From Candidatus Sungiibacteriota bacterium (lineage in GTDB: Bacteria > Patescibacteriota > Minisyncoccia > Sungbacterales > HO2-52-23): a stretch of 64,000 nucleotides of DNA. Made by a program: the position numbers and the translations under genes. The DNA lies in contig JACPBG010000004.1 of assembly GCA_016180435.1 (NCBI GenBank), positions 59,660-123,659 of the forward strand, in the 5' to 3' direction. Shown piece after piece: positions 1 to 64,000 of the stretch. How positions within the stretch are numbered: the stretch's first letter is position 1; every line of letters begins with the position of its first letter. The notes under the pieces are model-generated. The model did not search any database. It worked only from the letters and a program-made list of their open reading frames with translations, and had not been told where the DNA came from.

Positions 1-22
1 CGGTTTTTTCAATCCAGACAAG

Positions 23-3000
23 TTGCCTGCGGCCAAAGAACTAAGAACTAAGAACTTAGAACTTAGAAAACCAAAAAGGGAACTAAGTTCTAAATCACTA
101 AGATCTAAGTTCTATGATGCAAAATCATTTTGCATCGTTGTCCCTCCTCCCAACGTTACCGGTTCTCTGCATATGGGACACGCTCTGAATGCCGTTATTC
201 AGGACATCTTGATACGCAAAAAACGAATGGAAGGATTTAGAACTTTATGGCTTCCCGGTACGGATCATGCCGGAATTGCTACGCAAAATGTGGTGGAAAA
301 AGAACTTCGCAAACAAAATATTTCGCGCCACGAATTGGGCAGGGAAAAATTTTTGGCGAGTGTGTGGGAATGGAAAGAAAAATACGGGAATATAATTCTG
401 GACCAATTTAAAAAACTGGGTTCTTCTATGGATTGGTCGCGCGTGCGTTTTACCATGGATGAGGGGTATAAAAAAGCGGTGGAGGAGGCATTTATTCACT
501 ATTATAAAAAAGGATGGATTTACCGCGGAGAGCGCACGGTGAATTGGTGTTCGCGTTGCGCGACTTCCCTTTCGGACCTTGAAATTGAGTATCGGGAAGA
601 GAAAGGCAAATTTTACTATATTAAATACGGCCCCATGGTTTTAGGAACCGCACGGCCGGAAACAAAATTAGGGGATACTGCGCTGGCGGTAAATCCGGTA
701 GACAAACGGTATAAAAAATACATCGGGAAGGAAATTATTATTCGATCGGTGGATTCGTCGGTGGTTCGTGAAGAACAGCCCCGGCTCAAAGATATAAAAA
801 TAAAGGTGGTTGCGGATGAGGCGGCTGATCCGAAATTTGGAACAGGCGTGATTAAAGTAACGCCGGCCCATGATGCGGCTGATTTTGGAATTTATCAGCG
901 GCATCCCGAGATTCTGATTATAAAAGTAATTGGCGAAAACGGACGCATGACTAAAGAGGCGGGTGCGCGTTATGAGGGGCTGAAGGTTTCCGAGGCCCGG
1001 AAACAAATTATTGAAGACCTGGAAAAATTAGGACTCATGGATCATATCGAGGATTACACGCATAACGTCTCGTTATGTTATCGCTGCGGGACAGTGATTG
1101 AGCCGCTTCTTTCCAAACAGTGGTTCTTAAAAATGGATGAATTGGCTAAAATGGCAATTAAAGCCGCCCGCCCCGTTAGAGCCGGCTCTAATGGGGTTAA
1201 ATCCGGAAAAATTAAGTTTCATCCCAAGCGTTGGGAGAAGATTTATTTTGATTGGCTCGGCAATATCAAAGATTGGTGCATATCAAGACAGATTTGGTGG
1301 GGACACCGTCTGCCTGTCTGGTATTGTATGGGCTCGCATATCCAAACCGAAAAAAAAATGGGATTTGCCGGAGATATTGTCCCACAGGTTTTTATCAACA
1401 AAACACGGACTTACCGGTTACGCGATCACGGATTTAAAATTGGTGACCGTGTTGCATTTGAAAACAGCGCTACCGGAGAGATCTTTGGATACGCCGTAAT
1501 TACTGAAATTAAAAAAACAACCGCGGGTGAAATCGATTTAAAAGACCCGAAACATTACAAAATATATAACACCTGCGAGGAACTTATTACAGCATTCAAG
1601 CACCATCCGCAAAAAATAAATAAAGGAACAATCAGTGAAAATACTCTCGTGTGGATTTATACATATCGGTTTGAACCGGCTGATAAATCTGGATCATGCA
1701 TTCGGTTAAATCCCGTTGTAAAGGGCAACTGGTTTTTTGTGAGGCATGGAGAAACGGATTTTAATAAAGAACGTCGTATTCAGGGACAAACCGCTGGAGG
1801 CCCTCTTAATGAATTAGGAAAAAAACAAGCATATGAAACCGCTCAGCGGTTGAAGCCATATAAAATTGATTTAATTATTAGTTCGGATTTGGCGCGAGCT
1901 AAAGATACCGCCGAAATAATTGCCAAAGAGCTTAACGCCGAGATCATTTTTGATGCGGCATTGCGCGAAAGAAATTATGGCATTGCGGAAGGTACGACCC
2001 CTGAAGAGCGAAAACAGCACTACCCCGAATTAGAAGACCGTCTCAAGGAATATACCTTTGTGCCAGACGGCGGAGAAAATTTACCAACCATGGAGAAACG
2101 GATATACCGGGCGCTGGCGCAGCATAAAAAAAATCACCTCCATAAAAATATAGTCATCATATCACACGGCGCCACACTTAAAGGACTTTTTCGTAAGTTA
2201 AAAAATATACCGTTCAACGAGTTTTCCGAATTTACGATCCATAACGCCGGCGTTATTCATGTCTCCATTTCCGATCCATGTGAGAAATGCGGGAGCGATT
2301 TGGCGGAGCAAGACACTAATGTTCTGGATACATGGTTTTCATCCGCGCTTTGGCCTCTGGCAACACTTGGTTGGCCGGATAAAACGGGAGATCTTAAAAA
2401 TTTCTATCCCACCTCGGTATTATCCACGGCGCGTGATATAATCAATTTATGGGTGGCGCGCATGGTATTTTCCGGGCTGGAATTTATGGGAAAGCCGCCG
2501 TTTAAGGATATAATCATCCACGCCACCATTCTCACTAAAGATGGCAAACGGATGTCAAAATCCCTCGGAACCGGCATTGACCCCATGATTTTGATTGAAA
2601 AATACGGGGCAGATGCCGCGCGTTTCGGACTTATTTGGCAGGCCATGGGCAATCAGGATATACACTGGTCGGAGGAGCATGTGGTGGCCGGAAAAAAGTT
2701 TGCCAATAAGATTTGGAACGCCAGCAGATTCGTCCTGCTCCAAATTCCAAATTCTAAATTCCAAACTCCAAACAAATCACAAATTCCAAATTCTAAATTC
2801 CAAACATCGGCGGATAAAAAGATACTGAAACAACTGGAAAAAACAAAAAAAGATGTTTCCAAAAGCATTGATAAATATGAATTTGGACAAGCGCTACATG
2901 CGCTTTACGAATTTTATTGGCACGAGTTTTGCGATGTCTACATAGAAACAGCTAAATCACAAATCACAAATCACAAATCACAAGCAGCAACAGAAAATAT

Positions 3001-3130
3001 TTTACTTTATGTTCTCATTGAATCATTGAAACTCCTACATCCTTTTATGCCTTTTGTTACCGAAGAAATATGGAGCCATCTGCCGCTGAAAGACAAGAAG
3101 CTGTTACTCGTTGAAAACTGGCCCACATAA
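23..3130 (+). CDS. valS: valyl-tRNA synthetase carrying a ~330-aa internal insertion (ASCH/PUA-like + histidine-phosphatase domains); 5' end possibly truncated by window edge (TTG start at 23, frame open to position 2)
   Basis: PPPNVTGSLHMGHA (HIGH), KMSKSLGTGIDP, editing-domain motifs TARPETKLGDTALAVNP and GTGVIKVTPAHD, DWCISRQIWWGHRLP, DTWFSSALWPLATLGWP. Confidence 0.9.
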   Translation: MPAAKELRTKNLELRKPKRELSSKSLRSKFYDAKSFCIVVPPPNVTGSLHMGHALNAVIQDILIRKKRMEGFRTLWLPGTDHAGIATQNVVEKELRKQNISRHELGREKFLASVWEWKEKYGNIILDQFKKLGSSMDWSRVRFTMDEGYKKAVEEAFIHYYKKGWIYRGERTVNWCSRCATSLSDLEIEYREEKGKFYYIKYGPMVLGTARPETKLGDTALAVNPVDKRYKKYIGKEIIIRSVDSSVVREEQPRLKDIKIKVVADEAADPKFGTGVIKVTPAHDAADFGIYQRHPEILIIKVIGENGRMTKEAGARYEGLKVSEARKQIIEDLEKLGLMDHIEDYTHNVSLCYRCGTVIEPLLSKQWFLKMDELAKMAIKAARPVRAGSNGVKSGKIKFHPKRWEKIYFDWLGNIKDWCISRQIWWGHRLPVWYCMGSHIQTEKKMGFAGDIVPQVFINKTRTYRLRDHGFKIGDRVAFENSATGEIFGYAVITEIKKTTAGEIDLKDPKHYKIYNTCEELITAFKHHPQKINKGTISENTLVWIYTYRFEPADKSGSCIRLNPVVKGNWFFVRHGETDFNKERRIQGQTAGGPLNELGKKQAYETAQRLKPYKIDLIISSDLARAKDTAEIIAKELNAEIIFDAALRERNYGIAEGTTPEERKQHYPELEDRLKEYTFVPDGGENLPTMEKRIYRALAQHKKNHLHKNIVIISHGATLKGLFRKLKNIPFNEFSEFTIHNAGVIHVSISDPCEKCGSDLAEQDTNVLDTWFSSALWPLATLGWPDKTGDLKNFYPTSVLSTARDIINLWVARMVFSGLEFMGKPPFKDIIIHATILTKDGKRMSKSLGTGIDPMILIEKYGADAARFGLIWQAMGNQDIHWSEEHVVAGKKFANKIWNASRFVLLQIPNSKFQTPNKSQIPNSKFQTSADKKILKQLEKTKKDVSKSIDKYEFGQALHALYEFYWHEFCDVYIETAKSQITNHKSQAATENILLYVLIESLKLLHPFMPFVTEEIWSHLPLKDKKLLLVENWPT

Positions 3131-3134
3131 AAGC

Positions 3135-3166
<32 letters not shown>

Positions 3167-3257
3167 AGACATGAATGCTAAGATCTAAGTTCTTGAATGC
3201 TAAGTTCTACGTTGCATAGCAACGCTGGCCGCAGTCATAGGAATAAATATCGGATAT

Positions 3258-3989
3258 GTGCTTTTAACCTTCGTGCCTCCGGTGCTCTGGCTTCTTTTTT
3301 ATTTGCGCGAAGATCGGCATCCCGAGCCCAAAACCCTGCTTCTTCTGACATTTATCGGAGGTATGGCATCGGCTCTCCTGGCCATGTTCGCCGAGATAGT
3401 GGCGCTGGGCGGTCCGGAAATGGCGTTTTCGGATTCGTCGTTTCTGCGGCAAAATATATTTATCTTTTTTTTGGTCATAGGACTTATTGAAGAATATGCT
3501 AAGTATCTTCCGGTGAAATTCTTGGTTCTGTCGCGCTGCCGCGACCATCAAAAATGCGATTTTGACGAGCCGATCGACGCCATGATTTATATGATAACCG
3601 CGGCCCTGGGTTTTGCCGCGCTTGAAAACACCCTGTTTTTGTTCCCGTTTTTTAAGGAAAACATCTATTTGGGACTTGAGGTTGCCGCCAACCGCTTTTT
3701 GGGAGCAAATCTTCTGCACGCTTTATCCTCCGGCATCGTGGGTTACTTTCTGGCACGCGCGTTTTTCTCGCCCTACAGGCATCATTTTGTGGCGCTGGGC
3801 ATAATTACCGCCGCCTTGTTGCACACTATTTTCAATTATCTTATACTGGTAAGAGAGGTACTGCCGCAAGGAACGTTTTATATAATCTTTCTTTTATCCA
3901 CTATGGCGGTTATGGTATTCGTGGATTTTGAACGACTCAAAAAGGCGCGAATAATAGACGAATCGCCCAAAACGAATATTAGCGAATAA
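3258..3989 (+). CDS. PrsW-family intramembrane protease-like membrane protein
   Basis: multi-TM; conserved-looking motifs LIEEYAKY (EExxK), GFAALENTLF (FxxxE), LLHTIFNYL (HxxxN). Confidence 0.6.
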   Translation: MLLTFVPPVLWLLFYLREDRHPEPKTLLLLTFIGGMASALLAMFAEIVALGGPEMAFSDSSFLRQNIFIFFLVIGLIEEYAKYLPVKFLVLSRCRDHQKCDFDEPIDAMIYMITAALGFAALENTLFLFPFFKENIYLGLEVAANRFLGANLLHALSSGIVGYFLARAFFSPYRHHFVALGIITAALLHTIFNYLILVREVLPQGTFYIIFLLSTMAVMVFVDFERLKKARIIDESPKTNISE

Positions 3990-4029
3990 CGATATATTTT
4001 GCGCCAAAGGCGGATACATTAAGAAAACT

Positions 4030-4200
4030 CGCTAGTGAGTGTATGGGCGATTGAGTCCGTTTTATTTCAGACAATGGGAGGACAAAATTGCTTGGTTTTG
4101 CGCGAATGCGCGCAAAAATTTTGTCCGACCCTTAGTGAGTCCCGCGCTGGACGGGACGAATCGTGTCTGAAATAAAATGGTGAAAATCGCCATACCGAGT
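4030..4200 (+). promoter_or_regulatory. structured leader upstream of hsp20: long-range inverted repeat (ggcgatt..ttttatttcagaca / tgtctgaaataaaa..aatcgcc) plus internal hairpin GTCCCGcgctggaCGGGAC
   Basis: inverted repeats seen directly, ~4046-4073 vs 4166-4193. Confidence 0.3.
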
Positions 4201-4205
4201 CAACA

Positions 4206-4787
4206 ATGAATACTTTTTTCGAAAAACTTACCAATTCCAAGCCGCAACCCGTTGCGGCCGATATTGGCGCGGAAGAACGCGATGATGAGGCCGCGGTTGT
4301 TGAAAAAGAAGTTACGCCTTCGCAGCCGTCTCCCAAACGCGCGCCCATGCGTAAAATCGCAGCCCCGGTCCAGCTAAAACCCAAACCAACTCAATTAAAA
4401 GTAGAAAGCGAGGAAGCGGAATCAACGGCAGGGGAGAAAGAAAAAGAACTTGAAGAAGAAGGAGAGTTGACTGTAGATATATATGACAATGGTAATGCTA
4501 TTGTAATTCAATCAACCGTAGCCGGAGTAAAGCCGGAGAATTTGGATGTTTCCATAACAACAGATACCGTGACTATTCGCGGGCGAAGGGAAAAATCCGA
4601 AGAGATTAAAGAAGAACATTATTACTACAAGGAACTTTTTTGGGGTTCTTTTTCCCGCTCGGTCATTTTGCCCGAAGAAATTGATGATACTGCCGCAGAG
4701 GCCGCTTTGAAACACGGCCTTCTCACTATCACGCTTCCGAAGAAAAGAAAAGGAGTGGCGCAGAAACTTAAGGTAAAGGTAACCTAA
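4206..4787 (+). CDS. Hsp20/alpha-crystallin family small heat-shock protein with low-complexity N-terminal extension
   Basis: C-terminal alpha-crystallin-like domain LTVDIYDNGNAIVIQSTVAGVKPENLDVSI...GLLTITLPKK. Confidence 0.8.
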   Translation: MNTFFEKLTNSKPQPVAADIGAEERDDEAAVVEKEVTPSQPSPKRAPMRKIAAPVQLKPKPTQLKVESEEAESTAGEKEKELEEEGELTVDIYDNGNAIVIQSTVAGVKPENLDVSITTDTVTIRGRREKSEEIKEEHYYYKELFWGSFSRSVILPEEIDDTAAEAALKHGLLTITLPKKRKGVAQKLKVKVT

Positions 4788-4958
4788 AAATCGCCATCCG
4801 GCGATTTTTTAGTAAATAAGGGTTGGTGTTTATATGATACTGTTCGGACTCATTTTGAGCAAAATCCCGACTGATTTACCCCTTGCTCGCACTCGGACGG
4901 CTCGGCATTCCTCCCCCCAACCCCCTCCTGCCGAGCCGTCCTCACGGTTGTGGCAGTG
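4782..4958. repeat. left terminal inverted repeat (~177 bp) of a TIR-bounded cassette; contains two strong hairpins (terminator-like, and GGACGGCTCGGCA...TGCCGAGCCGTCC)
   Basis: reverse-complement of 9507-9716 nearly base-for-base (right copy has an extra ~26 bp segment). Confidence 0.85.
4786..4812 (+). terminator. rho-independent terminator hairpin AAATCGCC-atcc-GGCGATTT followed by TTTT; also the outer end of the left terminal inverted repeat
   Basis: stem-loop plus T-run directly after hsp20 stop. Confidence 0.7.
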
Positions 4959-4962
4959 GCAT

Positions 4963-5166
4963 TCACGATTTCAATAAACTAGCTCCAAACTCTGAATGAC
5001 ATTTTACACAAAAACCCTTTAGCGTCATTCCAATTGTGTTAATCTTACCGACACTTTCTTTGTAATAGGTGGTACCCCTTACAATATCGCCACTACATCT
5101 ATCGCAACGTCGAGAAACCCGTGCTTTTGTTTCTTTAAGAAACTTAATGCTATCGTATTTACTCAT
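4963..5166 (-). CDS. small zinc-ribbon protein (CxxC...CxxC), last gene of cassette operon; 4-nt overlap with upstream MTase gene
   Basis: RRCDRCSGD ... CVKCHSEFG cysteine pairs; ATGA overlap at 5163-5166. Confidence 0.45.
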   Translation of the reverse strand: MSKYDSIKFLKETKARVSRRCDRCSGDIVRGTTYYKESVGKINTIGMTLKGFCVKCHSEFGASLLKS

Positions 5167-6014
5167 ACGGATTCAGCAAAAGCGTCCGATAGAATCATTA
5201 CCTCTCTGCCTTTGCGCGATTCATAAGCATTATAGTTGAGAGAAAAACTAACGATTTTTCTTTTTGGATATAATGACCTTATTTCTTTCTTGTTATCGTA
5301 AGTAAGTAACCAGAAAGCATCTCGATTCTCATTAAGTTTTTTTGCAAGTGCTTCGTGATTTTCTTTTTGATAGTGGTTGAGGTAAAGTGTTGCCCCCTTT
5401 TCAAAATAAGGGGGGTCGAGATATATGAAAGAGTTTTTCTTGTCTAAATATTCTTCAATCAATTCAAGGCCATCTTTGTTATATACCGAGATTTTGTCCT
5501 TATATCGGCCAAGTTGTTGGATTTTTTTCACCAAACTTTTCTTATTAAATCTTGCATCAATTTTCCATTTCCCTTTTTGGTTTAATCCACCAATAGGTCC
5601 TCCATCTAAAATCCCGGAAATATTAGTTCTATTTAGAAAAAAGGTTGCAAACCCCAGCTTAAAAAGCCATGATTTTGGATTTTCATAAATTGCCTTTTGT
5701 TTTTTCCATTCGTCAATAGTAATTGGGGTTCTGTAAATCTTCCCTACAAACTTTTCTGAATCAAAAATCGCTGACTGCCAAAACGAGTAAATCGCCCTAT
5801 CAAGATCATTAATCACAATTTTTTTGACCCTGCCAGAAAATAAGAGCGCAAGCGCTGCTCCCGCTCCGCCAGCAAACGGTTCAACGTAAGTGAGATTTTT
5901 CAGACCTTGCTCTTTAATAACTTTTTCAAAAAAGGGCACAAGAGAAGTCTTACCTCCAGGATATCGAAGGGGGCTGTGGTAATTTTTCTGATTTTTGTTC
6001 GTTAGTATTTTCAT
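5163..6014 (-). CDS. Dam-family (D12 class) N6-adenine DNA methyltransferase
   Basis: YPGGK near N-terminus, EPFAGGAG (SAM-binding motif I), IYLDPPYFEKG (DPPY motif IV). Confidence 0.85.
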   Translation of the reverse strand: MKILTNKNQKNYHSPLRYPGGKTSLVPFFEKVIKEQGLKNLTYVEPFAGGAGAALALLFSGRVKKIVINDLDRAIYSFWQSAIFDSEKFVGKIYRTPITIDEWKKQKAIYENPKSWLFKLGFATFFLNRTNISGILDGGPIGGLNQKGKWKIDARFNKKSLVKKIQQLGRYKDKISVYNKDGLELIEEYLDKKNSFIYLDPPYFEKGATLYLNHYQKENHEALAKKLNENRDAFWLLTYDNKKEIRSLYPKRKIVSFSLNYNAYESRKGREVMILSDAFAESV

Positions 6015-6035
6015 TCAATTACATTATACGGCAAT

Positions 6036-6962
6036 TTAAAGCGCCTTCCCATACCTTTGGAGGCGTTTGTAAATAGTCGGTAGTTTGGTTTTAAACCATT
6101 CGCCGTTCCATTCTTGCGCCCAAAAAGCGATGCGACTTCTATCGAAGAGTATGCCGACATCTGGGTAATAAAAATCTTGCCAGTCTGATTCATCAACCTC
6201 GTGAGGAACAAAAAAAGAAAAGATTATCCCCGGCATATCCCAAAAAGAGTAATACTGTTGAAGTTCTTTAATTTCCCGCTTCTTGCTTTTGAAATTGTTT
6301 CCAGCGGCGCATTGGCCAAGTAAAAAGAGCTTACTTTTCCTTCCATCTGGAAAAGGGCGCCAAGCCACAATATCAAGACCGGCATCTTTTTTTTGCGAGG
6401 CATTAGAATTATTTTTAATATCGCCTTCATTAACTTTTATCTTCAAGAACTCCAACGCTCTTCTGAAGGGTTTTTTATCCTGCGTCCATGAATTTCTAGG
6501 TGCGCCAAATTGCAAAGATTGAGCGTTCACCTCTTTACTCGAAAGAAAATTTTCCGCAACCAAGGAAGAAAGTTTCTCAAATAGATCAGAGGTTTTTTGT
6601 TTGTCCCAAACTTTTAGCTCTTTTGCGCCTTTTTCCAGTCCGACATATGACACAAGGAGACAAAATAAATATGCCCAATGATTCTTGTTTGGTTTTTTGT
6701 TTTTCACCTCAACGAGTTTCCCATTGAAACGGAAGGGGTAAACTTTATCCAATTTCCTCAATCGGCTCAATAGTTCGCTTGAGACATCTGTTTTAAGATT
6801 TTCAATTGTTGTTTCTCTGTCTGCATATTCTATCTTTAGCTTTGATGCTAAGTCCTCAATGCTGGACGAGTTATCCTTGTCTAACAACGCGTTTACCTCG
6901 AGCCAGTCGGCAAGCTTAATTTTATTAAGTCGTTCTTTTGGTAGATCAATAACAACAGCCAT
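6036..6962 (-). CDS. hypothetical protein, candidate restriction endonuclease partner of the Dam-like methyltransferase
   Basis: position immediately upstream of the MTase in same operon; no motif I can name with certainty (weak PD-(D/E)xK-like stretch GLDIVAWRPF...LLGQCAAG). Confidence 0.3.
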   Translation of the reverse strand: MAVVIDLPKERLNKIKLADWLEVNALLDKDNSSSIEDLASKLKIEYADRETTIENLKTDVSSELLSRLRKLDKVYPFRFNGKLVEVKNKKPNKNHWAYLFCLLVSYVGLEKGAKELKVWDKQKTSDLFEKLSSLVAENFLSSKEVNAQSLQFGAPRNSWTQDKKPFRRALEFLKIKVNEGDIKNNSNASQKKDAGLDIVAWRPFPDGRKSKLFLLGQCAAGNNFKSKKREIKELQQYYSFWDMPGIIFSFFVPHEVDESDWQDFYYPDVGILFDRSRIAFWAQEWNGEWFKTKLPTIYKRLQRYGKAL

Positions 6963-6968
6963 AGCATA

Positions 6969-8108
6969 TTAATTTTTACCGTTACGCTTTGTTCTCATCT
7001 GTTCTAAAATAGTGTTGGCCAATTCAGCAATTTCCTTCATTTGTTTATAAACCTCCTCGTTTCCTTTATATCGATTTAGATAACCGGCCGTTTTTCTAAG
7101 ATTGTTGAGGGCTTTAAAAACGAAATCTTCCAATTTATAATCCTCTGTATCCGTGTAGGATAAAGCATTTTCGAGTGAAGAAAATTCCTGCGAGTTTTCT
7201 CTTAAGTAGTTTGTAGCCAACTTATGTCCCAGAACATTATCGAGGTATTTCAAATCAGGATTTTGGGATTTAATAACAGATTTTTTAGCGCCATCCTTAC
7301 TCCCAAAGAGAAATTCAAGCAATAACCTAAGATTATTAAAATACTTTCTGGGAACTGGATTTTCAGAAAATATCTCCTTTTGTTTGTTTCTTATACCGAG
7401 ATACTTTCTAGTATTGTCATAACCTAGAATTGTGTAGAGGTGGGAAAAGTAAAATCTTCTCAACTCAACTTCTTCTGCTTTGAAATATCCCTCCTTTTCT
7501 GCCTGCTCTAAAACCCGGAGACCGTTGCACATTTTGATAACGGTCAGGTGTCTGTCTCCGATTCTCTCGGCAATCTTCTCAATCGGTATTTTATATTCTT
7601 TGTGAACCCGAAGTGCATATACGGCCTTACTGTAGGAATCCCATTCTTGTGGGCCATTTATATGCCTAAAGCCCAGATAGGTCCAAAGCGTTTGACGATC
7701 CGGGTATATTGCTACCGGTATCTGTTTAGTAAGTTGTGTCTTTAACTTCTCACTAATCTTTTTTTCTGATTTTAAAAGCGTTTTTATTGCAGCTAATCTT
7801 CTATTACCTTCAATTACAACAAATTTGCCCTTGTGTTTTTTGGATTCAACAGTGAGTAAGGGCTCGGTGTTATAAAAGCCATTTTTTTCAAAGGAATCAA
7901 TCAGCTCGTCCAGATGCATTTCTTTTTGTAGCTTACTAAGAATCTCGTTGTCAGATGCATTTTTTGACAAGCCAGCAAATCGTGGATTCTCGCTATCAAG
8001 TAGCAATCTATCCAACTTAACATAGTTGATTTGGATGGGATCTTGCAGAGTTTTGGTTTTTTGTTCGTTCATATTTTTATTCTTCAGAATATTCCGAATA
8101 CTCATCAA
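6969..8108 (-). CDS. ParB/Srx-like nuclease-domain protein with long C-terminal extension
   Basis: LLLDSENPRF and VIEGNRRLAAIKTLL resemble ParB N-terminal domain boxes (NPR... / (V/I)xEG(E/N)RRxRAA). Confidence 0.5.
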   Translation of the reverse strand: MMSIRNILKNKNMNEQKTKTLQDPIQINYVKLDRLLLDSENPRFAGLSKNASDNEILSKLQKEMHLDELIDSFEKNGFYNTEPLLTVESKKHKGKFVVIEGNRRLAAIKTLLKSEKKISEKLKTQLTKQIPVAIYPDRQTLWTYLGFRHINGPQEWDSYSKAVYALRVHKEYKIPIEKIAERIGDRHLTVIKMCNGLRVLEQAEKEGYFKAEEVELRRFYFSHLYTILGYDNTRKYLGIRNKQKEIFSENPVPRKYFNNLRLLLEFLFGSKDGAKKSVIKSQNPDLKYLDNVLGHKLATNYLRENSQEFSSLENALSYTDTEDYKLEDFVFKALNNLRKTAGYLNRYKGNEEVYKQMKEIAELANTILEQMRTKRNGKN

Positions 8109-9195
8109 GAATTGTATCCGTCATATGTTCCAACCTTTTCTCTTTTGCTAATTCATAAATGGAGTCATAGGGAATATATGAACAGAGCTCCGACAAAGGC
8201 CCTTTCTCCATGACCGCAAAGATTGGGCGAGAAATTTGTTTAAAAACTTCATTTCGTCTGTTGTTGGGCGCAACAATATGAATTTTAATTTCTATATTTG
8301 GCAAAAGAGAAAGTAGATCGGCCATTCTTAAAATACCGGAGTAAATCGACGTCGTTCCCTCAACTTCAAACGCTCGAATTATTGTACGCCCTTGAATCCA
8401 AAGAACGTCGATATTTTTAATCGTTCTTAATGTGATGTCATCAAAAGAAAATGGAAGCTCCTCCAATAAGACATTTTCTTTCGGCTTCCATACTTCTAAT
8501 ACTCCCACGCGATCATTTCTTGGTAACCACACCTTAAAACCTAATTTCTCTCCAATTTCCGAGAGTTTGGCCTGAACCCTGATCGATTCCCGCTCCTCGC
8601 CTACTGGTACTACTTCTTGTGCTTCTTTAGTGGGTTCTTCATCTTCCGGAACTGACACAGAAACTTCCTTTTTGCCAGCCAGACGCATTTTTGAAGATTT
8701 TAATTTCTTTTCATCATTTTCACTAAATTTATATTCAACGAGTTTTTGAGATTGTTCAATGAGTATTTTTTCCAAAAACTCGCAATCGGTTTTTGGCCAC
8801 AAACGAGGACTCGAAAAAATCACATACGTCCATTTGTTGCTATCTTTGGCGAATTCTTTTGTAAAAGAAAGATTATTCCAAATAAAGTCCTCGTGAACAG
8901 GAATCGCTTTTTCAAAAGGTAACCAAACTATAGGTTTTACATTAAAGCGCAAAATAAATGGATCATCTTCTTTTTGAAACAGAGGTGTCTTATCTATAAA
9001 ATATTTACTGGTAATTTCCAAAACACCAACGAAGCGTTGTATCCTTGTTACATAGCAAATAAACTTGTCGCCCGGGCCAATATTTTGATTTTCTACATAA
9101 GTTTTTCTGGAAATCCGAAAACCGCTTACATCCTGTTTGGATTGTTCAAATGCTCGTGCGGTTTCCGGAGAAAATAGATCAATAAAGTAACTCAT
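8077..9195 (-). CDS. EVE/PUA-like N-terminal domain fused to C-terminal putative PD-(D/E)xK-like nuclease domain (type IV / modification-dependent restriction-like)
   Basis: N-term GPGDKFICYVTRIQRFVGVLEITSKYF...DPFILRFNVKPIVWL fits PUA-like beta-barrel pattern; C-term IDVLWIQGRTIIRAFEVEGTTSIYSGILRMADL nuclease-like core; acidic low-complexity linker. Confidence 0.45.
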   Translation of the reverse strand: MSYFIDLFSPETARAFEQSKQDVSGFRISRKTYVENQNIGPGDKFICYVTRIQRFVGVLEITSKYFIDKTPLFQKEDDPFILRFNVKPIVWLPFEKAIPVHEDFIWNNLSFTKEFAKDSNKWTYVIFSSPRLWPKTDCEFLEKILIEQSQKLVEYKFSENDEKKLKSSKMRLAGKKEVSVSVPEDEEPTKEAQEVVPVGEERESIRVQAKLSEIGEKLGFKVWLPRNDRVGVLEVWKPKENVLLEELPFSFDDITLRTIKNIDVLWIQGRTIIRAFEVEGTTSIYSGILRMADLLSLLPNIEIKIHIVAPNNRRNEVFKQISRPIFAVMEKGPLSELCSYIPYDSIYELAKEKRLEHMTDTILDEYSEYSEE

Positions 9196-9197
9196 AA

Positions 9198-9407
9198 CTA
9201 TTTCATTAAATCATCAAGCGATACGCCGAGCGCGTCCGCAATTTTCTTAACCGTCTCAATGGTTGGATTAGGTGTCGTTCCGGCTTCAATCTTGGCGATA
9301 GTATGAAAAGCAAGGTTTGCCCTTTTTGAGAGGACATCTTGAGAAATACCGAGCTTGTTTCGGTATTTCTTTATATTCTCGCCAATTGTCGCTCCTTGCT
9401 TTGACAT
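9198..9407 (-). CDS. XRE-family helix-turn-helix transcriptional regulator (controller-protein-like), first gene of cassette operon
   Basis: LGISQDVLSKRANLAFHTIAKIEAG ... IADALGVSLDDL classic HTH_3. Confidence 0.85.
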   Translation of the reverse strand: MSKQGATIGENIKKYRNKLGISQDVLSKRANLAFHTIAKIEAGTTPNPTIETVKKIADALGVSLDDLMK

Positions 9408-9506
9408 AGTTCGTATAGTTATACTATACTAGTTAGTAGATACTCGTTGGTTTAACTATCACAAGTTTAGTATATGCAATTTTTAGGATTTAATCAATTG
9501 GTTGGT

Positions 9507-9716
9507 CACTGCCACAACCGTGAGGACGGCTCGGCAGGAGGGGGTTGGGGGGAGGAATGCCGAGCCGTCCGAGTGCGAGCCGACCAGCAGGGCGGCGAGC
9601 CAATCAAGGGGTAAATCAGTCGGGATTTTGCTCAAAATGAGTCCGAACAGTATCATATAAACACCAACCCTTATTTACTAAAAAATCGCCGGATGGCGAT
9701 TTTTTAGTAAATAAGG
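9507..9716. repeat. right terminal inverted repeat (~210 bp), outer end is a perfect extended palindrome ccaacccttatttactaaaaaatcgcc-ggat-ggcgattttttagtaaataagggttgg, abutting tRNA-Ala 3' end
   Basis: reverse complement of 4782-4958. Confidence 0.85.
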
Positions 9717-9718
9717 GT

Positions 9719-9789
9719 TGGACCTACGGGGAGTCGAACCCCGACCTCATCCATGCCATGGATGCGTAATGCCGCTTTACTATAGGCCC
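9719..9789 (-). tRNA. tRNA-Ala (anticodon GGC), G3:U70 present, CCA not encoded
   Basis: cloverleaf folds by hand: acceptor GGGCCTA/TAGGTCC, anticodon loop ATGGCAT, T-loop TTCGACT. Confidence 0.85.
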
Positions 9790-9817
9790 GTTTCGATCTT
9801 AAATTGTGATGATATTA

Positions 9818-10303
9818 TTACGGTATATTTTTATACACATCGATAATTCGTTTAATCGTAGCGGCTAATTCTTTGTCGTCCCGGATATCAGTATCTTGTA
9901 AAGATTCTTCAAGCGCCCGTACCGCCGCTTTTTTATTGGATTGAGATTCCATGAATACCGTAAGATGGATAGCCGCGAGCCGCTGTTTTTTATTTTTTTC
10001 GATCATCGGCGCGTCATCGGATAATTTTTGTTCCATAATTTTTTTCAAAATCGATTGCAGCGCGGCACGTTCCGGAGTTGTTTTTTCGACGGTTTCACGT
10101 TTCGATTTCTCTTCCATCCCCACTTCGCCCCCCTTCGCAAAACCCTCCGATGCGGCAACGGAGAGGAATGCACCGAGCGCAAGGGCGGATGTCTTTTTTC
10201 CGATGCGTTTCAATGCCAACGATTTTTCCTGTTTCAATTTATTGTCCGTACGCACCTCTTTATGCTTCGGTATATTCTCTGATGGTTGCCGTTCAAAATT
10301 CAT
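9818..10303 (-). CDS. hypothetical protein with N-terminal hydrophobic anchor/signal, charged low-complexity body
   Basis: ORF only. Confidence 0.4.
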   Translation of the reverse strand: MNFERQPSENIPKHKEVRTDNKLKQEKSLALKRIGKKTSALALGAFLSVAASEGFAKGGEVGMEEKSKRETVEKTTPERAALQSILKKIMEQKLSDDAPMIEKNKKQRLAAIHLTVFMESQSNKKAAVRALEESLQDTDIRDDKELAATIKRIIDVYKNIP

Positions 10304-10343
10304 ATAAAAAATATTTTACGAATAATAATTTTATACGACCGTA

Positions 10344-10790
10344 TTAAATTCGCGTATAAGATAATACCAATAATCCGACTAAAACAATTGTAAACACTAT
10401 TTCAGATTTTGAAAATATCGGTAAAAATCCTCTAATCTTATGCTTGAACGGATAAAAATACTGTTTTTCGTCTTGATCGGGCCAGTCCAGAATTAAATGC
10501 ACAAGATAAGCAATAAAGAAATAAAAAGCACCAGTTATATTTATAAATAATATTGGAATAGTCATAACAGCTGCTCCTAAAATAGAATGCGCATATTTTG
10601 TTTTATAGCGTATATTGTGGGCGTCTTCAAATCTCATGCTGTCTATGATTTTATTCCAAGAAAAAATTTTATGCCGGTATAAGACAAATAAATGGTCAAG
10701 GTCGGGAATAATTGAACCCGCCAGCCAAAACCAAGAAAATTGGTAATTATTTACTGGCATCGTACCTATTATTAAGTGCGCAAAAATCAT
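10344..10790 (-). CDS. membrane-bound metal-dependent hydrolase-like protein (YdjM/DUF457-like)
   Basis: LIIGTMPVNNYQFSWFWLAGSIIPDLDHLF pattern (H..G....PDxDH) and 4 TM. Confidence 0.4.
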   Translation of the reverse strand: MIFAHLIIGTMPVNNYQFSWFWLAGSIIPDLDHLFVLYRHKIFSWNKIIDSMRFEDAHNIRYKTKYAHSILGAAVMTIPILFINITGAFYFFIAYLVHLILDWPDQDEKQYFYPFKHKIRGFLPIFSKSEIVFTIVLVGLLVLSYTRI

Positions 10791-10900
10791 ATTATTTTTT
10801 TATCCTCAATTCTAAACTTTGCACGAACCCATTTTGAGCATAACCTTGGGCCATAGTGGGCGCAAGGTGACCTCCGCAGCTCACCCAGCCCCGCCATTGG

Positions 10901-10938
10901 CTCCTTTTCAATTAGAAATCAATTTTTGTGGGTTTTGG
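10901..10938. repeat. 38-bp inverted repeat, left copy (tccttttcaattagaaatcaatttttgtgggttttggg)
   Basis: perfect reverse complement at 12105-12142. Confidence 0.8.
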
Positions 10939-11040
10939 GGCGTTACTGACTTGCCGCTAGGTAGGCCGGAGTTACCCGAGTATGATGTATAAAATGATTT
11001 GCCACAAACAAATTTATTGTTACACCCCTGCGAACTAATT

Positions 11041-12048
11041 TTATCGCATTCTTAACTCGCACGCTTCTCGTGAGCTCATGGACTTGCCGTCAACAATAAA
11101 AGAATGTTTTATAAGCGAATTATCAAAGGTGCTGCACGGATTCGGATCAGAATAAGAAGTTTTATAAGCTAGGATACACTTTTTAAAGTTTGGCGCATAA
11201 ACAAAAAGTTCGTTGCAAATAGTCACGTCTCTTGATTTTATGGCGTAAGCAACTATACAAGCACCTGTCGCATCTTCCGGTAAATCGATTTTTATATTGA
11301 GATCATTTTTGGGCTCTGGTCTAATTTTATACTTTGAAGAGGTCAAGCGCGCTACTTCTGGTTTTTGGCACTCAACAACTGATTTTGCGGCATAAATCCT
11401 GTTGTAGAAAATAGCTTCTGCAAAAGTATAGTTAAAAATATATGCCCCCATCAATATTACTATTAAAAATATGAACCCTATTCTGTAGTAAAAAAATGAT
11501 TTTACTTTACTAATACCGGATATAACTCCTGCTACCCACATCATGCCTGCCAGGTAAGCCGTGTATAAAATATAGGACATTGTATTAACTAAATATAAAG
11601 GGGTTTCTACATCAAGAAAGAATTTTAAGTTTTCGGCACCGACTAGAAATATGTTTAACAAATAATGCCTTAAAAGCGTTATGCCGACTCCATCATAAAT
11701 ATTAGAATCTCTAACCGCTGGTATTAAAAGTAGTACCAAGAATAATATTGCTAAAAAATATTTTTTGGTAAGAAATTTTTTAGTTGTAAAAAATATTACT
11801 AGTGCATAACCTACCACAAGTCCAAGATTTATTAAGGCGTTAAATGGAGCCCAAAGAATACTAGGAAACAAGGCTGTGTAAAATACAAATCCACATCCTC
11901 CAAAGGAGCAACCATAATAAATCAAAGGCGCTGAAAGCGCTATAATAAACGAGAAGAAAAACAATCTTTTCCTAGAATATACAAACTTTTCTGTAATAGT
12001 TCCAGTGGACATTAATTTAAGAATAACTTGTCGGTCTTTTATTATCAA
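11041..12048 (-). CDS. AT-rich polytopic membrane protein with Cys-rich C-terminal extracytoplasmic region; hypothetical
   Basis: ~8 TM helices, C-terminal CxxxC-rich tail; markedly lower GC than neighbours. Confidence 0.55.
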   Translation of the reverse strand: MIIKDRQVILKLMSTGTITEKFVYSRKRLFFFSFIIALSAPLIYYGCSFGGCGFVFYTALFPSILWAPFNALINLGLVVGYALVIFFTTKKFLTKKYFLAILFLVLLLIPAVRDSNIYDGVGITLLRHYLLNIFLVGAENLKFFLDVETPLYLVNTMSYILYTAYLAGMMWVAGVISGISKVKSFFYYRIGFIFLIVILMGAYIFNYTFAEAIFYNRIYAAKSVVECQKPEVARLTSSKYKIRPEPKNDLNIKIDLPEDATGACIVAYAIKSRDVTICNELFVYAPNFKKCILAYKTSYSDPNPCSTFDNSLIKHSFIVDGKSMSSREACELRMR

Positions 12049-12104
12049 GTTCCGATTACAAGTCTGGTATATGTGCGGATTAGCTCCACTTTTGCGCTAG
12101 CAAA

Positions 12105-12142
12105 GCCCAAAACCCACAAAAATTGATTTCTAATTGAAAAGG
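12105..12142. repeat. 38-bp inverted repeat, right copy
   Basis: reverse complement of 10901-10938. Confidence 0.8.
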
Positions 12143-12194
12143 AAATTCCGCGCGCCCACCTTCTCCGCTAAAGGCGGGTTGCGGGTTTTTGGAG

Positions 12195-12298
12195 CGAGTC
12201 CCAGCATGATAATACTTTCCCGATTTTTGGGGGAGGTTGCCTCGCCGCTTCGCGGCTCGGCTCGGCGGCTTTGCGCAAGGCGCAAAGCCAAAAAATCC
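12195..12298. repeat. ~104-bp inverted repeat, left copy (upstream of recombinase start)
   Basis: reverse complement of 13775-13876 with few mismatches. Confidence 0.8.
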
Positions 12299-12361
12299 CA
12301 CGGCGCGGAAAACGAAAAGGAAGCGGATAAGGAATATCTAAAATCAATAATTTAAGAAATT

Positions 12362-13972
12362 ATGCTCAAACCAAAATATTTTCTCTACGCTCGCAAGAGC
12401 ACCGAGGATGATGACAAACAAGTAATGTCTATTGAAGCACAGCTTTTTGAATTGCGTGAATTTGCCAAAAGAGAAAATATTGAAATTCTTGAAGAATTTA
12501 CCGAGGCGAAAAGCGCAAAGACGCCGGGACGAGAAGTATTTAATTTAATGATGGGAAAAATTGAAAAATTGGAGGGAGTTGGAATCCTCGCGTGGCACCC
12601 AGATCGTCTCGCTAGAAATTCTGTTGATGGTGGTAAAATCGTTTATTTTGTTGATACGCAAAAAATAATTTCTTTGCGCTTTCCGCAATTTTGGTTTGAG
12701 CCAACTCCGCAAGGGAAATTTATGTTGCAAGTGGCGTTCGGACAGAGCAAATATTTTTCTGACAACTTGGTGGAAAATGTAAAGCGCGGTATCCGCCAAA
12801 AACTCCGCCGTGGCGAGTGGTTGACGCTCGCACCCTTTGGCTATGTGAACAATCCGAAAACGAGACAAATTGAACCGCACCCTACCAAATCAAAAATTGT
12901 CGTGCGAGCGTTTGAGGAGTTTGCCAAAGGAACGCATACGCTCAAAAGTATGTCGGAGTTTTTGGCGGAGCTTGGCGTTGAAACAAAGAACCGAACGCCA
13001 CTTGCGAAATGCAGTATTCACCACTTACTTACCAATCGCGCCTATCTCGGTTTTGTCGCGCACCACGGCGAATATCACGAGGGCACATTTCCGCCAATTC
13101 TTTCCCTCGCAACCTTTGAAGCCGTGCAGGAAGTATTGAAAAGGAAAGCGAAACCTCGCAAATCCAAACAGAGGCACAATTTCCCTTTTACCGGACTACT
13201 CACCTGCGGAGAGTGCGGCTCGGCGATCACCGCGCAATTCGCGCACGGCAATGGCGGAACATATCGCTACTATCGGTGCACGCGGAAAAAGGGAAATTGC
13301 GCTCAAAGATATTTGCGAGAGGATTTACTCGTTTCGCAATTAAAAGCACGGCTTCAAAGCGTTGCGCTTTGCGATGAGTGGATAAAGAAAATGTTAGCGA
13401 AAGTAAATGAATGGGAAAAAGAAAAAGTCCACTCATCGCAAACATTCGTCCAAAATCTGGAAACCAAAAGAACGGCCACGCAAGAGAAACTGGATAAACT
13501 TGTCTCGGCGTATATTGACGGCGACATACCCAAAGAAAACTATTTGAAAAAGAAAGAGGAGTTATTGAAGCAAAAAGTTTCTTTTGCGTCCCAAAAATCG
13601 GATTTTGGACGAACGGGAAAGAATTGGATCGAACCCTTGCGGAGTTGGATTTTAGATATACAGAAAGCCGAAAAATTGTCGCAGAGCGACAATTTTGAGG
13701 ACATTAAGGCGTTTGTCCAAAAAGTTGGAACGAACCATCAACTTTTGGACAAATCCGCTTCATTTTCGTTTTCTGCGCCGTGGGATTATGCGGCTTTGCG
13801 TCTCGCGCAAAGCCGCCAAGCCGAGGGGCGAAGCGGCGAGGCAACCTCCCCCAAAAATCGGGAAAGTATTATCATGTCCCCTCGGGAAGAATTGAACTCC
13901 CATTTTCTCCTTAGGACGGAGACGCTCTGTCCGTTGAGCTACGAGGGGGTTTGGATATTCGCTAAAATATAG
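12362..13972 (+). CDS. large serine recombinase (resolvase/invertase catalytic domain + recombinase domain + zinc ribbon); annotated ORF reads through right repeat and tRNA-Arg so true stop may be as given or protein C-terminus is fortuitous read-through
   Basis: YARKSTEDDDKQ (catalytic Ser region), LAWHPDRLARN, VKRGIRQKLRRGEWLTLAPFGY, CGECGS...YRYYRC. Confidence 0.85.
   Translation: MLKPKYFLYARKSTEDDDKQVMSIEAQLFELREFAKRENIEILEEFTEAKSAKTPGREVFNLMMGKIEKLEGVGILAWHPDRLARNSVDGGKIVYFVDTQKIISLRFPQFWFEPTPQGKFMLQVAFGQSKYFSDNLVENVKRGIRQKLRRGEWLTLAPFGYVNNPKTRQIEPHPTKSKIVVRAFEEFAKGTHTLKSMSEFLAELGVETKNRTPLAKCSIHHLLTNRAYLGFVAHHGEYHEGTFPPILSLATFEAVQEVLKRKAKPRKSKQRHNFPFTGLLTCGECGSAITAQFAHGNGGTYRYYRCTRKKGNCAQRYLREDLLVSQLKARLQSVALCDEWIKKMLAKVNEWEKEKVHSSQTFVQNLETKRTATQEKLDKLVSAYIDGDIPKENYLKKKEELLKQKVSFASQKSDFGRTGKNWIEPLRSWILDIQKAEKLSQSDNFEDIKAFVQKVGTNHQLLDKSASFSFSAPWDYAALRLAQSRQAEGRSGEATSPKNRESIIMSPREELNSHFLLRTETLCPLSYEGVWIFAKI
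13775..13876. repeat. ~104-bp inverted repeat, right copy, lying inside 3' end of recombinase ORF and abutting tRNA-Arg(CCT) 3' end
   Basis: reverse complement of 12195-12298. Confidence 0.8.
13877..13948 (-). tRNA. tRNA-Arg (anticodon CCT); overlapped by 3' end of recombinase ORF
   Basis: cloverleaf by hand: acceptor CCCCTCG/CGAGGGG, D-arm GCTC..GAGC, anticodon loop GTCCTAA, T-loop TTCAATT; backbone very similar to tRNA-Arg(TCT) at 17102. Confidence 0.7.
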
Positions 13973-13984
13973 TATCATAAATTT

Positions 13985-15058
13985 ATGCCTTACACAAACT
14001 ATGAGGAAAAAATAATTGATACGGTAAAAAAAGTGATGCCCGCGGTGGTGTCTATTGTTGTTGGGAAGACCTATGACGAAATTGTAAAAGAGCGTCCGTA
14101 TGAGCTCATGGTGCCGCACGGCGATCATGTGGATTTGCCGCCGCCGGAGGAAGATTTGCCGCACACTCCATCCGGTAAAGTGCGTATTGGCGGAGGATCA
14201 GGATTTATTATTGACGCCTCCGGTCTTATTTTAACCAATAAACACGTGGTTTTTGACGAAAAAGCAGAATATCTTGTAACTACCGCGGCTGAAGACACGT
14301 ATCCCGCTAAAGTTATTGCGCGTGATCCGTTAAATGATGTGGCAATCGTAAAAATAGAAGCGGAGAATTTGCAGGTTATTTCTCTGGGAAATTCAAATGC
14401 CATAGAGCTCGGGCAAACCGCGCTTGCGGTTGGCACGGCTCTGGGTGAATTCCAGAATACGGTTTCGGCCGGAATTGTTTCCGGACTGTCGCGTTTTATC
14501 AATGCCATTACCGATATGGAAGGACATTCGGAACGGCTGCGGGGGCTGATTCAGACCGATGCCGCCATAAATCCGGGAAATTCCGGCGGGCCGCTGGTAA
14601 ATTTAAAAGGCGAGGCAATCGGAATTAACGCGGCCGTGGTTTTCGGCGCGCAAAACATAGGGTTTGCGATTCCCATCAATAAAGCCAAGTACGATCTTGA
14701 TGAATTAAAAAAATACGGTCGTATTCGCCGGCCTTTTCTGGGCATCCGCTATATCCTTTTAAACCCCATGCTTAAACGCAGATTTCGTTTGGCGGTTGAT
14801 CGGGGCGCATTTGTGTTGCGCGAGGGGGTTCCGGGGCGATCGGCCGTGATAGCCGGATCAGCCGCGGAAAAAGCGGGCATACATGAGACCGATATAATCC
14901 TTGAGCTTAATCAAATCAAAATAGACGAAAAAACCTCGCCCGAGGATATCTTGGAAGGTGCGGCTTTGGGCACAAAAATACCCGTAAGAATTTTACGGGA
15001 CGGCAAAGAAGAAATTTTAACAGCACCAGTTGAAGAGCGCGCGATATCAACCGGATAG
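13985..15058 (+). CDS. htrA: HtrA/DegP-family serine protease with C-terminal PDZ domain
   Basis: catalytic triad contexts TNKHVV (His), NDVAIVKIE (Asp), GNSGGPLVN (Ser). Confidence 0.85.
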   Translation: MPYTNYEEKIIDTVKKVMPAVVSIVVGKTYDEIVKERPYELMVPHGDHVDLPPPEEDLPHTPSGKVRIGGGSGFIIDASGLILTNKHVVFDEKAEYLVTTAAEDTYPAKVIARDPLNDVAIVKIEAENLQVISLGNSNAIELGQTALAVGTALGEFQNTVSAGIVSGLSRFINAITDMEGHSERLRGLIQTDAAINPGNSGGPLVNLKGEAIGINAAVVFGAQNIGFAIPINKAKYDLDELKKYGRIRRPFLGIRYILLNPMLKRRFRLAVDRGAFVLREGVPGRSAVIAGSAAEKAGIHETDIILELNQIKIDEKTSPEDILEGAALGTKIPVRILRDGKEEILTAPVEERAISTG

Positions 15059-15063
15059 ATACG

Positions 15064-15447
15064 TTAGGCCGTGCCAGCCGCCTTTTTTACGCGCTCTACA
15101 ATTTCCGGGAGCGCGAAATTTGCTTTTACAAGATAATCAATCGCGCCCAGGCGTTTGGCTTCTTCAATATCGGTTTCTTCCGAGAGGTTTGAAAGAAACA
15201 TGGCTTTCATTTCCGGTCCTCCGGGTTCGCGCCGTATTTTGCGCAGTGTGTCAAAGCCGTTTTGGTCCGGAAGCAGTACGTCAAGTAGAATAATATCCGG
15301 CGCGGATTCTTTGAATTTTTCAACACCCTCGGCTCCGGTACGCGCCACCGAAATTTCAAAACCCGCATTGGAGAATTCATGCGTCAAAAGTTCCACCATA
15401 AAGGCGTCGTCCTCAACCAATAGAATTTTATGAGAAGTTTCTGCCAT
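15064..15447 (-). CDS. single-domain CheY-like response regulator (receiver domain); start taken at MAETSHKILLVEDD rather than longest ORF (15573)
   Basis: ILLVEDD...DIILLDVLLPDQNGFD...KAMFLSN receiver-domain pattern. Confidence 0.75.
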   Translation of the reverse strand: MAETSHKILLVEDDAFMVELLTHEFSNAGFEISVARTGAEGVEKFKESAPDIILLDVLLPDQNGFDTLRKIRREPGGPEMKAMFLSNLSEETDIEEAKRLGAIDYLVKANFALPEIVERVKKAAGTA

Positions 15448-15451
15448 AAAT

Positions 15452-15571
15452 GGGATTGTTGCCGAATGCGCTTTCGTAGCGAAAATGATGAATTTTGAGA
15501 CAAAATCGCTGAATAAACTTGGCGGCCTATCTGAAAGATAAGCCAAGAAGATGGTATTCGGCAACAGTCCC
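15452..15571 (-). ncRNA. ~120-nt structured 5' leader element immediately upstream of response-regulator start codon; second copy at 62732-62893
   Basis: outer stem GGGATTGTTGCC/GGCAACAGTCCC, internal hairpins CGCTttcgtAGCG and TTGGC..TATCtgaaaGATA..GCCAA; conserved blocks shared with 62732-62893. Confidence 0.45.
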
Positions 15572-15629
15572 AAATATAGTGTATAACTTTATTGGATTAA
15601 AATCAAAAACCGGTTTTGCACAAAACTTG

Positions 15630-15702
15630 GGCGGCTAGAGAGAATTGAACTCTCGCTAAGGGTTCCACAAACCCCTGTGACTGCCACTACACCATAGCCG
15701 CC
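15630..15702 (-). tRNA. tRNA-His (anticodon GTG) with encoded G-1 opposite C73
   Basis: anticodon loop TTGTGGA, T-loop TTCAATT, acceptor GCGGCTA/TAGCCGC plus extra 5' G. Confidence 0.8.
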
Positions 15703-15763
15703 AACCCATCAAATTATACCGTAAAAACTTCCAAAAATCAACTTTTCATGCTATAATTAGTAA

Positions 15764-17101
15764 ATGCCGAAAATCCCGAAAAAGCAGGTTAAAAATCGCG
15801 TAAAACCCGAACTTGGGGGCGGTTTTCGCGACTATGGGCCGGAGGACGCAATTTTGCGTATTCGCCTTGTTGAAAAAATCAAAAAAACATTCGAGGATTT
15901 CGGATTTGATCCTATGGAAACGCCGGCCGTGGAACGCACGGAAGTGCTTCTGGGCGGCGAGAAAGAATCGGGCAAGATTATATTTAATGTTAGCGGATCA
16001 AAGGAGAAAAAATCGGATCTGTCGTTGCGTTTTGATTTAACGGTGCCGCTCGCGCGTTTTTTATCCGCAAATCCCGATGTCCCCAAGCCATTCAAGCGTT
16101 ATCAGATCGGAAATTCGTGGCGGGGCGAGTCGCCGCAAGCCGGCAGATACCGCGAATTCATGCAGGCGGATCTGGATATTGCGGGCGCATCCTCTTCGGA
16201 TGCGGATGCCGAAATAATCTCCGTGATTTGGAAAACCTTCAAAAATCTGGGAATAAGCAAATTTCTTATTAAAATCAATAGCCGTAAAATTCTGAATGGT
16301 TTGCCGCAATACGCCGGGTTTCCGGAAAAAAAATTGCCGGAGCTCCTGCGCCTTATCGATAAAAAAGAAAAAATCGGGGATGCCGCATTGCCAAAAGAAT
16401 TAAATAAACAATTTAAGTCCAAGGCATCCGGGAAAATTATGGAAGTTATGGCCATATCCGGAGACACCAAGACCCGCCTTTTGAAAATACGGGAATTGCT
16501 GAAAGATGTGCCGGTTGCGCAGGAGGGAGTCAATGAACTTATCGAAATCGTCAGGAATTTAAACGCAAGCGGCGTCTTACCGGAAAACTGGGAAATTGAT
16601 TTTTCCATAGCGCGGGGGCTTGGATATTATACCGGCTCGGTATTTGAGACGTATTTAACCGATGCTAAAGAATTCGGAAGCGTGGCATCCGGCGGGCGGT
16701 ATGATATGCTAACTGCTCCTTTCACCGGGCAAAAACTTCCGACGGTCGGCGGATCTATCGGCGTGGACCGGCTGTATGCCGCGTTTGAAAAATTAAATTT
16801 GCTGAAGAAAAAACAAACTACGACAAAGGTTCTTATTTTAAATTTGGCAGAGGAATTAAAAAAAGAATATCTTGCGTTTGCCCAGACGCTTCGATCCGCG
16901 AATATTAACACCTCATTTTATCTTGGGGATGATCGCGCGTTTCAGGCCCAACTGGCATACGCTGTAAAAAGAGAAATTCCCCTTGTTTTGATTTATGGAG
17001 AGAACGAAGACAAAAAAGGAACTGTGACTATAAAAAATCTGGTGACGCGGGAACAAAAAGAAATCCCGAAAGAAAAGATTGTGGAATATTTTAGAAAATA
17101 A
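15764..17101 (+). CDS. hisS: histidyl-tRNA synthetase
   Basis: class II motifs: FRDYGPEDAILR, RFDLTVPLARF, YQIGNSWRGESPQAGRYREFMQADLDIAG, GGRYDML. Confidence 0.9.
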   Translation: MPKIPKKQVKNRVKPELGGGFRDYGPEDAILRIRLVEKIKKTFEDFGFDPMETPAVERTEVLLGGEKESGKIIFNVSGSKEKKSDLSLRFDLTVPLARFLSANPDVPKPFKRYQIGNSWRGESPQAGRYREFMQADLDIAGASSSDADAEIISVIWKTFKNLGISKFLIKINSRKILNGLPQYAGFPEKKLPELLRLIDKKEKIGDAALPKELNKQFKSKASGKIMEVMAISGDTKTRLLKIRELLKDVPVAQEGVNELIEIVRNLNASGVLPENWEIDFSIARGLGYYTGSVFETYLTDAKEFGSVASGGRYDMLTAPFTGQKLPTVGGSIGVDRLYAAFEKLNLLKKKQTTTKVLILNLAEELKKEYLAFAQTLRSANINTSFYLGDDRAFQAQLAYAVKREIPLVLIYGENEDKKGTVTIKNLVTREQKEIPKEKIVEYFRK

Positions 17102-17173
17102 GCCCTCGTAGTTCAACGGACAGAACAGCGCTCTTCTAAGGCGCATATGGGGGTTCAATTCCCTCCGAGGGCG
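17102..17173 (+). tRNA. tRNA-Arg (anticodon TCT), starts 1 nt after hisS stop
   Basis: acceptor GCCCTCG/CGAGGGC, anticodon loop CTTCTAA, T-loop TTCAATT. Confidence 0.85.
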
Positions 17174-17211
17174 ATTTGATTTTTTTAATCCGTTGTATAT
17201 ACTTTAGTTAT

Positions 17212-17484
17212 ATGAAAACCTTAATCAGTATCAAGGCCGACATTGACGTGAAGAGGCGGGCGCAAAAAGCGGCTAAAGAGCTGGGGATACCGCTTAGCAC
17301 CATAGTTAATGCATATCTCAAACAATTGGGCCGTGAACCGCGGATTAGTTTTGCTGTGCCGTTAAGGCCCAATAAAAAGACCGCAGAGTTACTCCAGCGG
17401 GCCAGTAGGGACTATCGCAGGGGGAGAAATATCTCTCCGGAGTTTTCTACGGGAGAGGAAATGGATGAGTATCTAAACTCATGA
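17212..17484 (+). CDS. RelB/DinJ-family antitoxin
   Basis: MKTLISIKADIDVKRRAQKAAKELGIPLSTIVNAYLKQL ribbon-helix-helix DinJ-like N-terminus; 4-nt overlap with toxin gene. Confidence 0.7.
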   Translation: MKTLISIKADIDVKRRAQKAAKELGIPLSTIVNAYLKQLGREPRISFAVPLRPNKKTAELLQRASRDYRRGRNISPEFSTGEEMDEYLNS

Positions 17485-17741
17485 AAATCATCCTCCACCG
17501 GAATTTCAAGAAACAATACATAAAACTCCGCGATGAAGAACGGCAGCGGTTTGGAGAAAGGAGAGATTTATTTCTTAAAAATCCATTCCACCCCATTCTT
17601 AATAATCATCCTCTACACGGAGCTTATCGGGGTTATCGCAGTATTAGCGTGGGCGGAGATTTACGAGTAATTTATGAAGAAATAGATTCTTATACCGTAT
17701 ATTTTATTCTCATCGACACTCACAGCAATCTTTACGAATAA
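17481..17741 (+). CDS. RelE/YafQ-family toxin (mRNA interferase)
   Basis: LHGAYRGYRSISVGGDLRVIYEE matches YafQ/RelE core; operonic with antitoxin. Confidence 0.7.
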   Translation: MKIILHRNFKKQYIKLRDEERQRFGERRDLFLKNPFHPILNNHPLHGAYRGYRSISVGGDLRVIYEEIDSYTVYFILIDTHSNLYE

Positions 17742-17820
17742 TCAATAGGCGTAAACTATATTTTGAATTTGCTTGCACTGAGCGAGGTCGAAGTGGGGGA
17801 AGAAAATTTTTATTCATGCT

Positions 17821-18582
17821 ATGCAAATTAAATTTCCAACGAATTTCCATGAAAAAACTTTTAATTCTGCGGTAGATTTCCTAAAGAAAGAAAAAAATGT
17901 AATGGCTCTTACACTATCCGGAGCTTGCGCTCGTGGTGAGGGTTCGTATGATTCAGATATTGATATAGACGCCTTTGTAGAAAACCCTGATACCGGCAAA
18001 GAAATTTGGGAAAGATTTGAAAAGTTTGCCTCTACAATTGGCACATCGAATGAAGTTGCGAAATATTTTGGCATGGACTTACACATAAGATTTGCTGATA
18101 TCAAGCCCAAAAAGAGGGGTTGGACCGATGGTCCGGACGATTTTGAGCTTGAGATAGGTAATGCTTTTATCTATTCCCAGCTTATTTTTGAAAAAGAAGA
18201 TTTTTTTACTAAAGCAAAAGAAAAATATTTGCCATACTATGATGAGACATTGCGTCAAGAACGCTTGAAAGAGGTGTTGAAATTTTGCAATAACAATCTC
18301 GGTCACATAGAGCCTTATGTAAAAAGAGGACTTCATTTTCAAGCGTTCAAACGACTGTATGACGCAAGCAAAGAATTTCTTCAAGCCCTTTTTATCCACA
18401 AGAGAATTTATCCCATTGCTTACGATAAGTGGGTGAAAAAGCAAATTGTAGAAATTCTTCAGTTGCCGGAACTCTACAAAGAGTTTGTGACTCTCTACGA
18501 AATTTCTAAACTTGAAAGTGATGAGCTGGTGCATAAGGGCGATAAATTACATAATTTATTGAATCAGTATATTAAGATTTAA
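17821..18582 (+). CDS. nucleotidyltransferase-fold protein (KNTase/ANT(4')-like or minimal NTase + helical C-domain)
   Basis: LSGACARGEGSYDSDIDIDAFV = G[SG]x9-13Dh[DE]h NTase signature; 253 aa. Confidence 0.6.
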   Translation: MQIKFPTNFHEKTFNSAVDFLKKEKNVMALTLSGACARGEGSYDSDIDIDAFVENPDTGKEIWERFEKFASTIGTSNEVAKYFGMDLHIRFADIKPKKRGWTDGPDDFELEIGNAFIYSQLIFEKEDFFTKAKEKYLPYYDETLRQERLKEVLKFCNNNLGHIEPYVKRGLHFQAFKRLYDASKEFLQALFIHKRIYPIAYDKWVKKQIVEILQLPELYKEFVTLYEISKLESDELVHKGDKLHNLLNQYIKI

Positions 18583-18646
18583 AGAGTATGTCGCCCCATC
18601 CTTCGCCAAGGCTACGAAGGGCAGTGCAAAGAAAAACCCCGGTAGT

Positions 18647-18671
18647 AGAATATTTCATATTCACTACGGGG
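18647..18671. repeat. small palindromic element, family 2 (CCCCGGTAGTAGAA-n8-TTCACTACGGGG)
   Basis: inverted repeat; second copy inside recG at 21196-21227. Confidence 0.6.
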
Positions 18672-18750
18672 CAGGCGGCCCGACCAGTTTTTCAAGCACC
18701 GCACAATGCTTTTGGATAAGGCGTTGTTTTTTTGACGCAATCGTATCATC

Positions 18751-19656
18751 TTGATACGATTAAAGTGTCCAAATGATATGATTATGATCCCTTCTCTCGG
18801 TATTTTTTTTGCGATTCTGGCTATGGTGCTTTGGGGGCTGGAAGAGCTTTTTTTAAAAGAATCCCTTGAGCGCCTGCGAAGCACCACGACCTACTTTATT
18901 AACACCGTAAGCGGGGTTTTACTGCAAACCGCGGTAATTTTTTTATTTTGGGGAGGCGGCATAACGCTTTTGGCTCCGAATGATTTTCTTCTGGCGGTTT
19001 TAAGCGCCGGGGTGGCTTTTCTTGGTTTTTATCTTTTCTATCTTGCTCTGGAGCGCCAAAAATTATCGCTTATATCCTCACTGGACGAGAGCTGGATTAT
19101 CGTTACGATTCTGATCGCGGTATTCTTTTTCGGCGAAACATTAAGCCCGCTTCACATATTTTCGATTGTTATCGTGCTTTCGGGCGCATTGTTGATTTCC
19201 GCGGATATTTCAAATCTGCGCAATTTATCGTTTATTTCCGGCTCCGGATATGAATTTTTATCGATCATTTTGATCGGCATCTCCATCCCACTTGAGAAAA
19301 TAGTGCTTGATCGGATCGGTGAAGTAAATGCCATTTTTTATTTAAGCGCGTTGGTTATCCCGTTTATCCTTATCACAAAATTTTTGCGGGGCCATACTTT
19401 TGTAAAAGCACCCGGCAAGATTTTTCGGATAGCGGTATATTCCGGTTTTGCCGACGGACTTGCATTTTTATTCTATCTGCTCGCCATTCAAAGCGTTGCG
19501 ATCTCCATAGTATCCCCCATTGTCGCGTCCAGCGTGGTGGTGTCGGTGATCCTTGCGCGGATATATCTTAAGGAGCGCACGGCGTCCAAAGAGATTTTCG
19601 GAGCGTGTCTAATTCTGGCTGGCGTGATTATTCTTTCCATACTGTCTCCGACATAA
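18751..19656 (+). CDS. EamA/DMT-superfamily transporter
   Basis: 10 predicted TM helices in two 5-TM repeats; typical EamA-like hydropathy. Confidence 0.6.
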   Translation: MIRLKCPNDMIMIPSLGIFFAILAMVLWGLEELFLKESLERLRSTTTYFINTVSGVLLQTAVIFLFWGGGITLLAPNDFLLAVLSAGVAFLGFYLFYLALERQKLSLISSLDESWIIVTILIAVFFFGETLSPLHIFSIVIVLSGALLISADISNLRNLSFISGSGYEFLSIILIGISIPLEKIVLDRIGEVNAIFYLSALVIPFILITKFLRGHTFVKAPGKIFRIAVYSGFADGLAFLFYLLAIQSVAISIVSPIVASSVVVSVILARIYLKERTASKEIFGACLILAGVIILSILSPT

Positions 19657-19672
19657 GGAGGTCTTATGTGTC

Positions 19673-21865
19673 ATGTCTATTTTGGATATTCCAATTGAAA
19701 ACGCGCCGCGGATCAACCGCCGCATTATTCCGGCGCTTAGGCGTTTGGGCATAAAAACCGTGCGCGATATTTTGTTTCATTTTCCCTCGCGCTATGAAGA
19801 TTTTTCGAACGAGAAACAAATTTCTGAAATAAAAATCGGAGAGATAGTAACCATATCCGGAATTATTAAAAGAACCGCTTTGCACCGCACGGCCCGCAAA
19901 CATATGGCGCTGGTGGAGGCGGTGGTTTCGGACGAGAGCGGATCCATAAAAGCCGTTTGGTTCAACCAGCCGTATCTTTTGCGGAATTTCAGAATCGGCA
20001 ACGCTCTGCGCCTTTCCGGAAAAATTGCCCGCGGACCCAAAGGAGTTTATCTGCAAAATCCCGCATACGAGAAGTTATCAGCTACCAGCTACCAACTACC
20101 AGCTCAACAAAGTATCCATACTGGAGGACTGGTTGCAATTTATCCGGAAACGCGGGGCATTACTTCGCGTTGGTTGAGGTTCTTGGTAAAGACCTTTATT
20201 GATCAGAGAAAATTTATAATTGATCCTCTGTCGACCGATGTGCGGAAAAAGCATGTTCTTCCGGATATTCAAACCGCGCTCAAAGTAATCCATTTTCCGC
20301 AAGATAAAAAGGAATCAAATCAGGCGCGACGTCGGTTCGTTTTTGAGGAACTTTTTTTAATCCAACTTCGTGCGCTTCGCGCCCGGGCGTTACTTAAGCA
20401 ATACTCGGCTCCCCAGATTCCGACCAATTTGCCGCTTCTTAAAGAATTCGTGGCGTCTTTGCCTTTTAAGTTGACCGATGCCCAGCGCCGATCCGTGTGG
20501 GAAATCGCGAAAGATATAGAAAAACCGCGTCCCATGAACCGTCTGCTGGAGGGAGATGTGGGGTCCGGAAAAACCGTGGTTGCGGCCGCAGCCGCATTGC
20601 TTGCGGTTCGCGCGGGATACAAGATCGCATTTATGGCGCCCACCGAAATTCTGGCGCACCAGCACTATGATACGTTTCAGAAAATACTTGAGCCGTTTGA
20701 TATAAAAATTGGAATTTTGACCGGCGCGAAAAAATTAGCACAAAATGCGGACATAATAGTCGGCACGCATGCGCTTCTCCACCCCGTTAGAAGTAAGACG
20801 TCGGGGGCGTCTGCCGATCCAATTTTATCGGATCGGACTTCTAACGGGGTAAAAAAATCCGCCAGGTTTGAAAATTTGGGGCTGGTGATTATTGACGAAC
20901 AGCATCGTTTCGGAGTCCAGCAACGAGCGGCGCTTGTTGTACGCGGATCTGCGTTGCTGCCCCACTTTTTAAGCATGAGTGCAACCCCCATTCCGCGCAC
21001 TCTTGCCCTTACAATCTATGGAGACTTGGACCTTTCCATATTGGATGAGATGCCAAAATCGCGGAAACAGGTTATTACGAGAATCATAGAGCCGGGGAAA
21101 CGGAATGAGGCATACCAATTTATTCGATCAGAAGTAAAAAAAGAAAGACAAGTTTTTGTGATATGTCCGCGCATAGAGCCATCACCAACGAATAACCCCG
21201 AAGTAGAACCATCGGTTCACTACGGGGCAGGCGAATCCGGCGCGAATAAACGAATAAATGAATCGGCGTTTCGCTTGTGGGAGGTTAGGGCGGTGAAAGA
21301 TGAATATAAAAAACTTTCCGAAACAATTTTTCCCGAATTTAAAATAGGAATGCTTCACGGCAAATTAAAATCCAAAGAAAAAGAGGCGGTGATGAAAAAA
21401 TTTAAAAGCGGAGAAATCGATATTCTGGTTTCAACTTCGGTGGTGGAGGTCGGCGTGGATATACAAAATGCCACGATCATGATTATAGAGGGCGCGGAGC
21501 GTTTCGGGCTGGCACAACTTCATCAATTCCGCGGCCGCGTGGGGCGCGGGACTGATCAATCATATTGTTTTCTTTTTCCCACCGAGGACGGCATGGTAAC
21601 GCGGCGTCTGCGCGCGGTGGTGGATGCCAGAAACGGATTTGAGCTGGCGGAGCAGGATCTGAAAATCCGCGGTCCCGGCGATCTTTTCGGGACGGAACAA
21701 TGGGGAATTTCGGATACGGCCATGGCCGCAATTACCGATTCGGTTTTGGTCCGAGAGGTGCGCTCTGCCGCTTATGATTTGATGCGTGAAGACCCCCTGC
21801 TTTTACTTGTGCCGGAGTTAAAGCGCAAACTTGAAGAGATTGAAAAAACAGCTCATCCGGAATAA
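19673..21865 (+). CDS. recG: ATP-dependent DNA helicase RecG, carrying in-frame palindromic-element insertions
   Basis: LEGDVGSGKTVVAAAAALLAVRAGYKIAFMAPTEILAHQH (Walker A region), LVIIDEQHRFGVQQR (DExH), helicase C motifs; wedge-domain region FNQPYLLRNFRIG. Confidence 0.9.
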   Translation: MSILDIPIENAPRINRRIIPALRRLGIKTVRDILFHFPSRYEDFSNEKQISEIKIGEIVTISGIIKRTALHRTARKHMALVEAVVSDESGSIKAVWFNQPYLLRNFRIGNALRLSGKIARGPKGVYLQNPAYEKLSATSYQLPAQQSIHTGGLVAIYPETRGITSRWLRFLVKTFIDQRKFIIDPLSTDVRKKHVLPDIQTALKVIHFPQDKKESNQARRRFVFEELFLIQLRALRARALLKQYSAPQIPTNLPLLKEFVASLPFKLTDAQRRSVWEIAKDIEKPRPMNRLLEGDVGSGKTVVAAAAALLAVRAGYKIAFMAPTEILAHQHYDTFQKILEPFDIKIGILTGAKKLAQNADIIVGTHALLHPVRSKTSGASADPILSDRTSNGVKKSARFENLGLVIIDEQHRFGVQQRAALVVRGSALLPHFLSMSATPIPRTLALTIYGDLDLSILDEMPKSRKQVITRIIEPGKRNEAYQFIRSEVKKERQVFVICPRIEPSPTNNPEVEPSVHYGAGESGANKRINESAFRLWEVRAVKDEYKKLSETIFPEFKIGMLHGKLKSKEKEAVMKKFKSGEIDILVSTSVVEVGVDIQNATIMIIEGAERFGLAQLHQFRGRVGRGTDQSYCFLFPTEDGMVTRRLRAVVDARNGFELAEQDLKIRGPGDLFGTEQWGISDTAMAAITDSVLVREVRSAAYDLMREDPLLLLVPELKRKLEEIEKTAHPE
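20782..20849. repeat. RPE-like palindromic element, family 1 (CCCCGTTAGAAGT...ACTTCTAACGGGG), inserted in-frame in recG adding ~23 aa (PVRSKTSGASADPILSDRTSNGV)
   Basis: terminal 13-bp inverted repeats; same termini at 29584-29684 and 59050-59183. Confidence 0.8.
21196..21227. repeat. palindromic element family 2 copy (CCCCGAAGTAGAA-n8-TTCACTACGGGG) inside recG
   Basis: shares TTCACTACGGGGCAGGCG with 18661-18680. Confidence 0.6.
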
Positions 21866-21892
21866 AAATCCATTCTCCGACTTAATTTTAAT

Positions 21893-21932
21893 TCCTATCT
21901 TATGCTTACGCGCGATCGCGCGTAAGCATAAG
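21893..21932. terminator. 36-bp perfect palindrome tcttatgcttacgcgcgatcgcgcgtaagcataaga between convergent recG and 22016..22612; likely bidirectional terminator; adjacent tandem repeat aaaagtgtgcgaataaaa x2 and second hairpin gtaccgaatttagttcggtac
   Basis: seen directly. Confidence 0.6.
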
Positions 21933-22015
21933 ATGGAAAAGTGTGCGAATAAAAAGTGTGCGAATAAAAAATGTACCGAATTTAGTTCGGTACAATACCG
22001 CATTCGCATCGGTTT

Positions 22016-22612
22016 CTACTGCAAAATGTCTTTTTCGGGAATATAAATTCCTTGCTCGCGAAGCCATTCCAAATTCTTTTGATCGCCCGTATTTACATAA
22101 CGCTTCCACACGGCGGTAACCACCTCAAGTTCTATGCCGACATTTCCCTCTACCAGCACATGGGAAAAGACCCGGACGAATTTATGGATATCGGCAGCCA
22201 GTGTATTGAAAGTAACTGCTTGGCCGACCTCTCTAATTATTCGTTCATATAGCTTTTGATATGCGGTCGCGGCGGTTTGAATATAATATTCCGTCCCCAA
22301 AATTCGGTGGGAAATAAGTTTTTGGGCAGTAAATACGCCGGAAACCAAAAGGGCTGTATCTCCAATGTATTTTATTCTTAAATTTGCCTCTCGTCCGTTT
22401 TGCGGCAGAAGCAAATAAAGAATTGTATTCAGGTGATATTCGTTCAGGACACCTTTTTCTTTACAAAAAAATTCCATGAGAACATCAACAAGGTAACTTT
22501 CTACCATAAGATAATCATTGGTTAGGGGAAGATTTTGAACTTCCCAAATTTTGTCAAGGAGCTCCCGAAAAAGTTCGGGCGGAGTGGTAACTGTATCAAT
22601 AATGGGTTTCAT
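22016..22612 (-). CDS. hypothetical protein
   Basis: ORF with good coding look, no recognisable motif. Confidence 0.4.
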   Translation of the reverse strand: MKPIIDTVTTPPELFRELLDKIWEVQNLPLTNDYLMVESYLVDVLMEFFCKEKGVLNEYHLNTILYLLLPQNGREANLRIKYIGDTALLVSGVFTAQKLISHRILGTEYYIQTAATAYQKLYERIIREVGQAVTFNTLAADIHKFVRVFSHVLVEGNVGIELEVVTAVWKRYVNTGDQKNLEWLREQGIYIPEKDILQ

Positions 22613-22684
22613 GGCCGCCCCCCGGTTCCGGAATAAATATATATAAATATACTACCCTATTATTCTAAAAATAAAAGCCCGCTC

Positions 22685-24145
22685 TTATTGAACGGGTTTG
22701 AATACTAATTGATTTTCGGAAACGCAAAGCAGCGTTTCTTTGCCATTGACGGTCGTATTCAGGACCACTTCGTGCCCCCAAAGCTGGCGAAGATACTGGA
22801 GCGTCTTCTCGGCATATTCTAACTGGAGGTCGCGGCCGTCATGGGCGTGCTTCAAATATAGCGTTCGCTCACTGTTATAATCGGCATCCTCAACTTTAAT
22901 GACCGGTATGGTTCCGGTGCCGACGTTTTGAATCAAAGTGTCTTTGATGCTCCGCCAGTTCTCCTCGTCGGCGACGCGGCTGATGACTTTGTCGTTGCCC
23001 CTGGTTTGATATTCAAACAGTTTGAGTTCGCGAACCAGGTCTTCAGTAAGGAATCGTCGAAGAAAAGATGTGTCCCGCTCAACTTCGCGCACCACAAATA
23101 TTTTATTCCTGCCCTGCATTGTTTTTATGTTCCAGTCGCTTCGTTCGCTAGCCGTACACAAATCATATTCCGGACCGAAACGGCCTTTATCCCACCGCTC
23201 TTCAATGTCTTCCCAGATTTTCATGCCAACATGATACGGATTTAGGCCGCCCGGAGTCGGACAGAGCACCTGCGTGTGGCGCACGATGAACTCCATATGT
23301 AGGTTTTGAGGCAGTTCTAGGGATTCAAGGATTCGTTTGTGCCAGAAGCTTGCCCAACCCTCGTTCATAATCTTGGTTTCCATCTGGGGAATGAAATACT
23401 GCGCTTGTTCGTGTACGATGGTCAAAAGGTCTTTTTCCCATTCCGCCAAGTGCGGGTTATGATCCCGCACAAAGAGAAGTATGTCTTCTTCCGGATAGGG
23501 CGGGACCTTTGTCAAGTCGGGTTCCACGTGTTCTACTCTCCGATGGATGGCGTGGTGCGGGTCATGCCTTGGCCTTGATTCATCGATTTTTCGTTCTTTC
23601 TGCTCTTTCTCGGTTTCTTTCTTGATGGAAAGATTCCGTCGGCATTGGAGCGATAGCGCGTGCGCCGCGTCAAGTACGCGCTCAACTTTTTCCAGTCCAA
23701 TGCTTGGATCCTCAATGTAGTGGCGCACGCGGTTGGCGTGAGCCTTGAATGTTTCAATAGTGTATTCCGTCTGGGTGGTTCTGAAAGTGAAGTTGTTCTT
23801 AAAAAAGTCGTTGTGCGCGTATACATGGGCGATGGTGAGAACCTGCAAGGCCAGACTGTTATCGCGCATGAGATAGGCGATGGAGGGATTGGAATTGATC
23901 ACCATCTCGTAGGGCAGGCCGCTGAGACCGTAGTCGTAAAGGGTTTTGAGTTTCTCGAACCCCTTGCCGTAAGACCAGTGGGGATAGTGGGAGGGCATGC
24001 CGGAATAGACCATATAAGAGAGCATCTGTTCATAGTCGCAGACCTCGAATTCCTGGGAATAGGGGTCAAGACCGAATTTTTGCACCAGTTCAACGATACG
24101 CTGGTTCCACTCCTGGAGATCTTCGGTTGTCCATTCTCTACTCAT
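22685..24145 (-). CDS. SpoVR/YcgB-family protein
   Basis: N-terminal similarity pattern to YcgB: ...SYMVYSGMPSHYPHWSYGKGFEKL...PYEMVINSNPSIAYLMRDNSLALQVLTIAHVYAHNDFFKNN. Confidence 0.8.
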   Translation of the reverse strand: MSREWTTEDLQEWNQRIVELVQKFGLDPYSQEFEVCDYEQMLSYMVYSGMPSHYPHWSYGKGFEKLKTLYDYGLSGLPYEMVINSNPSIAYLMRDNSLALQVLTIAHVYAHNDFFKNNFTFRTTQTEYTIETFKAHANRVRHYIEDPSIGLEKVERVLDAAHALSLQCRRNLSIKKETEKEQKERKIDESRPRHDPHHAIHRRVEHVEPDLTKVPPYPEEDILLFVRDHNPHLAEWEKDLLTIVHEQAQYFIPQMETKIMNEGWASFWHKRILESLELPQNLHMEFIVRHTQVLCPTPGGLNPYHVGMKIWEDIEERWDKGRFGPEYDLCTASERSDWNIKTMQGRNKIFVVREVERDTSFLRRFLTEDLVRELKLFEYQTRGNDKVISRVADEENWRSIKDTLIQNVGTGTIPVIKVEDADYNSERTLYLKHAHDGRDLQLEYAEKTLQYLRQLWGHEVVLNTTVNGKETLLCVSENQLVFKPVQ

Positions 24146-25346
24146 AATTCACCTCGTTTTTAATGTTTGCGCGGTCTTTGGCAAGAAAGGTCTTGAAGGC
24201 GGACCAGATATCCTCTTTGCGCTGGATTTGCACCGTGAGGAAGTTGGGCTCCTGGATCTGCGAGAAATACTGAATCATGCTGCTGCCGTAGTAGCCCGCG
24301 CCCAAGGGCTTGATTTCGCCGTAGCCAAACAGATTGGATATTTTGGCGAGTTCCCGCGCGGAATTTAGCGCGGCGGTATTGTCGGATTCGAAATTGTCGC
24401 CGTCGGAACAGTGAAAGGCGTAAACGTTCCAGAGAGCGGGATGATATCGTTCATTGATGACCTCCAGGGCCTTGTTGTAGCCGGATGAGATAAAGGTTCC
24501 GCCGGATTCGCCCTTGTGGAAAAACTCTTCCTCGGTCACTTCGCGGGCTTCGGTGTGATGGGCGATGAACACGATCTCGACGTTCTGATAGCGCGTGCGC
24601 AGGAATTGGTACAGTAAAAAGAAGAAACTGCGCGCTAGATACTTTTTCATTGTATCCATGGAGCCGGAAGTATCCATGATGGCCATAACTACGGCGTTGG
24701 ATTCGCGCCGCATCTCTTTGACAACATGGTGGTAGCGCAGATCATCCTCGTGAAAAGGAAAGCGCTCGCCGTGAAGATTCGCGGCACCGGAGCGATGTGC
24801 GGATTTTTTGCGTCGTACTCGGGCACGGGCAGTGCGTTTTTTGTCCAAGCGCACGCGGATGCCTTTTTTTCGGAATCCTTTTTGGCGGAGATGGTCTACC
24901 GTCACGATTTCGCGTAAGTGCTTGCGTTCCAGATCCGGCAGTTCCAGGTCTTCGAACATCACTTCAATCAACTCATCGAGGCTGACCTCGGTCTCGTAGT
25001 AATCAACGCCGGCTTGGTCTCCGGCTTGCTGGCCCTGAGCGCCTTTTTTGCCTTGGCCAATGGTTTGTCCGGGCTGCAGGTCACCGTCCCCGCCTTGTCC
25101 CACGCCGGGCGCGTTCTCTCCGTAAACGAAACGGTATTCTTTTACACCTCGAATCGGCACTTTGATCACGCGGTTTTTGTCTTTGCCGATAATGGATTCT
25201 TCGGCGATGATGTCGGCGATGTTGTTACGAATCGCCTCGCGTACTTTCTGGCGGTGGCGCTGGCGATCCCCGGCCGATCGGTCGCTGCGCTGTCCGGAGG
25301 AAGGGTGATATGGCCGAAATATAGTATCCATCCGATAAACCTCCAA
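24138..25346 (-). CDS. YeaH/YhbH-family protein (DUF444, vWA-like)
   Basis: DTSGSMD...YQNVEIVFIAHHTEAREVTEEEFFHKGESGGTFISSGY...WNVYAFHCSDGDN closely parallels E. coli YeaH core. Confidence 0.8.
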   Translation of the reverse strand: MEVYRMDTIFRPYHPSSGQRSDRSAGDRQRHRQKVREAIRNNIADIIAEESIIGKDKNRVIKVPIRGVKEYRFVYGENAPGVGQGGDGDLQPGQTIGQGKKGAQGQQAGDQAGVDYYETEVSLDELIEVMFEDLELPDLERKHLREIVTVDHLRQKGFRKKGIRVRLDKKRTARARVRRKKSAHRSGAANLHGERFPFHEDDLRYHHVVKEMRRESNAVVMAIMDTSGSMDTMKKYLARSFFFLLYQFLRTRYQNVEIVFIAHHTEAREVTEEEFFHKGESGGTFISSGYNKALEVINERYHPALWNVYAFHCSDGDNFESDNTAALNSARELAKISNLFGYGEIKPLGAGYYGSSMIQYFSQIQEPNFLTVQIQRKEDIWSAFKTFLAKDRANIKNEVNYE

Positions 25347-25435
25347 TTGTAAAAGGCCTGTTTCTGTATTCGTAGTAGTATCATAATCGGCAAATAAAGT
25401 CCACGGATAAAAAAAGACACCCTGGCCGGGTGCCG

Positions 25436-27427
25436 TTATTTAAAAATTCGTCTGGCGTAGCTTAACAGGTTCTGCCAGCAACACTCCCGGTATCCTCTAT
25501 TCTGCAATAGTTCTTTCTTTATTTTGTCTAGGTTCTGCTTGGCTTTGTTGGGGTCAATCCCTTTGTCTTTCTCTTGATCCAGTGAATTCCAACATACTGC
25601 ACGCCTCACTATATCGTGATATTCGCTTATGATTTGCTTGGTCACCGCTTCTTCGAGCGGCAGATGGCTATCAAAATCATACGGCGGATCTCCCGGCAGG
25701 TTAGAATCCACACATTTTCTGAAATCATCGGCAGCTACTCCAATCACCGCGATTTGTTCCTCAATCTTTTCAAGAAAGTCCCGATTTGGATCTATGCACG
25801 TCACCTTGTTTTCGGCGTCCCGGATTTCAACTTTTTGTTTTTTTAAAAGGGCTTTCGTGTGAACCGCATAATCGTTGAAATACGTTTTTTGCCGCTCGGT
25901 GAATGCGGAGGATCCGACATGGCCGCGTACCAAATCTTCAAAGGCGCGATCTTGATACCAATCCCCCTCCAGCGGCGCGTGATCATATTCTCCCGATGAA
26001 TTCTTATCAATGGGGACCCACTTTTTTATCCGCGCCAAAGAGTCGCTTTCAAGGTTTTCAAAATTGGCTTCACGAATCGTCCTGATAAATTGGTTGATGC
26101 CTATGCAATTGTTCTGTTGCCCGGCCAACGCCATCAGATTGCCACCTTGGCGCATAGTCAGGCCGCGCGTTCCGTCTTTAGGCCTTTTATCACAGAGTTC
26201 TCGAAAACTATGTTTGACGAGGAATTTTCTATCGTCAGAAATCATGGCGCCGCCGCCGTAAAAAAGCGCCGCCTCGGCATTTTCGAGCTTCAGCTTATAT
26301 GGATAGTTATCCGTGTCAAGACGAGATGCGGTTATTACCTGACAGGCGGCCTCCTCTACCCACGGGACAAAGTGAAAACTGCGTCCCTCACTCATTGATT
26401 CTTTGCGCTGAATCTTAAGTTCCGCAACCGGATCCATAACCATAGGAAATGTTACGGAAACCACTCGATCAATGAGCGCGTCCTCTTTTGGAAACGCCTC
26501 TTTGATCGTTTTATTACTAATGCTTACAACCGCTATGTCCGGCCACCAGTCGGTTTGATCCCGGCCCTTGAACCAGCCGTCGCTGACCATCCGGCTTAAC
26601 CTGCCGCAAAATTCTAGGTTTTGTGCGGGAAAGTCAACAAAGAAAAGCCCACCGTTGGCCAAATCAATTACTCGGTACCAATCCTCCGGAATTTTTGAAA
26701 CCCTGCCTTCCTTGTCAAATTCCGGTTCAGTCAACCTCCCCTCGATCTGCAACATCCCGATACCTGCCCCCAGGCGGTATTCAGATGATTTTACCGGCAT
26801 ATTTTCCCATTTTCCGCCAAATTCATTTTGAAAACGCTCTTCGCATCCTCGACACAGCCGTCCTCGAAAACGAGACAGGCGAGAAGCTATATTTTCATGG
26901 CATAACACCTTTTGAATATCATCCCGCGGGTGTCCTATTTTTTTCCGCAGTGTACGCGGAATGGCGTTTAACGGATGCTCGTGGTGCGGACATTCCTCAA
27001 GGTAAAAAAAGCTTTCTTCTTCCATTTTGTCCGCGATGAGTTTCAGCCACGTTGTCTTTCCTACCCCGGTTTTGCCGGTGACCTCGAGTATTCTCCGCTC
27101 CATGGCTCCGCCGGATGCTGCTTGTCTGAAGAATTCGCCTGTTTCCGCCAAATAGGGATCAATGCCGACAAGTTCATTTTTGAACAAAGGAAAACGCATA
27201 TACTGCGGCGGTTGATTGTGAAACAGATTTTTCTCACGCGGGGCCTTGAGCTCCGATAGGATTTCCGGCCCCTCCCCGTTTATAGTCGAGGAAATCGCTT
27301 TCCATACTTTGCTGTATGCGCGATCAAGCAGTTCGGGTTTTTCCTGGGCGCACCTTAAAAGGTCTCCAATTGTTTTGATTTCGCTTGACATTTTGTCAGC
27401 TCCTTTTCCGATTCTGATTTTATTCAA
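25436..27427 (-). CDS. PrkA-like paralog (divergent PrkA-family AAA/serine-kinase-like protein)
   Basis: Walker A VTGKTGVGKTTWL, CP..H..PL, FGGKWENMP, FLEKIEEQIAVIGVAADDFRKCV all parallel motifs in the adjacent canonical PrkA. Confidence 0.7.
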   Translation of the reverse strand: MNKIRIGKGADKMSSEIKTIGDLLRCAQEKPELLDRAYSKVWKAISSTINGEGPEILSELKAPREKNLFHNQPPQYMRFPLFKNELVGIDPYLAETGEFFRQAASGGAMERRILEVTGKTGVGKTTWLKLIADKMEEESFFYLEECPHHEHPLNAIPRTLRKKIGHPRDDIQKVLCHENIASRLSRFRGRLCRGCEERFQNEFGGKWENMPVKSSEYRLGAGIGMLQIEGRLTEPEFDKEGRVSKIPEDWYRVIDLANGGLFFVDFPAQNLEFCGRLSRMVSDGWFKGRDQTDWWPDIAVVSISNKTIKEAFPKEDALIDRVVSVTFPMVMDPVAELKIQRKESMSEGRSFHFVPWVEEAACQVITASRLDTDNYPYKLKLENAEAALFYGGGAMISDDRKFLVKHSFRELCDKRPKDGTRGLTMRQGGNLMALAGQQNNCIGINQFIRTIREANFENLESDSLARIKKWVPIDKNSSGEYDHAPLEGDWYQDRAFEDLVRGHVGSSAFTERQKTYFNDYAVHTKALLKKQKVEIRDAENKVTCIDPNRDFLEKIEEQIAVIGVAADDFRKCVDSNLPGDPPYDFDSHLPLEEAVTKQIISEYHDIVRRAVCWNSLDQEKDKGIDPNKAKQNLDKIKKELLQNRGYRECCWQNLLSYARRIFK

Positions 27428-27558
27428 AAGTTAACGTGCTGGGTTAGATATACGACATAATTATATAAAATACAAGGGCGTCTCGTACCAAATAAAATTC
27501 CCGTCACGTAAACGTAACGGGCTACTAAGTTCTAAGATCTAAGTTCTTGGTGCTTGTC

Positions 27559-29493
27559 TTAATCTTTCCACAGGTTATTGGCCGCGTATTTGAGAATCAC
27601 GTCCACGCAGCTCGGGCAGTATCCATGCTCAAGGAGATTTTTGGTCATCATGTCGTATTTTTCCGTTTGCTCCGTGTCGCGCATGCGCGACTTGGTGATA
27701 ACCCGGCTTAGGTCGCGCACCGAAGTGATGAGTTTTTTCTCAATGGCCTCTTTGAGTGGCTCGTAACTGCGGAAGTCAATCTTTTCTTCGCGCCGCTTGG
27801 CTGCCCATAGATAGGAGATCACTTCCTGGCGGAATCCGTCGGCGGCCGAGCCGATGATGGCGATTTGCTCCTCGATTGATTTCATGAATCCTTCGTCGGG
27901 CGCCAACTCTTCTTTGGTGTTGCGATCCTTTACTTTGCTCTTGTTAACGTAGGCCTCGGCGTGATCCAGGTAATTCTGGAATAGCGCCTCCGCCTGCTCC
28001 TGGTAGGAATAGACAAACGCGCGGGTAATCTCCTTTTCCAGCACCTCAAGGTACTCCTTGTGCAGTGTATCCTGGAGAAACTCCAGATACTGCTTGCGCA
28101 TTTCGTCCGACAGATCAGCTTCCTTCACCATGTTGATCAGCGCTTCCCGAACATTGATGGGGTTGATGCAGTTGCCAGCGGTATTGTCGGTGAGCGCGTT
28201 ATCCAAGGCCTTCATTATGAAGCGCGTGGAAATACCGTTCATGCCTTCGCGTTTGGCTGCCTCGCGCAATTCCTGTACATCAACTTTCTTGGTGCGCCCC
28301 TTCTCAAGCACCTCTTCGCCGTTATACAGCTTCAGCTTGGTCATGAGGTCGCACTTGTTGGTGGGCTCCAGGCGCGACAGGATCGCGAACATGGAGGCGA
28401 CCTCCAGGGTGTGCGGCGCCACGTGGGCGCGGAAGTCGGAGTTGCGGATGATCTTCTGATAAATTTTAACTTCTTCGGAGAGGCGCAGGTTGTAGGACAC
28501 GCGAATCACCACAATGCGATCCAGAATCGCTTCGTTGGTGTGGTCTCCCTTGAATTTCTGCCACTCAGCCTCGTTGGAATGGGCCACGATAACTGTGTCC
28601 ACATAGACCAATCCGTGGCGGCCGGGCGCGGGCACAACCTTTTCTTGGGTCGCCGTGATCATGCAATGGAGATACTCGATTTCGTTTTTGAAAACCTCAA
28701 TGAACTCAACTATGCCGCGGTTGCCAACATTAAGCGCGCCATTTAGTTCCAGGACCCGCGGATCGCCCTCGGAATAGAGATCCAACTTCGAGATATCTTC
28801 GCTGCCGATCAGTACGGAAGTATCTTGGTTATTGGAATCCACAGGCGGAACCGATGCGGTACCGACCCGCGCGCGTTTGGAAAATTCCACGGTAGTAATT
28901 GGGAAGTCCTCATACTTGCCGCCGAACTCTTCTTTAAGCCGATAACGGCAGACCGGACACAGGTCGCCTTCAATGTGAATTCCCAGCATCTTTTCAAATT
29001 CTTTTCTCAAGTGGCGCGGTATCAAATGCAGGGGCTCTTCGAACATCGGACAGCCATCAATGGCGAAGATGGGATCGCTTGCCTCCAGGCCTCGATTCAG
29101 TTTTTCCGCAAGCGAGCTTTTGCCGGAACCCACCGGACCCATCAGATAGAGCACCTGGCGGCTTTCTTCACCTTTGAGCGATGCGGCGTGGAAGTAGCGC
29201 ACGATCTGGCTGACTATTTTCTCGATGCCGAAGAACTCATCGGTGAAGAAATCGTAAACCTTGATTGACTCGTCTTTGAAAAGACGTTTAACGTGGGGGT
29301 CGGTGCTTTCCTGAATGTCGCGGACGCCTGCTTTGACGATGATGTCATAAAAACGGGCGTGAGCCAGCTTGGCGATGGAGGGATCTTCCTTGATCTTGTC
29401 GAGGTAGCCGAGTAGCTTCCCGCTCCAATCATTTCGCCTATGGTGTGTTTCTCGGTCCTGTCTGATCAGTTCTCTGTATTCGTCTTCGCTCAT
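27559..29493 (-). CDS. prkA: PrkA-family serine protein kinase (YeaG-like)
   Basis: LYLMGPVGSGKSSLAEKL, FGGKYEDFP, NGALNVGNRGIVEFIEVFK, HCMITATQEK, IVAHSNEAEW, EEQIAIIGSAADGFRQEV. Confidence 0.85.
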   Translation of the reverse strand: MSEDEYRELIRQDRETHHRRNDWSGKLLGYLDKIKEDPSIAKLAHARFYDIIVKAGVRDIQESTDPHVKRLFKDESIKVYDFFTDEFFGIEKIVSQIVRYFHAASLKGEESRQVLYLMGPVGSGKSSLAEKLNRGLEASDPIFAIDGCPMFEEPLHLIPRHLRKEFEKMLGIHIEGDLCPVCRYRLKEEFGGKYEDFPITTVEFSKRARVGTASVPPVDSNNQDTSVLIGSEDISKLDLYSEGDPRVLELNGALNVGNRGIVEFIEVFKNEIEYLHCMITATQEKVVPAPGRHGLVYVDTVIVAHSNEAEWQKFKGDHTNEAILDRIVVIRVSYNLRLSEEVKIYQKIIRNSDFRAHVAPHTLEVASMFAILSRLEPTNKCDLMTKLKLYNGEEVLEKGRTKKVDVQELREAAKREGMNGISTRFIMKALDNALTDNTAGNCINPINVREALINMVKEADLSDEMRKQYLEFLQDTLHKEYLEVLEKEITRAFVYSYQEQAEALFQNYLDHAEAYVNKSKVKDRNTKEELAPDEGFMKSIEEQIAIIGSAADGFRQEVISYLWAAKRREEKIDFRSYEPLKEAIEKKLITSVRDLSRVITKSRMRDTEQTEKYDMMTKNLLEHGYCPSCVDVILKYAANNLWKD

Positions 29494-29583
29494 CTTTTTT
29501 CTCCTTGTTTTGTGGCCAATATTGAGTTACCAAAGATCACATTACGTAAGCGCACTATAGCGCAAACCCCCATAAAAAGTCAA

Positions 29584-29684
29584 CCCCGTTAGAAGTTTGG
29601 TCCTGAAATCTCCATACGATTCAAATAATCCAACTATTATTGTGATGACGCATACACCGGGTGAGGATTACACTTCTAACGGGG
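29584..29684. repeat. RPE-like palindromic element family 1, intergenic copy
   Basis: CCCCGTTAGAAGT ... ACTTCTAACGGGG termini. Confidence 0.8.
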
Positions 29685-29929
29685 TCAACCCCCCAGTTTT
29701 GTACAATACGAGATTAGCCCCAAATAATCCTTAACTATACGGTATCAAAGGTAATTCCTCGACTCGCTCGGCTCGCTTGGAGAATATTGTTCGAGTTTAT
29801 CGAGAACCTTCCTAAGGTAACCGCGCAGCAAGCTGACGCGGAATTATCAAGTTAAAAAACCCATGAAATTCCATGGGCCCATTTTATTGAGGTGAAGACG
29901 GGGCGAGCAAGCCCGCGGTTTTCTGGGGC

Positions 29930-29962
29930 GCGGATAAAAAATCGGGCGAGGCCCGATTAAAT
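29930..29962 (-). terminator. rho-independent terminator downstream of Pup-like locus (AATCGGGCctcGCCCGATT + T-run on minus strand)
   Basis: hairpin followed by TTTTTTATCC on coding strand. Confidence 0.6.
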
Positions 29963-31674
29963 TAACTCATATTTATTTCATCTTCATTTTCCGGATGTGT
30001 ATCGGATATCGCCGGTCTGAATTTTTTGGCGGCGCGATTTACTTGCGCCAGCGCTTTTCTGTCGCGGGCGGATATTTTGTAACGCTCCGGGTCGAGGTTT
30101 TTGATATATAGGATTTTGGCGGATCTCTTGCCTGCATTAAATACAAAAGTAAACTCTTCCCAAACAGAGTCAACCAGGCATTTTTTATCGAGCTCGCGGG
30201 AAAAAATTATCCGGAGTATTTCTTCGCGCCAGTTAGCGCGCGTGCGTTCCGGCGGATTTTGCGTGGCCCACCTGACAAGATTTTCCGGAAATAATTTTTT
30301 AATAAGGCCGGCGCGAAGATACTGGCCGTAGGGACTTTGGGCGGTGTCCATGAATGCGTACTCGGATATGAACTCAAGAATATCTCGCAAAACATCCTGG
30401 TTGGAAGATGTGGGGATTTTTCCAACCGGCCGTTCTTCGCCGCGCGGCAGGATAGCTTCCGGATCAAACCCTCGGCTTTTCAGATACGGCATGATAAAAT
30501 AATGCAAAATCGCGGCCCAATCCAGGAATTGCGCAAGATACGGGAGGTCCCAGTGGGCGATCGCATCAATTATGTTTTCCCAGAGATTAAGGGCAAGTTT
30601 CCGTTCCGGGCTGAAGGATTGGCGTCCCGGCCCCGCAAAAAATTCCTGCGCCTGTTTTATGTAGAAGCGCTGGAAATCAAGCGCGTTCCAGCGTAAACCC
30701 TCTTCCAGAAGCGAAACCGGATTTTTTGATCCGGGGTCGGCGTTAAAAAAAAGCGAGGCCTCGAATAAATCCATCGGATAAATGTTCGGCGGGATCTTTA
30801 GAAATTTCTCTTCGGCCATGGTCAGAATAATGTCCAGCGTTGCATATTTCAAAAACAATTGCCATGCGGACATCGTGGAATTTCCTGACACATCATGGTG
30901 GCGTCTCCATCTCGTTTTGTCTGCGTATTGAGAATCTTTTTTTGAGAAGAAACTGGGTTTGTCTTCGGCCTTCCTGTTATTTTTCATGACCTCGGCGCGT
31001 TGGGAGAGGACAAACTGCAGGGTGTTGTCCGTTGCATTGATTTTTATCCAGCCGTTTCCAATAAGGCACCAGCGCGATATTAAAAACGGTATAATTAATT
31101 CGAAAAAATCACTGCGTTTGGAAAAGACCGATTTTTTTACCAAATAATTGGCATGCGAGCCCCAGCTGTTAACATCTAAATCCACCATCGGATACAATTC
31201 CACGTCGTAACAACAATTTCGGTTGGTCTTATAAAGTTTGAAATCCAAACCGGTTTTTCTTTTCAGGCGCCGCATCATCTGCGTCATAATCTGGAGCCCC
31301 GCGCTCTCAAAAAGCGCAAGTTCCAGGGCGCCCAGGCACTCCGGAGTGGAATATTCCACATGTTCGTTATCTATATAGATGATTCCTTGATTAGGAAGAA
31401 CGGCTTTGGGACGCCGGTTTGAGAAGCTGTCGTCATCCGGGTTGATTAGCCGGCGGCGGTCTTGTTTTGAAACCGCAGCGCGCAGAATCAATGGCTGATT
31501 TTCCGATTCCTTGACAAGAAGAAAAGGCTCCGGCGAACTTAATTCATTTTCGGCGCCCATGATGCGATGGATTATTCTTTCGGTTTTTTGCGAACCCATG
31601 CGTGTACCGTATTGAATTGGCAAGTTCCTGAATAAAGCATCGCAAGATATACGAAATAAAGCAAGCGGCGGCAT
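29962..31674 (-). CDS. PafA/Dop-family (Pup ligase/deamidase family) homolog 2; start may be internal Met (~31599)
   Basis: RIMGAENE (cf. RIMGIETE), IYIDNEHVEYSTPEC (cf. LYLDVGSHPEYATAEC), WGSHANYLV (GCHENYL), FVLSQRAE (LSQRA), RRHHDVSGNSTMS (RRLHVIVGDSNMS). Confidence 0.7.
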   Translation of the reverse strand: MPPLALFRISCDALFRNLPIQYGTRMGSQKTERIIHRIMGAENELSSPEPFLLVKESENQPLILRAAVSKQDRRRLINPDDDSFSNRRPKAVLPNQGIIYIDNEHVEYSTPECLGALELALFESAGLQIMTQMMRRLKRKTGLDFKLYKTNRNCCYDVELYPMVDLDVNSWGSHANYLVKKSVFSKRSDFFELIIPFLISRWCLIGNGWIKINATDNTLQFVLSQRAEVMKNNRKAEDKPSFFSKKDSQYADKTRWRRHHDVSGNSTMSAWQLFLKYATLDIILTMAEEKFLKIPPNIYPMDLFEASLFFNADPGSKNPVSLLEEGLRWNALDFQRFYIKQAQEFFAGPGRQSFSPERKLALNLWENIIDAIAHWDLPYLAQFLDWAAILHYFIMPYLKSRGFDPEAILPRGEERPVGKIPTSSNQDVLRDILEFISEYAFMDTAQSPYGQYLRAGLIKKLFPENLVRWATQNPPERTRANWREEILRIIFSRELDKKCLVDSVWEEFTFVFNAGKRSAKILYIKNLDPERYKISARDRKALAQVNRAAKKFRPAISDTHPENEDEINMS

Positions 31675-31710
31675 GAAAAAACGGGGAATATTCCCCGTAG
31701 AAATAAGTAT

Positions 31711-31911
31711 TTATTCGCCTTTTTCCTGTATGTGGCGGCGCCTTTTGCGTCGGGCCTTTTTCTTCAGATCCTTCTTGTTTTTCTTGAGTACCTCGTTGAT
31801 CCTTTTCTTTATTTCCTCCGCTTCCTCAACTGTGGCTCCAGGATTATTTATCACACCCCGCTCGGGGATATTGAATTCCGGGCGCTCTATTTTCTCGCGT
31901 TTTACCGGCAT
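31711..31911 (-). CDS. candidate Pup/UBact-like small protein modifier (66 aa, ends -QEKGE)
   Basis: located between two PafA/Dop homologs; helical segment ATVEEAEEIKKRINEVLKKN resembles Pup Mpa-binding helix TEETDDLLDEIDDVLEENAE; C-terminal Gly-Glu like Pup -GGQ/-GGE. Confidence 0.5.
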   Translation of the reverse strand: MPVKREKIERPEFNIPERGVINNPGATVEEAEEIKKRINEVLKKNKKDLKKKARRKRRRHIQEKGE

Positions 31912-31974
31912 AAAGACCTAATTTGCGCATATTTATCGGTTCTCATAACATTTTACGCCATATCCGAAAAATCA

Positions 31975-33567
31975 TCAAACGCAGAATTTCACAACTTTAA
32001 CCGGAATCATTCTTTCGGCATCGGCCAGAAATTTTTCAAGCGGCAGAGCCAGAAGCTGATCGGCAACTCCTTGGTTCCACATAAGAGTCGGGTCTTGGAA
32101 ATAAAGTTCTGCGCGGACAGTTCTTTTGGCCGGATTTTTAAATGAAATCATGTGCCAATAATTAGAGTCCGCAATATTTTTTTTGAAGCGGCGCGCCACA
32201 TTCATAATCCAGCGCGAGCGGGTTAGGGGCGGGGCGCCCACGGCGCCGTTGATATCCTGGTCGTGCGTAATGCGTCCGTTTTTGGCGAAAATTTCGCGCT
32301 GGAACACGCTTTCCGGATCATTATCATGGTATTCGTAGTCAAGCCCCATGGCTAAATCGCTTTTCCAGCCCCCTCGCTCTTGGGAGACGGCGTTTTGTAT
32401 GAATAGGAATTTGGTCGGCCAATCCAAAACGCCATAAAGCGATTCGTAGTCGCGCCGGAAAAGTTTTTTAAGAATATCGGCCAGGCGCGCTAAAACATCA
32501 TAAAGCACTTCATTTTCCGGATGATATTCATCCAGATAATTTCCGAAAAGTTCGTAATAATCCCAAAGGCAATCAAGCGCGAGGCGCGTTCTTTTTTTAT
32601 TTCGCAAAGTAACGCGGTGCGTCATGTCAAGCGAGCGCGAAATTGCCCAAAATTCTTTAACAGGATCCATGAGGGCGAAGCGGTTGTCCAGTACCTCATC
32701 CTCAAGCATCATAAAAAGTATGGATGTTAAGCCAATTTTGAGATACTCCGGAATTTCCAGCATATTGGAATCGCCGGGAATAACATGTATTCGGCGGAAG
32801 CGTCCGGCGTCGGCATACGGAGCGTCGCGGGTGTTATATATTCCCCGATCCTCCATGGTGTCCAGTCCCCACTCGCAGGTGAAAAAATCAGCGCGCTGGG
32901 AAATCTGGTAAGGCGCCTCCGGGGTGCAGTTGTCTGCCCCGATTTTGCCGGCTCCGATAAGAGGCGTGCGCAACACCAGCCACGGCACCGTATGCGATAT
33001 TAATTTTTCTAAAGGAATCCGGCGCAAAACCGTATAATTTTCGTGGCAAGCAAAAGAGTTGCGGGCGCCGGAGCCAGGAATATAATCTTGCGGTTTTCCG
33101 GCAACGTTATTTCTAATTACGGCGTATTTTTTTCTGTGAACCTCCTCGTGTTTTTTTCGCAAGAAATCAATTATGCGGTAACAGGCGCGATTCCAGGTAA
33201 TGAGCATTTTCGGATCAGAGCAGATCGGAGTTGAAATCTCGACATGCGCGCCATCAAGATATAGCCGGGCGCCGTTGGCAAGCAATATATTTTCACGCGA
33301 GCACCAGGAGTTCTCCTCAAAAAAATCATGATTTTTAGCGTCAGCATTTTTGGAAAGATCGCTAAACAACTCCGCTCGTATTTGCGGGCTTAATCTCTCC
33401 TGCGGATTCCACGGGATCATGCATGCATCCGGCATCCATTCGGGTTGGATGGATTGAATGAATTTGGCGTTGGCCGATATAGGGCCTGCGCGGGATGACA
33501 GATCAATGATCCCGAATTCGGTTTCAATCCCGCACATCTTGGGAATGGCGCGTGATTCTTTTGGCAT
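31975..33567 (-). CDS. PafA/Dop-family homolog 1 (clear member)
   Basis: MCGIETEFGI, NGARLYLDGAHVEISTP, FACHENY, ISQRADF, YNTRDAPYADAGRFRRIHVIPGDSNM. Confidence 0.85.
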   Translation of the reverse strand: MPKESRAIPKMCGIETEFGIIDLSSRAGPISANAKFIQSIQPEWMPDACMIPWNPQERLSPQIRAELFSDLSKNADAKNHDFFEENSWCSRENILLANGARLYLDGAHVEISTPICSDPKMLITWNRACYRIIDFLRKKHEEVHRKKYAVIRNNVAGKPQDYIPGSGARNSFACHENYTVLRRIPLEKLISHTVPWLVLRTPLIGAGKIGADNCTPEAPYQISQRADFFTCEWGLDTMEDRGIYNTRDAPYADAGRFRRIHVIPGDSNMLEIPEYLKIGLTSILFMMLEDEVLDNRFALMDPVKEFWAISRSLDMTHRVTLRNKKRTRLALDCLWDYYELFGNYLDEYHPENEVLYDVLARLADILKKLFRRDYESLYGVLDWPTKFLFIQNAVSQERGGWKSDLAMGLDYEYHDNDPESVFQREIFAKNGRITHDQDINGAVGAPPLTRSRWIMNVARRFKKNIADSNYWHMISFKNPAKRTVRAELYFQDPTLMWNQGVADQLLALPLEKFLADAERMIPVKVVKFCV

Positions 33568-33649
33568 ATTCCGCCCCTTTTAAAAAGCTGATCCCAGCGT
33601 AGCAGGTTTTGGGCCAAAATAAAATACCCCCGCGCGCTGCGTAGGGGCG

Positions 33650-33856
33650 TTATTTTGGATGGTTGCGATTTTCGCGGATGTCCTGGAATCTTCGGAGCAT
33701 CGCTTTTTGGGCGGATTCCAAAATATCAGACCGCAGGATTTTGAGCGATTGGTCAGTTCCGTGTTCAAGCCGTTTTAGTGCGGCCAGCTTGGCATTGCGG
33801 ACCGTTTCCTCGATCATGGCGCCGGTTATTACGTCAATTCCCTGTGACCTTTGCAT
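33650..33856 (-). CDS. small hypothetical helical protein overlapping AAA gene 3' end
   Basis: ORF only. Confidence 0.25.
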   Translation of the reverse strand: MQRSQGIDVITGAMIEETVRNAKLAALKRLEHGTDQSLKILRSDILESAQKAMLRRFQDIRENRNHPK

Positions 33857-34994
33857 TTCCGTTGTCCGCTTTCAGTTCATCCATGTCAAATGGCAGCTCG
33901 GGCAGGAGGTATTTTCTAAAAATATCTTTGGTGCCGCTGGTGCCTGGGGCCTTGATTTCAAGTATAAGATCAATGCGGCCCGGCCGTATCACGGCGCGGT
34001 CAAAAATGTCGCGGCGGTTTGAAGCAAAAATAACCAAGACATTATCGAGTTTTTCCAGGCCGTCAAGTTCTCCCAGAATTTGCGATACCAGCGGGTCAAA
34101 AAGCTGGGAATTGATTCCGGCCGAGTCGCGCGGGCGCAAAATGGACTCCGCTTCGTCAATAAATATTACGCACGATTCGCGCCGCGCTTCGGCAAAAACC
34201 ATGCGAACTTTTTCTTCTCCGGTGCCGATCAGCGGCCTAAGAAACTCCGCGCTGTTAAAATAAAGGAATCGTCGTCCGAGTTCTTTGGCCAGCGCTTTGG
34301 CCAGCATGCTTTTTCCGCAGCCCGGGGGGCCGATTAGCAGCACGCCCTTGGTGGGACGTAAATTTAACTTTCGGAAGGCGTCCGGGAAGCGTTGCGGATA
34401 TTCTATGGCCGCGCGCAGTTCCTCGATTTCTTTATCCAGGCCGCCGATATCCGAAAAACTTACATCCAGCGCATAGTCCTTGGCAAATGAGGGCGGTGTC
34501 GGCTCGGGCAGTTTTTCAAAAAGAAAACCAGACGCTGAATCCATCAGGAGCTTATCGCCCGGTTTCAATTCTTGTGACCGAAGGGACGAGGCCAGAACGC
34601 CAACCGGCTCTCGGGATTGATGTGCAACCAACGCGCGACCGTTATCCAGTTTTTCTTTAAATGTAACGGCAACGCCCGAACGGATGGGTGCGCGTACTTT
34701 GCCGATAATGTTCATGGCCGAATTTAAAATTACCACATCTCCGGGTTCCAGCGCGTCAGCGCCCCGTGCATTATAGAATGGATTACCTACCCTTATGGGT
34801 ACTGGTCGGCCGTCGGCAAAAACATCTACGGTTTTGTCGTCATTATGTTGCCCTAAAATTCCATAATAAAAAGGCGGTTTTGAAATTTTTTCCGTGTACG
34901 CCAGGGCGTTTTTAAGCGCTTGCTCAAGTTCGGAATTCCTTCTTTCCAGAAGAACAATCTCGCGCAGCGTGTGGGCAGATTTATTACGGGCCAT
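33834..34994 (-). CDS. short proteasomal-ATPase-like AAA+ protein (coiled coil + single OB-like + AAA), Mpa/ARC/PAN-like but lacking C-terminal HbYX/GQYL tail
   Basis: Walker A GPPGCGKSMLAK, Walker B VIFIDEAES, second region RPGRIDLILE; N-term coiled coil LREIVLLERRNSELEQALKNA. Confidence 0.75.
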   Translation of the reverse strand: MARNKSAHTLREIVLLERRNSELEQALKNALAYTEKISKPPFYYGILGQHNDDKTVDVFADGRPVPIRVGNPFYNARGADALEPGDVVILNSAMNIIGKVRAPIRSGVAVTFKEKLDNGRALVAHQSREPVGVLASSLRSQELKPGDKLLMDSASGFLFEKLPEPTPPSFAKDYALDVSFSDIGGLDKEIEELRAAIEYPQRFPDAFRKLNLRPTKGVLLIGPPGCGKSMLAKALAKELGRRFLYFNSAEFLRPLIGTGEEKVRMVFAEARRESCVIFIDEAESILRPRDSAGINSQLFDPLVSQILGELDGLEKLDNVLVIFASNRRDIFDRAVIRPGRIDLILEIKAPGTSGTKDIFRKYLLPELPFDMDELKADNGNAKVTGN

Positions 34995-35092
34995 TTGTCG
35001 ATTTTTCCTGGAAAAGTTCTACTTTATTCTTATCATCCCGCGTCAAATAGCGCAAATTAAAAATCGGCCCGGCGGGGTCTTAGTTTTTGAAA

Positions 35093-35164
35093 TGGGGATG
35101 GCAGGGATCGAACCTGCGACGGCCGTCTTATAAGGGCGGTGCTCTACCACTGAGCTACATCCCC
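35093..35164 (-). tRNA. tRNA with anticodon TAT (UAU; Ile-type), acceptor GGGGATG/CATCCCC
   Basis: anticodon loop CTTATAA read by hand from cloverleaf; one C:A mismatch in anticodon stem. Confidence 0.6.
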
Positions 35165-35246
35165 ACAAAAAAGCTTGCCCTCCTAAATTTTGCAATACAA
35201 AATTTTGGAGGGTGAAGAAGGACAAGCCAAGCCACATGCTCATAAA

Positions 35247-37082
35247 TTATTCCTTCACCAACTTTTCAAATTCATCCCGCTCAATTGTTTCTCTTTCCAC
35301 AAGTATTTTGGCGATTTCATCAAGTTTCGCGCGGCGGCGCGTTAAAATTTCCCGCGCGCGTTTCTCCGCACCGGTAATCAATTTTTTGATTTCCTCGTCA
35401 ATAATGCGCGCGGTTTCTTCCGAATAATTGCGTTCGGTGGTGAGTTCGCGTCCCAAAAACACCAACTCTTCTTTCTCGCCAAGCGTCATGGGGCCGACTT
35501 TATCCGACATCCCGAAGCGCATGACAAGCGATCGCGCCAGGTCGCTGGCTTTTTTCAGGTCATCGTGCGGTCCGGTGGTGATGTCCGCAAAGACCAATTT
35601 TTCCGCAACAAACCCGCCCAGAGCCACTGCCAATTCATTCAGCAGATAACTTCTGGAATGCAGATGCCGGTCTTCGGTCGGAAGTTTCAGGGTATAACCG
35701 GCGGCGCGGCCTCGCGACACTATGGATACTTTATGGATCGGATCAACGCCCTTAAGGGATGCGGCCACCAGAGCGTGTCCTCCTTCGTGGTAAGCCGAGA
35801 TTTTTTTCTCTTCGGGCGACAAAATATGGCTTTTTCTTTCCGGCCCCAACATAACTTTTTCAATGGAATTAATAAGATCCATTTGTGATACTTTTTTCTG
35901 ATTTTCGCGCGCAGCCAGTATCGCCGCTTCATTCACCAGATTGGCCAAATCCGCGCCGGAAAATCCCGGGGTGCGTTCGGCAATTCTCCGCAGATTTACA
36001 TCATTGGCCAGGGGTTTATTAGCCGAATGAATATGCAAAATCGCTTCGCGGTCATTAATGTCCGGCAAATCCAGCGTAACCCTACGGTCAAACCTGCCGG
36101 GACGTAAAATCGCGGGGTCCAAGACGTCCGGACGATTCGTGGCCGCCATAACTATGACGCGGTCATCCGTTTCCATGCCATCCATTTCTACAAGAATCTG
36201 ATTCAGAGTTTGTTCGCGCTCATCATGACCTCCGCCAAGTCCGGCTCCGCGGATTCTTCCTATGGCATCCAATTCGTCAATAAAAATTATGGAGGGTGCG
36301 GCTTTTTTGGCAAGCCGGAATAAATCTCGGGTGCGTGAAGCCCCGACTCCCACGAACATTTCAATAAATTCCGAGGCGGACATGTGGAAAAACGGAACCC
36401 CGGCTTCTCCCGATACTGCCTTGGCAAGCAGTGTTTTTCCGGATCCCGGGGGACCCATCAAAAGCACGCCTTTCGGTATTTTGGCGCCGATGTCAAGGAA
36501 TTTCTTGGGGCTTTTCAGAAAATCCACTATTTCTTTTAGTTCCTCTTTGGCTTCTTTTACTCCGGCCACGTCTTTAAACATCACCCGTTCCTTTTTATTG
36601 TCCGGTGAGATCATGCGCGCCTTGGATTGGCCGAAGGTAAAGGCCTGCATGGCTCCGCGCTGGACCTGGCGCGCCGTAATCCAGAAAAAAAGAGCGATGA
36701 GAAGAACCGGCCCCAGGATCGGCAAAATAAATCCGAGAAAGAAATTCCATACCCCCTGGTTTTTGATCCCGATTTTTACCTCTTTTAATTTTTCTGGATC
36801 CACCCCGTAGTTTCTTAGGGTTTCGGTAAGTTCGGCCTGCGGCTCTTTTTCCGCGCGAAGTTCCTCACCCGAACGAGTGCGGATTTCAAGAGTAGAGTCC
36901 ACGATAGTGATCTCCGCAATTTCGCCCGCATTAACTTGGGCCGCAAGATCGGACAGCGGAATTTCTTTCACCTCACGGAGCGCTCCCGCCAACATAGAAT
37001 AAAATACTGAAATAGACATCAGTATAACCAGCGCCCACAAAAAATTTTTAGATAGATTTTTCATCCCGCACATAACCTGCAC
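35247..37082 (-). CDS. ftsH: ATP-dependent zinc metalloprotease FtsH
   Basis: N-term 2 TM, Walker [33 protein letters not shown] zinc motif. Confidence 0.9.
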
Positions 37083-37407
37083 AATTTAGTGGGTCTTAAA
37101 AGACCGCAAAATATAATTGTACAAATTTTTATGGTTAATCCCACACAAAAAACAAGTACTTTTAAATTTGAGCCAAGTGCAAGTTATGTGCGGGATTCAT
37201 GCGTTTTGTCATCATACACTAAAAAATACTACTGGACAAGTAGGAAAAAAATCAATAAAATTCCTATGTTATATGATCCCGTCCGTAGTCCAATTTTACT
37301 CTCCAACCCGCCTTGGCTATATAGCAAAATCCGGATTCCACCCGCATTCTTAATTTAGATATAGTGGATAATTTTACCTTGCAGTTCGGCTGTCATGTGT
37401 GATATAA

Positions 37408-38181
37408 TTGGAGGTACACATGAATGCGCCGAAAGAACTAAAAACTAAAGCGATTTATTTGAGAAAACGTGGTTTGAGTTATAACGAAATCCGACATCAC
37501 GTGCCGGTTGCAAAAAGCACATTAAGCTTGTGGCTTAAAAGCACCCCCCTCTCAAAAGAGCATAAACGTAGATTATATACCAAAAATATTCTTCTTCTTT
37601 CACGCGGACCAAATAGTCAACACGAAAGAAGAAAAAGGGAGATTGAAGCAATCATAGCACGGGCACATAGTGAGATTCATTTGCCGATTCAGCCGGAAAC
37701 ATTCCAGCTTATGGGCGCGGCGTTATATTGGGCAGAGGGAAGCAAGACGAAGAAATTTGAGTTTACAAATTCAGACCCGCATTTTATTCTTTTTATGGTT
37801 AGATGGGCAGAAAAAATTTTTGGTCTTTCCAGTAAAACCTTTAGTGCTACGTTAAATATCTATCCGCAACAAAACGAGGTACGGCTCAAAAAATTCTGGT
37901 CGGAACTGACAAACATTCCATTACATAATTTCGGAAAAAGTTTTGTTAAGCCGCTAAGCAAGAATTACAAGAAAAATAATCTTTACTACGGAACGATAAA
38001 AGTTTATGTGCCGCGAGGTACTGATATGCGTCATCGCGTTTTTGGATGGATTGAAGCCGCCTTGAAAAATATAGAACCGAAAGTAAATTCTATAACCAAG
38101 CGCTGGATATCTTTAAAAAAAACGCCGCGTCCTGTTAATTTATCCCCCCATAACTCAATTGGTAGAGTACCCGCCTCTTAA
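37408..38181 (+). CDS. HTH-containing protein with LAGLIDADG-like motif (homing-endonuclease-like); 3' end overlaps tRNA-Lys
   Basis: N-term HTH LRKRGLSYNEIRHHVPVAKSTLSLWLK; LMGAALYWAEGSK resembles single LAGLIDADG motif. Confidence 0.4.
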   Translation: MEVHMNAPKELKTKAIYLRKRGLSYNEIRHHVPVAKSTLSLWLKSTPLSKEHKRRLYTKNILLLSRGPNSQHERRKREIEAIIARAHSEIHLPIQPETFQLMGAALYWAEGSKTKKFEFTNSDPHFILFMVRWAEKIFGLSSKTFSATLNIYPQQNEVRLKKFWSELTNIPLHNFGKSFVKPLSKNYKKNNLYYGTIKVYVPRGTDMRHRVFGWIEAALKNIEPKVNSITKRWISLKKTPRPVNLSPHNSIGRVPAS

Positions 38182-38216
38182 GCGGAATGTTCCAGGTTCG
38201 AGCCCTGGTGGGGGGA
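38144..38216 (+). tRNA. tRNA-Lys (anticodon CTT)
   Basis: acceptor CCCCCCA/TGGGGGG, anticodon loop CTCTTAA, T-loop TTCGAGC. Confidence 0.8.
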
Positions 38217-38423
38217 AAATGCGGAGCATTTTCCGAGTTCACTTCCTGCTCTCCGTTCATTCATGAACGCAGAAATTGAAGTTAACTCCGGGCTGTGCCT
38301 AGGAGGCACGGAAATGATTGCCATTATTTTCCCCACTTATTGAACGATGCGCGAACTTATAAAAAAATGTGCTTGACTCAAAAAATGCGTATAATATTGA
38401 TATAAATCAAGTATTATAAAAGC

Positions 38424-39299
38424 ATGAAAAAAAATAAAGGGCCGGACAATCAAATTGCAATTTTTGAAAACTTTAAAATCCGCCGTCACTATGACGAAAA
38501 GGCGGAGATTTGGTATTTTTCAGTAATTGACATTATCCGAGTATTGATTGGTCAATCGGGTTATCAAGCCGCCAGAAATTATTGGAAAGTGCTTAAAAGC
38601 CGTCTGAAAACGGAGGGAAGTGAACTGGTTACAAAATGTAACCGGTTGAAAATGACAGCAGAAGACGGAAAGATGAGAGAAACCGACGTTGCAAACATCG
38701 AAACTATTTTACGATTAGTTCAATCCGTTCCTAGTCCAAAGGCCGAGCCGATAAAGCTTTGGCTGGCTAAAGTCGGCCATGAAAGAATTCAGGAGTTGGC
38801 TGATCCGGAAAAATCTTTAAATCGTGCCAGAGAAAATTGGAAAAAGCACGGCCGCAGTGGAAAGTGGATCCAGCAGAGGATGATGGGGCAGGAAACTAGA
38901 AATAAGTTAACTGATTATTGGAGCGGCCATGGCATTAAAGAAAAAGATGAGTTTGCCATTCTTACTAACATCATCCACCGGGAATGGTCTGATTTGACGA
39001 TCAAAGAGCACAAGAATTTGAAAGGTTTGAAAACGCAGAATCTGCGCGACCACATGAATGAAGCCGAACTAATTTTTACGGCTTTAGCCGAGTTGTCCAC
39101 TCGGCAAATCGCGGAAACGACGGAAGCCATGGGCGTAGATGAAAATAAAGTGGCCGGTAAAAGAGGCGGCGGCATTGCTAAGAAAGCGAGAATTGATTTG
39201 GAAAATAAAACCGGAAGGAAGGTGGTCACCGGAGACAATTATTTAAAGAATGCTGAAAGTAAAAAATTGCCGGAACAAGGCGTTCCGGTAAAGCTCTAA
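38424..39299 (+). CDS. Bro-N domain protein (DinD-like / antirepressor-like)
   Basis: IAIFENFKIRRHYDEKAEIWYFSVIDIIRVL matches Bro-N N-terminal pattern. Confidence 0.5.
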   Translation: MKKNKGPDNQIAIFENFKIRRHYDEKAEIWYFSVIDIIRVLIGQSGYQAARNYWKVLKSRLKTEGSELVTKCNRLKMTAEDGKMRETDVANIETILRLVQSVPSPKAEPIKLWLAKVGHERIQELADPEKSLNRARENWKKHGRSGKWIQQRMMGQETRNKLTDYWSGHGIKEKDEFAILTNIIHREWSDLTIKEHKNLKGLKTQNLRDHMNEAELIFTALAELSTRQIAETTEAMGVDENKVAGKRGGGIAKKARIDLENKTGRKVVTGDNYLKNAESKKLPEQGVPVKL

Positions 39300-39851
39300 C
39301 TATTTTGGGAGAACAACGTATCCGATTTGTTTTTGCCCGGTAACACACGGCAGAAACTGCGTATAAAACGGCTCATTAATTCCTGATGCATTATTGGGCA
39401 TCGCGTGCCGCATAATCAGCCGGAGTTCATGGACGGTTTTGGGTTTTCTCTTTCGGATGAGTTTCGTGGCCGCCAGACACTCCTGATTGAAACGCGGACC
39501 AATCAGATGTTTATATCGCACCGCGAGATAAACAGTCCGCGCCAGCTGGTCTCGGAAAATTCTCCGGACACTGCGATCTTGTGTCGTGACCGGATCAAAC
39601 GCCAATCGGGCATAAGGGAATGGAATTAGCCATTCTATTTCCACATCGTCGTCCGGAACAAGCGATATATCGGTAAGCACCCAGCCCACGTACATATTGC
39701 GGTGATGCTTGTCTTCCACTGTTTTAATGGCATCTGCGATAGGAATCAGGCCGTTTTCTCCGTCAGCCGCGATTTCAACCCTGCGTTTTTCAAGTCCGGT
39801 ACGTTTTTCCGGAGGAGTTTTGGGATCGGCAAAAGTTGCTCTCCACTTCAT
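39300..39851 (-). CDS. hypothetical protein
   Basis: ORF only. Confidence 0.35.
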   Translation of the reverse strand: MKWRATFADPKTPPEKRTGLEKRRVEIAADGENGLIPIADAIKTVEDKHHRNMYVGWVLTDISLVPDDDVEIEWLIPFPYARLAFDPVTTQDRSVRRIFRDQLARTVYLAVRYKHLIGPRFNQECLAATKLIRKRKPKTVHELRLIMRHAMPNNASGINEPFYTQFLPCVTGQKQIGYVVLPK

Positions 39852-39938
39852 AATATTGATTCCTTAAAGAACTGTCTTGCGGACAGCTTAACATATCTTG
39901 TTATTATGACAAGAGGACGAAATGGTTCGTTAGATATT

Positions 39939-41639
39939 TTAAAACGCCAATTGTTGGAGTTTTTTTTGGATTTTTTCTTCCTGCCCTCTTCGTGCGAAGT
40001 CATATTCGCCCATGTTTACGCGCATATGCTCGGCAATTAGTGGATAAGCTTTTTCCAAAAGCTTGAATTTTTCCTGCGCAATATGGCGATAATCCGGATG
40101 TCCCTCGGGAATGGAGCGTAATTCCATTTCCCAAAAACATTCGCGCAGATTTTCCCATTGCATAAAGCGCACGCGATGCGCCAGGGTTACGGCATATTGC
40201 GCCAGAGCCGGATTTTTACGGCTGATTTTATAAAATACGTCCTCGGCTTTTTTAATTGCTTCCGAAAATTCATCCGTAAGTCCTGCCTCGGTAATTTCCG
40301 GCGGCACATGATATCCGTGATAGCAGGAAAAATCCTGTCGCATCTGGGTAAGCATGCGGTGGCGGTGCAAATCGCGCCAGGCCCCGATATTTACGGCAAT
40401 TTCAAAGCGCACATAGGCATTTTCAAACGCGCGCCCCACTCTTTGCCAGCGTTCGGTCCGGTTGCCAAGATACGCGGCGATGATTTTTCGTTTTTCATTC
40501 GTAGACATTTTTTGCACGCGCATAAAAATCTCCTCCCAGGGTAAATGGTTTCGCGGAGCGGAAAATAAAATGCCCGTAATAATTTTTTCTTCCCCCCGCG
40601 GGTCATATTCAATGAGAAAAACTTCGGTTTCGCCGCGCGAGGATACGAGTCGCTCTCCGAGCCCATCTTTCATCAACGGAAATACGCGCTCGCCCTTTTT
40701 TGCCAAATACTCCTGGTAATTTTTAGAATTTTCCTGCTCTATTCTTCGTAAAAACGACGGAACCGCGGTATTCAGTTCCTGATATGCCATCCGGGCAACC
40801 CAGCGGATTTCGCCAAGCGCGTGGCGCGATGAGCGGGTGATAAGATATTCAAATGCCTGTCCGTTGCCGAAAAATGCGACCTGGGAAAGCGTGGATACCG
40901 GCAAAAGGCCGCGGAGCGTATCAAACGCCTTTTTTTCCACTACTGCGGGTTTTTCTTCCGAAAAACGCTTTTGCAGCCATTCGGTCAGGCGCGGAATAAG
41001 ACGCGTATATGTTTCAAAAAGTCCGTCCATAGCGGTGCGGTATTCGGCTTCAAGCCCCATTTCTTTTAGGGTCGGATCGGTGTAATAAAGATATGAACCG
41101 CCTGCTTTTTTGGAATAATTTACATAGCGGGTGGATTTTTCAATGGGCGCCAATCCTATGCGCTGGTCTTCAAGGTGTTTAATGGCAACCTGTGAGATTC
41201 CGGTGAAAACCAGATGCATTCCGGCCATCTGGGCTATGGAGTCGTCGCCGTATTCGGCGAGCCACTTTACGTAAAAAGCGCGCGCCTTGGGGTTTGAAAA
41301 AATTTCAAGAAACGGGTGCTTTTGCAGAAATTCCACAAATTCGGCAAGCGATCTCCCGTATTTTTCTTTTTCCGCAAAACTTTCATCCGTATCTTTAGGA
41401 TCGCACGCGGGATTTAAAAACGGACCGATAAACTCTTTCAAAAAAATCAGGCGTAAATCATCCGCGGCGCGGCTGGTGCGGGAACACAACGCGCCGATGA
41501 GCTCCGGCGCAAAAATCAGCGGCACATATACGGATTTATCCAAATTGGTAAAAAATGGCGCAATCAGTTTGCATTCTTCTGCGGTGTAATCATCCGGTTT
41601 AAAAATTGGAGCGAATTCTTCAGATGGTTTCATGAGCAT
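39939..41639 (-). CDS. tandem-domain flavin-dependent thymidylate synthase (ThyX)-like protein
   Basis: C-terminal half has ThyX-like RHRxxxxxS region WRDLHRHRMLTQMRQDFS; N-terminal half degenerate repeat; adjacent to tmk. Confidence 0.45.
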   Translation of the reverse strand: MLMKPSEEFAPIFKPDDYTAEECKLIAPFFTNLDKSVYVPLIFAPELIGALCSRTSRAADDLRLIFLKEFIGPFLNPACDPKDTDESFAEKEKYGRSLAEFVEFLQKHPFLEIFSNPKARAFYVKWLAEYGDDSIAQMAGMHLVFTGISQVAIKHLEDQRIGLAPIEKSTRYVNYSKKAGGSYLYYTDPTLKEMGLEAEYRTAMDGLFETYTRLIPRLTEWLQKRFSEEKPAVVEKKAFDTLRGLLPVSTLSQVAFFGNGQAFEYLITRSSRHALGEIRWVARMAYQELNTAVPSFLRRIEQENSKNYQEYLAKKGERVFPLMKDGLGERLVSSRGETEVFLIEYDPRGEEKIITGILFSAPRNHLPWEEIFMRVQKMSTNEKRKIIAAYLGNRTERWQRVGRAFENAYVRFEIAVNIGAWRDLHRHRMLTQMRQDFSCYHGYHVPPEITEAGLTDEFSEAIKKAEDVFYKISRKNPALAQYAVTLAHRVRFMQWENLRECFWEMELRSIPEGHPDYRHIAQEKFKLLEKAYPLIAEHMRVNMGEYDFARRGQEEKIQKKLQQLAF

Positions 41640-41725
41640 AGTATTCCTATATTAAAAGAACAAAGATTATTTGCATAGTAGTATTTTTCCCCACTTTTTG
41701 AGTTATGAGTTAGTTCATATTAAAA

Positions 41726-41765
41726 TGTATCTAAAATTACGCTTAAGCGTAATTTTAGATACATT
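41726..41765. terminator. 40-bp perfect palindrome atgtatctaaaattacgcttaagcgtaattttagatacat downstream of tmk
   Basis: seen directly. Confidence 0.5.
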
Positions 41766-41798
41766 CCCTAAAAACGTAAAAATGTTATCCCGATGAAA

Positions 41799-42647
41799 TT
41801 ATAAAGATATAATGGGTTTTATTTTATTCCAAATCTCGCCGGAAACACTTTGAATATTACCGGAGCCGTCGAAATTTTCCATCACCATTCCGTGTTTTGA
41901 TCTTAAATCCTCCGCGGCCTCCTGATACGCGCGATCAATTCTTTCCAGCCGTTCTCGGGTGTCATGATATTCCAATCGCCCCCGCTGTTTTTTCATTGTT
42001 CTTTCAAGGCCGATAACAACGGGTACGGAAAGAAAAATTGAGCAGTCGGGCATCAAAAATTCATCACCCAAAACATCATATTGCATTTCAAGAAACGGTC
42101 GCCATCCGGCCCCATCAGCTGCGCCATAGGCAACGGTGGATAAAAAATAGCGGTCGCTGACCACAACTGTTCCCTCGCGAAGCGCCGGAATAATTATTTG
42201 AGAAAGATGTTCGTGCCGGTCCAGAGTCATAATGGTCTGAAGAAGCAATATGATATTTTGGTGCTCAAGCGATATTTTTTTGGCCGCCATCTCCTCAAGG
42301 CGCGTTATGTACATTAATTTTTTTTCGTTTGCCGCCCGTTTTGAATTAAGATATTCCTCGTTTAAAAGCAGTCCTTTGAGCGATTCGCGTACGAATTCCT
42401 GCGCCGATTCCGCTTCATACATTAATCGCGCCAATTTCCCAAAAAAAAGATCATCCGTGGGTTCGCGGGTAAGTAGAGCCTTTTTGCCATTTTTACTAAG
42501 TTGTTCGGCTAAAAGCTTGGCTTGGGTGGTTTTGCCCGAGCCCTCAATGCCCTCAAATACGATAAATTTTCCCGGATAAGGATTTTTTTGCATGTCCGAA
42601 TTTATTTTGCCACACTTATAAATATTTGTATAGTTGCCGTCCGCCAA
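41799..42647 (-). CDS. tmk: thymidylate kinase (start probably at internal Met, ~42593)
   Basis: FIVFEGIEGSGKTTQ (P-loop), LLTREP, DRYFLSTVAYG. Confidence 0.8.
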   Translation of the reverse strand: MADGNYTNIYKCGKINSDMQKNPYPGKFIVFEGIEGSGKTTQAKLLAEQLSKNGKKALLTREPTDDLFFGKLARLMYEAESAQEFVRESLKGLLLNEEYLNSKRAANEKKLMYITRLEEMAAKKISLEHQNIILLLQTIMTLDRHEHLSQIIIPALREGTVVVSDRYFLSTVAYGAADGAGWRPFLEMQYDVLGDEFLMPDCSIFLSVPVVIGLERTMKKQRGRLEYHDTRERLERIDRAYQEAAEDLRSKHGMVMENFDGSGNIQSVSGEIWNKIKPIISL

Positions 42648-42697
42648 ATGTCATGGCAGAATTATTTATAGTATAGTTCTTTGGGCGGGAATTTTAA

Positions 42698-43345
42698 ATG
42701 AAAGTCGTGATAGAACGGAGCGAGCCGATTGAATGCGCACTTGAGCGTCTTTATAATTCAGTTCTTTTAAATACCGGGGAAGAGAAAATCTATTACTTCC
42801 GAACTTCCACCATGCGCCTCGCGGATTTTAGGCCGCAGGAGATAAATCCGACCTCTTTATATGTTTTGCGCGATCACCTTGAATTTCAACGGGAACTTCA
42901 TAGCGAATTGCTGGCGTTTGGGATAGACACGTTTCGTATGGATGAAGTGATTCATTATCGTGTGGATGGCGGAGAGCTATGGGGTATGGCGCCGCCCGTG
43001 GTTGAGATTCATGAGGAATTCATATCTATTACGTCGCGGCGGCAAAAGGATGTTTCCGAGCTGCGTGTGCGGGTGGCGCTTTTGGAAGACGGAGAACACA
43101 GGGCTTGGTGTGCCATGAAATTACATACAACCCTGCGTTGTATTTTAATCAGCGACACCGATTCGGCGAAATATCCATTTGTCGCATATCCTGTTTCTTG
43201 GGCGGATGTTAAGGTGTGCGATGCGGTACCGTCTCGAAAAAGATATTACCGCAATTCTCAAAATCAGTATGTATTTGCCCGGCCACTTCATATACTGCGC
43301 CAAGTGGGTGATATCCCGCCACCGCCGGAGATCGGAAGAAAATAA
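42698..43345 (+). CDS. hypothetical protein, intact member of a 2-copy paralog family
   Basis: paralogous to 44661..45328. Confidence 0.45.
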   Translation: MKVVIERSEPIECALERLYNSVLLNTGEEKIYYFRTSTMRLADFRPQEINPTSLYVLRDHLEFQRELHSELLAFGIDTFRMDEVIHYRVDGGELWGMAPPVVEIHEEFISITSRRQKDVSELRVRVALLEDGEHRAWCAMKLHTTLRCILISDTDSAKYPFVAYPVSWADVKVCDAVPSRKRYYRNSQNQYVFARPLHILRQVGDIPPPPEIGRK

Positions 43346-43365
43346 TTGCCTTAGGGTCGGTTTAA

Positions 43366-43881
43366 CTATATCAACTGCCGCACCAATGCGGCGGTTTTTT
43401 TAAAAACAGCTCTTTGGCCTTTTGAAGTATTTATTACATAATGCGGTTCGCGGATTTTCTCAAAACTCTGCCGCATGGCAAGGTATTGCGAGAAACGCGC
43501 ATCGCTTATACTGCGGTGCGTTCTTTTGTTTAGGCGTAAATGCACCACAGCCACGGAACACATTGTTTCTATAATTACAAAGCGCCGTCCGAGGAGTTTG
43601 GCAATGCGAAGTGCGGTTTTGCGGTGTTTCTTTTTTGAAAATGTGGCATCAAGGATTATATTTCGTGTCTCCTCGGATTTTTGTGCTTGTAAAAAAAGTT
43701 CGCGATACACCCGATCCACATTTTTGGCGTCATAACGCGGCTGACGAAAGATCTCTTTTCGTATCACATCTGTGCGTAGAAGCTTGGCACCAAGGCGTTG
43801 GGCAAGTATTTTTGCCACCGTGCTTTTTCCGGTCCCGGGCAGTCCGCACACAATAATAAGAAGTTTTTGTCCACTTGTCAT
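43366..43881 (-). CDS. P-loop NTPase/kinase (AAA_33-like small kinase)
   Basis: LIIVCGLPGTGKSTVAKILAQRLGAKLLRTDVIRK. Confidence 0.55.
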   Translation of the reverse strand: MTSGQKLLIIVCGLPGTGKSTVAKILAQRLGAKLLRTDVIRKEIFRQPRYDAKNVDRVYRELFLQAQKSEETRNIILDATFSKKKHRKTALRIAKLLGRRFVIIETMCSVAVVHLRLNKRTHRSISDARFSQYLAMRQSFEKIREPHYVINTSKGQRAVFKKTAALVRQLI

Positions 43882-43947
43882 ATTATTATCATATATTATA
43901 CTTTTAACTGGGTTTTTGAAATAGCCAAATAAGAAAGGACGGCGCGG

Positions 43948-44658
43948 ATGATACGAGTTATTTTGGTTGACGGACTTTTTACGATTTTTGTTCCGAAAAA
44001 CGGCATGAGCAGATACGAAATGCTACAACTTTTAATCGTCAAATTTCTTGGCGTACGGATTGAGGTTGATGAAATTCAGCCGGTATACGATGCCATGCGT
44101 AAAAAATGGGAAGAGATCCTACCGCCAAATCACGGAGAAAAGTGGGCGATTATTGACCGCGAAATATTGCGGGCGCTTGTTCCCACAATTTCGTTGGCAA
44201 ATGCGGCTTTGGTCGGCAAGAAAATAAGCCATGCCACACTTTCGGACCCCGATCTTTATGAAATTTTGCCGGATACGCGCGGATTTTTGCGGCGCGCCAA
44301 ACACCGCGGAATACGTACGGTATTCGCCTCAAATCAGGATAAGGAAAAGTTACAAATTCTGATTGGGGCTTTCGGATTGGGACCGCTGGTTAACGCGGTG
44401 TATGTTTCTACGGAAATCGGCCATGAGAAACCAAGCCAGGATTTTTTTGAAGCAATACTTCGGCAGGAAAATATTCGGGCCGATGAATGCGTGATGGTTG
44501 GCAATAATCCGCATAATGACATTTACGGCGCGGCTTCAGTCGGAATTCGCGGGATTTTATATGACCGTGACAATGCCTATTCGGATTTTTCCGGACATCG
44601 CGTATCGCGTCTTAGCGAGGTTTTCGAGATTGATGCAATTTTTGGGGAAAGGAGATAG
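43948..44658 (+). CDS. HAD-superfamily hydrolase-like protein
   Basis: motif III-like VMVGNNPHNDIYGAASVGIRGILYD, motif II-like TVFASNQ; motif I region VILVDGLFT degenerate. Confidence 0.5.
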   Translation: MIRVILVDGLFTIFVPKNGMSRYEMLQLLIVKFLGVRIEVDEIQPVYDAMRKKWEEILPPNHGEKWAIIDREILRALVPTISLANAALVGKKISHATLSDPDLYEILPDTRGFLRRAKHRGIRTVFASNQDKEKLQILIGAFGLGPLVNAVYVSTEIGHEKPSQDFFEAILRQENIRADECVMVGNNPHNDIYGAASVGIRGILYDRDNAYSDFSGHRVSRLSEVFEIDAIFGERR

Positions 44659-44660
44659 CG

Positions 44661-45328
44661 ATGCGGATAATTTTGGAGCGGGTTGAGCCATTTGAAAAAG
44701 CGTTTGCGCGCTTGCGCGAGTCGCCGTTGGAACAAGCCGGAGACGAAAAAATCTTGATTTACCGCGATGCCAATATCCGGCTGGCAAAATTTTACGCCGC
44801 GGAATTAAACCCGACCGCGCTTTATGTGTTAGATCATAAGTTGGAGTTTCAGCGAGAAATGCGCCGCTATCTCCTGGATCGTTACCAGATTGATACGTTT
44901 AATCCGCCGGGCATTTTGCATCTGCGAAACGAGGAGGGAAAACTGGAGGCCATGTTTCCGCCGTTTGTGGAATTTTATCCCGAGCAATTGCGGATATTGC
45001 CCAAAAAAGGAGATAACACCCCCCCAAAGGGCAGAATCTGCTGATTCCTGTTATGAAAGACGGAATCCACCGCGCGTATGATGCGTATAGGAATAACGAA
45101 TCCATTCTTTGTATTGTCGTATCAAGAGCTCTGGCGGAGCCGCGGCCGTATGCGTATCCGAATGCGTGGGACGAAATAAAAGTTTGCGATAAAATTCCTT
45201 TGGTTAAAAAGTACTATCGCCGCAAAGATCCATACACTTTTATGCGCCCCTTGACCGCGCTTCGCCAGACCGGAGAAGCGCAAGTCCTTCCACAATGGGG
45301 AAGAACCGACGGCGGAATAGGAAAATAG
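44661..45328 (+). pseudogene. frameshifted paralog of 42698..43345; frame break at a C7 homopolymer near 45030-45037 (splits into 44661..45044 and 45053..45328)
   Basis: N-half MRIILERVEPFEKAFARL.. aligns with MKVVIERSEPIECALERL..; C-half LIPVMKDGIHRAYDAY.. aligns with LLEDGEHRAWCAMKL.. in the +1 frame. Confidence 0.6.
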
Positions 45329-45356
45329 GCATTGTAACAAGTGCCTTTTTTTTTGT

Positions 45357-45944
45357 TTGAAATTTTACGTCGCCCCGATTATGATTAACTATATGACCAA
45401 ACAAATAATCATTGCGGTGGTTGGCCTTATCGGATCCGGAAAGACTGAGGCCACCCAAAAATTTATAGAGGCCGGTTTTGAAAGAGTCGGATTTAATGAT
45501 CGCGTATATGAAGAGTTGGATCAAAGAGGTCTTGCGTGCATAGAAAAAAACGAACGTGCGGTTCGGGAGGAACTTCGCGCACAAGAGGGCATGGGCGTTA
45601 TGGCTAAGCGCTCGCTTTCTAAAGTAGAATCGGCCCTGCGGGATGGAAAAAATGTCGTGGTGGAAAGTTTATACAGCTGGGATGAGTATAAAATCATGAA
45701 AGAGCGGTTTGGCGAACAATTCCGAACTCTGGCAATTTATGCGCAGCCCGAAATTCGTTATCGGCGTTTGGCGGCCCGCCCGATCCGTCCGCTTTCGCTG
45801 GAAAATGCGATTTCCCGAGATTATGCCCAAATAGAAAATCTTGATCAGGCCGGGCCGATTGTAATGGCTGATTGGACCATAGAAAATATCGGGACCAGAG
45901 AAGAATTGCTGGCGGCATTGGATAAAATTATTAACGGACTATAG
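45357..45944 (+). CDS. P-loop nucleotide kinase, dephospho-CoA-kinase-like
   Basis: IIIAVVGLIGSGKTEATQKF (CoaE-like P-loop). Confidence 0.45.
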   Translation: MKFYVAPIMINYMTKQIIIAVVGLIGSGKTEATQKFIEAGFERVGFNDRVYEELDQRGLACIEKNERAVREELRAQEGMGVMAKRSLSKVESALRDGKNVVVESLYSWDEYKIMKERFGEQFRTLAIYAQPEIRYRRLAARPIRPLSLENAISRDYAQIENLDQAGPIVMADWTIENIGTREELLAALDKIINGL

Positions 45945-46024
45945 ATAAAAAAACGGCGCAGAAAAATGCGTCGTTTGGATTTTGGGGGCGGATTGATTTA
46001 AATCCGGGTGTATGGTCCGGCAGA

Positions 46025-46696
46025 TTATGATGCAAGAAGGTCGGGGTTATTGTTCAGGTATTTCATAATTTCCAGACTCCAATTATCAATGCCGAGAAGC
46101 CCGCGGGCTTTTTCTTTTTGGTCGCGTTCCGTGAGTTCCTCAAGCGACCACCATTTGGCCTCTTCCAGCTCCTCGCCGGCGTTTATACGAACCGAAAGTT
46201 CGTCACCCATAAGGAGAAATGCAAACCCCAGATGCGCCGCGCTGACTTGGCGCGACGGGTCGTAAATTACGCCGATGGGAAACGCAAAGGGCAGTCCTTC
46301 GTATCGAATTTCCTCGCACCATTCGCGCCGGAACCACCCTATCAAGCTTCCATAATCCGTGGTGTCGCGTTTTCGCAGGTGTCCGGCTATGCCTATCATT
46401 CGTTCGCCGTGAAGGCGCGTTTCACTTGAGCGGTTTGACTTAACATATGAGAAGATTTTTTCCTGCGCCGAAAGAACGCCGAAAGGAATAACCTGCAGCC
46501 ATTCGGTGGTGTAGGTTTCATCTACTCCATTTTTTCCGAAGCGCGGCAGAAATTTATGGCATTGGCGCACAACTTTAAGGAGGCGGCTGAATTCCGGATT
46601 GATGCCCATCCACGAGCCGTTGGCAAAAATGTCGTCTCGGTGCACGACCATTACTTCTTCGTTTTCACGATTTCGTCGCGCCATTGGACAGCTCAA
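46025..46696 (-). CDS. hypothetical protein
   Basis: ORF only. Confidence 0.35.
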   Translation of the reverse strand: MSCPMARRNRENEEVMVVHRDDIFANGSWMGINPEFSRLLKVVRQCHKFLPRFGKNGVDETYTTEWLQVIPFGVLSAQEKIFSYVKSNRSSETRLHGERMIGIAGHLRKRDTTDYGSLIGWFRREWCEEIRYEGLPFAFPIGVIYDPSRQVSAAHLGFAFLLMGDELSVRINAGEELEEAKWWSLEELTERDQKEKARGLLGIDNWSLEIMKYLNNNPDLLAS

Positions 46697-46837
46697 TCTG
46701 TAAAAAATCTATATCCAATTAAGCATATAAGATTAAAGACGGCAAGCCACTATCGACTAGTTCGGCCGGGTTTACAATCCGCACCGGATGTTATATGCTA
46801 TCCGTAGTTCATTTATACGTGAGTTAAGGAGAATTTT

Positions 46838-47182
46838 ATGTGCCAGGCATATGAAGCGGAGCGGAGTTTCATTGTTCATTCAGAGAACATTGCAACGGTT
46901 AAAGGATTTGTTGCGGCTCGAAGAGGTGAGCCGAAAAAGTCCAATCCTTATCATGAATTTGAAAAATACAGCAGAGAGGCGTGGGATCATGGATGGAGAT
47001 GCTGGAATTCAAACCCCCCGGTTTTACCCTGGGCCCTGGAGCAGCAGCTACCTTCTGGCGAGAGGACCAAGGCGCGGCTGTGTTTTGAGAAAACTCGTGA
47101 ACTTCCGGAAGTTCTTTTGCAAGAAGTCGAATCTTGGGACCAGGTGGCAGTGGCCGATGCGTTTTTGGAGAAAAGACAATGA
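46838..47182 (+). CDS. hypothetical small protein
   Basis: ORF only. Confidence 0.25.
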   Translation: MCQAYEAERSFIVHSENIATVKGFVAARRGEPKKSNPYHEFEKYSREAWDHGWRCWNSNPPVLPWALEQQLPSGERTKARLCFEKTRELPEVLLQEVESWDQVAVADAFLEKRQ

Positions 47183-47418
47183 AGAAAAAAGAATTTCTTG
47201 TTCCTGTCGACAAGTTAGAATTGGGTGCAGGAATTCCTTGCGAGATTATAGAGACATGTGATGCCGTGCCCCGCGGCGATGGTGTTGTTGAACCATGTTT
47301 TCATATCCGGATAACCGTTGGCGTAGAATGGTTTATTCCTGTCAATCCGGAAACTGCCTACATTTTGCTTTCCGAAGATGATGTGGCGGCCGGTAAAATC
47401 CCTGAGGTATTTGATTAA
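47180..47418 (+). CDS. hypothetical small protein (start at MKKKEFLVPVDK)
   Basis: ORF only. Confidence 0.25.
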
Positions 47419-47466
47419 CCACCCGATTTGATATAAAAATAGCGTTTCGATTTAGGCGAAGCGCTT

Positions 47467-48060
47467 TTATATTTGCCAGCCGGTGTTGGCAAGGATTAGT
47501 TTTATTTGGCTGCCGAGTTCCTTTATGGTTCCGTTATTATCAAGGACCCGTACGGCCGAAAGATTTTTGATCGTGGCGACAAATTTTGCGGTCTCGTGCT
47601 CGTGCATTTTTTTAAATTCTTCCAGCGTGATCTTGGCCTCATCCGGTTTAGCGTCAGCTTCTTGGCAAAGTGCGGCCAGCCGCGCGCGTTTATATCTGGT
47701 TTCTATTTTGCAGTCAACGAAAAAAAGAATATTTTGCGGAAAACTTCGGATGAATTCCACGTCCCAAGGCATAAGCACGCCGTCAAATATCCAGATTCTT
47801 TTTTTGCTCTCTTCCCATCGTTCACGGATGCCGGAGTGCAGACACCTCCTGCCAAGCGCCTTTTGGGCCCGGGAAAAGCAGTCCTGCAAAGTTTTCCGGT
47901 TGGTCGGATCCGGCCGCTCAAAAGCCATGGCAAGATCGGTTAAGATCATGCCGCTGGAAATTACCGAGGTATCGCCGTGAAATATGGTTTCAAGAATTTT
48001 AACACAGGTTCCCTTCCCACCGCGAAGTTCCGCTGATATTCCGATTACGGTATCGGGCAT
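47467..48060 (-). CDS. P-loop NTPase-like hypothetical protein
   Basis: GISAELRGGKGT P-loop-like. Confidence 0.4.
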   Translation of the reverse strand: MPDTVIGISAELRGGKGTCVKILETIFHGDTSVISSGMILTDLAMAFERPDPTNRKTLQDCFSRAQKALGRRCLHSGIRERWEESKKRIWIFDGVLMPWDVEFIRSFPQNILFFVDCKIETRYKRARLAALCQEADAKPDEAKITLEEFKKMHEHETAKFVATIKNLSAVRVLDNNGTIKELGSQIKLILANTGWQI

Positions 48061-48134
48061 AATTACTCTCCAATATAAAGAACTATTTAGAGCATATTAT
48101 GCAAAAACAAAAATGTCGAGGCGGTGTGGCCGAT

Positions 48135-48190
48135 TCAGTCGATCTTTTGATTGTTAACATCATACTACGATCGTATATAGTTGTTAACAA
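48135..48190. repeat. ~45-bp palindromic site GTTAACA-n3-TACTACGATCGTATATA-n2-TGTTAACA, copy 1
   Basis: near-identical direct copy at 48820-48868; each copy internally palindromic. Confidence 0.75.
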
Positions 48191-48222
48191 TTAACTTGGT
48201 TTGATCAATATATTCCTAAAAA

Positions 48223-48804
48223 TCAGTTTTTGAGTAAATTCTCTATTGTTCCACTTTTTTGTATGCTCAAAATATGAACTTTATTTTTGAGACGCAATTC
48301 ATCCAGCCGTTCAATAAATTGCTGGGGAAGCGGATTAAAGCCGAGCCACACGCTTTTTTGCAGGTGCCGAAATCCGCAGGCGGTCAATTCCATGCGCACT
48401 ATATCACGCTTTCGTCTTTCTCGTTCCGGAATGTCGAAAATAACCAGACGCGGGATACCATCTTTTTCCGGTATTTCCAGGACAATTTCCTGTCGCTTAT
48501 GCAATCGCAGTTTACCTTTTGTGGTAATATGCCACCGGGAATTTCGTGAGGATCCATTGCGTCCAACCAGTCCATGTCGCTTTAGACGGGAAAGAATGGC
48601 GGAGAGCGTGCGGGGAGAAACCTCGGGACTGGAATCTAATCCGAAAAGGCGGCGGCCAGATGATGTGAAGGAATATTGAGGAGGGAAGAAGGCGTCAAGA
48701 AATACTTTTCCTCCCTCTGCGAGTTTCTCCAATACAAGCCGCGTGATTGAGCGATTTTTTACATATACGCGGGAAGAGGGTTTTTGCATGTAGATTTTTA
48801 CCAT
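48223..48804 (-). CDS. winged-HTH protein with C-terminal Cas2-like/PaaX-C-like domain
   Basis: N-term wHTH-like LVLEKLAEGGKVFLDAFF; C-term LVIFDIPERERRKRDIVRMELTACGFRHLQKSVWLG resembles Cas2 core (vYDi...RR...k.L...G.r.Q.SVf). Confidence 0.4.
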   Translation of the reverse strand: MVKIYMQKPSSRVYVKNRSITRLVLEKLAEGGKVFLDAFFPPQYSFTSSGRRLFGLDSSPEVSPRTLSAILSRLKRHGLVGRNGSSRNSRWHITTKGKLRLHKRQEIVLEIPEKDGIPRLVIFDIPERERRKRDIVRMELTACGFRHLQKSVWLGFNPLPQQFIERLDELRLKNKVHILSIQKSGTIENLLKN

Positions 48805-48819
48805 AAAAATAGATATTAT

Positions 48820-48868
48820 GGACTGTTAACAATGTACTACGATCGTATATAACTGTTAACATTTGATG
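48820..48868. repeat. ~45-bp palindromic site copy 2
   Basis: direct repeat of 48135-48190. Confidence 0.75.
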
Positions 48869-48942
48869 AAACTTAATTTTTTGCTTTAGTAACACCTTAT
48901 TTTATCCACGTACCAGAAGACCACGGGCTTGCCCGTGGAGCT

Positions 48943-49368
48943 TCATTTCAGTATGTCAATTCCCATTGAGCGGGCCGTACCCTCGATTATTTTTTCTGCG
49001 GCCTCGGGGTTCTCGGCGTTTAAATCCTCCATTTTGCGCTCGGCGATCTTTCGGATGTCTTCGCGGGTAACACGCCCCACCTTCTTTTTATTCGGCTCTC
49101 CGGACCCCTTTTCCACGGATGCGGCTTTGCGCAGCATGTCGGATGCCGGCGGAGTTCGTAATTTAAACTCAAAACTACGGTCTTCAAAGATCGTAATTTC
49201 CACGGGCACAATTTCTCCCTCCATTTTTCCGGATGCCTCGTTATATTTTTTTACAAAGTCCCCGATATTGATGCCGTGCGGCCCGAGAGCCGTGCCTACC
49301 GGCGGCGCCGGAGTGGCTTTGCCGGCCGGAAGCTGGAGTTTAAGTTTTACTTTAATTGGTTTGGCCAT
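48943..49368 (-). CDS. rplK: 50S ribosomal protein L11 (start at [12 protein letters not shown])
   Basis: [45 protein letters not shown]. Confidence 0.9.
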
Positions 49369-49369
49369 G

Positions 49370-49420
49370 TTTTTACAGATTAACACAGATTTCTCACAGA
49401 TGTTCACAGATCACAGATAA
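49370..49420. repeat. array of CACAGAT heptamers (x5, irregular spacing)
   Basis: inverted counterpart ATCTGTG array at 49803-49845. Confidence 0.7.
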
Positions 49421-49847
49421 ATTGTTTTCTATCGTTTGTATGGATATATCTGCAGGGCTTTAACGTTTTTTCTGCGAAATTTACCGCATACCCAAGTTCA
49501 TATTTGCTTATTTTTAGATACTCTAAGAGTTGTCGTCCGGCTTCAATCATTTTATGCGGCGGGAGCGCCTTTAGTTCTACCAGCACTTTATCATTTATAA
49601 GATAGTCGGGCACAAAGAAACCAATTCTTTTTCCATTAGTCACAGAATGCAGTGTTATTTTGGGCTTCGCGATAAACGAAATTTTAGCTTGTTCGAGTTC
49701 CTCTTGAAAGGCGCGGTCATATATAATTTCTCTATGCCCAGATCCGTATTTATTATGCGCCGCAAACAGGCAACCGATTATTTTATGACATAATTCTTTT
49801 TCAGGAAATCTGTGATCTGTGTTGATCTGTGTAGAATCTGTGGGCAT
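49404..49847 (-). CDS. GxxExxY-family protein (PD-(D/E)xK-like), inserted between nusG and rplK
   Basis: N-term [30 protein letters not shown] and C-term [10 protein letters not shown] are the family hallmarks. Confidence 0.7.
49803..49845. repeat. array of ATCTGTG heptamers (x4-5)
   Basis: inverse of 49370-49420 array. Confidence 0.7.
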
Positions 49848-49853
49848 CGGTGT

Positions 49854-50399
49854 TTATAGTTTTTTTATTTGTAATGAATCCAGTTCTACGGGCGTGTCGC
49901 GGCCGAATACGTTAACAAGCACCTTGATCTTGCCGCGGTCCTGGTCCACTTCCGATACTTTGCCGTCAAAGTCCTTAAAGGGGCCGTCGGTAATTTTTAT
50001 CGGATCCCCGATCAATACATCAATTTTGAATTTGGGTTCCTCCTCTCCGACGCGATTCAGTAAAACCTCCATTTCTTCGGGTGAAAGCGGAGTGGGCGTG
50101 GTGCCGGCGCCGATAAATCCGGTAACGCGGGGAGTATTTCGCACTACGTACCAAGAGTCGTCGGTCACGACCATCTCCACCAAAACATACCCGGGATAAA
50201 TTTTTTCTTCAACTACGCGCCGTTTCCCGCTTTTAATTTTTATTTTTTTCTCCACCGGCACGAGCACGTTGAAAATTTTATCCTCCATACCCATGGATTC
50301 GATGCGTTGTTTTAAGTTTCGCGCAACCGCATCCTCATACCCGGAATAGGTATGGACCGCGTACCAATTGCGCCCGAATTCCGATGTTTGTTTAGGCAT
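49854..50399 (-). CDS. nusG: transcription termination/antitermination factor NusG
   Basis: NGN domain WYAVHTYSGYEDAV..., KOW GDPIKITDGPFKDFDGKVSEVD. Confidence 0.9.
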   Translation of the reverse strand: MPKQTSEFGRNWYAVHTYSGYEDAVARNLKQRIESMGMEDKIFNVLVPVEKKIKIKSGKRRVVEEKIYPGYVLVEMVVTDDSWYVVRNTPRVTGFIGAGTTPTPLSPEEMEVLLNRVGEEEPKFKIDVLIGDPIKITDGPFKDFDGKVSEVDQDRGKIKVLVNVFGRDTPVELDSLQIKKL

Positions 50400-50412
50400 A
50401 TCGTGCTTTGCA

Positions 50413-50529
50413 CCGCAATGATGCCAATCTACAAATGAAATGCTAATCTACAAATTGCGAATAAATTCTTTTTACAGTATTCGCGATTCGCTAGATTGGC
50501 ATTAAATTCGCATCGGATTGGCATCACTG
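50413..50529 (-). ncRNA. ~117-nt structured repeat element occupying the whole nusG 5' region (between secE stop and nusG start); copy A
   Basis: outer stem TGATGCCAATC/GATTGGCATCA, inner GCGAAT/ATTCGC hairpins; paralog at 50729-50859. Confidence 0.45.
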
Positions 50530-50715
50530 CTAAAGAATGAATGTATTCAAAATAAACTGGAATAAATAATCCAGCCCTCCCAAAAATACGGCAATGACCA
50601 GGCTTACGGCAACCACGGTTACTGTATAGCGAATCGTGTCTTCGCGATTCGGCCAAGTTACTTTTTTGAGTTCAAGCCTGGTTTCTTTAAGAAAAGTAGT
50701 AAGACGTTCCAACAT
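50530..50715 (-). CDS. secE: preprotein translocase subunit SecE (start at MLERLTTF)
   Basis: 61 aa, single C-terminal TM, KKVTWP motif. Confidence 0.8.
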   Translation of the reverse strand: MLERLTTFLKETRLELKKVTWPNREDTIRYTVTVVAVSLVIAVFLGGLDYLFQFILNTFIL

Positions 50716-50728
50716 ACCGCGCTTCGCG

Positions 50729-50859
50729 CCGCAATGATGCCAATCTATAAATCTTATGCTAATCCACAAATTGCAAATGAATATTCTCGATAGACTCGAA
50801 TAATAATTATTCGCAATTCGCTAAATTGGCATTAAATTCGCATCGGATTGGCATCACTG
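50729..50859 (-). ncRNA. ~131-nt structured repeat element copy B, 14 nt upstream of secE start
   Basis: direct repeat of 50413-50529. Confidence 0.45.
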
Positions 50860-51109
50860 TGGCCTTTTTTAAAAGGCCCGCAGGCCCTTAGTATTTCAAG
50901 CATACTGCAATATGGCGCAAGATGTCAATAGTCCCTAAATATCAAGATTTTTCACTGCTTTTGCGTGTGTCTGAACCCCGCACTAAAATTTCGACCGCCG
51001 CAATCTTGTTCTTTGGTTTGAGAAGGAATCTTTATTCACGAGAATTTCGCTCCGGCTTAGTCGGGGCGGCAACGAAAAGTCGAAATTTAGTTACGGGGCA
51101 AGTAAATTT

Positions 51110-53218
<2,109 letters not shown>

Positions 53219-53349
53219 TTAGCATTTTTGTGCCGTCTTTACAAGTAATTTCGTCCCGTATGTGCGGGACGAAATATGCCTTATATATGATACTTTTAGC
53301 TTACATGCATAATCGGATTTTACTTTCCATTGTTTGATGTTTCGAAGTC

Positions 53350-53393
53350 GGACTTCAGTAGCACACTATTGAAGTCCGACTTCAATAGACTAC
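53350..53393. other. 14-bp perfect inverted repeat hairpin GAAGTCGGACTTCA-n12-TGAAGTCCGACTTC between pheS end and gyrB start
   Basis: seen directly; no T-run so not a classic intrinsic terminator. Confidence 0.5.
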
Positions 53394-54547
53394 CGCAATA
53401 AAGCATGAAATATTTTCTCGGTTTGTTGATAAATTTTGGCTTGAATCGGGTCTATTTCTTCGGTTAAAAGCGTTCGTTCATTACTGCGGTATGTGATCCG
53501 ATAAGTGTAACTTATTTTTCCCGGGCCGAATTTTTCCTTATTTTCGTAGCGATCCAAAAGTTTCACTTCTTCCACCATATCTCCTCCCAAATCGCGGATA
53601 AGGTCAAAATAATTGTTGGGCACGAAATCATTTTTTACGATAAAGGAGATATCGCGGGTGATCTGCGGGAATTTTGAGACCTCTTTAAACTTATTACCCA
53701 ATTTTAACTGGTTTTTTACCCTTGGGTTTTCCGACCAGAGCAGTCGGATATCCGGTAGCGACATGGAAACAATTGCCAAGCGCTCGAGTCCGAAGCCAAA
53801 CGCCCAACCGTGGTAGCCCGTTAAACCAAAATTGGCAAGCACGCTTTTTCTTGCCATGCCGGAACCCAGCATTTCGATCCATTGGCTGTTTATTTCAGCT
53901 TCCATTTCAAAACTTGGGTCGGTATACGGAAATTGGTGCTCATAAAAGCGGAAATTTACGTCGCCAAAAATACTGCGGGCTATTTCAGACAGCGCGTTTT
54001 TTAGATCCACCGGGGTTATGGTGTGTTTATCATCCGGCGTTATATAAAGGCCGCCGAATTGATGGAAAACATTCATGTGCTTGCCGTCTATTTCATCTTT
54101 GCGATAGACCTTGCCGTAGCAAATAGCTCCCAAAGTTTCCTGGTTTTCAATTCTTTTTTTGATTTCGGGGTGGTTTAAATAATAATACCAAAAAACCGTA
54201 TCATGGGTCCTCAAAACATGATTATCGTCCACATAATATGTGTCAGATTTGCTGCGGGCAGGATGACCCGGGGGCATATTGAAAAGATCAAATAAAATAT
54301 AAGTGGAAACTATTTCCGGTATGTCTATTACATCAAATCCCACAAGACTTTTGACCCCGCAAGCCCTGTCAATAATTTCTTTTAAGGGACCCCCTTTTGT
54401 CCGTGAAAGATCGGGCATAGCCAAGAAGCGCAGGATGCGTTTGGCTTCCGGATCGGCGCGTTTTTTCAATTCCTGAAGGATTTTTTGTTCCTCATCGCGC
54501 GGGATATGGATTTCTTCTCCGGTTGTTTTGGTGAGTAGTGATGACAT
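53390..54547 (-). CDS. pheS: phenylalanyl-tRNA synthetase alpha-like single-chain enzyme with C-terminal FDX-ACB-like anticodon-binding domain (mitochondrial-type architecture)
   Basis: class II motifs PPGHPARSKSDTYYV, FRxE region, GWAFGFGLERLAIV (motif 3); ~100-aa C-terminal extension FPQITRDISFIV... Confidence 0.75.
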   Translation of the reverse strand: MSSLLTKTTGEEIHIPRDEEQKILQELKKRADPEAKRILRFLAMPDLSRTKGGPLKEIIDRACGVKSLVGFDVIDIPEIVSTYILFDLFNMPPGHPARSKSDTYYVDDNHVLRTHDTVFWYYYLNHPEIKKRIENQETLGAICYGKVYRKDEIDGKHMNVFHQFGGLYITPDDKHTITPVDLKNALSEIARSIFGDVNFRFYEHQFPYTDPSFEMEAEINSQWIEMLGSGMARKSVLANFGLTGYHGWAFGFGLERLAIVSMSLPDIRLLWSENPRVKNQLKLGNKFKEVSKFPQITRDISFIVKNDFVPNNYFDLIRDLGGDMVEEVKLLDRYENKEKFGPGKISYTYRITYRSNERTLLTEEIDPIQAKIYQQTEKIFHALLR

Positions 54548-54660
54548 GATTTTTGTATCATATCACTTTTGGGTAAAAAATAAAGTATGCCCACTTTTTC
54601 CGTTTGAGCGGGAAAAGTGGGCATACTTTGAAGTAAAAATTTCTACCGGGATTCAATTTT

Positions 54661-57600
54661 TTACTGCGGAGGGATTTCTATAAAAGAAGGCGGCGGTTTT
54701 ACCAGCGCGGTTGCACTTCTTGATATGCCATCGCAAGTCAAGGTAAATATGGTGGTGGAAGCCAGATTCACTTTGGGGCAGGCCTGGTATCCGGCAATTC
54801 CGCAATTGGTTTGAACCGGGGTATTGTTGATCGCGGTTTTGGGATTATTATCCGTAAGAGTGCAGTCAGTTGCGCCAAATCCGTCGGTTGTCCAAGAAAC
54901 AGTTGTGGGCTTGCCGGCGTCAATGGGTGTGGGATCTACGCCGAATGTTACAATTCGTCCTTTGATTTCTATGGGCGAGTTTGTGCAGGTGTTTGGCCCG
55001 TCGCTCGTAAATCCGTCACTTACGGTTACAGCTCCGTTTTTTTGGCCGCTGGAGGGATATATAGCATCATATGGGTTTGCGGTTTGTCCGCCAAGCGGAG
55101 CGTCTCCGGACCAGATAAAGCTGTAAGATCCCGAACCGCCGGTTGGGAATGCGGTCCAGCGCACCGTATCATCTATCATGGAGGCGATCGCCGGAACCGC
55201 CGTACAAGTCGCGTCAAGATTTACATTCACCACGGTGCGGCGTTCGGCAGACGGAGCAGGACCCTGTTCCAGGATAACTTTAGCGGTTGAACGCAGAGCA
55301 TAGGCGCGGGGAACCATCATGGAAGTCGCTGATTCGCCATTACATTTGGCGCCATTGGAGTTGGTCGCGCATATGCCGTCACCGGCTTGTTCACAACCCA
55401 CAGGATTACCCGGAGATATGCAAGTTGGCGGAAGCGCTCCACACACGCCTGATACGGTGCCAACATTAGTGCCGGCATTATTGCAATTCCACCAGAATGA
55501 ATAATTAATTGTGCCGAGTGCTGTACTTGCCGGGTCGCGCGTTGCGGTAATATTACGGTTAACACCCGGATCCGCCGGGTTTGGAACAACACTAAGCGAA
55601 GATATTAAAAGGGTCTGCGCATTAACAGTCAGGGTAAATGTCGTGGTGCGCGTAAGAGGGCCGCTTGTGCCGGTAACAGTTACGGGATATGACCCGGCCG
55701 GAGTTGAACCCGAGGTTGTAATATTAAGGGTTTTTGAACAAGGAGGATTGCAGGATGCGGGAGACGGGGCAAAGGAAAAACTGACACCGGAAATCGGCGC
55801 TGAAGTTATGGAAAATGTAACCGACTGGGTTGCGCCGGAATCAAGCGAGGCATTGATGGTCCGGGATGTATTATAGCCCTGGGTTACGGACACGTTGCCG
55901 TTGTTGGACAGCGAAAAATCAAACGCCGCGCCAACGGTAAATGAAGTCCCGGCTCCTGCGCAGTTATTATTTTCATTTGACTCGGTTACGGCGCCGGGCG
56001 GCGGAACCGGAGAAACATCCGCGCAAAAATACACGGTATGCGGCCCTATGGTTGCGGGCCAGGAGGATGAAGTAATTGAACCGGAACTTCCTCCGCCCGA
56101 AGTCAACGCTCCGATACTCGGAGCATTTATTTGTCCGGTAGAGGATGTAAGGCAATTTGAATTATCAATGCAAAAGCGGGCGGTGGATGCTCCGGCATTG
56201 GCTGTGCCGACATTGGTAACGCCGCTATTGGTAAAGGTAAGAGTTTGTCCCGCAATAAGAGTGCCATTTACCGTAATACTCGGACCAACCACAAGATCGG
56301 GTGTGGGAGGCACTCCCACGTTAAAAGTGGCGGTGGTGCAGTTATTTCCCTGACTTGTGTCATTAATATAGTCGCTGGTTTCGGAAAAAGCATTTCCCAC
56401 ATCCGCGCATACTTCAAAAAGATGTGTTCCAACTTGCGCGGTCCAGGCATTGGTCCAGTTTTCAACTTCGGTATCCCCGGGATTACTTGCGGCAGCTAAT
56501 GCTCCGGTGGTTTGATCAGCCGGAGTAAAATCCCATGTGCCATTATTATCTATATCCAAGCGTAAACGCGTTTGGGAAGATACGGATGCCGCACCCGTTC
56601 CGGAATTTCTCACAGTCGCCGCAAAAGTTACCAATTGTCCGGCGCTAATCGGGCCCGGAACCGGACCGGCTGTGGCCAGTCCCTCGGTAATGTAGTCGGG
56701 TTCAGATGCCGTTGAAACCGTAAACGTCTGCGCTGAACAATTGTTTGTTTCGTTTGTTTCATTCTCAACTGGATTCGGCTGATCGGCACAAAGGGAAATT
56801 CTATGAGTCCCGAGTTCCGCGGTCCATGTGCCCGATGTTACTGATTGCGAGCCCGAAGGCGCGAGCGCGCCAGCCGCAATCATGGGATGGGGAGTAAGCG
56901 CGCGATCTTTACCCATAGTATCGTTATAGAGCTGCGCAATTTCAGACGCATTCAGCGCCCTGCCGTACACATATACTTCATCAATTTGCCCGTCAAAATA
57001 TACCCCAGAGCCATCATCCTGACTACCGATTGCGCTATATGAGGAAGGCGTATTCGGCGTTAATGATTGAGAAAAATTCACAGGTCCTGATGCCGCAAGC
57101 GCGCCATTAACATACACGCTCATAAAATCTCCTGCATAATTTATCACCCCCGCGATATGGTACCACGTATTCAGCGCCAGCGGAGGAATTGCTCCCGAAG
57201 TGCTAACGCTTTGAATCGCCTCGGTATCCATAGACCGGCCCACAACCCGCACATTACCGGATGAGGTGAACTCAAGCGCGGCGCGAGATTCATTAGTTGG
57301 GACAGCGCTGTTGATTGAAAAAGAAACCACTCCGTTGACAAAGCCGGCAACTACGCTTTCTCTTCTAACCCACGCGGAAATGGTTACGGCGGCTTTTTTG
57401 CGTACGGTGTTAAGATTAGTACCCAAATTAACGTATTCATTCACTCCATCAAAATCAAGAGCTCCATTTACTCTGCCGCCCATCCAATCGGTGGATTCCA
57501 TATTGACGAGCGTCCCGTTGATTCCGCTTCCTGAAAAATCACCCGCGCTGGTTCCGGATGTTTCATCGAAATGCCATCCGCCCGCAAGCCCTATCGGATC

Positions 57601-58293
57601 GGGACTATTATTATTAAAATCAATATAGAATAGATTATTAAATGATGATATGTTGGCGCCAGCGCCGATGTTTGTAATGTTGCCCGAGAATGTAACAGGG
57701 CCGGGGTTTAGAGTGCCTGGGGAATTGAGCGCCGAGGTGAGATCGGTATTAGCGCTTACCGTAAACGTCTGCGTTGTGCAATTATTTCCCTCGTTTGTTT
57801 CGGCAATAACTAATTCCACATCCGCGCATACTTCAAATAAATGCGTTCCAACTTGCGCGGTCCAGGCATTGGACCAGGTTTCAACTTCGTTATCACCGGG
57901 ACTCATGAAGGAAGTTAATCCTGCGGTGGTTTGATCCGGCGAAATAGTTAAATCCCATACTCCGGGAGGATTGTCATTATTTATATCCAGACGTAAACGG
58001 GTTTGGGAAGGAATTGTTTCCGCATCATCCCCGTAATTTCTCACGGTTGCCGAAAAGGTTACCAATTGTCCGGCAGTAATCGGGCCGGGAACCGGACCGG
58101 CTGTGGCAAGTCCTTCGACTCTGTAATCAATTATACCAGGACCAGGACCAGGACCAGCCGAAACTCCCGCGGCAACGGTTAAAAAAGCGAGCATCAAAAA
58201 ACACGCCTGCAATGAGTTTAAAACGCGATGATGATCTAAAAAACCTGGCTTAATCATTATATTCAATATAGATGAGGCGCCGAAAATACACAA
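54661..58293 (-). CDS. large secreted surface protein with repeated CARDB-like modules and a LamG/concanavalin-like domain
   Basis: N-term signal/TM; repeated ...GLATAGPVPGPI(T/S)AGQLVTF(S/A)ATVRN.G... and NNCT modules; LamG-like GGWHFDETSG...ALNASEIAQLYN. Confidence 0.6.
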   Translation of the reverse strand: MCIFGASSILNIMIKPGFLDHHRVLNSLQACFLMLAFLTVAAGVSAGPGPGPGIIDYRVEGLATAGPVPGPITAGQLVTFSATVRNYGDDAETIPSQTRLRLDINNDNPPGVWDLTISPDQTTAGLTSFMSPGDNEVETWSNAWTAQVGTHLFEVCADVELVIAETNEGNNCTTQTFTVSANTDLTSALNSPGTLNPGPVTFSGNITNIGAGANISSFNNLFYIDFNNNSPDPIGLAGGWHFDETSGTSAGDFSGSGINGTLVNMESTDWMGGRVNGALDFDGVNEYVNLGTNLNTVRKKAAVTISAWVRRESVVAGFVNGVVSFSINSAVPTNESRAALEFTSSGNVRVVGRSMDTEAIQSVSTSGAIPPLALNTWYHIAGVINYAGDFMSVYVNGALAASGPVNFSQSLTPNTPSSYSAIGSQDDGSGVYFDGQIDEVYVYGRALNASEIAQLYNDTMGKDRALTPHPMIAAGALAPSGSQSVTSGTWTAELGTHRISLCADQPNPVENETNETNNCSAQTFTVSTASEPDYITEGLATAGPVPGPISAGQLVTFAATVRNSGTGAASVSSQTRLRLDIDNNGTWDFTPADQTTGALAAASNPGDTEVENWTNAWTAQVGTHLFEVCADVGNAFSETSDYINDTSQGNNCTTATFNVGVPPTPDLVVGPSITVNGTLIAGQTLTFTNSGVTNVGTANAGASTARFCIDNSNCLTSSTGQINAPSIGALTSGGGSSGSITSSSWPATIGPHTVYFCADVSPVPPPGAVTESNENNNCAGAGTSFTVGAAFDFSLSNNGNVSVTQGYNTSRTINASLDSGATQSVTFSITSAPISGVSFSFAPSPASCNPPCSKTLNITTSGSTPAGSYPVTVTGTSGPLTRTTTFTLTVNAQTLLISSLSVVPNPADPGVNRNITATRDPASTALGTINYSFWWNCNNAGTNVGTVSGVCGALPPTCISPGNPVGCEQAGDGICATNSNGAKCNGESATSMMVPRAYALRSTAKVILEQGPAPSAERRTVVNVNLDATCTAVPAIASMIDDTVRWTAFPTGGSGSYSFIWSGDAPLGGQTANPYDAIYPSSGQKNGAVTVSDGFTSDGPNTCTNSPIEIKGRIVTFGVDPTPIDAGKPTTVSWTTDGFGATDCTLTDNNPKTAINNTPVQTNCGIAGYQACPKVNLASTTIFTLTCDGISRSATALVKPPPSFIEIPPQ

Positions 58294-58324
58294 TCAATTT
58301 TATCCACACGGTAATAATATGATT

Positions 58325-59962
58325 TCAATTTTTACTTATGCCGAATGATACGGAAATCAAGTCAAGAATTGTTTTTTCCGGATAGGTTTTAAGCAGAGTT
58401 TGATAATCAACGTAATATTTTGTCTGTCCGTAGTATCGGACAAATGAGGGCGGCATATCGCCGTGCCACACTGATCCGGAAAATGGCAGAAAATAGAGCG
58501 AGGGGAAAGAGCGCGTGATAAAGAGCTCTTTTAACTCAAGGGGTTGGGGAAGAAGCGCGGTTAGTTTCATCAGGTTCCGGTTTTCAGCAACTCCCCGGCG
58601 GATGAGTGCTTCAAAATATCCGCTTTTCTCCCGGTTGACCTCAATAATTTCGCGAAGCAGGTCCGGAGTATCGTTTCCGGCAAGTTCGCGTAATTTTCCA
58701 TCCGGATATTTTTCAAGTGCCAATCGGATGGCGTAAAGCACCCGGTCCTGCGTTTCACGCCAGATCGGATCTGCTTTAAGAAATGAGTCAATTGCGGACA
58801 CAAGTTCGGGCAATTCTATATTCCAGTGGCTGGCGCGCCACTCCAGCAGCAATTTCCGCACGCGATATAGCGTAAAAATCTGGGCGTGGTAGGAAACATC
58901 CGGACAGGAATAATAATTGAAGTTTGGCTGCCAGTAATATTCAAGTCCGGCTTGGCGGAGCGGCTTGAAAAATCGCGTTTCCTCGCCATAACTCAGGGTG
59001 AAGTGAAAAAAGGTTTGGCGTATGGAAAGCGGAGTAAGAAATTTGTTGACCCCGTTAGAACTCCGCTGACTCCTGCTCGCCTCGCTAAAGCTATGGCGAA
59101 GCGGGTCGGCGGTAACGGCAGAGATAGTCGATGGGGGTGTAATACCCTCATCGGCGGGTTGTGAAGCGCCCGTTCTAACGGGGTTGACGCGCGCCAGGTA
59201 AAAAAGATCGCGTTCTCCTTTGGCCGGGTCTCCTCCACAGCCAGTCGGAATTTCGGCCAAAGGCATGACCGGCAGCCACTTCATGCGTTCAATGATTTTT
59301 TTTGTAAATGCAAGGTTACGCAGTTCGTCGGGGGCTAAAATCGGATTTGGCGCTATGACAGGCGCGGCAATGGTAACCGGCAAGGATGGCGCGGCGCGTT
59401 GAGTCGGGGTTTTTGCGTTTGCGATCAGCGCCGAAATATTGGAAAGAAGCATTTCGCGGGTTATAACGCTTGTCCCATAATGGTAAAATTCATTTTTTGT
59501 AACGCGGGGCAGATTTTCTAGCGCGTTTTGATATTGTAAAAGATCTTTTTGATATAACGCTGCAGTGCGGTTAAGCGCCCGACGGTATGTTAAAAAATTT
59601 TTCAATGCCAGATTTTTTATAAATGCGCGGCGCGTCTCCTCCAGGTTCGGCAGTGATTCCAGAAAATCAATAGGGTGAAAAGAGGTTTCAATGAGCTGTT
59701 TGTCCCCATCTTTAGGATAGAGGGCGGCGACTGCGTTGACGGTTTCTTTCAATTCTTTTATTTTAACGCGGAGCGTTGCGGTGTCTGCTCCCGTAAGCCC
59801 AAAACGCGGTTGGGTCCGGGCTTCCTCCAGCGCCGCAAAAATTATTTGTCTTGACCATCCCCAGATCAGCAGTATGGAAACGCAAATAAACGCCAAGGCG
59901 GTTACGCCTTTGCGCAAATTATCCGTTTGCAGCAGTTTTCTATTTTTTTTATTTATGTTCAT
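58325..59962 (-). CDS. hypothetical N-terminally anchored protein, paralog of 61373..62731; carries in-frame RPE-like insertion
   Basis: C-terminal RSFPSLYFLPFSGSVWH aligns with RSYPSLYYLTFNRSVWR in paralog. Confidence 0.5.
   Translation of the reverse strand: MNINKKNRKLLQTDNLRKGVTALAFICVSILLIWGWSRQIIFAALEEARTQPRFGLTGADTATLRVKIKELKETVNAVAALYPKDGDKQLIETSFHPIDFLESLPNLEETRRAFIKNLALKNFLTYRRALNRTAALYQKDLLQYQNALENLPRVTKNEFYHYGTSVITREMLLSNISALIANAKTPTQRAAPSLPVTIAAPVIAPNPILAPDELRNLAFTKKIIERMKWLPVMPLAEIPTGCGGDPAKGERDLFYLARVNPVRTGASQPADEGITPPSTISAVTADPLRHSFSEASRSQRSSNGVNKFLTPLSIRQTFFHFTLSYGEETRFFKPLRQAGLEYYWQPNFNYYSCPDVSYHAQIFTLYRVRKLLLEWRASHWNIELPELVSAIDSFLKADPIWRETQDRVLYAIRLALEKYPDGKLRELAGNDTPDLLREIIEVNREKSGYFEALIRRGVAENRNLMKLTALLPQPLELKELFITRSFPSLYFLPFSGSVWHGDMPPSFVRYYGQTKYYVDYQTLLKTYPEKTILDLISVSFGISKN
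59050..59183. repeat. RPE-like palindromic element family 1 (134 bp) inserted in-frame in 58325..59962, encoding NPVRTGAS...SSNGV
   Basis: CCCCGTTAGAACT ... CGTTCTAACGGGG termini. Confidence 0.8.
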
Positions 59963-59965
59963 CGT

Positions 59966-60008
59966 ATGTCAATTGTCAACTGTTAATTGTTAAATGTTGG
60001 TTGTCAGT
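59966..60008. repeat. 7-bp tandem repeat (NTGTYAA x6): atgtcaa ttgtcaa ctgttaa ttgttaa atgttgg ttgtcag
   Basis: seen directly between 58325..59962 start and 60004..61419 end. Confidence 0.7.
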
Positions 60009-61419
60009 CGTCGGTATCATCTATTTTCCGGATAAGGATTTGTTTGGCCGCGTCCGGAAAACCGCCCCTGATTTCTATTATCAGGGGCAGAAACCGGCCC
60101 GCAGATGCGAGATCCGCCAGGGTCTTATCCGGGGTTAAAAATAAATTTCTACTTATGTGCTCGGCTAGCCACGTTAAAAAATGGTTGATATCCAAAATAT
60201 GGGAGTCCGCGGGCTGGATTAATATTCTTAATTCACCAAGCAATTTTCCGCCGGTTTGTTTTTCCCGTACTTCTCCGCGCCACTCCTTAACGTATGATTT
60301 TAGGGAGCCCATGACCCTTTCCAGTTCCGTTCTCACGATAAGCGCGCCTCCGTATCGGATGTAGTCGTAATTTTTTCGGCCCGCCAGAAAAAGCGTGAAT
60401 TTCGCTCCGCAGGGGCATTTTTCTTTCACGACTCGTCCCATGTCGCCGGTGCGATAACGCAGCAGCGCCCATCTGTGGTTGAGGTGGGTGACCGCAATTT
60501 CGCCGCAACCGTTTTCATCCATATCCACCAATTCTATAATAGTACCATTTAAAAAATTGGGGTGGTACACGTCCTGGCGTCCATATCTTCGTTTCAGTTC
60601 CGGGCATGAGTGAGAAATCTTTCCGGCTTCGGTCATGGTGTAATTTAGATTAAGTCTCGCATTATGGAAAAATTCATGAATAATGCGGCGCTGGGTGGCG
60701 CTCAAGAAATCCCCACTCAAGTCAATAATTTGGATTTTAGAAGACAATGCTTCGGCCGCCGTAAAGACAGATGTGAATCTGATAAGATTTGCGGGGAAAC
60801 TGAAAATATTATCTGCGCCAAATTCTTCGAGGGCCTGCCGCATTTTGATGTTAAGACGCGCGGGGTCGAGTATAAGTGTTTGTAAAACCCCATTTGGTTC
60901 GCGGCGATTGCCCAAAATGTTTAGCAGAACGCCGCGTAGGCAAATCATAAATGGCCCTTCAATCCAAAGAGTGCGTTTTCTGCCGGAGCGCGCCAGGCCG
61001 ACCGGCATTAAAAAAAGAGGCGGTTCGTTTAGCGAAACGGTGCCGGAAGTGGCGCGCAGAATAAAATGACGGGTTTTATTTTTGATTTCCTCCCGCAGAT
61101 CAATCAGCCGCGGGTTTAGGCCAATTTTAAAAAAATCATCTTTAACCAGAAACGGAACGCGTTTCCACTGTTCTTTATCCATTTTTCCGGCTGTGAACCG
61201 AAAATTATGGTTGCCGAAATGTCTTTGCCAAAATTCGAGCTTCTGCAGTTCGGTTAAAAATTTTCCTAATTCGGACAAGGTAAGTTGTTGGGATTTTTGG
61301 GAAATAAATCCCCCTACCATGAATTTACGTTCGGGGCGTTCTTTTTTATGCGCGGTCGTGTCCATGGTCTTTTTAATAAAGTTGTTTCCAATCCATATGG
61401 CGGTATTTTTTGCTTTCAA
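60004..61419 (-). CDS. PaaK/CapK-like adenylate-forming enzyme (phenylacetate-CoA ligase / F390 synthetase family)
   Basis: ILRATSGTVS (cf. TSGTTGKP), YRTGDMGRV (YRTGD motif). Confidence 0.6.
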   Translation of the reverse strand: MKAKNTAIWIGNNFIKKTMDTTAHKKERPERKFMVGGFISQKSQQLTLSELGKFLTELQKLEFWQRHFGNHNFRFTAGKMDKEQWKRVPFLVKDDFFKIGLNPRLIDLREEIKNKTRHFILRATSGTVSLNEPPLFLMPVGLARSGRKRTLWIEGPFMICLRGVLLNILGNRREPNGVLQTLILDPARLNIKMRQALEEFGADNIFSFPANLIRFTSVFTAAEALSSKIQIIDLSGDFLSATQRRIIHEFFHNARLNLNYTMTEAGKISHSCPELKRRYGRQDVYHPNFLNGTIIELVDMDENGCGEIAVTHLNHRWALLRYRTGDMGRVVKEKCPCGAKFTLFLAGRKNYDYIRYGGALIVRTELERVMGSLKSYVKEWRGEVREKQTGGKLLGELRILIQPADSHILDINHFLTWLAEHISRNLFLTPDKTLADLASAGRFLPLIIEIRGGFPDAAKQILIRKIDDTDD

Positions 61420-62731
61420 AAATCTTTTCTAAAATTTCTGAAGAAACAAACGGTTCAATCTCTTCGAGGGTCTTGTAAATTCCCCCATTCCCAAAGCGGC
61501 TGCCTAAAAATCTCGGCGCATCGGATATGCGCCAGACACTGCGGTTAAAAGTCAAATAATATAGAGATGGATAGGACCGGGCAATAAAATTATAAAGCGG
61601 GGAGGGATTTTGGCCGGCCCGGGCCTGGACCTTTGACATAACCATATAAGACCGTTCGTGCTGTACCCCGGTCCATAAAATCAGGTCCAGCATACTTGAT
61701 TTCTGGCTAAGAACCGCCTGATGGTCTAAAAATGTGCGTCTCCAGTTTAAGTCCGTTAGGGTGGCCAAATCAGCATAATAACGAAGGTCTAGAACCGAGT
61801 AAAACGAGGTTACGTCTTGGTGCCAATAACGGACGCCGCGCTTGAGCGAGGGCTCGTATATGGCGCGGGTTCGGTTGTCAAACGGACTTTGTGCCGCAGG
61901 CAGGGCGCTTTCGGTTTTGGTTAATTCCAGGAAAAAACGGCAATCCGCCAGTGAAATATGAAAACTGCGGCGATTACGGTTGTCTCGGGTAACATAAGTG
62001 AAAAAGTTATGGATTCTGGGCGTGCCGTCCAAATGAGCGAATTCATAAAAAATAGGGCCGTATTTCTCAACCAGGCCGGATATATGTTTTTCTTCCAGAC
62101 GGAGAATTTCTTGATATTTTTCGGAAAGAGACGGCCCCTGAATTTTCCAGGGAATGGGGTCAGCCCCGGGAGGTTGCGCATCCGAAAAATTTATACTTTT
62201 GAAATCGCCGCGTTCAAAAATATTGCGGCGGCGTTTCACCTCCTTCTTTAACTCTTTTAGATTGGAGTAAATGACTTCAATTGATTTAAGAAACTCGGCG
62301 AGTGAAATGCTATTGGTATGAAAATAAAAAATCGAGGTGTCCGGCGGAATATGTTCTTGCCGGCATAAATCCAAAATGGAATCGCGGTAGGCCGTTAGGT
62401 TAAGTTCCAACGCGGAAACAGTTTTTTCGTGCGTGCGCAGGAGCAATTCGGCATTTTTTTCTGAGGGGCTGATTATAAATCGGCGCCGTTGGCGCTCGCT
62501 TTCCAAAAATCTTTTTAAGAAACCGATGGGATGCAGTGTTTCCGTGAAAGGATGCCAAAAACAAAACCAGCGGTGCGACGGGCGCCATACCCGTTCCACC
62601 TCGCGCGTTAAAAATTCCAGTTCCTCCAGCGCCCACTTGGCGTTGTCAATATCCAGCCCCTCGGCCGCAAACAAGGGGTCGCGGAGCGTGAAGTTGTGGA
62701 ACGATTTTATTTTTTTATCCATTGATTTCAT
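61373..62731 (-). CDS. hypothetical protein, paralog of 58325..59962
   Basis: shared C-terminal domain; preceded by structured leader copy 2. Confidence 0.5.
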   Translation of the reverse strand: MKSMDKKIKSFHNFTLRDPLFAAEGLDIDNAKWALEELEFLTREVERVWRPSHRWFCFWHPFTETLHPIGFLKRFLESERQRRRFIISPSEKNAELLLRTHEKTVSALELNLTAYRDSILDLCRQEHIPPDTSIFYFHTNSISLAEFLKSIEVIYSNLKELKKEVKRRRNIFERGDFKSINFSDAQPPGADPIPWKIQGPSLSEKYQEILRLEEKHISGLVEKYGPIFYEFAHLDGTPRIHNFFTYVTRDNRNRRSFHISLADCRFFLELTKTESALPAAQSPFDNRTRAIYEPSLKRGVRYWHQDVTSFYSVLDLRYYADLATLTDLNWRRTFLDHQAVLSQKSSMLDLILWTGVQHERSYMVMSKVQARAGQNPSPLYNFIARSYPSLYYLTFNRSVWRISDAPRFLGSRFGNGGIYKTLEEIEPFVSSEILEKIFESKKYRHMDWKQLY

Positions 62732-62893
62732 GGGTCTGTTGCCGAATGCGCTTTCGTCGCGAAATTTCAGAATTTCGAGGCAAAATCATTGAACAAATTT
62801 GGCGGTTTATCTGAAAGATAAGCCAAGAAATTTTGAGATGATTTTGACCGGAATTCTGAAATTGCAGTAGAAATGGCATTTGGCAACAGACCC
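62732..62893 (-). ncRNA. structured 5' leader element copy 2 (162 nt; copy-1 core plus ~40-nt insertion), begins directly after start codon of 61373..62731
   Basis: GGGTCTGTTGCC...GGCAACAGACCC outer stem; conserved blocks gccgaatgcgctttcgt, ttggcggtttatctgaaagataagccaagaa. Confidence 0.45.
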
Positions 62894-62922
62894 CCACAAG
62901 TGAAAAAATCTGCATCTTAAGA

Positions 62923-63948
62923 TTAAGATGCAGATGTGGTTTTATCAGACAGGGTGGCATAGTTGAATATTTTGGGACGCAACCATCCGCCGACCAGGCA
63001 GGCTATCAGAGTTATGGCAATTGGAACTAAACTTCCCACCGAAGAAATAGTCGGGTTTTTAACGATTGATCCGTAAACAAAGAGCGGCACGCCTATAACC
63101 ATACCCAGAATAATACCCCAAAAAGTGAATAATGGGGAGAGTTTTGACCAGAACAGCGAAAGAATTGTTGGCATAAGTAGCGCGCCGCGGAATGGAGCCA
63201 TTATAAGAATAAGGTATAAAAGCTGGATATTCGGAATTAGAGAGATAGACATTCCGATCAAAATCATAATAACCATACTTATTCTGGAAGCCATAACCAG
63301 CGCGCGATCCGAAGGGTCGGGTCGGAAAAATTTATATATGTCAACTGCGCCGATTGAACTTACCGCGGTCAGCGCCGAGCTTCCGGCTGCCACGAGGCTA
63401 GCCAGCACCATGGCTGTAAAACCCAGTACGGCGATGCCGGGTAAAAAATAGACAGCCGCGTAAAAACCGGCTAACTGATTTTGGTCCTTCGGTATATTTA
63501 AAATAGACGCATGATTTACCGCCACATAGCCAAGCATGCCCAGCATAATCGGCACAAAAGCGAACAGAAATCCTCCCCATAAGAATGAGCGCCGGACAAT
63601 TTTGTGTTTCATCGAAAAAGCGCGTTGCCATTGCTGTTGGTCCATTACGACTCCGGAAAAGAGCGTGATGCTGACGGGTACGCCGAAAGACCAGGCCACC
63701 GCCGGGTCAAAGATATGGGTAAAAGTTCCTTTTATTCCCCCTAAGCCGGATGTTATAGAATCAAGTCCCCCGCTTTCAAAAATCGTCCAGGGCACGATAA
63801 TAAACGCAACCATACAAATTAAAACGGCCTTAATAGTATCTTCAGTCAAAGAAGAGCGGATTCCTTTAAGCACGGAGAGTGAAACCATCATTAAGCCCAA
63901 AATCACGATTAGGGTTGATTTGGGAATCCCGGTAACCAAGTTCAGCAT
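62923..63948 (-). CDS. sodium:solute symporter-family membrane transporter, C-terminal portion (gene continues beyond window end)
   Basis: multi-TM profile typical of SSF C-terminal half; ORF open to window edge. Confidence 0.5.
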   Translation of the reverse strand: MLNLVTGIPKSTLIVILGLMMVSLSVLKGIRSSLTEDTIKAVLICMVAFIIVPWTIFESGGLDSITSGLGGIKGTFTHIFDPAVAWSFGVPVSITLFSGVVMDQQQWQRAFSMKHKIVRRSFLWGGFLFAFVPIMLGMLGYVAVNHASILNIPKDQNQLAGFYAAVYFLPGIAVLGFTAMVLASLVAAGSSALTAVSSIGAVDIYKFFRPDPSDRALVMASRISMVIMILIGMSISLIPNIQLLYLILIMAPFRGALLMPTILSLFWSKLSPLFTFWGIILGMVIGVPLFVYGSIVKNPTISSVGSLVPIAITLIACLVGGWLRPKIFNYATLSDKTTSAS

Positions 63949-64000
63949 CAGAAGCGCTGCGGTTAAATTAAAGACGATCGCATAGTTCTGGGCCGCGAAA

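Follow-up and report, generated by a model that had tools for sequence, protein, structure and literature searches.

A valyl-tRNA synthetase of a CPR bacterium with a YqfB-like ASCH module and a histidine phosphatase module between the ligands of its CP3 zinc knuckle

In the window analysed here, a stretch of 64,000 nt from contig JACPBG010000004.1 of a Candidatus Sungiibacteriota bacterium, the gene encoding valyl-tRNA synthetase (ValRS) carries two additional domains, a YqfB-like ASCH module and a branch-1 histidine phosphatase module, and both are bracketed by a single four-Cys site (C435, C559, C753 and C756), the CP3 zinc knuckle. Each module occupies one of two successive inter-ligand loops, the ASCH module lying between ligands 1 and 2 and the phosphatase between ligands 2 and 3. 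The reading preferred here, at about even confidence, takes the gene for a genuine and functional valS of a Parcubacteria-like CPR bacterium; its CP3 knuckle would host two nested, autonomously folding enzyme modules. The coordinates of the features are listed in Table 1, with residues counted from the TTG at position 23.

Table 1. Features of the valS gene and its two inserted modules (positions in the window).
Feature	Position (nt)	Strand	Remark
valS coding sequence	2..3130	+	class Ia valyl-tRNA synthetase; 5' end beyond the window; stop TAA 3128-3130
HIGH signature (HMGH, residues 50-53)	170..181	+	
Cys435, first ligand of the CP3 zinc knuckle (WYC)	1325..1327	+	aligns to Tth ValRS Cys417
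ASCH module, YqfB-like, residues 436-558	1328..1696	+	
"Knuckle + phosphatase" cassette, approximate extent	1679..2302	+	DNA alignment against L005
Cys559, second zinc ligand	1697..1699	+	alignments
Branch-1 histidine phosphatase module, residues 560-752	1700..2278	+	Pfam His_Phos_1
Cys753-Glu-Lys-Cys756 (CEKC), third and fourth zinc ligands	2279..2290	+	corresponds to Tth ValRS C438-x2-C441
Second half of the ValRS Rossmann fold and anticodon-binding domain	2291..3127	+	ends without coiled-coil arm

The identity of the host as ValRS, which had been proposed in the original prediction, was confirmed by two valS equivalogs of NCBIfam that scored above their cutoffs, NF004349 (914.5 bits, cutoff 704) and TIGR00422 (856.7 bits, cutoff 612.1). 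The ORF matched the T. thermophilus (Tth) ValRS 1GAX with an E value of 2.8e-187, and in the alignment ORF residues 35-436 correspond to 1GAX 35-418 and ORF residues 752-1034 to 1GAX 437-706. Since the frame is open from base 2, the true N-terminus lies to the left of the window; the first ~20 residues of ValRS are outside it. DTWFSS was found at residue 768 and RMSKS at residues 843-847 (nt 2549-2563). A CP1 editing domain is present (residues 196-346, aligned to the Tth ValRS editing-domain structures 1WKA/1WK9), together with the anticodon-binding helical domain (Anticodon_1, E 2.4e-30) and both Zn sites. A C-terminal coiled-coil tRNA-binding arm (Val_tRNA-synt_C) is usual in canonical bacterial ValRS. 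In this ORF no match to Pfam PF10458 (Val_tRNA-synt_C) was obtained, and the 1GAX alignment stops at residue 706 of 862. The short, arm-less form of ValRS also occurs in several CPR relatives, and the missing arm is a trait of the subfamily and no argument against the ValRS identity. The earlier statement that both ValRS halves are intact is correct as far as the catalytic core and the CP1 editing and anticodon-binding domains go, but the coiled-coil arm is natively absent. No second copy of an ASCH, phosphatase or class Ia synthetase gene was found within the window.

The insert had been placed at positions 1328-2320, which correspond to residues 436-766, and all peptides quoted for it were found in the translation; WWGHRLPVWYC ends at C435 and DTNVLDTWFSS begins at residue 764. 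The split of the 1GAX alignment (436/752 against 418/437) indicates that ~315 residues stand in place of an ~18-residue loop, the knuckle loop of the window ValRS being about 315-320 residues long. A long in-frame insert is thus present as predicted, but its site is the four-Cys CP3 zinc knuckle and no plain linker. Between residues 420 and 775, Cys occurs at positions 435, 518, 559, 753 and 756. In the alignments Cys559 lines up with the second Cys of C-x-G-C-G in phosphatase-only ValRS, and CEKC is invariant in the A5 homolog set. The CP3 zinc-knuckle hairpin is inserted at the surface of the second Rossmann-fold half; CP3 is structurally hypervariable among IleRSs, and insertions at this point are known to vary among class Ia synthetases (PMC7191050). 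The window protein shares the four-Cys knuckle between the WxGxxIPxWYC strand and the DTWFSS helix with Tth ValRS (1GAX), a member of the same enzyme family, and with the zinc-containing CP3 of Tth IleRS. Unlike in 1GAX, the knuckle of the window ValRS holds two enzyme domains.

The assignment of the first insert to the ASCH fold (PUA-like beta-barrel) is clear. Its closest structural match is YqfB and the remaining top matches are all ASCH proteins, in agreement with the PUA/ASCH-like barrel originally proposed. The Pfam ASCH model (PF04266) scored the window copy at 20.1-20.3 bits, just under the cutoff of 21.2, and matched 8 of 18 family members (best E 1.4e-7), with 26.7 bits for P0100 and 22.6 bits for L039. 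The ASCH motif residues K460, T463 and R465 (nt 1400-1417) align to YqfB K21, T24 and R26 and belong to a threonine-type octapeptide (G-K-x-x-T-x-R), of which K, T and R are invariant in the 18 family members and in 60 homologs; the leading Gly of the octapeptide is Asn in the window copy and Gly in most relatives. In YqfB, Lys21, Thr24 and Arg26 are essential for catalysis (PMC6972931). H511, Y515 and Y546/Y548 are also conserved in the module, in a C-terminal half whose HMM alignment to YqfB, with its catalytic acid Glu74 and its His70 and Tyr89, is ambiguous. Y515, 4 residues past H511, is an invariant Tyr at the by-eye counterpart of Glu74; if this equivalence is right, the chemistry or the substrate of the ASCH module may differ, or the module may only bind. 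The dN/dS of the ASCH module was 0.10, compared with 0.05-0.09 for the host ValRS, and the module is under purifying selection. In a 2026 preprint, tRNA ac4C was deacetylated by 19 of the 19 ASCH proteins assayed (10.64898/2026.02.27.708502).

The window ASCH module is only 17-18% identical to E. coli YqfB (N4-acetylcytidine amidohydrolase; PDB 9KYF/9KYH/1TE7), and YqfB is free-standing whereas the window module is embedded in another enzyme between two zinc ligands. The comparison of the family profile with the single YqfB sequence by hhalign gave no signal (probability 1%), and hmmsearch of profile A2 against the PDB recovered YqfB only at a non-significant E value of 0.12. Single-sequence AF2 prediction of residues 425-774 yielded no usable model (pLDDT 44.6). 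Pfam and PDB matches to End_beta_barrel (phage endosialidase) reflect a local likeness of ~40 residues far below the cutoff and were rejected in favour of the full-length ASCH fold.

The second insert was matched by His_Phos_1 over residues 571-751 with an E value of 5.5e-47 (160.4 bits, cutoff 21.7). The catalytic residues R574, H575, N581, R625, E649 and H715 are all present in the alignment to PspA (4IJ5) and PhoE (1H2E) and invariant in 9 homologs. The prediction of a complete histidine phosphatase is borne out by this alignment, in which the catalytic Arg (R574), His (H575), Arg (R625), Glu (E649) and His (H715) are in place; absence of the catalytic His and Arg had been named beforehand as evidence against it. 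The module scored below the cutoff of every specific NCBIfam equivalog, among them CobC (the best, 112-115 bits against 162.9), GpmB (96-98 against 261), PspA (88-91 against 350) and dPGM, so that no substrate can be assigned to the phosphatase. The module shares the full-length His_Phos_1 domain, the RHG His, both Arg, the Glu and the second His with PhoE of Geobacillus stearothermophilus (1H2E/1EBB), the phosphoserine phosphatase PspA (4IJ5) and the CobC alpha-ribazole phosphatase. Unlike these enzymes, it sits in ValRS and its termini are clasped by the CxxC...CxxC zinc-knuckle halves. Such clasped termini are common to a small family of free-standing phosphatase relatives, and the knuckle flanks are conserved in about 25 free-standing phosphatase clusters. 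A score of 99-102 bits was also obtained on the phosphatase half of the bifunctional RNase H/acid phosphatase (NF005567, Rv2228c type). The likeness to this protein and to IleRS with an N-acetyltransferase domain (NF040702), both compared by name only, consists in an acyl-transfer or phosphatase domain fused to a class Ia synthetase or RNA-acting enzyme; the window protein is far below both cutoffs and a member of neither family.

The survey of ValRS orthologs for the same insertion, which had been suggested with the original prediction, recovered the tandem of ASCH and phosphatase in L006 (1035 aa) and in L019/P0115, the latter with a different phosphatase subtype; L006 and L019 are independent assemblies from different phyla. 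In L013, the phosphatase is at site 1 and the ASCH module at site 2. At least 25 CPR species have a ValRS with ASCH alone, inserted at either of two distinct sites, and 30 of 35 GTDB loci had ASCH inside ValRS, the 35 loci being a lower bound since the genome scan used 7 sequences and was tied to one peptide pattern. The ASCH-bearing hosts were valS equivalogs in 10 of 10 cases checked, and every long host checked was ValRS. ASCH in ValRS is therefore not a one-off. The architecture had been called very unusual, which applies to the tandem of ASCH and phosphatase but not to ASCH in ValRS, as the latter is widespread in CPR bacteria. Other fusion partners of ASCH were eL32, uL23, uS4, FtsY, Nudix and a second phosphatase type. 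Thirteen other ValRS and 2 IleRS had the phosphatase alone in this knuckle. Both modules are also known as free-standing proteins, free-standing ASCH occurring in many CPR genomes, and a free-standing phosphatase-ASCH protein (P0104) and a Nudix-ASCH protein (P0101) were detected. The gene neighbourhoods of free-standing ASCH were uninformative, one gene being flanked by grpE and dnaK and a second belonging to a mixed island. Repeat proteins from the exhaustive search (P0123, P0124 and P0126) were discarded as spurious low-complexity matches.

The closest relative, L005, has a ValRS 89% identical to that of the window with ASCH only, and none of the nearest relatives (L005, L003 and L007) has the phosphatase, indicating that this module is dispensable for ValRS function. 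In the DNA alignment of the window with L005, the two flanks show 79% and 78% identity, no homology remains from about 1678 to about 2303, and ~80 nt of L005 stand where the window has ~624 nt. With only ASCH in L005, the phosphatase and knuckle behave as a swapped cassette. The phosphatase has been gained here, or lost in the nearest relatives, as a cassette with its own knuckle halves replacing the resident short knuckle.

In the preferred reading, ValRS would still charge tRNA-Val and the zinc site would hold the ends of each insert together. The ASCH module may be an active N4-acyl-cytidine (ac4C-type) amidohydrolase or binder, the phosphatase may be an active phosphomonoesterase, and the two modules might share a cytidine-derived substrate. 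As one option, modified nucleotides from RNA turnover would be dephosphorylated and then deacylated for salvage in a nucleotide-scavenging organism; as another, tRNA itself could serve as the substrate at the translation machinery's surface. The function is probably cytidine-modification or nucleotide processing tethered to translation. The tRNA-end or nucleotide-processing activity first suggested for the insert is a reasonable, putative assignment, and it is strengthened by the recurrent independent fusions.

Other explanations of the insert differ in how well they agree with these observations. It is very improbable that the insert is an artefact, that is, a chimeric assembly, a pseudogene or an intein-like selfish element in valS. 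A search of near-identical metagenome contigs found no second assembly of the exact sequence, and the syntenic relative L003 has an in-frame stop inside the ASCH module, both of which would fit an artefact. Against it, the 1035-codon frame is unbroken to the TAA with matching knuckle halves on both sides, exactly four Cys are kept at ligand positions, the ASCH module is under purifying selection and the GC content is unremarkable. The earlier view that the insert is in frame and no intein is upheld, as the protein has no Hint/intein Pfam match, no homing endonuclease and nowhere an HN[CST] junction, and an intein or selfish element was rejected. The presence of the same architecture in independent assemblies, together with the continuous knuckle, makes a chimera unlikely, and the insert is very probably not chimeric. 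A doubtful but more serious alternative is that the laterally mobile modules are passengers that settled in a tolerant loop at the surface of the product of an essential gene with high expression and have no mechanistic link to tRNA or translation; the modules would then work, if at all, independently of ValRS, and the fusion would merely secure their expression. This would be consistent with the existence of both modules as free-standing proteins, with the phosphatase acting as a swappable cassette missing from the closest relatives, with the hypervariability of CP3 and with the weak congruence of modules and hosts. Module and host similarity were weakly correlated (Mantel r 0.17), and the identity between CPR and archaeal copies (mean 51%) was close to that among CPR copies (53%), which fits lateral spread and could reflect opportunistic insertion and not selection for a ValRS-linked role. 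However, ValRS received ASCH at two separate positions, nearly all remaining ASCH partners belong to the translation apparatus (uL23, eL32, uS4 and FtsY), and the phosphatase goes to the homologous knuckle of ValRS and IleRS alike, a host specificity unexpected for random landing in permissive loops. In addition, neither module was found on the viral contigs searched.

Two further proposals concern the ASCH module, and each is considered improbable. If it were a non-catalytic RNA-binding appendage, the barrel would provide an extra tRNA-binding surface replacing the missing coiled-coil arm, and the phosphatase would be unrelated. The lack of Val_tRNA-synt_C in the window ValRS and the RNA-binding nature of the ASCH fusion partners point in this direction, but many ASCH-bearing ValRS retain the arm (PF10458 in L039; full length in P0110, L011, L021 and L034) and short ValRS with the phosphatase only have neither arm nor ASCH. 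Moreover, Lys, Thr and Arg of the catalytic type are strictly invariant in all contexts including free-standing proteins, suggesting a conserved pocket and not a general RNA-binding surface. At a similarly low probability, the ASCH module would act, tethered to translation, as a reader or eraser of N4-acylated cytidine in RNA, and together with the phosphatase it would make up a station on the synthetase that repairs or proofreads tRNA in cis. In CPR bacteria and DPANN archaea, ASCH would then have been wired repeatedly into ValRS (at two sites), ribosomal proteins and FtsY, and ac4C or aberrant N4-acyl/aminoacyl adducts as well as terminal phosphates might be removed from tRNA before charging. 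If true, this would be a new kind of quality control built into an aminoacyl-tRNA synthetase.

Appended domains are a familiar feature of synthetases. In the literature searched, no published description was found of complete enzymes nested in the ligand loops of one catalytic-domain zinc knuckle. The window ValRS is a clear case from nature of domains inserted through exchange of a zinc knuckle, and hence a testable system. The wider pattern of recurrence is a more valuable result than the single protein: a highly conserved YqfB-like ASCH module has been recruited repeatedly to ValRS and ribosome-associated proteins in both CPR bacteria and DPANN archaea, with repeated pairing to phosphatases or Nudix. 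Taken together with the reported erasure of tRNA ac4C by ASCH proteins, this recurrence points to an unexplored link of cytidine acylation or nucleotide salvage with translation in ultra-small, host-dependent microbes.

The window protein is a valyl-tRNA synthetase (ValRS), exceeding the cutoffs of both NCBIfam valS equivalogs (914.5 and 856.7 bits against 704 and 612) and matching Pfam tRNA-synt_1 and Anticodon_1. GC content is unremarkable. Alignment to Thermus thermophilus ValRS (1GAX, E 2.8e-187) fell into two blocks, 35-436 against Thermus residues 35-418 and 752-1034 against 437-706, indicating that ~315 residues stand where the Thermus enzyme has a loop of ~18 residues flanked by C417-x2-C420 and C438-x2-C441. 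The insertion originally predicted between WYC and DTWFSS, in place of a linker put at ~40 residues, was recovered. This four-Cys knuckle is the counterpart of the CP3 subdomain of the IleRS literature, which links CP2 with the second Rossmann half, is topologically variable across species and, in T. thermophilus IleRS, carries a zinc motif (PMC7191050). Feature coordinates are listed in the table.

Features of the window and of its ValRS (residue 1 is the TTG at 23, the start of the listed ORF)
Feature	Position	Strand	Remark
valS ORF	frame open from base 2; stop TAA 3128-3130	+	5' end outside window; ORF listing
HMGH	residues 50-53	+	
ASCH module	residues 436-558	+	Pfam ASCH borderline, 20.1-20.3 bits against 21.2
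Branch-1 histidine phosphatase, complete	residues 571-751	+	His_Phos_1 E 5.5e-47
RMSKS	residues 843-847	+	
AAGAACT x4.7	36-68		valS, near 5' end
CTAAGTT x4.4	83-114		valS, near 5' end
TCCAAAT x9.9	2739-2806		valS C-terminal part
AAATCAC x4.3	2954-2983		valS C-terminal part
ACTTAGA x5	3135-3169 (and 3172-3213)		directly after valS stop codon
PrsW-family intramembrane protease	3258-3989	-	downstream of valS
Hsp20	4206-4787	-	downstream of valS
D12-class N6-adenine DNA methyltransferase	5163-6014	-	downstream of valS

The original prediction that both ValRS halves are intact holds for HMGH, RMSKS, Anticodon_1 and the CP1 editing domain, whose hinge zinc site is C176, C179, C352 and C355, but not for the C-terminal coiled-coil tRNA-binding arm. 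The latter is absent, since the C-terminal part of the protein (window 2291-3130) extends only to the position matching Thermus residue 706, and a Pfam search of the window ValRS for PF10458 gave no match. The same short form was observed in L003, L006, L013, P0001 and P0105-P0109 (L, related loci in other genomes; P, homologous proteins), while other ASCH-bearing ValRS keep the arm.

All period-7 tandem repeats of the 64-kb window lie within or just after valS, which is bracketed by one heptamer family; low-complexity loops (KELRTKNLELRK..., LQIPNSKFQTPNKSQIPNSKFQT and KSQITNHKSQ) are the translation products of the arrays inside the gene, and the motif ACTTAGAACTTAGA had 7 matches against 0.02 expected. 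A tRNA-Ile with anticodon TAT, an uncommon bacterial means of reading AUA, was found by ARAGORN at window 35092-35165 (-) and confirmed as a tRNA by Rfam.

Cysteines within residues 420-775 are C435, C559, C753 and C756, plus one non-conserved Cys inside the ASCH domain. ASCH-only ValRS follow the pattern WYC-[ASCH]-GCG-x2-IV-x6-8-CP-x-C and phosphatase-only ValRS the pattern WYC-x-GCG-x3-I-x-P-x2-KGNWFFVRHGETD ... C-x-KCG-x-D; the window ValRS merges both, ASCH filling the loop from ligand 1 to ligand 2 and the phosphatase the next loop, up to ligand 3. Judged from the sequence, it appears that a single zinc site clasps the termini of each insert.

An exhaustive search recovered a well-defined ASCH-module family. 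The predicted PUA/ASCH-like barrel lay just under the Pfam cutoff and was borne out by a confident AlphaFold2 model (pLDDT 88.5, pTM 0.80, alignment of 60 homologs) and by the octapeptide, whose Lys, Thr and Arg are invariant in 18 and in 60 family members. These residues align to K21, T24 and R26 of YqfB, each essential for catalysis (PMC6972931). A His and C-terminal Tyr residues are likewise conserved, whereas the catalytic acid Glu74 of YqfB would correspond to an invariant Tyr, a position matched by eye in a half whose sequence alignment is ambiguous, so that the chemistry may differ from that of YqfB. Purifying selection on the module was similar to that on the host (dN/dS 0.10 against 0.05-0.09, with dS near saturation).

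The second insert is the full histidine phosphatase that had been predicted, and its catalytic His and Arg are retained: the set R574, H575, N581, R625, E649 and H715 is shared with PspA (4IJ5) and PhoE (1H2E/1EBB). No specific equivalog (CobC, GpmB, PspA and others) reached its cutoff for this domain. In 13 or more further ValRS (P0001, P0002, P0004, P0006, L044-L052) the knuckle holds the phosphatase with its knuckle halves but no ASCH. Two IleRS (L053 1516-4974; L054 101-3679), both ileS equivalogs (870 and 855 bits against 621), likewise have a histidine phosphatase at the homologous CxxC...CxxC knuckle of CP3, and free-standing phosphatases of ~210 residues (~25 clusters) retain both halves (MPNYFCMxCG ... 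CxxCGGDLYE).

A survey of related ValRS found the tandem architecture in an independent 1035-residue protein of a Liptonbacteria genome (L006) and also in L019/P0115, where the histidine phosphatase is of another subtype; the ASCH-phosphatase ValRS is not a one-off and very probably not an artefact. In L013 the phosphatase is in the knuckle and ASCH is in the loop after the DTWFSS helix (site 2; ATL-[ASCH]-FYPT). One peptide pattern, run against one genome for each species, retrieved 35 loci. ValRS was the host in 30, about three-quarters at the knuckle and the remainder at site 2, across many CPR phyla (Parcubacteria, Liptonbacteria, Gribaldobacteria, Doudnabacteria, Berkelbacteria, Saccharibacteria, Nomurabacteria, Roizmanbacteria, Curtissbacteria, Levybacteria, Colwellbacteria and Moranbacteria), and all ten long hosts tested were valS equivalogs. 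The other five (L018, L022, L025, L031, L036) are archaeal fusions at the eL32 C-terminus, from Aenigmatarchaeota and archaeon GW2011_AR5 (DPANN). Further fusions involve uL23 (P0100), uS4 (P0112), FtsY (P0103), Nudix (P0101) and a second histidine-phosphatase type, and many CPR genomes carry a free-standing module of ~105-120 residues.

Neighbourhoods of the free-standing module (loci L040 5001-5342 and L042 5001-5324) differ: in one CPR lineage it is flanked by grpE and dnaK, and in another it shares an island with a further ASCH/DUF3850 gene and with UDG, GNAT, NYN and Nudix genes. In P0114 (ValRS, 1062 aa) a second, different ASCH-like segment was seen by eye at ~455-565 ('...NGSKTVELRAGRE...'), immediately preceding the module, so that CP3 would hold two barrels in tandem; the single Pfam ASCH match (576-663) is the module itself.

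The closest genome match is L005 (Parcubacteria group bacterium GW2011_GWA2_45_30), with the ValRS N-half 89% and ASCH 82% identical. Its ValRS has no phosphatase, nor do those of the next relatives, L007 and L003, the latter syntenic with the window (ValRS-PrsW-HSP20). DNA identity to L005 was 79% and 78% on the flanks, with homology gone at ~1678-2303, where the window carries ~624 nt and L005 ~80 nt that code for a short knuckle rich in Cys. Judged from these sequences, the region looks like a knuckle-for-knuckle cassette exchange and, by parsimony, the cassette is a gain in the window's lineage. Module and host similarity were weakly correlated among 28 ValRS (Mantel r 0.17, reached by 6 of 2000 permutations). 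Archaeal and bacterial ASCH copies (mean identity 51%) are as alike as CPR copies among themselves (53%), which suggests lateral spread together with strong constraint. In L003 (3.5x coverage) an in-frame TAA at 1613-1615 replaces a Glu of the window module and splits the gene into two called ORFs, reflecting either a sequencing error or recent pseudogenisation.

The constituent parts belong to known families: ValRS, the ASCH superfamily (YqfB-type motif) and branch-1 histidine phosphatases. Sequence databases already contain such proteins with non-specific annotations, for example 'class I tRNA ligase family protein'. A full-text literature search of incomplete coverage returned no account of the nested architecture, ASCH recruitment or cassette. 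Whole enzymes nested in successive ligand loops of one class Ia zinc knuckle, the CPR/DPANN-wide recruitment of ASCH to translation components, and a knuckle-clasped phosphatase cassette common to ValRS, IleRS and free-standing proteins all appear undescribed.

An artefact or intein is very unlikely; neither a Hint domain nor an intein junction was found in the window ValRS, as originally predicted. A purely RNA-binding ASCH that stands in for the absent coiled-coil arm is made less likely by the many ASCH-bearing ValRS that retain the arm and by phosphatase-only short ValRS that lack both. Passenger insertions without a link to ValRS are a plausible but less likely reading: they would fit modules that are mobile and a phosphatase that is dispensable, while host specificity and recurrence at two sites speak against them.

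Free ac4C is hydrolysed by YqfB, as are other N4-acyl cytidines (PMC6972931), and a 2026 preprint reports that all of 19 diverse ASCH proteins strip ac4C from tRNA (10.64898/2026.02.27.708502). ASCH has been combined with phosphohydrolases (two unrelated histidine-phosphatase subtypes, Nudix) on independent occasions, giving at least four topologies. In the proposed model, ValRS would stay active and display on its CP3 surface two active enzymes that may cooperate on a cytidine-derived nucleotide or RNA. Either of two routes fits the data. In salvage, modified nucleotides from RNA turnover would be dephosphorylated and then deacylated; CPR organisms scavenge nucleotides, and salvage would suit such physiology. 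The modules could instead have tRNA or rRNA as their substrate and work at the translation machinery, a route favoured by the striking partner bias to ValRS, ribosomal proteins and FtsY.

Follow-up and report, generated by a model that had tools for sequence, protein, structure and literature searches.

A 4.9-kb defence gene cassette between inverted repeats beside tRNA-Ala in a Candidatus Sungbacteria genome

Gene content of the cassette

Six minus-strand genes, separated by 2–21 nt or overlapping by 4 nt, form a tight operon between two inverted-repeat arms in the 64-kb window (the whole stretch of DNA that was analysed). The cassette has a G+C content of 37%, against 43–45% for its flanks, and comprises, with the adjoining tRNA gene, the following features.

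4786–4958, plus strand: left (tail) arm, reading inward, without 25 nt present in the right arm
4895–4941, plus strand: conserved hairpin HP, 13-bp stem with covariation and 21-nt C-rich mirror-repeat loop, TTCCTCCCCCCAACCCCCTCC
4963–5166, minus strand: zinc-ribbon protein (CxxC...CxxC), 67 aa, last gene of the operon
5163–6014, minus strand: D12-class (Dam-family) N6-adenine DNA methyltransferase, 283 aa (Pfam MethyltransfD12, E 2.5e-22)
6036–6962, minus strand: nuclease candidate, 308 aa, with an N-terminal winged-helix-like part and a C-terminal PD-(D/E)xK restriction-endonuclease fold
6969–8072, minus strand: ParB/Srx-like protein, 367 aa, with invariant ENPR and EGNRR motifs and a helical remainder
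8077–9195, minus strand: EVE-nuclease, 372 aa; the N-terminal part is probably an EVE/PUA-like reader and the C-terminal part is a restriction nuclease domain of the NmeDI_C type
9198–9407, minus strand: XRE-family HTH protein, 69 aa, controller-like, first gene of the operon (Pfam HTH_3, E 5e-16; PADLOC Control_protein, E 4e-10)
9408–9506, minus strand: operon promoter region, unique sequence (TTGATT-17-TATACT, 9497–9469)
9507–9704, minus strand: right (head) arm, reading inward, with 25 extra nt (9581–9604) that are part of the ancestral element
9664–9721, no strand: perfect palindrome with 27-bp arms and a 4-nt loop, between tRNA-Ala and the element; the right arm runs into it
9719–9789, minus strand: tRNA-Ala(GGC), its 3′ end adjoining the right arm

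The initial annotation had placed the ends of the cassette at 4782–4958 and 9507–9716, within a few bases of those found here, and its description of a tight six-gene operon, of the domains it guessed, of two hairpins per arm and of an interior lacking a transposase is borne out. The 308-aa protein, which it had listed as unknown, adopts a restriction-endonuclease fold in which E129, D193, D197, C218 and R275/R277 are invariant and Q217 and K227 nearly so; the canonical ExK is absent, its position being taken by a QCA triplet. The EVE-nuclease is a probable Type IV-like enzyme: its Pfam EVE match (E 2.5e-4) scores 21.5 bits, under Pfam's 23-bit cut-off, while NCBIfam PRK00809 matches with E 9e-7, residues 200–349 match PADLOC REase_II (E 6e-16), and a precomputed annotation assigns PF27126 NmeDI_C. 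The methyltransferase matches both PADLOC PD-Lambda-5_B (E 5e-113) and MTase_II (E 1e-88), and the TTG start listed at 8108 for the ParB/Srx-like reading frame is probably too long. Homologues of the XRE protein occupy the same hairpin-adjacent position at 7 other loci. A 7-bp inverted repeat, GTATAGT-ATA-ACTATAC, read directly from the sequence between the −10 element and the XRE start codon, is a candidate operator.

The cassette is composite, its six genes not amounting to one system. The conserved, restriction-modification-like unit consists of the ParB-like NTPase, the 308-aa protein and the methyltransferase only. This trio recurs in genomes that include those of Parcubacteria and Bradyrhizobium; its genes are permuted in order there, and the methyltransferase is of the D12 or the N6_N4 class. 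With a C5 methyltransferase, the trio adjoins the portal gene of the P2-like Escherichia coli phage vB_EcoM-12474III, a defence hotspot, where the nuclease homology reaches an hhalign probability of 99.1% (E 4e-19). In the closest sister cassette, Mrr stands in place of the EVE-nuclease; the zinc-ribbon protein lies outside the trio, yet is retained there (69 aa). The proposal of a defence cassette stands for the cassette but not for its six genes as a single system, and the remark that the arrangement is not a textbook Type I, II or III one is fair for the trio.

Inverted-repeat arms and the empty site

The arms pair over 4786–4885/9605–9704 (100 nt) and 4885–4958/9507–9580 (74 nt), each 100% complementary, and the sole difference between the 173-nt left arm and the 198-nt right arm is the 25-nt indel. 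Their sequence has only two copies within the window. The left arm begins one base after the hsp20 stop codon and consists, in order, of an hsp20/tRNA-type terminator hairpin (4786–4809; AAAAATCGCC-ATCC-GGCGATTTTT), a 17-nt spacer, a motif named here M57 (4824–4880), the 13-bp-stem hairpin (GGACGGCTCGGCA-21 nt-TGCCGAGCCGTCC; 4895–4941, with its counterpart at 9524–9570) and 17 nt. Both hairpins are present in each arm, and the loop of the second is rich in C when read inward and rich in G on the opposite strand. The loop motif CCTCCCCCNAA occurs four times in the window, where 0.15 occurrences are expected, and is confined to the two cassette arms and the two arms of a neighbouring unit that encodes a large serine recombinase (LSR).

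The anti-phage gene block is a real insertion, one of the possibilities that the initial annotation had raised. In a related genome (L097/L095), where hsp20 is 82% identical, the flanks are ~80% identical at the nucleotide level and ValS-PrsW-hsp20 and HtrA-RR-HisRS synteny is retained, tRNA-Ala lies ~250 nt from hsp20 with nothing in between, which is the empty site that the initial annotation had proposed to look for. All compared loci are metagenome assemblies, many of them truncated at the repeat; the window itself comes from a metagenome-assembled genome, and chimeric joins can create inverted repeats. An assembly artefact is nonetheless hardly credible. Logan contigs from several runs and other samples independently hold an identical cassette and each end 30 nt inside each arm, as a real repeat causes k-mer assembly to do; a separate contig ends within the neighbouring repeats, and the same architecture is assembled through in ~10 unrelated contigs of other projects. 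The assemblies showed neither an excised circle nor the alternative orientation, and the identical cassette did not recur at another site; the case for mobility of the cassette is a comparative one.

The palindrome at 9664–9721 takes in the CCA end of tRNA-Ala(GGC); its tRNA-proximal arm is homologous to the terminator of tRNA-Ala in the relative, and its distal arm is an inverted copy. A 41-nt direct repeat (4786–4826/9681–9721, 90% identical) likewise matches the tRNA-Ala terminator and spacer of the relative. Together with terminal inverted repeats and the absence of an internal transposase, it could be taken as the long target duplication of a non-autonomous transposon with MITE-like ends and a transposase elsewhere, a form already described for restriction-modification (R-M) genes. 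However, its two copies differ precisely in that the hairpin loop is inverted, and the left copy matches 9664–9704 in inverted form at 41/41 positions, so that the repeat is better read as part of an inverted duplication. Such a transposon also fits poorly with one to two copies per genome, with arm lengths and inner boundaries that vary among loci from 44 to 284 nt, and with the lack of linkage between the element and any transposase family at any locus; we consider it very unlikely. The arms are instead an internally deleted copy of a Patescibacteria-wide element fused to the host tRNA-Ala terminator, and hence look like an in-situ inverted duplication, which accounts for host-derived terminator sequence better than a pre-formed mobile end would. 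The cassette has no recombinase of its own, in line with the initial annotation, and its arms are not private transposon ends.

A boundary element shared across Patescibacteria

This element, named here E, is a Patescibacterial boundary element made up of a 5′ motif (M57 or M30), structured hairpins and, last, the invariant C-rich-loop hairpin. The latter and the 57-nt motif are near-identical in ~60 Patescibacteria contigs, where they often bracket other cassettes, mostly of XRE-led R-M or defence genes. With exact stems, the hairpin was found at 56 genome loci, of which 54 are real; almost all belong to Patescibacteria and are spread over many classes; its 52-nt core is frequently 100% identical between loci, and M57 is 96–100% identical in 12 metagenome contigs. 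E has one or two copies per genome. It sits downstream of tRNA genes, points at the XRE gene, always co-directional with both, and is frequently repeated in inverted orientation beyond the cargo, the XRE gene being always at the end nearest the tRNA. Inverted pairs surround cargo at L020, L039, L055, L071, L075, L077, L078, L083, L084 and L097, and direct pairs occur at L040/L073 and L044. Cargo includes methyltransferases of three classes, Mrr, GmrSD, a DpnII-like restriction endonuclease, SNF2/ResIII helicases, a PLD nuclease and LexA-methyltransferase fusions. The relative with the empty site carries a different E-bounded cassette (XRE and a 285-aa protein) between tRNA-Ala and tRNA-Arg, and a further relative (L080) has yet another XRE cassette adjoining M57/M30. 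Strain variants diverge exactly at the tRNA-Ala. At some loci, housekeeping genes adjoin the hairpin.

The initial annotation had held that its interpretation would be refuted if the repeat were ubiquitous and unrelated to the locus while relatives had the same gene order without it. The trio does occur elsewhere without these repeats, other phyla included, and the repeat does accompany different cargo. Its low copy number and its link to cassette boundaries mean, however, that it is not an unrelated ubiquitous repeat. Taken as a whole, that interpretation is partly supported.

The hairpin is under selection. Double compensatory changes affect 9 of its 13 stem pairs while the loop remains fixed, a degree of covariation reached by none of 500 shuffles and far above that of slid controls. 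At five loci (L075, L077, L078, L083 and L084), the hairpin is complete in one copy but stops exactly at the loop centre in the other, a break suggestive of a recombination junction; the DNA that follows is unrelated and takes at least four different forms. Such junctions are not universal, since the window, L071, L020 and L055 have the whole hairpin in both copies and the repeat ends 17–33 nt past it.

Stem covariation around a fixed loop would also be expected of a regulatory E, acting as a structured RNA in the role of leader, sRNA or processing signal, or as an insulator and terminator set that screens a toxic R-M operon from read-through on both sides. A full-length transcript would begin with E and finish with the complement of E, and so fold into a long panhandle; Shine-Dalgarno sequences are potential pairing partners of the C-rich CCUCC loop. 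Consistent with this, a good intrinsic terminator lies at the outer end of each arm, serving hsp20 and tRNA-Ala respectively; the inward strand folds more stably than shuffled sequences do (z = −4.7); full-length E contains two hairpins of RNA-like character, one with a UNCG loop (GTCCGCC-TTCG-GGCGGAC) and two covarying pairs, the other of 11 bp and with compensatory changes, and may therefore act as RNA; and its orientation relative to the tRNA and XRE genes is invariable. However, an Rfam search of the element gave no family match, the 13-bp hairpin lacks a U tract, and the predicted operon promoter is internal, downstream of E. Moreover, L020, L045, L067, L069 and L070 have a loop that is inverted with respect to the flanking sequence, which would turn the anti-Shine-Dalgarno sequence into a Shine-Dalgarno-like one, so that a strand-specific RNA role is hard to uphold. 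With loop-centre repeat ends and differing cargo at the same slot in relatives left unexplained, we regard a regulatory rather than recombinational role as unlikely.

Neighbouring recombinase and the proposed exchange of cassettes

Two further inverted-repeat-bounded units lie to the right of tRNA-Ala.

10814–10843, plus strand: M30 motif (AAACTTTGCACGAACCCATTTTGAGC), 5′ end of a second, type-1 copy of E
10902–12143, no strand: second unit, with perfect 38-nt arms (10902–10939/12106–12143)
12205–13876, plus strand: third unit, with the LSR gene and 124-nt arms (12205–12328/13753–13876), 92% complementary

The second unit occupies the position of the XRE and 285-aa cassette in the relative and carries a 335-aa reading frame (11041–12048, minus strand) with no family match. 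The LSR gene starts at 12362, 2.7 kb to the right of the cassette and not contiguous with it, and homology extends to 13849; the downstream arm of its unit adjoins the 3′ end of tRNA-Arg(CCT) (13876–13948), and the unit is missing at the same place in two relatives. All six LSR genes found are flanked by inverted repeats of 98–155 nt, of which the downstream arm begins where a tRNA gene has its 3′ end and the upstream one adjoins E, and all six units share one orientation.

The cassette and these two units, with a serine recombinase gene next to or within repeat-bounded segments at six loci, could be viewed as a set of switches comparable to the Mu G segment beside gin, in which the 173-nt arms let the 4.5-kb block flip through the serine recombinase or RecA. 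Long, perfectly identical arms are typical where frequent exchange keeps sequences alike, and assemblies break at them. Against inversion, the operon has its own promoter, so that a flip would have no obvious effect on expression; the opposite orientation appears in no assembly, the LSR units keep a constant orientation, and the XRE gene is always at the tRNA-proximal end. In addition, LSRs are usually integrases rather than invertases. An invertible segment accordingly seems improbable.

We narrowly favour the reading of the locus as a horizontally acquired, XRE-led composite defence cassette in a slot downstream of tRNA-Ala, with the E arms as an exchange handle. E, notably its hairpin loop, would serve as a handle for recombination in the insertion, replacement or duplication of cassettes, the activity being supplied either by the neighbouring LSR or, once DNA has been taken up, by homologous recombination between the conserved arms. 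The LSR is a candidate recombinase for the cassette. Of the 56 hairpin copies examined, 35 are followed on the outer side by 2 kb or more of sequence; four of these have an LSR within 4 kb on that side, and the other 31 have none nearby. LSR sites are normally dyad-symmetric about the crossover, whereas the C-rich loop is a mirror repeat with no dyad. As for the cargo, we infer its biochemistry from domains and folds: the XRE protein would autoregulate the operon through the internal promoter, the Dam-class methyltransferase would mark host DNA, and unmarked DNA would be cut by the 308-aa protein with its winged helix and PD-(D/E)xK fold. The ParB-like protein is probably a nucleotide-gated DNA clamp or loader by which this nuclease is activated or positioned. 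The EVE-nuclease would be a separate Type IV-like enzyme directed against modified phage DNA. On this reading of the arms, E marks exchangeable gene-cassette slots beside tRNA genes in many ultra-small (CPR) bacteria.

The covarying-stem hairpin at cassette boundaries recalls integron attC sites and insertion sequences that enter the loops of REP palindromes, as do junctions in the loop and a recombinase gene divergent from the cassette side of the element. Unlike in integrons, an IntI tyrosine recombinase is absent, boundary elements are often inverted rather than direct, and cassettes have their own promoter and regulator, one per slot and not in an array. Tycheposons, like other integrative elements that bring cargo to tRNA genes in streamlined genomes (Hackl et al., bioRxiv 10.1101/2020.12.28.424599), share with this locus a small streamlined genome, strain-variable cargo modules at tRNA-proximal hotspots and a site-specific recombinase, sometimes a large serine one, at the tRNA end. 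They are bounded by direct partial-tRNA repeats and often have replication genes (bioRxiv 10.1101/2020.12.28.424599), whereas here the bounds are inverted copies of a conserved non-coding element, the recombinase has its own inverted-repeat unit and a replication module is absent. R-M units with long inverted repeats, and cases of 'insertion with long target duplication' (Furuta, Abe and Kobayashi 2010, PMC2853133), are similar in the lack of a mobility gene inside, the empty site in a related genome, the tens-of-bp target duplication and the tRNA-adjacent location. Their repeats are private to each case, whereas the present arms derive from one near-base-conserved element of many Patescibacteria classes, which bears a selected hairpin and recurs with many cargos.

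At the level of genes, the cassette resembles Type II R-M systems with a controller (C) protein in its single operon led by a small XRE HTH gene followed by nuclease and methyltransferase, in the Control_protein match and in the palindromic candidate operator upstream; it differs in adding a ParB-like subunit, a Type IV-like nuclease and a zinc-ribbon gene, and in a controller common to two systems. The cassette also resembles PD-lambda-5, a two-gene system of an E. coli prophage that its authors describe as compact and RM+Abi-like (Vassallo et al. 2022, PMC9519451), and whose cloning required an mrr-deleted host (PMC9519451). Both pair a ParB-N-like protein with a DNA methyltransferase, and both occur in P2-type prophage hotspots. 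However, the ParB-like protein of the cassette matches only the first ~130–160 of the 440–500 positions of the PD-Lambda-5_A profiles, and its nuclease is a separate 308-aa protein invisible to every PADLOC model; the trio has three genes, not two, and its methyltransferase class is interchangeable.

The cassette and its inverted arms

The window derives from a metagenome-assembled genome (Candidatus Sungbacteria MAG), and its 4.9-kb cassette between hsp20 and tRNA-Ala(GGC) is an inserted, self-regulated, composite defence cassette. The interior forms a single tight minus-strand operon of six genes, as the initial annotation had it, with gaps of 2–21 nt and one 4-nt overlap, and has a G+C content of 37% compared with 43–45% in the surroundings. 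A promoter-like site (TTGATT-17-TATACT, 9497–9469) lies in unique DNA just inward of the right arm, and a 7-bp inverted repeat separates it from the first start codon.

Features of the cassette and its arms
4786–4958: left inverted arm, 173 nt
9507–9704: right inverted arm, 198 nt, with 25 extra bases (9581–9604)
Each arm, outermost part (reading inward): intrinsic-terminator hairpin, AAAAATCGCC-ATCC-GGCGATTTTT
Each arm, between terminator hairpin and M57: spacer, 17 nt
Each arm, inward of the spacer: M57, a 57-nt block
Each arm, inward of M57: hairpin with a 13-bp stem (GGACGGCTCGGCA/TGCCGAGCCGTCC) and a 21-nt loop (TTCCTCCCCCCAACCCCCTCC)
Each arm, innermost: 17 bases beyond the 13-bp-stem hairpin
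Gene 1, minus strand, in transcription order: XRE HTH protein (Pfam HTH_3, E 5e-16; PADLOC Control_protein, E 4e-10)
Gene 2: 372-aa protein, N terminus EVE (weak), C terminus a clear NmeDI_C/REase_II nuclease domain
Gene 3: 367-aa ParB-like protein
Gene 4: 308-aa protein without family match
Gene 5: D12/Dam-class methyltransferase (MTase; Pfam E 2.5e-22)
Gene 6: 67-aa zinc-ribbon protein

A repeat search recovers the near-identical terminal inverted repeats noted earlier, with their terminator and 13-bp-stem hairpins, as two collinear pairs that are 100% complementary (4786–4885/9605–9704, 100 nt; 4885–4958/9507–9580, 74 nt), so that the arms are 100% identical except for one indel. On the left, a single base separates the hsp20 stop codon from the start of the arm. 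The right arm, described as abutting the 3′ end of tRNA-Ala, continues into a perfect palindrome (9664–9721, 27-bp arms) that includes the CCA end of the tRNA. BLAST of the arms shows no third copy in the 64-kb window. Small ORFs within the arms (47 and 57 aa; MILFGLILSK...) were rejected because the 25-nt indel shifts their frame between the two copies and because related 70-aa ORFs show non-conservative changes; a candidate outward promoter, spotted visually on the complementary strand of M57 (TTGCTC-17-TATCAT), was dropped as below scanner strength.

It is very unlikely that the inverted repeat is an assembly artefact. Logan contigs from other sequencing runs carry an identical 4.5-kb interior and stop 30 nt inside either arm, as expected of a true repeat in a k-mer graph; a further Logan contig corresponds to 9675–10901 and ends within neighbouring repeats. 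An exact-protein look-up for alternative junctions returned only short Logan contigs, all breaking at the arms.

The origin of the arms is illuminated by a relative, represented by several ENA contigs, whose hsp20 is 82% identical to that of the window and whose nucleotide identity is ~80% over ValS–PrsW–hsp20 and HtrA–response regulator–tRNA-His–HisRS. Here hsp20 is followed after ~250 nt by tRNA-Ala(GGC) and the cassette is absent, which provides the empty site that the initial annotation had proposed to look for. The terminator and spacer of the relative's tRNA-Ala align to the sequence at both ends of the insert. On the plus strand, this target-derived sequence forms a 41-nt direct repeat (4786–4826/9681–9721), the copies of which differ exactly by an inverted 4-nt hairpin loop, the left one being a perfect inverted copy of 9664–9704. 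Set against the fixed-length direct target-site duplication of TIR transposons, the repeat is palindromic with an inverted loop, and can just as well be assigned to the inverted repeat. Most simply, the arms, including the host terminator, would have arisen by inverted duplication of the tRNA-proximal end, and they look unlike pre-formed transposon ends.

Terminal inverted repeats, here of 173 and 198 nt, are a feature shared with TIR transposons and MITE-flanked composites. These elements, however, carry a transposase in cis or have many dispersed ends, whereas the arms occur twice in 64 kb and exact-stem hairpin copies number one or two per genome in the genome scan. The reported absence of an internal transposase is borne out by Pfam, PADLOC and NCBIfam searches of the cassette genes. 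Likewise, serine-recombinase islands and tycheposons end in direct att or partial-tRNA repeats, whereas the ends here are inverted and duplicate 3 nt only of tRNA sequence (the CCA end). All assemblies show a single orientation of the cassette relative to the tRNA, which is to be compared with the two orientations that invertible segments of the Gin/Hin/Cin type show within a population. R-M units with long flanking inverted repeats (PMC2853133) and tRNA-linked cargo islands (bioRxiv 10.1101/2020.12.28.424599) are both known kinds of arrangement.

Three further features of the region were observed. A ~110-nt YdjM remnant lies upstream of tRNA-Ala in a strain variant of the relative (L096, 10907–11015; window counterpart 10678–10791), which makes loss of the p161/YdjM block from the relative more probable than its gain by the window. 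A palindromic repeat of ~100–170 nt, which looks MITE-like, occurs in at least two copies in the window (15445–15577, arms 15446–15467/15556–15577; 62722–62893) and as an extra insertion near tRNA-Ala in the same strain variant (11069–11234). Finally, the 1,035-aa ValS ORF (23–3130, plus strand) carries an insert at residues 571–751, a complete histidine-phosphatase domain (His_Phos_1, E 5.5e-47, RHGETDFN motif) that separates the catalytic part from the part binding the anticodon; the 851-aa ValS of the relative lacks it.

A conserved boundary element in Patescibacteria

The arms derive from a conserved, low-copy, structure-bearing element, here named E, that bounds variable tRNA-adjacent cassettes across Patescibacteria; the repeat is real and of wider generality than could be seen from the window's sequence. 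A scan of one genome per species, with the two 13-nt stems alone as the query, returned 56 loci with both stems. Two of these, in Streptomyces, are chance matches with unrelated loops; the others belong almost entirely to Patescibacteria of many classes, and many share a 100% identical 52-nt core. A metagenome scan with 32 nt of M57 added 12 contigs that are 96–100% identical over 57 nt and elsewhere unrelated. Full-length E has M57, or a related motif (M30), 190–380 nt upstream of the hairpin; by this comparison the window's arms are E with an internal deletion, the extra 25 nt of the right arm being ancestral.

E bears signs of structure under selection. It contains a UNCG-loop hairpin with covarying pairs, and in a set of hairpins found independently of the stem pattern the stem of the 13-bp hairpin shows double compensatory changes in 9 of 13 pairs around a fixed loop. 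Such covariation was attained by none of 500 shuffles, and slid controls were much lower. Searches of Rfam with the window arms and 26 related loci yielded no match to E; the matches obtained were tRNAs, a single RNase P and a single group I intron, all elsewhere. Neither the hairpin nor M57 gave a match in scans of viral contigs. In a few loci (both copies of L020, and L045, L067, L069 and L070) the 21-nt loop is inverted relative to its flanks: stems and flanks are as elsewhere, but the loop is rich in G in place of C, as though a small segment had flipped between the two 13-bp arms of the stem.

E also marks where cassettes begin and end. In seven genome loci, an XRE homologue is encoded 100–250 nt inward of the hairpin and on its strand, and XRE homologues are found likewise in L077, L078, L080 and L097. 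Inverted pairs of E surround cargo of 1.1–4.6 kb in L020, L039, L055, L071, L075, L077, L078, L083, L084 and L097, with arms of 44–284 nt that are 84–100% identical. Direct pairs occur in L040/L073 and L044. In the 4.6–4.7-kb contigs L040 and L073, the 5′ parts of E lie in direct orientation 4.5 kb apart (positions 1–73 and 4511–4583) and enclose ORFs of 945 and 209 aa, showing that E also serves as a cassette boundary in the form of direct repeats.

E cargo consists mostly of R-M and defence genes: N6_N4, C5, Dam-like and N6 MTases; Mrr, GmrSD-HNH and a DpnII-like nuclease; DUF6996/6997; SNF2 and ResIII helicases; a helicase-PLD nuclease; and LexA-MTase fusions. Some E neighbours are housekeeping genes. 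The fusions combine a LexA DNA-binding domain, an S24 self-cleaving peptidase and an N6_N4 MTase (L025, 4838–6265; L029, 1279–2778; L065, 5751–7610), and each adjoins an unannotated 300–380-aa gene within a hairpin-flanked cassette; such a protein would be an SOS-linked methyltransferase.

Comparison of relatives shows that the cargo changes. Between tRNA-Ala and tRNA-Arg, where the window has other content, the relative carries a different E-bounded cassette (XRE and a 285-aa protein). A further relative (L080) carries a third cassette, and strain variants diverge right at the tRNA. The locus thus has the character of a hotspot at which one cassette can take the place of another. In CPR/Patescibacteria, where genomes are tiny and both CRISPR systems and recognisable mobile elements are few, a near-base-identical boundary element at tRNA-adjacent, swappable defence cassettes in many classes would provide a concrete, searchable handle on the mobilome and on the acquisition and exchange of defence genes.

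A second tRNA-linked conserved non-coding element may be present in the window. The ~130 nt downstream of tRNA-Lys (38143–38217), at 38218–38350, show ~70–75% identity to two stretches of the relative (L097, 1485–1578 and 3009–3174) that adjoin tRNA-Ala and tRNA-Arg.

The ParB-like protein, the 308-aa protein and the MTase

The family of the 308-aa protein, a nuclease candidate, is rare (96 clusters among 5.8 billion proteins, none with a Pfam domain). In every readable context its gene lies between or beside genes for a ParB-like protein of ~365–385 aa and a DNA MTase, and this trio is conserved in nine of the nine contexts examined. These include Parcubacteria contigs; Bradyrhizobium japonicum, with an N6_N4 MTase instead of D12; and two other large contigs in which the MTase gene comes first. 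In the window, the D12-class MTase gene lies 21 nt downstream of the 308-aa gene. The trio is also found in the E. coli phage vB_EcoM-12474III, in the classic P2 hotspot adjoining the portal gene, as a 372-aa ParB-N protein, a 330-aa homologue of the 308-aa family (hhalign 99.1%, E 4e-19) and a C5 MTase. Both partners of the MTase are present in PHROGs as families of unknown function. The genes for the XRE, EVE-nuclease and zinc-ribbon proteins fall outside this core: in the closest sister cassette, whose 308-aa protein is 88% identical, Mrr takes the place of the EVE-nuclease while XRE and a small last gene are retained. Of the six genes initially described together as a restriction-modification-like cassette, only the trio forms a conserved unit.

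The structure of the ParB-like protein was predicted with a pLDDT of 87.5, and the fold matches pNOB8 ParB-N, KorB, PadC, sulfiredoxin and Spo0J. Its ENPR and EGNRR motifs are invariant; motifs of this type are the nucleotide-binding boxes of ParB proteins. That the MTase varies (D12, N6_N4 or C5) while its ParB-like and nuclease partners stay the same is as expected from restriction-modification logic. On this basis the trio can be read as a three-component R-M-like system, related to PD-lambda-5 but outside it, which would restrict unmethylated DNA with the aid of a ParB-like NTPase.

PD-lambda-5 is a compact prophage RM+Abi-like pair (Vassallo et al., PMC9519451), that is, two genes, whereas the conserved unit here has three. 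Full-length PD-Lambda-5_A proteins (~440–500 aa) combine a ParB-like N terminus with a C-terminal effector; the best match of our ParB-like protein (PDLC03998, E 2.6e-20), however, covers only positions 4–128 of 466, and in PADLOC neither its residues 140–367 nor the 308-aa protein matches any PD-Lambda-5_A model. The MTase does match PD-Lambda-5_B (PDLC04018, E 5e-113, positions 3–273 of 291), but it also fits the generic MTase_II model (E 1e-88), and the score is higher still for an MTase of a Vibrio phage whose gene neighbour is unrelated, so this match is non-specific. That neighbour, adjoining the best MTase homologue, was itself considered and rejected, being unrelated to either trio partner. 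With Type II R-M systems the trio shares an MTase (D12-class) next to a nuclease candidate.

The 372-aa protein resembles Type IV EVE enzymes in having a fused nuclease. Of the EVE/PUA-plus-nuclease composition first proposed for it, the nuclease part is clear (PADLOC REase_II, E 6e-16, residues 200–349; precomputed PF27126 NmeDI_C). The EVE match is weak, with 21.5 bits in Pfam (E 2.5e-4) against a 23-bit cut-off and a match to NCBIfam PRK00809 (E 9e-7). The protein has no match among PDB sequences, and PDB sequence searches of the cassette proteins, as single sequences and as profiles, gave nothing significant. We infer that the EVE-nuclease may be a reader of modified DNA.

The PADLOC run suggested initially for the six proteins recognised the MTase, the ParB-like N terminus, XRE and REase_II, and left the 308-aa nuclease candidate without a match. 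The trio is a widespread defence module that current tools leave unannotated, PADLOC catching fragments only, and its presence in an E. coli P2 prophage hotspot makes direct testing possible in a model host. In the limited collection of literature searched, no description of E or of the trio was found, which is no proof of novelty. A DUF3850 gene lies just past the trio in both a Parcubacteria locus (L005, 11961–12227) and the E. coli P2-like phage (L094, 6513–6965), and may be a fourth, loosely linked component.

The hairpin and the large serine recombinase

In five loci (L075, L077, L078, L083 and L084) the whole hairpin is present in one E copy only. The other copy retains the 5′ stem and half of the loop (TTCCTCCCC...) and then passes into unrelated DNA, usually the XRE promoter, with at least four different continuations among these loop-centre junctions. 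A repeat that ends repeatedly at the centre of a palindromic site is the trace expected from site-specific exchange, and suggests that the hairpin is a recombination site. The junction is not universal, since in the window, L071, L020 and L055 the hairpin is whole in both copies and the repeat stops 17–33 nt further inward.

A candidate enzyme lies 2.7 kb to the right of the cassette, with tRNA-Ala and three ORFs intervening.

Features of the serine recombinase unit
12362–13849: large serine recombinase (LSR) with Resolvase, Recombinase and Zn_ribbon_recom domains
12205–12328 and 13753–13876: flanking inverted repeats, 124 nt

All six LSR genes seen have inverted-repeat flanks (arms 98–155 nt, 92–100% identical), and in every case the downstream arm begins exactly where a tRNA gene ends, at its 3′ terminus, while the upstream arm borders E on the 5′ side of the element. 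The unit of the window abuts tRNA-Arg and is missing from the same tRNA-Arg site in two relatives, while in L078, L052 and L061 the LSR is contiguous with E. The interval between cassette and LSR holds a third repeat-bounded unit, a 335-aa ORF with 38-nt perfect arms. Against an expectation of 0.15, the 64-kb window holds four occurrences of the loop motif CCTCCCCCNAA, all in the arms of the cassette (both) and of the LSR (both); as a hallmark of LSR arms at large it was dropped, not being evident in those of L078, L047 and L024.

Two observations count against a tight link between LSR and E. Among the 35 hairpin copies whose outer flank is 2 kb or longer, no more than 4 have an LSR on that side, so that adjacency was rejected as a general rule and kept as a minority but stereotyped association. 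Moreover, the loop is a mirror repeat and not a dyad, the symmetry expected of serine-recombinase sites. The cassettes may have been moved by the LSR, or by homologous exchange after DNA uptake.

There is a real chance that E-bounded cassettes constitute a distinct cassette-exchange system. In its most complete form, which we advance tentatively and think rather unlikely to hold as a whole, a previously undescribed platform in Patescibacteria would exchange XRE-led cassettes by means of E sites and the LSR. The site would be the conserved, structured E downstream of tRNA genes, with crossover in the loop of its invariant C-rich-loop hairpin, and a dedicated LSR, housed in its own inverted-repeat unit, would act on it. 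Defence cassettes that regulate themselves through a leading XRE gene would be captured, duplicated in inverted form and passed between CPR lineages that are only very distantly related. The trio in the window's cassette would be an uncharacterised three-gene R-M type (ParB-like NTPase, nuclease and any MTase) reaching E. coli prophages. Such a platform would be the functional counterpart of an integron, with a serine recombinase as its enzyme and inverted hairpins as its sites. Integrons themselves possess an IntI tyrosine recombinase, attI and direct attC sites, whereas the hairpins here are mostly inverted and no tyrosine recombinase was found in any locus seen. E would further indicate a candidate recombination site and a candidate serine recombinase, both testable in vitro. 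Directly after the serine recombinase gene and a tRNA-like 3′ end, locus L024 carries a group I intron (7019–7355, minus strand; Rfam 89 bits).

Follow-up and report, generated by a model that had tools for sequence, protein, structure and literature searches.

The gene at positions 8077–9195 of the window (the whole stretch of 64,000 nucleotides of Candidatus Sungiibacteriota DNA that was analysed) probably codes for a type IV (modification-dependent) restriction endonuclease that is self-contained and acts by the mechanism proposed below. By fold and homology, its product fuses a modified-base reader domain of the EVE/PUA-like type to a nuclease domain, the arrangement that characterizes type IV enzymes. 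Most likely, the protein is an anti-phage restriction enzyme that works on its own, belongs to a kind predicted before and is carried here by a small mobile cassette.

The two peptide stretches quoted in the original prediction were both found in the same 372-aa minus-strand open reading frame. The dN/dS ratio of the whole gene (0.04–0.05) reveals strong purifying selection, which identifies it as a real, selected gene, and the values are alike in the EVE and nuclease domains (0.03–0.06). The features of the gene and of its surroundings are collected in Table 1.

Table 1. Positions in the window of the nuclease gene, its parts and the elements of the surrounding cassette
Feature	Position	Strand	Basis and remarks
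EVE-NmeDI_C nuclease gene (the finding)	8077..9195	-	372 aa, ATG start; ORF list
EVE/PUA-like reader domain, N-terminal, residues 1-165	8701..9195	-	Foldseek, family profile vs PDB, Pfam
Acidic disordered inter-domain linker, residues 166-200	8596..8700	-	pLDDT, dN/dS, alignment variability
NmeDI_C PD-(D/E)xK-type nuclease domain, C-terminal, residues 201-372	8080..8595	-	
Candidate catalytic motif D263 ... E277-V-E279	8359..8409	-	Invariance and strand positions in the model
XRE-type HTH gene, 69 aa, C-protein-like, 2 nt upstream of the nuclease	9198..9407	-	HTH_3 E 5e-16; PADLOC Control_protein E 4e-10
Promoter-like site upstream of the HTH gene, within the cassette	9469..9497	-	TTGATT-17-TATACT, 9/12 matches; consensus match only
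ParB-like protein (PD-Lambda-5_A-like), cargo	6969..8108	-	PD-Lambda-5_A E 2.6e-20; NCBIfam parB_part E 3e-7
308-aa protein, cargo	6036..6962	-	No Pfam or NCBIfam match
D12-class (Dam-like) N6-adenine DNA methyltransferase, cargo	5163..6014	-	MethyltransfD12 E 2.5e-22; PD-Lambda-5_B E 5e-113
Cys-rich (Zn-ribbon-like) protein, 67 aa, last cassette gene	4963..5166	-	ORF; Pfam matches weak
Left inverted repeat (IR-L)	4786..4958	.	173 nt; starts at the hsp20 stop codon
Right inverted repeat (IR-R)	9507..9704	.	198 nt; abuts tRNA-Ala; terminator hairpin at outer end
tRNA-Ala(GGC) flanking the cassette	9719..9789	-	ARAGORN; Rfam tRNA 58.5 bits
Large serine recombinase	12362..13972	+	Resolvase, Recombinase and Zn_ribbon_recom domains

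The N-terminal EVE/PUA-like domain

The N-terminal half of the protein had been assigned to the PUA-like fold of the EVE/YTH type, and both structural and profile comparisons confirm this assignment. Foldseek analysis of the AlphaFold model retrieved PUA-like pseudobarrel folds with a probability of 1.00 and E values from 1e-8 to 2e-4, including PH1033, MJECL36, Rpa0253, YTHDF1-3, Mmi1, VcaM4I and THYN1. The top match was PH1033 (E 1.1e-8, TM 0.74–0.78); after PH1033 and MJECL36, the next-closest folds are YTH domains. A profile built from 40 family members (A5) likewise matched PH1033 (E 5.2e-9) and MJECL36 (E 8.8e-7) in the PDB over residues 1–143, while a single-sequence PDB search with the window protein gave nothing significant. 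The Pfam EVE model (PF01878) scores 21.5 bits (E 2.5e-4) on the window protein alone, marginally below the cut-off of 23, and a precomputed PF01878 match is present on some close homologs. Furthermore, NCBIfam PRK00809 matches the window protein with an E value of 9e-7.

Within the EVE domain, the residues S9, P10, T12, G25, G42, D43, Y48, R54, D78, R83, L92, P99, W106, T112, W122 and T123 are invariant. Judging from the sequence, Y48, W91, W106, W122, S9–P10 and T12 could line a putative base-binding pocket, together with F26 in closer homologs.

An acidic linker between the two domains had also been proposed. Residues 168–200 are indeed acidic and have pLDDT values <50 in the AlphaFold model. 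The linker sequence is variable in the family alignment (A1), and its dN/dS of 0.1–0.5 is indicative of relaxed selection.

The C-terminal NmeDI_C nuclease domain

The restriction-endonuclease fold suggested for the C-terminal half was recovered by fold comparison, which finds the alpha-beta-beta-beta-alpha-beta core of the PD-(D/E)xK superfamily. This comparison was used instead of a search of PDB sequences with a C-domain profile, which returned nothing significant. The family assignment comes from two sources. PF27126 (NmeDI_C) is a precomputed match on all of the best 120 of 4265 homologs, which are 65–92% identical over their full length, and the match is read from these homologs. In addition, the PADLOC profile PDLC03534, whose length of 351 is that of NmeDI, matches the window protein with an E value of 5.8e-16; the label given by PADLOC to the C-terminal domain is REase_II.

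The residues D263, E277 and E279 are invariant in alignments A1, A2, A7 and A8, that is, in all three architectural classes of the NmeDI_C superfamily set (2074 representatives). In the predicted model, D263 is located at the start of beta-2 and E277-V-E279 on beta-3. Their invariance and placement suggest a catalytic role, which makes them a candidate active site. The lysine position of the PD-(D/E)xK motif is occupied by a glutamate, giving D...ExE, a variant known from BamHI.

The NmeDI_C module is shuffled between N-terminal modules of at least three kinds. Apart from the EVE domain, these comprise a class of ~130 aa and a class of ~230–290 aa, for which Pfam, PADLOC and PDB profile searches gave no match. 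Some of the proteins carrying these other modules are encoded on plasmid heavy-metal islands. Shorter NmeDI_C proteins (160–290 aa) were considered as stand-alone nucleases and rejected, because most have the same architecture, with gene calls that are truncated at the N terminus.

Relation to known systems

No characterised member of the EVE-NmeDI_C family was found in the literature. The nearest description is that of the EVE-PD(D/E)XK class of putative type IV enzymes (Bell, Wolf and Koonin 2020, PMC7641849), which shares the core architecture and the predicted role. However, that class has a purely bioinformatic definition, and its members are described as fast-evolving, whereas the family studied here is strongly conserved. 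NmeDI is not mentioned in that work.

Among characterised enzymes, the EVE-HNH group of VcaM4I and TspA15I (PDB 6yex; PMC7897488, PMC6765204) is built in the same order, with an N-terminal EVE domain of ~150 aa, a linker of ~30 aa and a C-terminal nuclease, and is also a single-gene system without a cognate methyltransferase. VcaM4I reads 5mC/5hmC (PMC7897488), and its EVE fold matches that of the window protein (Foldseek E 1.3e-4). On the other hand, the EVE domains are only ~13% identical, the nuclease of VcaM4I is of the HNH type rather than PD-(D/E)xK-type NmeDI_C, and its linker is a structured auto-inhibitory helix instead of an acidic stretch predicted to be disordered.

The C-terminal catalytic domain is homologous to that of R.NmeDI from Neisseria meningitidis, an active type II enzyme that recognises RCCGGY and cuts 12/7 nt on both sides of its site (PMC2095814). 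This cleavage pattern implies that the C-terminal module of R.NmeDI acts at a distance. The similarity does not extend to the N-terminal half of R.NmeDI, which is unrelated to the EVE domain. Moreover, the sequence recognised by R.NmeDI is unmodified, and the enzyme requires a cognate C5 methyltransferase, encoded by an overlapping gene, whereas no methyltransferase is conserved beside the family described here.

The closest relatives of the EVE domain by both profile and fold (TM 0.70–0.78) are the archaeal UPF0310 proteins PH1033 and MJECL36 (PDB 1wmm, 2hd9, 2p5d). Unlike the window protein, these are stand-alone proteins of ~145 aa without a nuclease.

A further parallel is offered by the MspJI/AspBHI family, in which an SRA-like reader is combined with a PD-(D/E)xK domain that cuts N12/N16 from 5mC; the window protein would share with it the fusion of a reader from the PUA superfamily with a PD-(D/E)xK domain cutting at a fixed distance. 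The reader of these enzymes is SRA-like, not EVE, and they gave no sequence or fold match in the searches run.

Distribution and conservation of the family

The EVE-NmeDI_C family comprises 4265 clusters from >15 phyla and is present in both Bacteria and Archaea. Its members retain 48–92% identity across the two domains of life, with a dN/dS of ~0.04, and many of the copies are located between housekeeping genes, such as those encoding tRNA synthetases. Such unusually strong conservation and such locations would fit a nuclease with a housekeeping role in DNA repair or genome maintenance, which would recognise a base that is damaged or aberrantly modified and have no part in defence, and slowly evolving EVE domains have been linked to non-defence roles (Bell et al., PMC7641849). 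Several results argue against this possibility, which we regard as quite unlikely. The distribution of the family is patchy, with 333 relatives (a lower bound) confirmed by a peptide-pattern scan among 185,579 species, one genome each. There is no synteny between the hosts of family members, which are associated with integrases, IS elements, resolvases, R-M genes and a mobile cassette. Finally, the GC content is 36–39%, against 45–50% in the flanking DNA.

No copy of the EVE-NmeDI_C gene was found in 50,697 phage records, so the family has no direct link to phage biology.

The cassette and its possible mobile element

The original prediction placed the nuclease gene in one operon with an m6A methyltransferase, and the gene order agrees with this. 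Six co-directional genes, separated by gaps or overlaps of <=21 nt, lie in a 4.5-kb cassette bounded by inverted repeats, and the methyltransferase among them has an intact DPPY motif. The true start of the ParB-like gene is likely the ATG at 8072. No homolog of the 308-aa protein was detected in any related locus.

The two inverted repeats are 100% complementary in blocks of 100 nt and 74 nt. IR-R contains a 13-bp GC stem with a C-rich loop (folding z-score -4.3), which covaries with the copy in a related locus, L007. No Rfam family corresponds to the repeat, with only sub-threshold miRNA matches on the palindrome, and no copies of the hairpin were found in viral contigs. Homologs of the large serine recombinase adjoin the same repeat in 32 metagenome contigs, and at least 120 metagenome contigs show the same design of repeat, HTH gene and variable cargo beside a large serine recombinase.

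Two other interpretations of these boundaries were considered. Direct repeats of 41 nt, arising from integration at tRNA-Ala, were rejected once both junctions had been read as the 173/198-nt inverted repeats. An invertible phase-variation switch is unlikely, as the promoter-like site and the HTH gene are both inside the cassette; the polarity from recombinase to HTH gene, the same in nine of nine contigs, also speaks against it. The evidence for one hsp20 insertion site shared by the window and L007 is weak: their hsp20 proteins have 29% identity, and no hsp20 homolog was found in any other hairpin-bearing contig.

The HTH gene is part of the framework of the cassette rather than a partner of the nuclease. 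Of 19 repeat-bounded cassettes without the nuclease, 12 have a homolog of this gene as their first gene, and HTH homologs are found upstream of the nuclease only in its closest subclade (L007, L020, L093 and L094-96, with remnants in L002-4). The conserved two-gene unit of HTH and nuclease that would characterize a type II toxin-antitoxin system is therefore absent from the family.

The HTH protein does match antitoxin families in NCBIfam, which bears on the possibility that the nuclease is directed against RNA. In that case, the EVE/YTH-like domain would read a modified base in tRNA, rRNA or phage transcripts, and this RNA would be cleaved by the nuclease domain. The protein might then act as an abortive-infection or toxin-antitoxin-like effector that the HTH protein restrains. 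EVE, PUA and YTH domains are classically RNA binders, the best annotated folds after PH1033 and MJECL36 are m6A-RNA-binding YTH domains, and EVE domains occur in toxin-antitoxin contexts (Bell et al., PMC7641849). However, the catalytic module is homologous to that of NmeDI, a proven DNA endonuclease, and VcaM4I, a characterised EVE-nuclease, acts on DNA (PMC7897488). Besides, most family members have neither an HTH gene nor another candidate antitoxin, and the HTH gene of the window is a component of the cassette. An RNA-directed role is thus improbable, and DNA would be the substrate.

Genomic neighbourhood and the linked methyltransferase

The family travels as a single gene. Among 149 immediate neighbours (75 upstream and 74 downstream), from ~80 genomes of >15 phyla, no partner recurs: 116 Pfam families were counted upstream and 81 downstream, none of them in more than four neighbours. 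DNA methyltransferases of any kind account for <10% of the neighbours, and no cognate methyltransferase is conserved next to the nuclease, as a type II restriction-modification (R-M) system would have it, among the loci compared. In addition, the DNA homology with relatives stops at the nuclease stop codon. This solitary context, without a conserved methyltransferase or other partner, supports the type IV reading that had been put forward. Fusions of EVE domains to nucleases are known or predicted to be type IV enzymes and are rarely found beside methyltransferases (PMC7897488, PMC6765204, PMC7641849).

Among the loci examined, a D12 methyltransferase shares a cassette with the nuclease only in the window and in its nearest relative, L093. 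Homologs of the ParB-like, 308-aa, methyltransferase and Zn-ribbon proteins of the window were found in none of 86 related loci, to which L093 is a later addition. Between the window and L093, the nucleases are 92% identical, the methyltransferases 73% and the ParB-like proteins 32%, and these unequal values indicate modules with separate histories.

The Dam-like methyltransferase belongs to a separate module of ParB-like protein and methyltransferase that resembles PD-lambda-5 (PMC9519451), and it is most likely not the partner of the nuclease. It matches PD-Lambda-5_B over its full length (E 5e-113), whereas the ParB-like protein matches PD-Lambda-5_A over its N-terminal ~110 residues only (E 2.6e-20). 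The likeness concerns these neighbours alone, as PD-lambda-5 has no EVE nuclease and the window has the extra 308-aa gene between A and B. Relatives of the methyltransferase pair with ParB-like, AAA or other partners, never with an EVE nuclease, and the ParB-like protein aligns to the product of the gene upstream of a methyltransferase homolog on a Kosakonia plasmid (E 3e-11). Of the two options in the original prediction, these pairings favour a nuclease that senses a mark different from that of its neighbour, while the self-modifying hybrid gained no support. The presence of a D12 methyltransferase in the same cassette of L093 still leaves room for a functional coupling with the nuclease.

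A restriction subunit of a type II R-M system, controlled by the C-protein-like HTH protein, protected against by the Dam-like methyltransferase and using the EVE-like domain for sequence recognition only, is very improbable: the REase_II label, the Control_protein matches of the HTH protein, the founding member NmeDI with its cognate methyltransferase, the tight operon of nuclease, HTH and methyltransferase genes and the downstream D12 methyltransferase of L093 all speak for it, but the pairing is confined to the window and L093 (0 of 86 earlier-compared loci), an unprotected type II enzyme would be lethal, the three proteins compared with L093 have separate histories, the methyltransferase family has other partners elsewhere and the HTH gene is the generic first gene of this cassette type.

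Proposed mode of action

As a type IV enzyme, the protein would bind DNA through its EVE domain and flip the modified base into the conserved pocket. The acidic, flexible linker would tether, and possibly restrain, the C-terminal NmeDI-type PD-(D/E)xK domain. The latter, probably as a dimer, would cut at some distance from the sensed base through D263, E277 and E279. Such an enzyme would need no cognate methyltransferase, because only modified DNA is attacked, and for that reason could move between genomes as a single gene. In the window, the nuclease is cassette cargo behind the C-protein-like HTH gene, beside the independent PD-lambda-5-like module.

Given the independence of this module, the sensed mark is probably not the m6A of the neighbour; more likely candidates are a modified cytosine and a hypermodified phage base. 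[quoted passage not shown] 2022, PMC9519451). The methylation by PD-lambda-5 is therefore targeted by type IV restriction in E. coli, although it is tolerated here.

Several observations run counter to the type IV reading. Besides the glutamate at the lysine position of the motif, the D12 methyltransferase in the cassette of L093 and the lack of copies in the phage records, the nearest annotated folds, the YTH domains, read m6A, mostly in RNA, and the very high conservation is unusual in comparison with the 'fast-evolving' EVE domains of defence systems (Bell et al., PMC7641849).

A bolder, two-part reading seems rather doubtful as a whole: that the protein is the first PD-(D/E)xK type IV enzyme with an EVE domain reading a mark other than 5mC/5hmC, and that the cassette represents a previously undescribed kind of mobile element. 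The mark in question could be m6A in a context other than that of the Dam-like neighbour, or a hypermodified purine. If this were true, the extreme conservation in bacteria and archaea would be accounted for by a single specificity, ancient and invariant. As for the second part, the element appears to consist of a large serine recombinase beside a 1.5-5-kb cassette with perfect inverted repeats of 100-330 nt. These repeats appear to form a covarying GC hairpin with a C-rich loop, and the cassette appears to begin with an XRE-type HTH gene followed by interchangeable defence or stress cargo. If confirmed, this would be a cassette system for accessory genes in groundwater bacteria, probably of the CPR.

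Significance

Type IV enzymes are the answer of the host to phages with modified DNA and serve as useful reagents for epigenetic mapping. The EVE-NmeDI_C family is worth testing, being large, compact (372 aa in the window) and highly conserved across both prokaryotic domains, and, by combining an EVE reader with a distance-cutting NmeDI module, it offers good prospects of yielding a new modification-specific endonuclease. The database label 'type II restriction enzyme' is likely wrong and is corrected by the present analysis. Finally, the recurrent recombinase-associated inverted-repeat cassette may explain the spread of single-gene defences among uncultured groundwater bacteria.

Domain Architecture of the EVE–Nuclease Fusion

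The gene under study is an intact ORF with an ATG start, encoding 372 aa, and both peptide stretches quoted in the original prediction are found in its product. The single sequence scores 21.5 bits against Pfam EVE (E 2.5e-4), just under the 23-bit threshold, and matches NCBIfam PRK00809 (E 9e-7). A profile built from 40 diverse family members aligns over residues 1–143 with PH1033 (E 5e-9) and MJECL36 (E 9e-7), both of them EVE-type proteins from archaea. The AlphaFold model (mean pLDDT 76) comprises two folded domains, with residues 168–200 disordered. Foldseek searches with this model recover PH1033 (E 1e-8, TM 0.74–0.78) and MJECL36, together with the EVE protein Rpa0253, many m6A-reading YTH domains, the EVE–HNH restriction enzyme VcaM4I and THYN1 bound to 5mC DNA. 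Since sequence and fold agree, the proposed PUA-like/EVE nature of the N-terminal domain is confirmed.

The C-terminal half had been proposed to have a restriction-endonuclease-like core, and this was borne out. The PADLOC profile REase_II PDLC03534, whose 351 positions equal the length of R.NmeDI, hits residues 200–349 (E 6e-16), and every close homolog carries Pfam PF27126 (NmeDI_C). R.NmeDI has proven endonuclease activity, cleaving 12/7 nt to either side of RCCGGY (PMC2095814), so that its catalytic module acts some way off from the module that recognises the site. The cleavage module of the target is NmeDI-type. D263 is at the beginning of beta-2, and beta-3 carries E277-V-E279; these residues, like Q208, D228, R290, D293 and R323-P324, do not vary among the three architectural classes of the superfamily. 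Glutamate replaces the canonical lysine, so that the motif reads D...ExE, and the nuclease is probably catalytically active.

Family Conservation and Module Shuffling

Homologs of the target fall into 4265 clusters (90% identity) at E ≤1e-3, the best 120 of which are 65–92% identical to it along the whole length. When one genome per species is counted, at least 333 relatives are confirmed; the best 80 of these span more than 15 phyla at 48–87% identity and include archaea (Methanosarcinales, Argoarchaeum and Hadesarchaea). Even in comparisons with the nearest relatives, synonymous substitutions have reached saturation (dS ≥1.5). The dN/dS of the gene is 0.04–0.05, with both domains constrained (0.03–0.06) and the linker relaxed (0.1–0.5).

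The NmeDI_C superfamily comprises 2074 representatives at 50% clustering. Of these, 77 have 120 or more residues preceding the domain: 41 have an EVE domain of the target type, and the remaining 36 carry different N-terminal modules without family assignment. As several kinds of module precede it, the NmeDI_C nuclease is a shuffled cleavage module. Plasmid-borne members of about 420–435 aa are likewise solitary. Three of them, 421–435 aa long and on plasmids including pMOL30 of Cupriavidus metallidurans, have NmeDI_C behind an N-terminal half of about 240 aa without family assignment. Their annotations read ‘type II restriction endonuclease’ or ‘hypothetical protein’. They lie within heavy-metal-resistance regions, have no DNA methyltransferase adjoining them, and may likewise be type IV enzymes under a wrong label.

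Features of the window and of related plasmid loci (coordinates refer to the window unless a locus is named)
Feature	Coordinates	Strand	Remark
67-aa Cys-rich (Zn-ribbon-like) protein	4963-5166	-	last of six-gene run
D12-class adenine methyltransferase	5163-6014	-	fifth of six-gene run
308-aa protein	6036-6962	-	fourth of six-gene run
ParB-like protein	6969-8108	-	third of six-gene run
Target, EVE + NmeDI_C	8077-9195	-	second of six-gene run
HTH gene	9198-9407	-	first of six-gene run
Six-gene cassette	4959-9506		bounded by inverted repeats
Left inverted repeat (IR-L)	4786-4958		173 nt; begins at hsp20 stop codon
Right inverted repeat (IR-R)	9507-9704		198 nt; abuts tRNA-Ala
Large serine recombinase	12362-13972
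Solitary NmeDI_C plasmid protein	L087 3212-4519
Solitary NmeDI_C plasmid protein	L088 3269-4534
Solitary NmeDI_C plasmid protein	L089 3245-4510

Genomic Context: Type IV Versus Type II

Six ORFs in the same direction, the target among them, follow one another with gaps or overlaps of at most 21 nt, in a stretch whose GC content is 36–39% against about 45–50% in the surrounding DNA. No homolog of the ParB-like, 308-aa, methyltransferase or Zn-ribbon protein is encoded in the first 86 related loci examined. The immediate neighbours of the family are diverse (116 Pfam families in 75 upstream genes, 81 in 74 downstream genes), no Pfam family recurring in more than four loci; they include tRNA synthetases, Eco57I-type methylases, integrases and a relaxase.

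No DNA synteny extends beyond the target gene between the loci compared. Similarity between the window and the nearest relatives begins in the HTH gene and ends just past the target stop codon. The next gene begins 4 nt past the nuclease stop in each locus, and is a different gene each time. The ‘TAA-AAAT-ATG’ junction is kept at 8070–8079 in the window, at about 4384–4395 in L007 (a sister cassette with different cargo) and at about 9117–9128 in L008, although the downstream genes are unrelated; the cargo therefore seems to have been exchanged exactly at the gene boundary.

Spread as a solitary gene is impossible for a lethal type II enzyme but possible for a modification-dependent one, and the spread of the target without partner or synteny argues for type IV rather than type II. 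This context agrees with the known EVE–HNH enzymes (PMC7897488, PMC6765204) and with predictions for EVE–PD(D/E)XK fusions (PMC7641849). With both domains matched and no recurrent partner or methyltransferase, the original reading of the fusion as a modification-dependent (type IV) enzyme stands with good, if incomplete, confidence.

The Neighbouring Methyltransferase

For the window methyltransferase, the match is to PD-Lambda-5_B (E 5e-113); for the ParB-like protein, it is to the N-terminal part of PD-Lambda-5_A (E 3e-20). On a Kosakonia plasmid, a methyltransferase homolog is preceded by a protein aligning to the ParB-like one (E 3e-11), and this locus has no EVE nuclease; homologs elsewhere have different partners. 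The 308-aa protein has no assigned family and no homolog among the related loci, and may be the effector of a PD-lambda-5-like module. Its ‘LDIVAW ... LLGQCAAG’ stretch recalls the Mrr-type D...QxK nuclease motif minus the lysine.

The closest nuclease homolog, in L093, keeps the module order of the window: HTH, nuclease, a short ParB-like protein, a 122-aa gene, a D12 methyltransferase and, last, a 137-aa protein bearing D...EVK. Identity between the two loci is 92% for the nuclease, 32% for the ParB-like protein and 73% for the methyltransferase. The methyltransferase is absent from the other close relatives, L007 (87%), L002/L008 (86%), L094–L096 (84%) and L097 (79%). It was concluded that nuclease and methyltransferase are two modules brought side by side in a particular lineage. 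Cloning of PD-lambda-5 required an mrr-deleted E. coli (PMC9519451), which makes the methylation by this system a target of type IV restriction in that host. Tolerance of such methylation beside the nuclease suggests that the nuclease reads a different mark.

D...E-x-K motifs are present in cargo downstream of the EVE nuclease in L007 (4355–5137, ‘EIDFVA...VVECKY’) and in the 137-aa protein of L093 (3503–3916, ‘DIIFHS...VVEVKRD’). Neither protein has a Pfam match, and the motifs suggest putative additional small PD-(D/E)xK nucleases.

A Recombinase-Associated Inverted-Repeat Cassette

The inverted repeats bounding the six genes are 100% identical over two blocks, of 100 and 74 nt, which are separated by a 25-nt indel. 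Each carries, besides a terminator hairpin at the outer end, a 13-bp GC stem that closes a C-rich loop of 21 nt, and its predicted folding is more stable than that of shuffled sequence (z -4.3). L007 shows the same design, with perfect 167-nt repeats (2812–2978 and 5609–5775) enclosing HTH, nuclease, 260-aa and 174-aa proteins; five compensatory pairs distinguish its GC stem from that of the window. At 9664–9721, the encoded CCA end of tRNA-Ala(GGC), the sequence that follows it and the outermost part of IR-R together form a perfect palindrome with 27-nt arms.

The hairpin core CTCGGRCGNNNCGGMATTCCYCCCC was found in at least 120 metagenome contigs; viral contigs gave no match. Among the matches listed, 19 contigs have inverted pairs of 99–330 nt around 1.5–4.9 kb; a homolog of the window HTH opens 12 of these 19 cassettes, and the cargo after the first gene is highly variable. 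Cargo in the same listed matches consists most often of DNA methyltransferases, with PIN, T5orf172, LexA-like, ArsR/ArsP and redox proteins also represented, and no EVE nuclease was found. Because it heads cassettes with varied cargo lacking the nuclease, the HTH gene belongs to the framework of such cassettes and does not serve the nuclease as a dedicated partner or antitoxin; it is probably a C-protein-like controller. Directly upstream of its start codon (9415–9459), short inverted repeats ATAGTTATAC / GTTTAACTAT and GTATAG-TATAA-CTATAC are candidate operators at which the HTH protein may regulate its own gene.

Homologs of the large serine recombinase occur in 32 contigs among the matches listed, typically 150–500 nt beyond one of the repeats and pointing away from that repeat. 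The order recombinase, repeat, HTH, cargo, repeat holds in all nine listed contigs with both genes. The window has the same polarity, with 2.6 kb between IR-R and the recombinase that hold tRNA-Ala and three low-GC ORFs. A stretch upstream of the recombinase (12230–12290) resembles the indel part of the repeat, and tRNA-Arg(CCT) (13876–13948) overlaps the 3´ end of the recombinase ORF on the opposite strand. The low-GC region extends from about 5000 to 12000, and the cassette may therefore lie inside a larger integrated island, from hsp20 to tRNA-Arg.

An Insertion in Valyl-tRNA Synthetase

Elsewhere in the window, the valyl-tRNA synthetase ORF (23–3130, +; 1035 aa) contains His_Phos_1 at residues 571–751 (E 5.5e-47). 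This full histidine-phosphatase domain is inserted between the two halves of the catalytic domain, and is preceded by a further insert of about 130 aa without assignment.

Concluding Remarks

The target is probably a type IV restriction enzyme of a known class, joining a PUA-superfamily reader to a nuclease. More precisely, it is in the EVE–PD(D/E)XK class, so far a bioinformatic prediction only. Most novel are the way in which the family is conserved and the target's vehicle, a recombinase-associated inverted-repeat cassette that may be a previously undescribed element.
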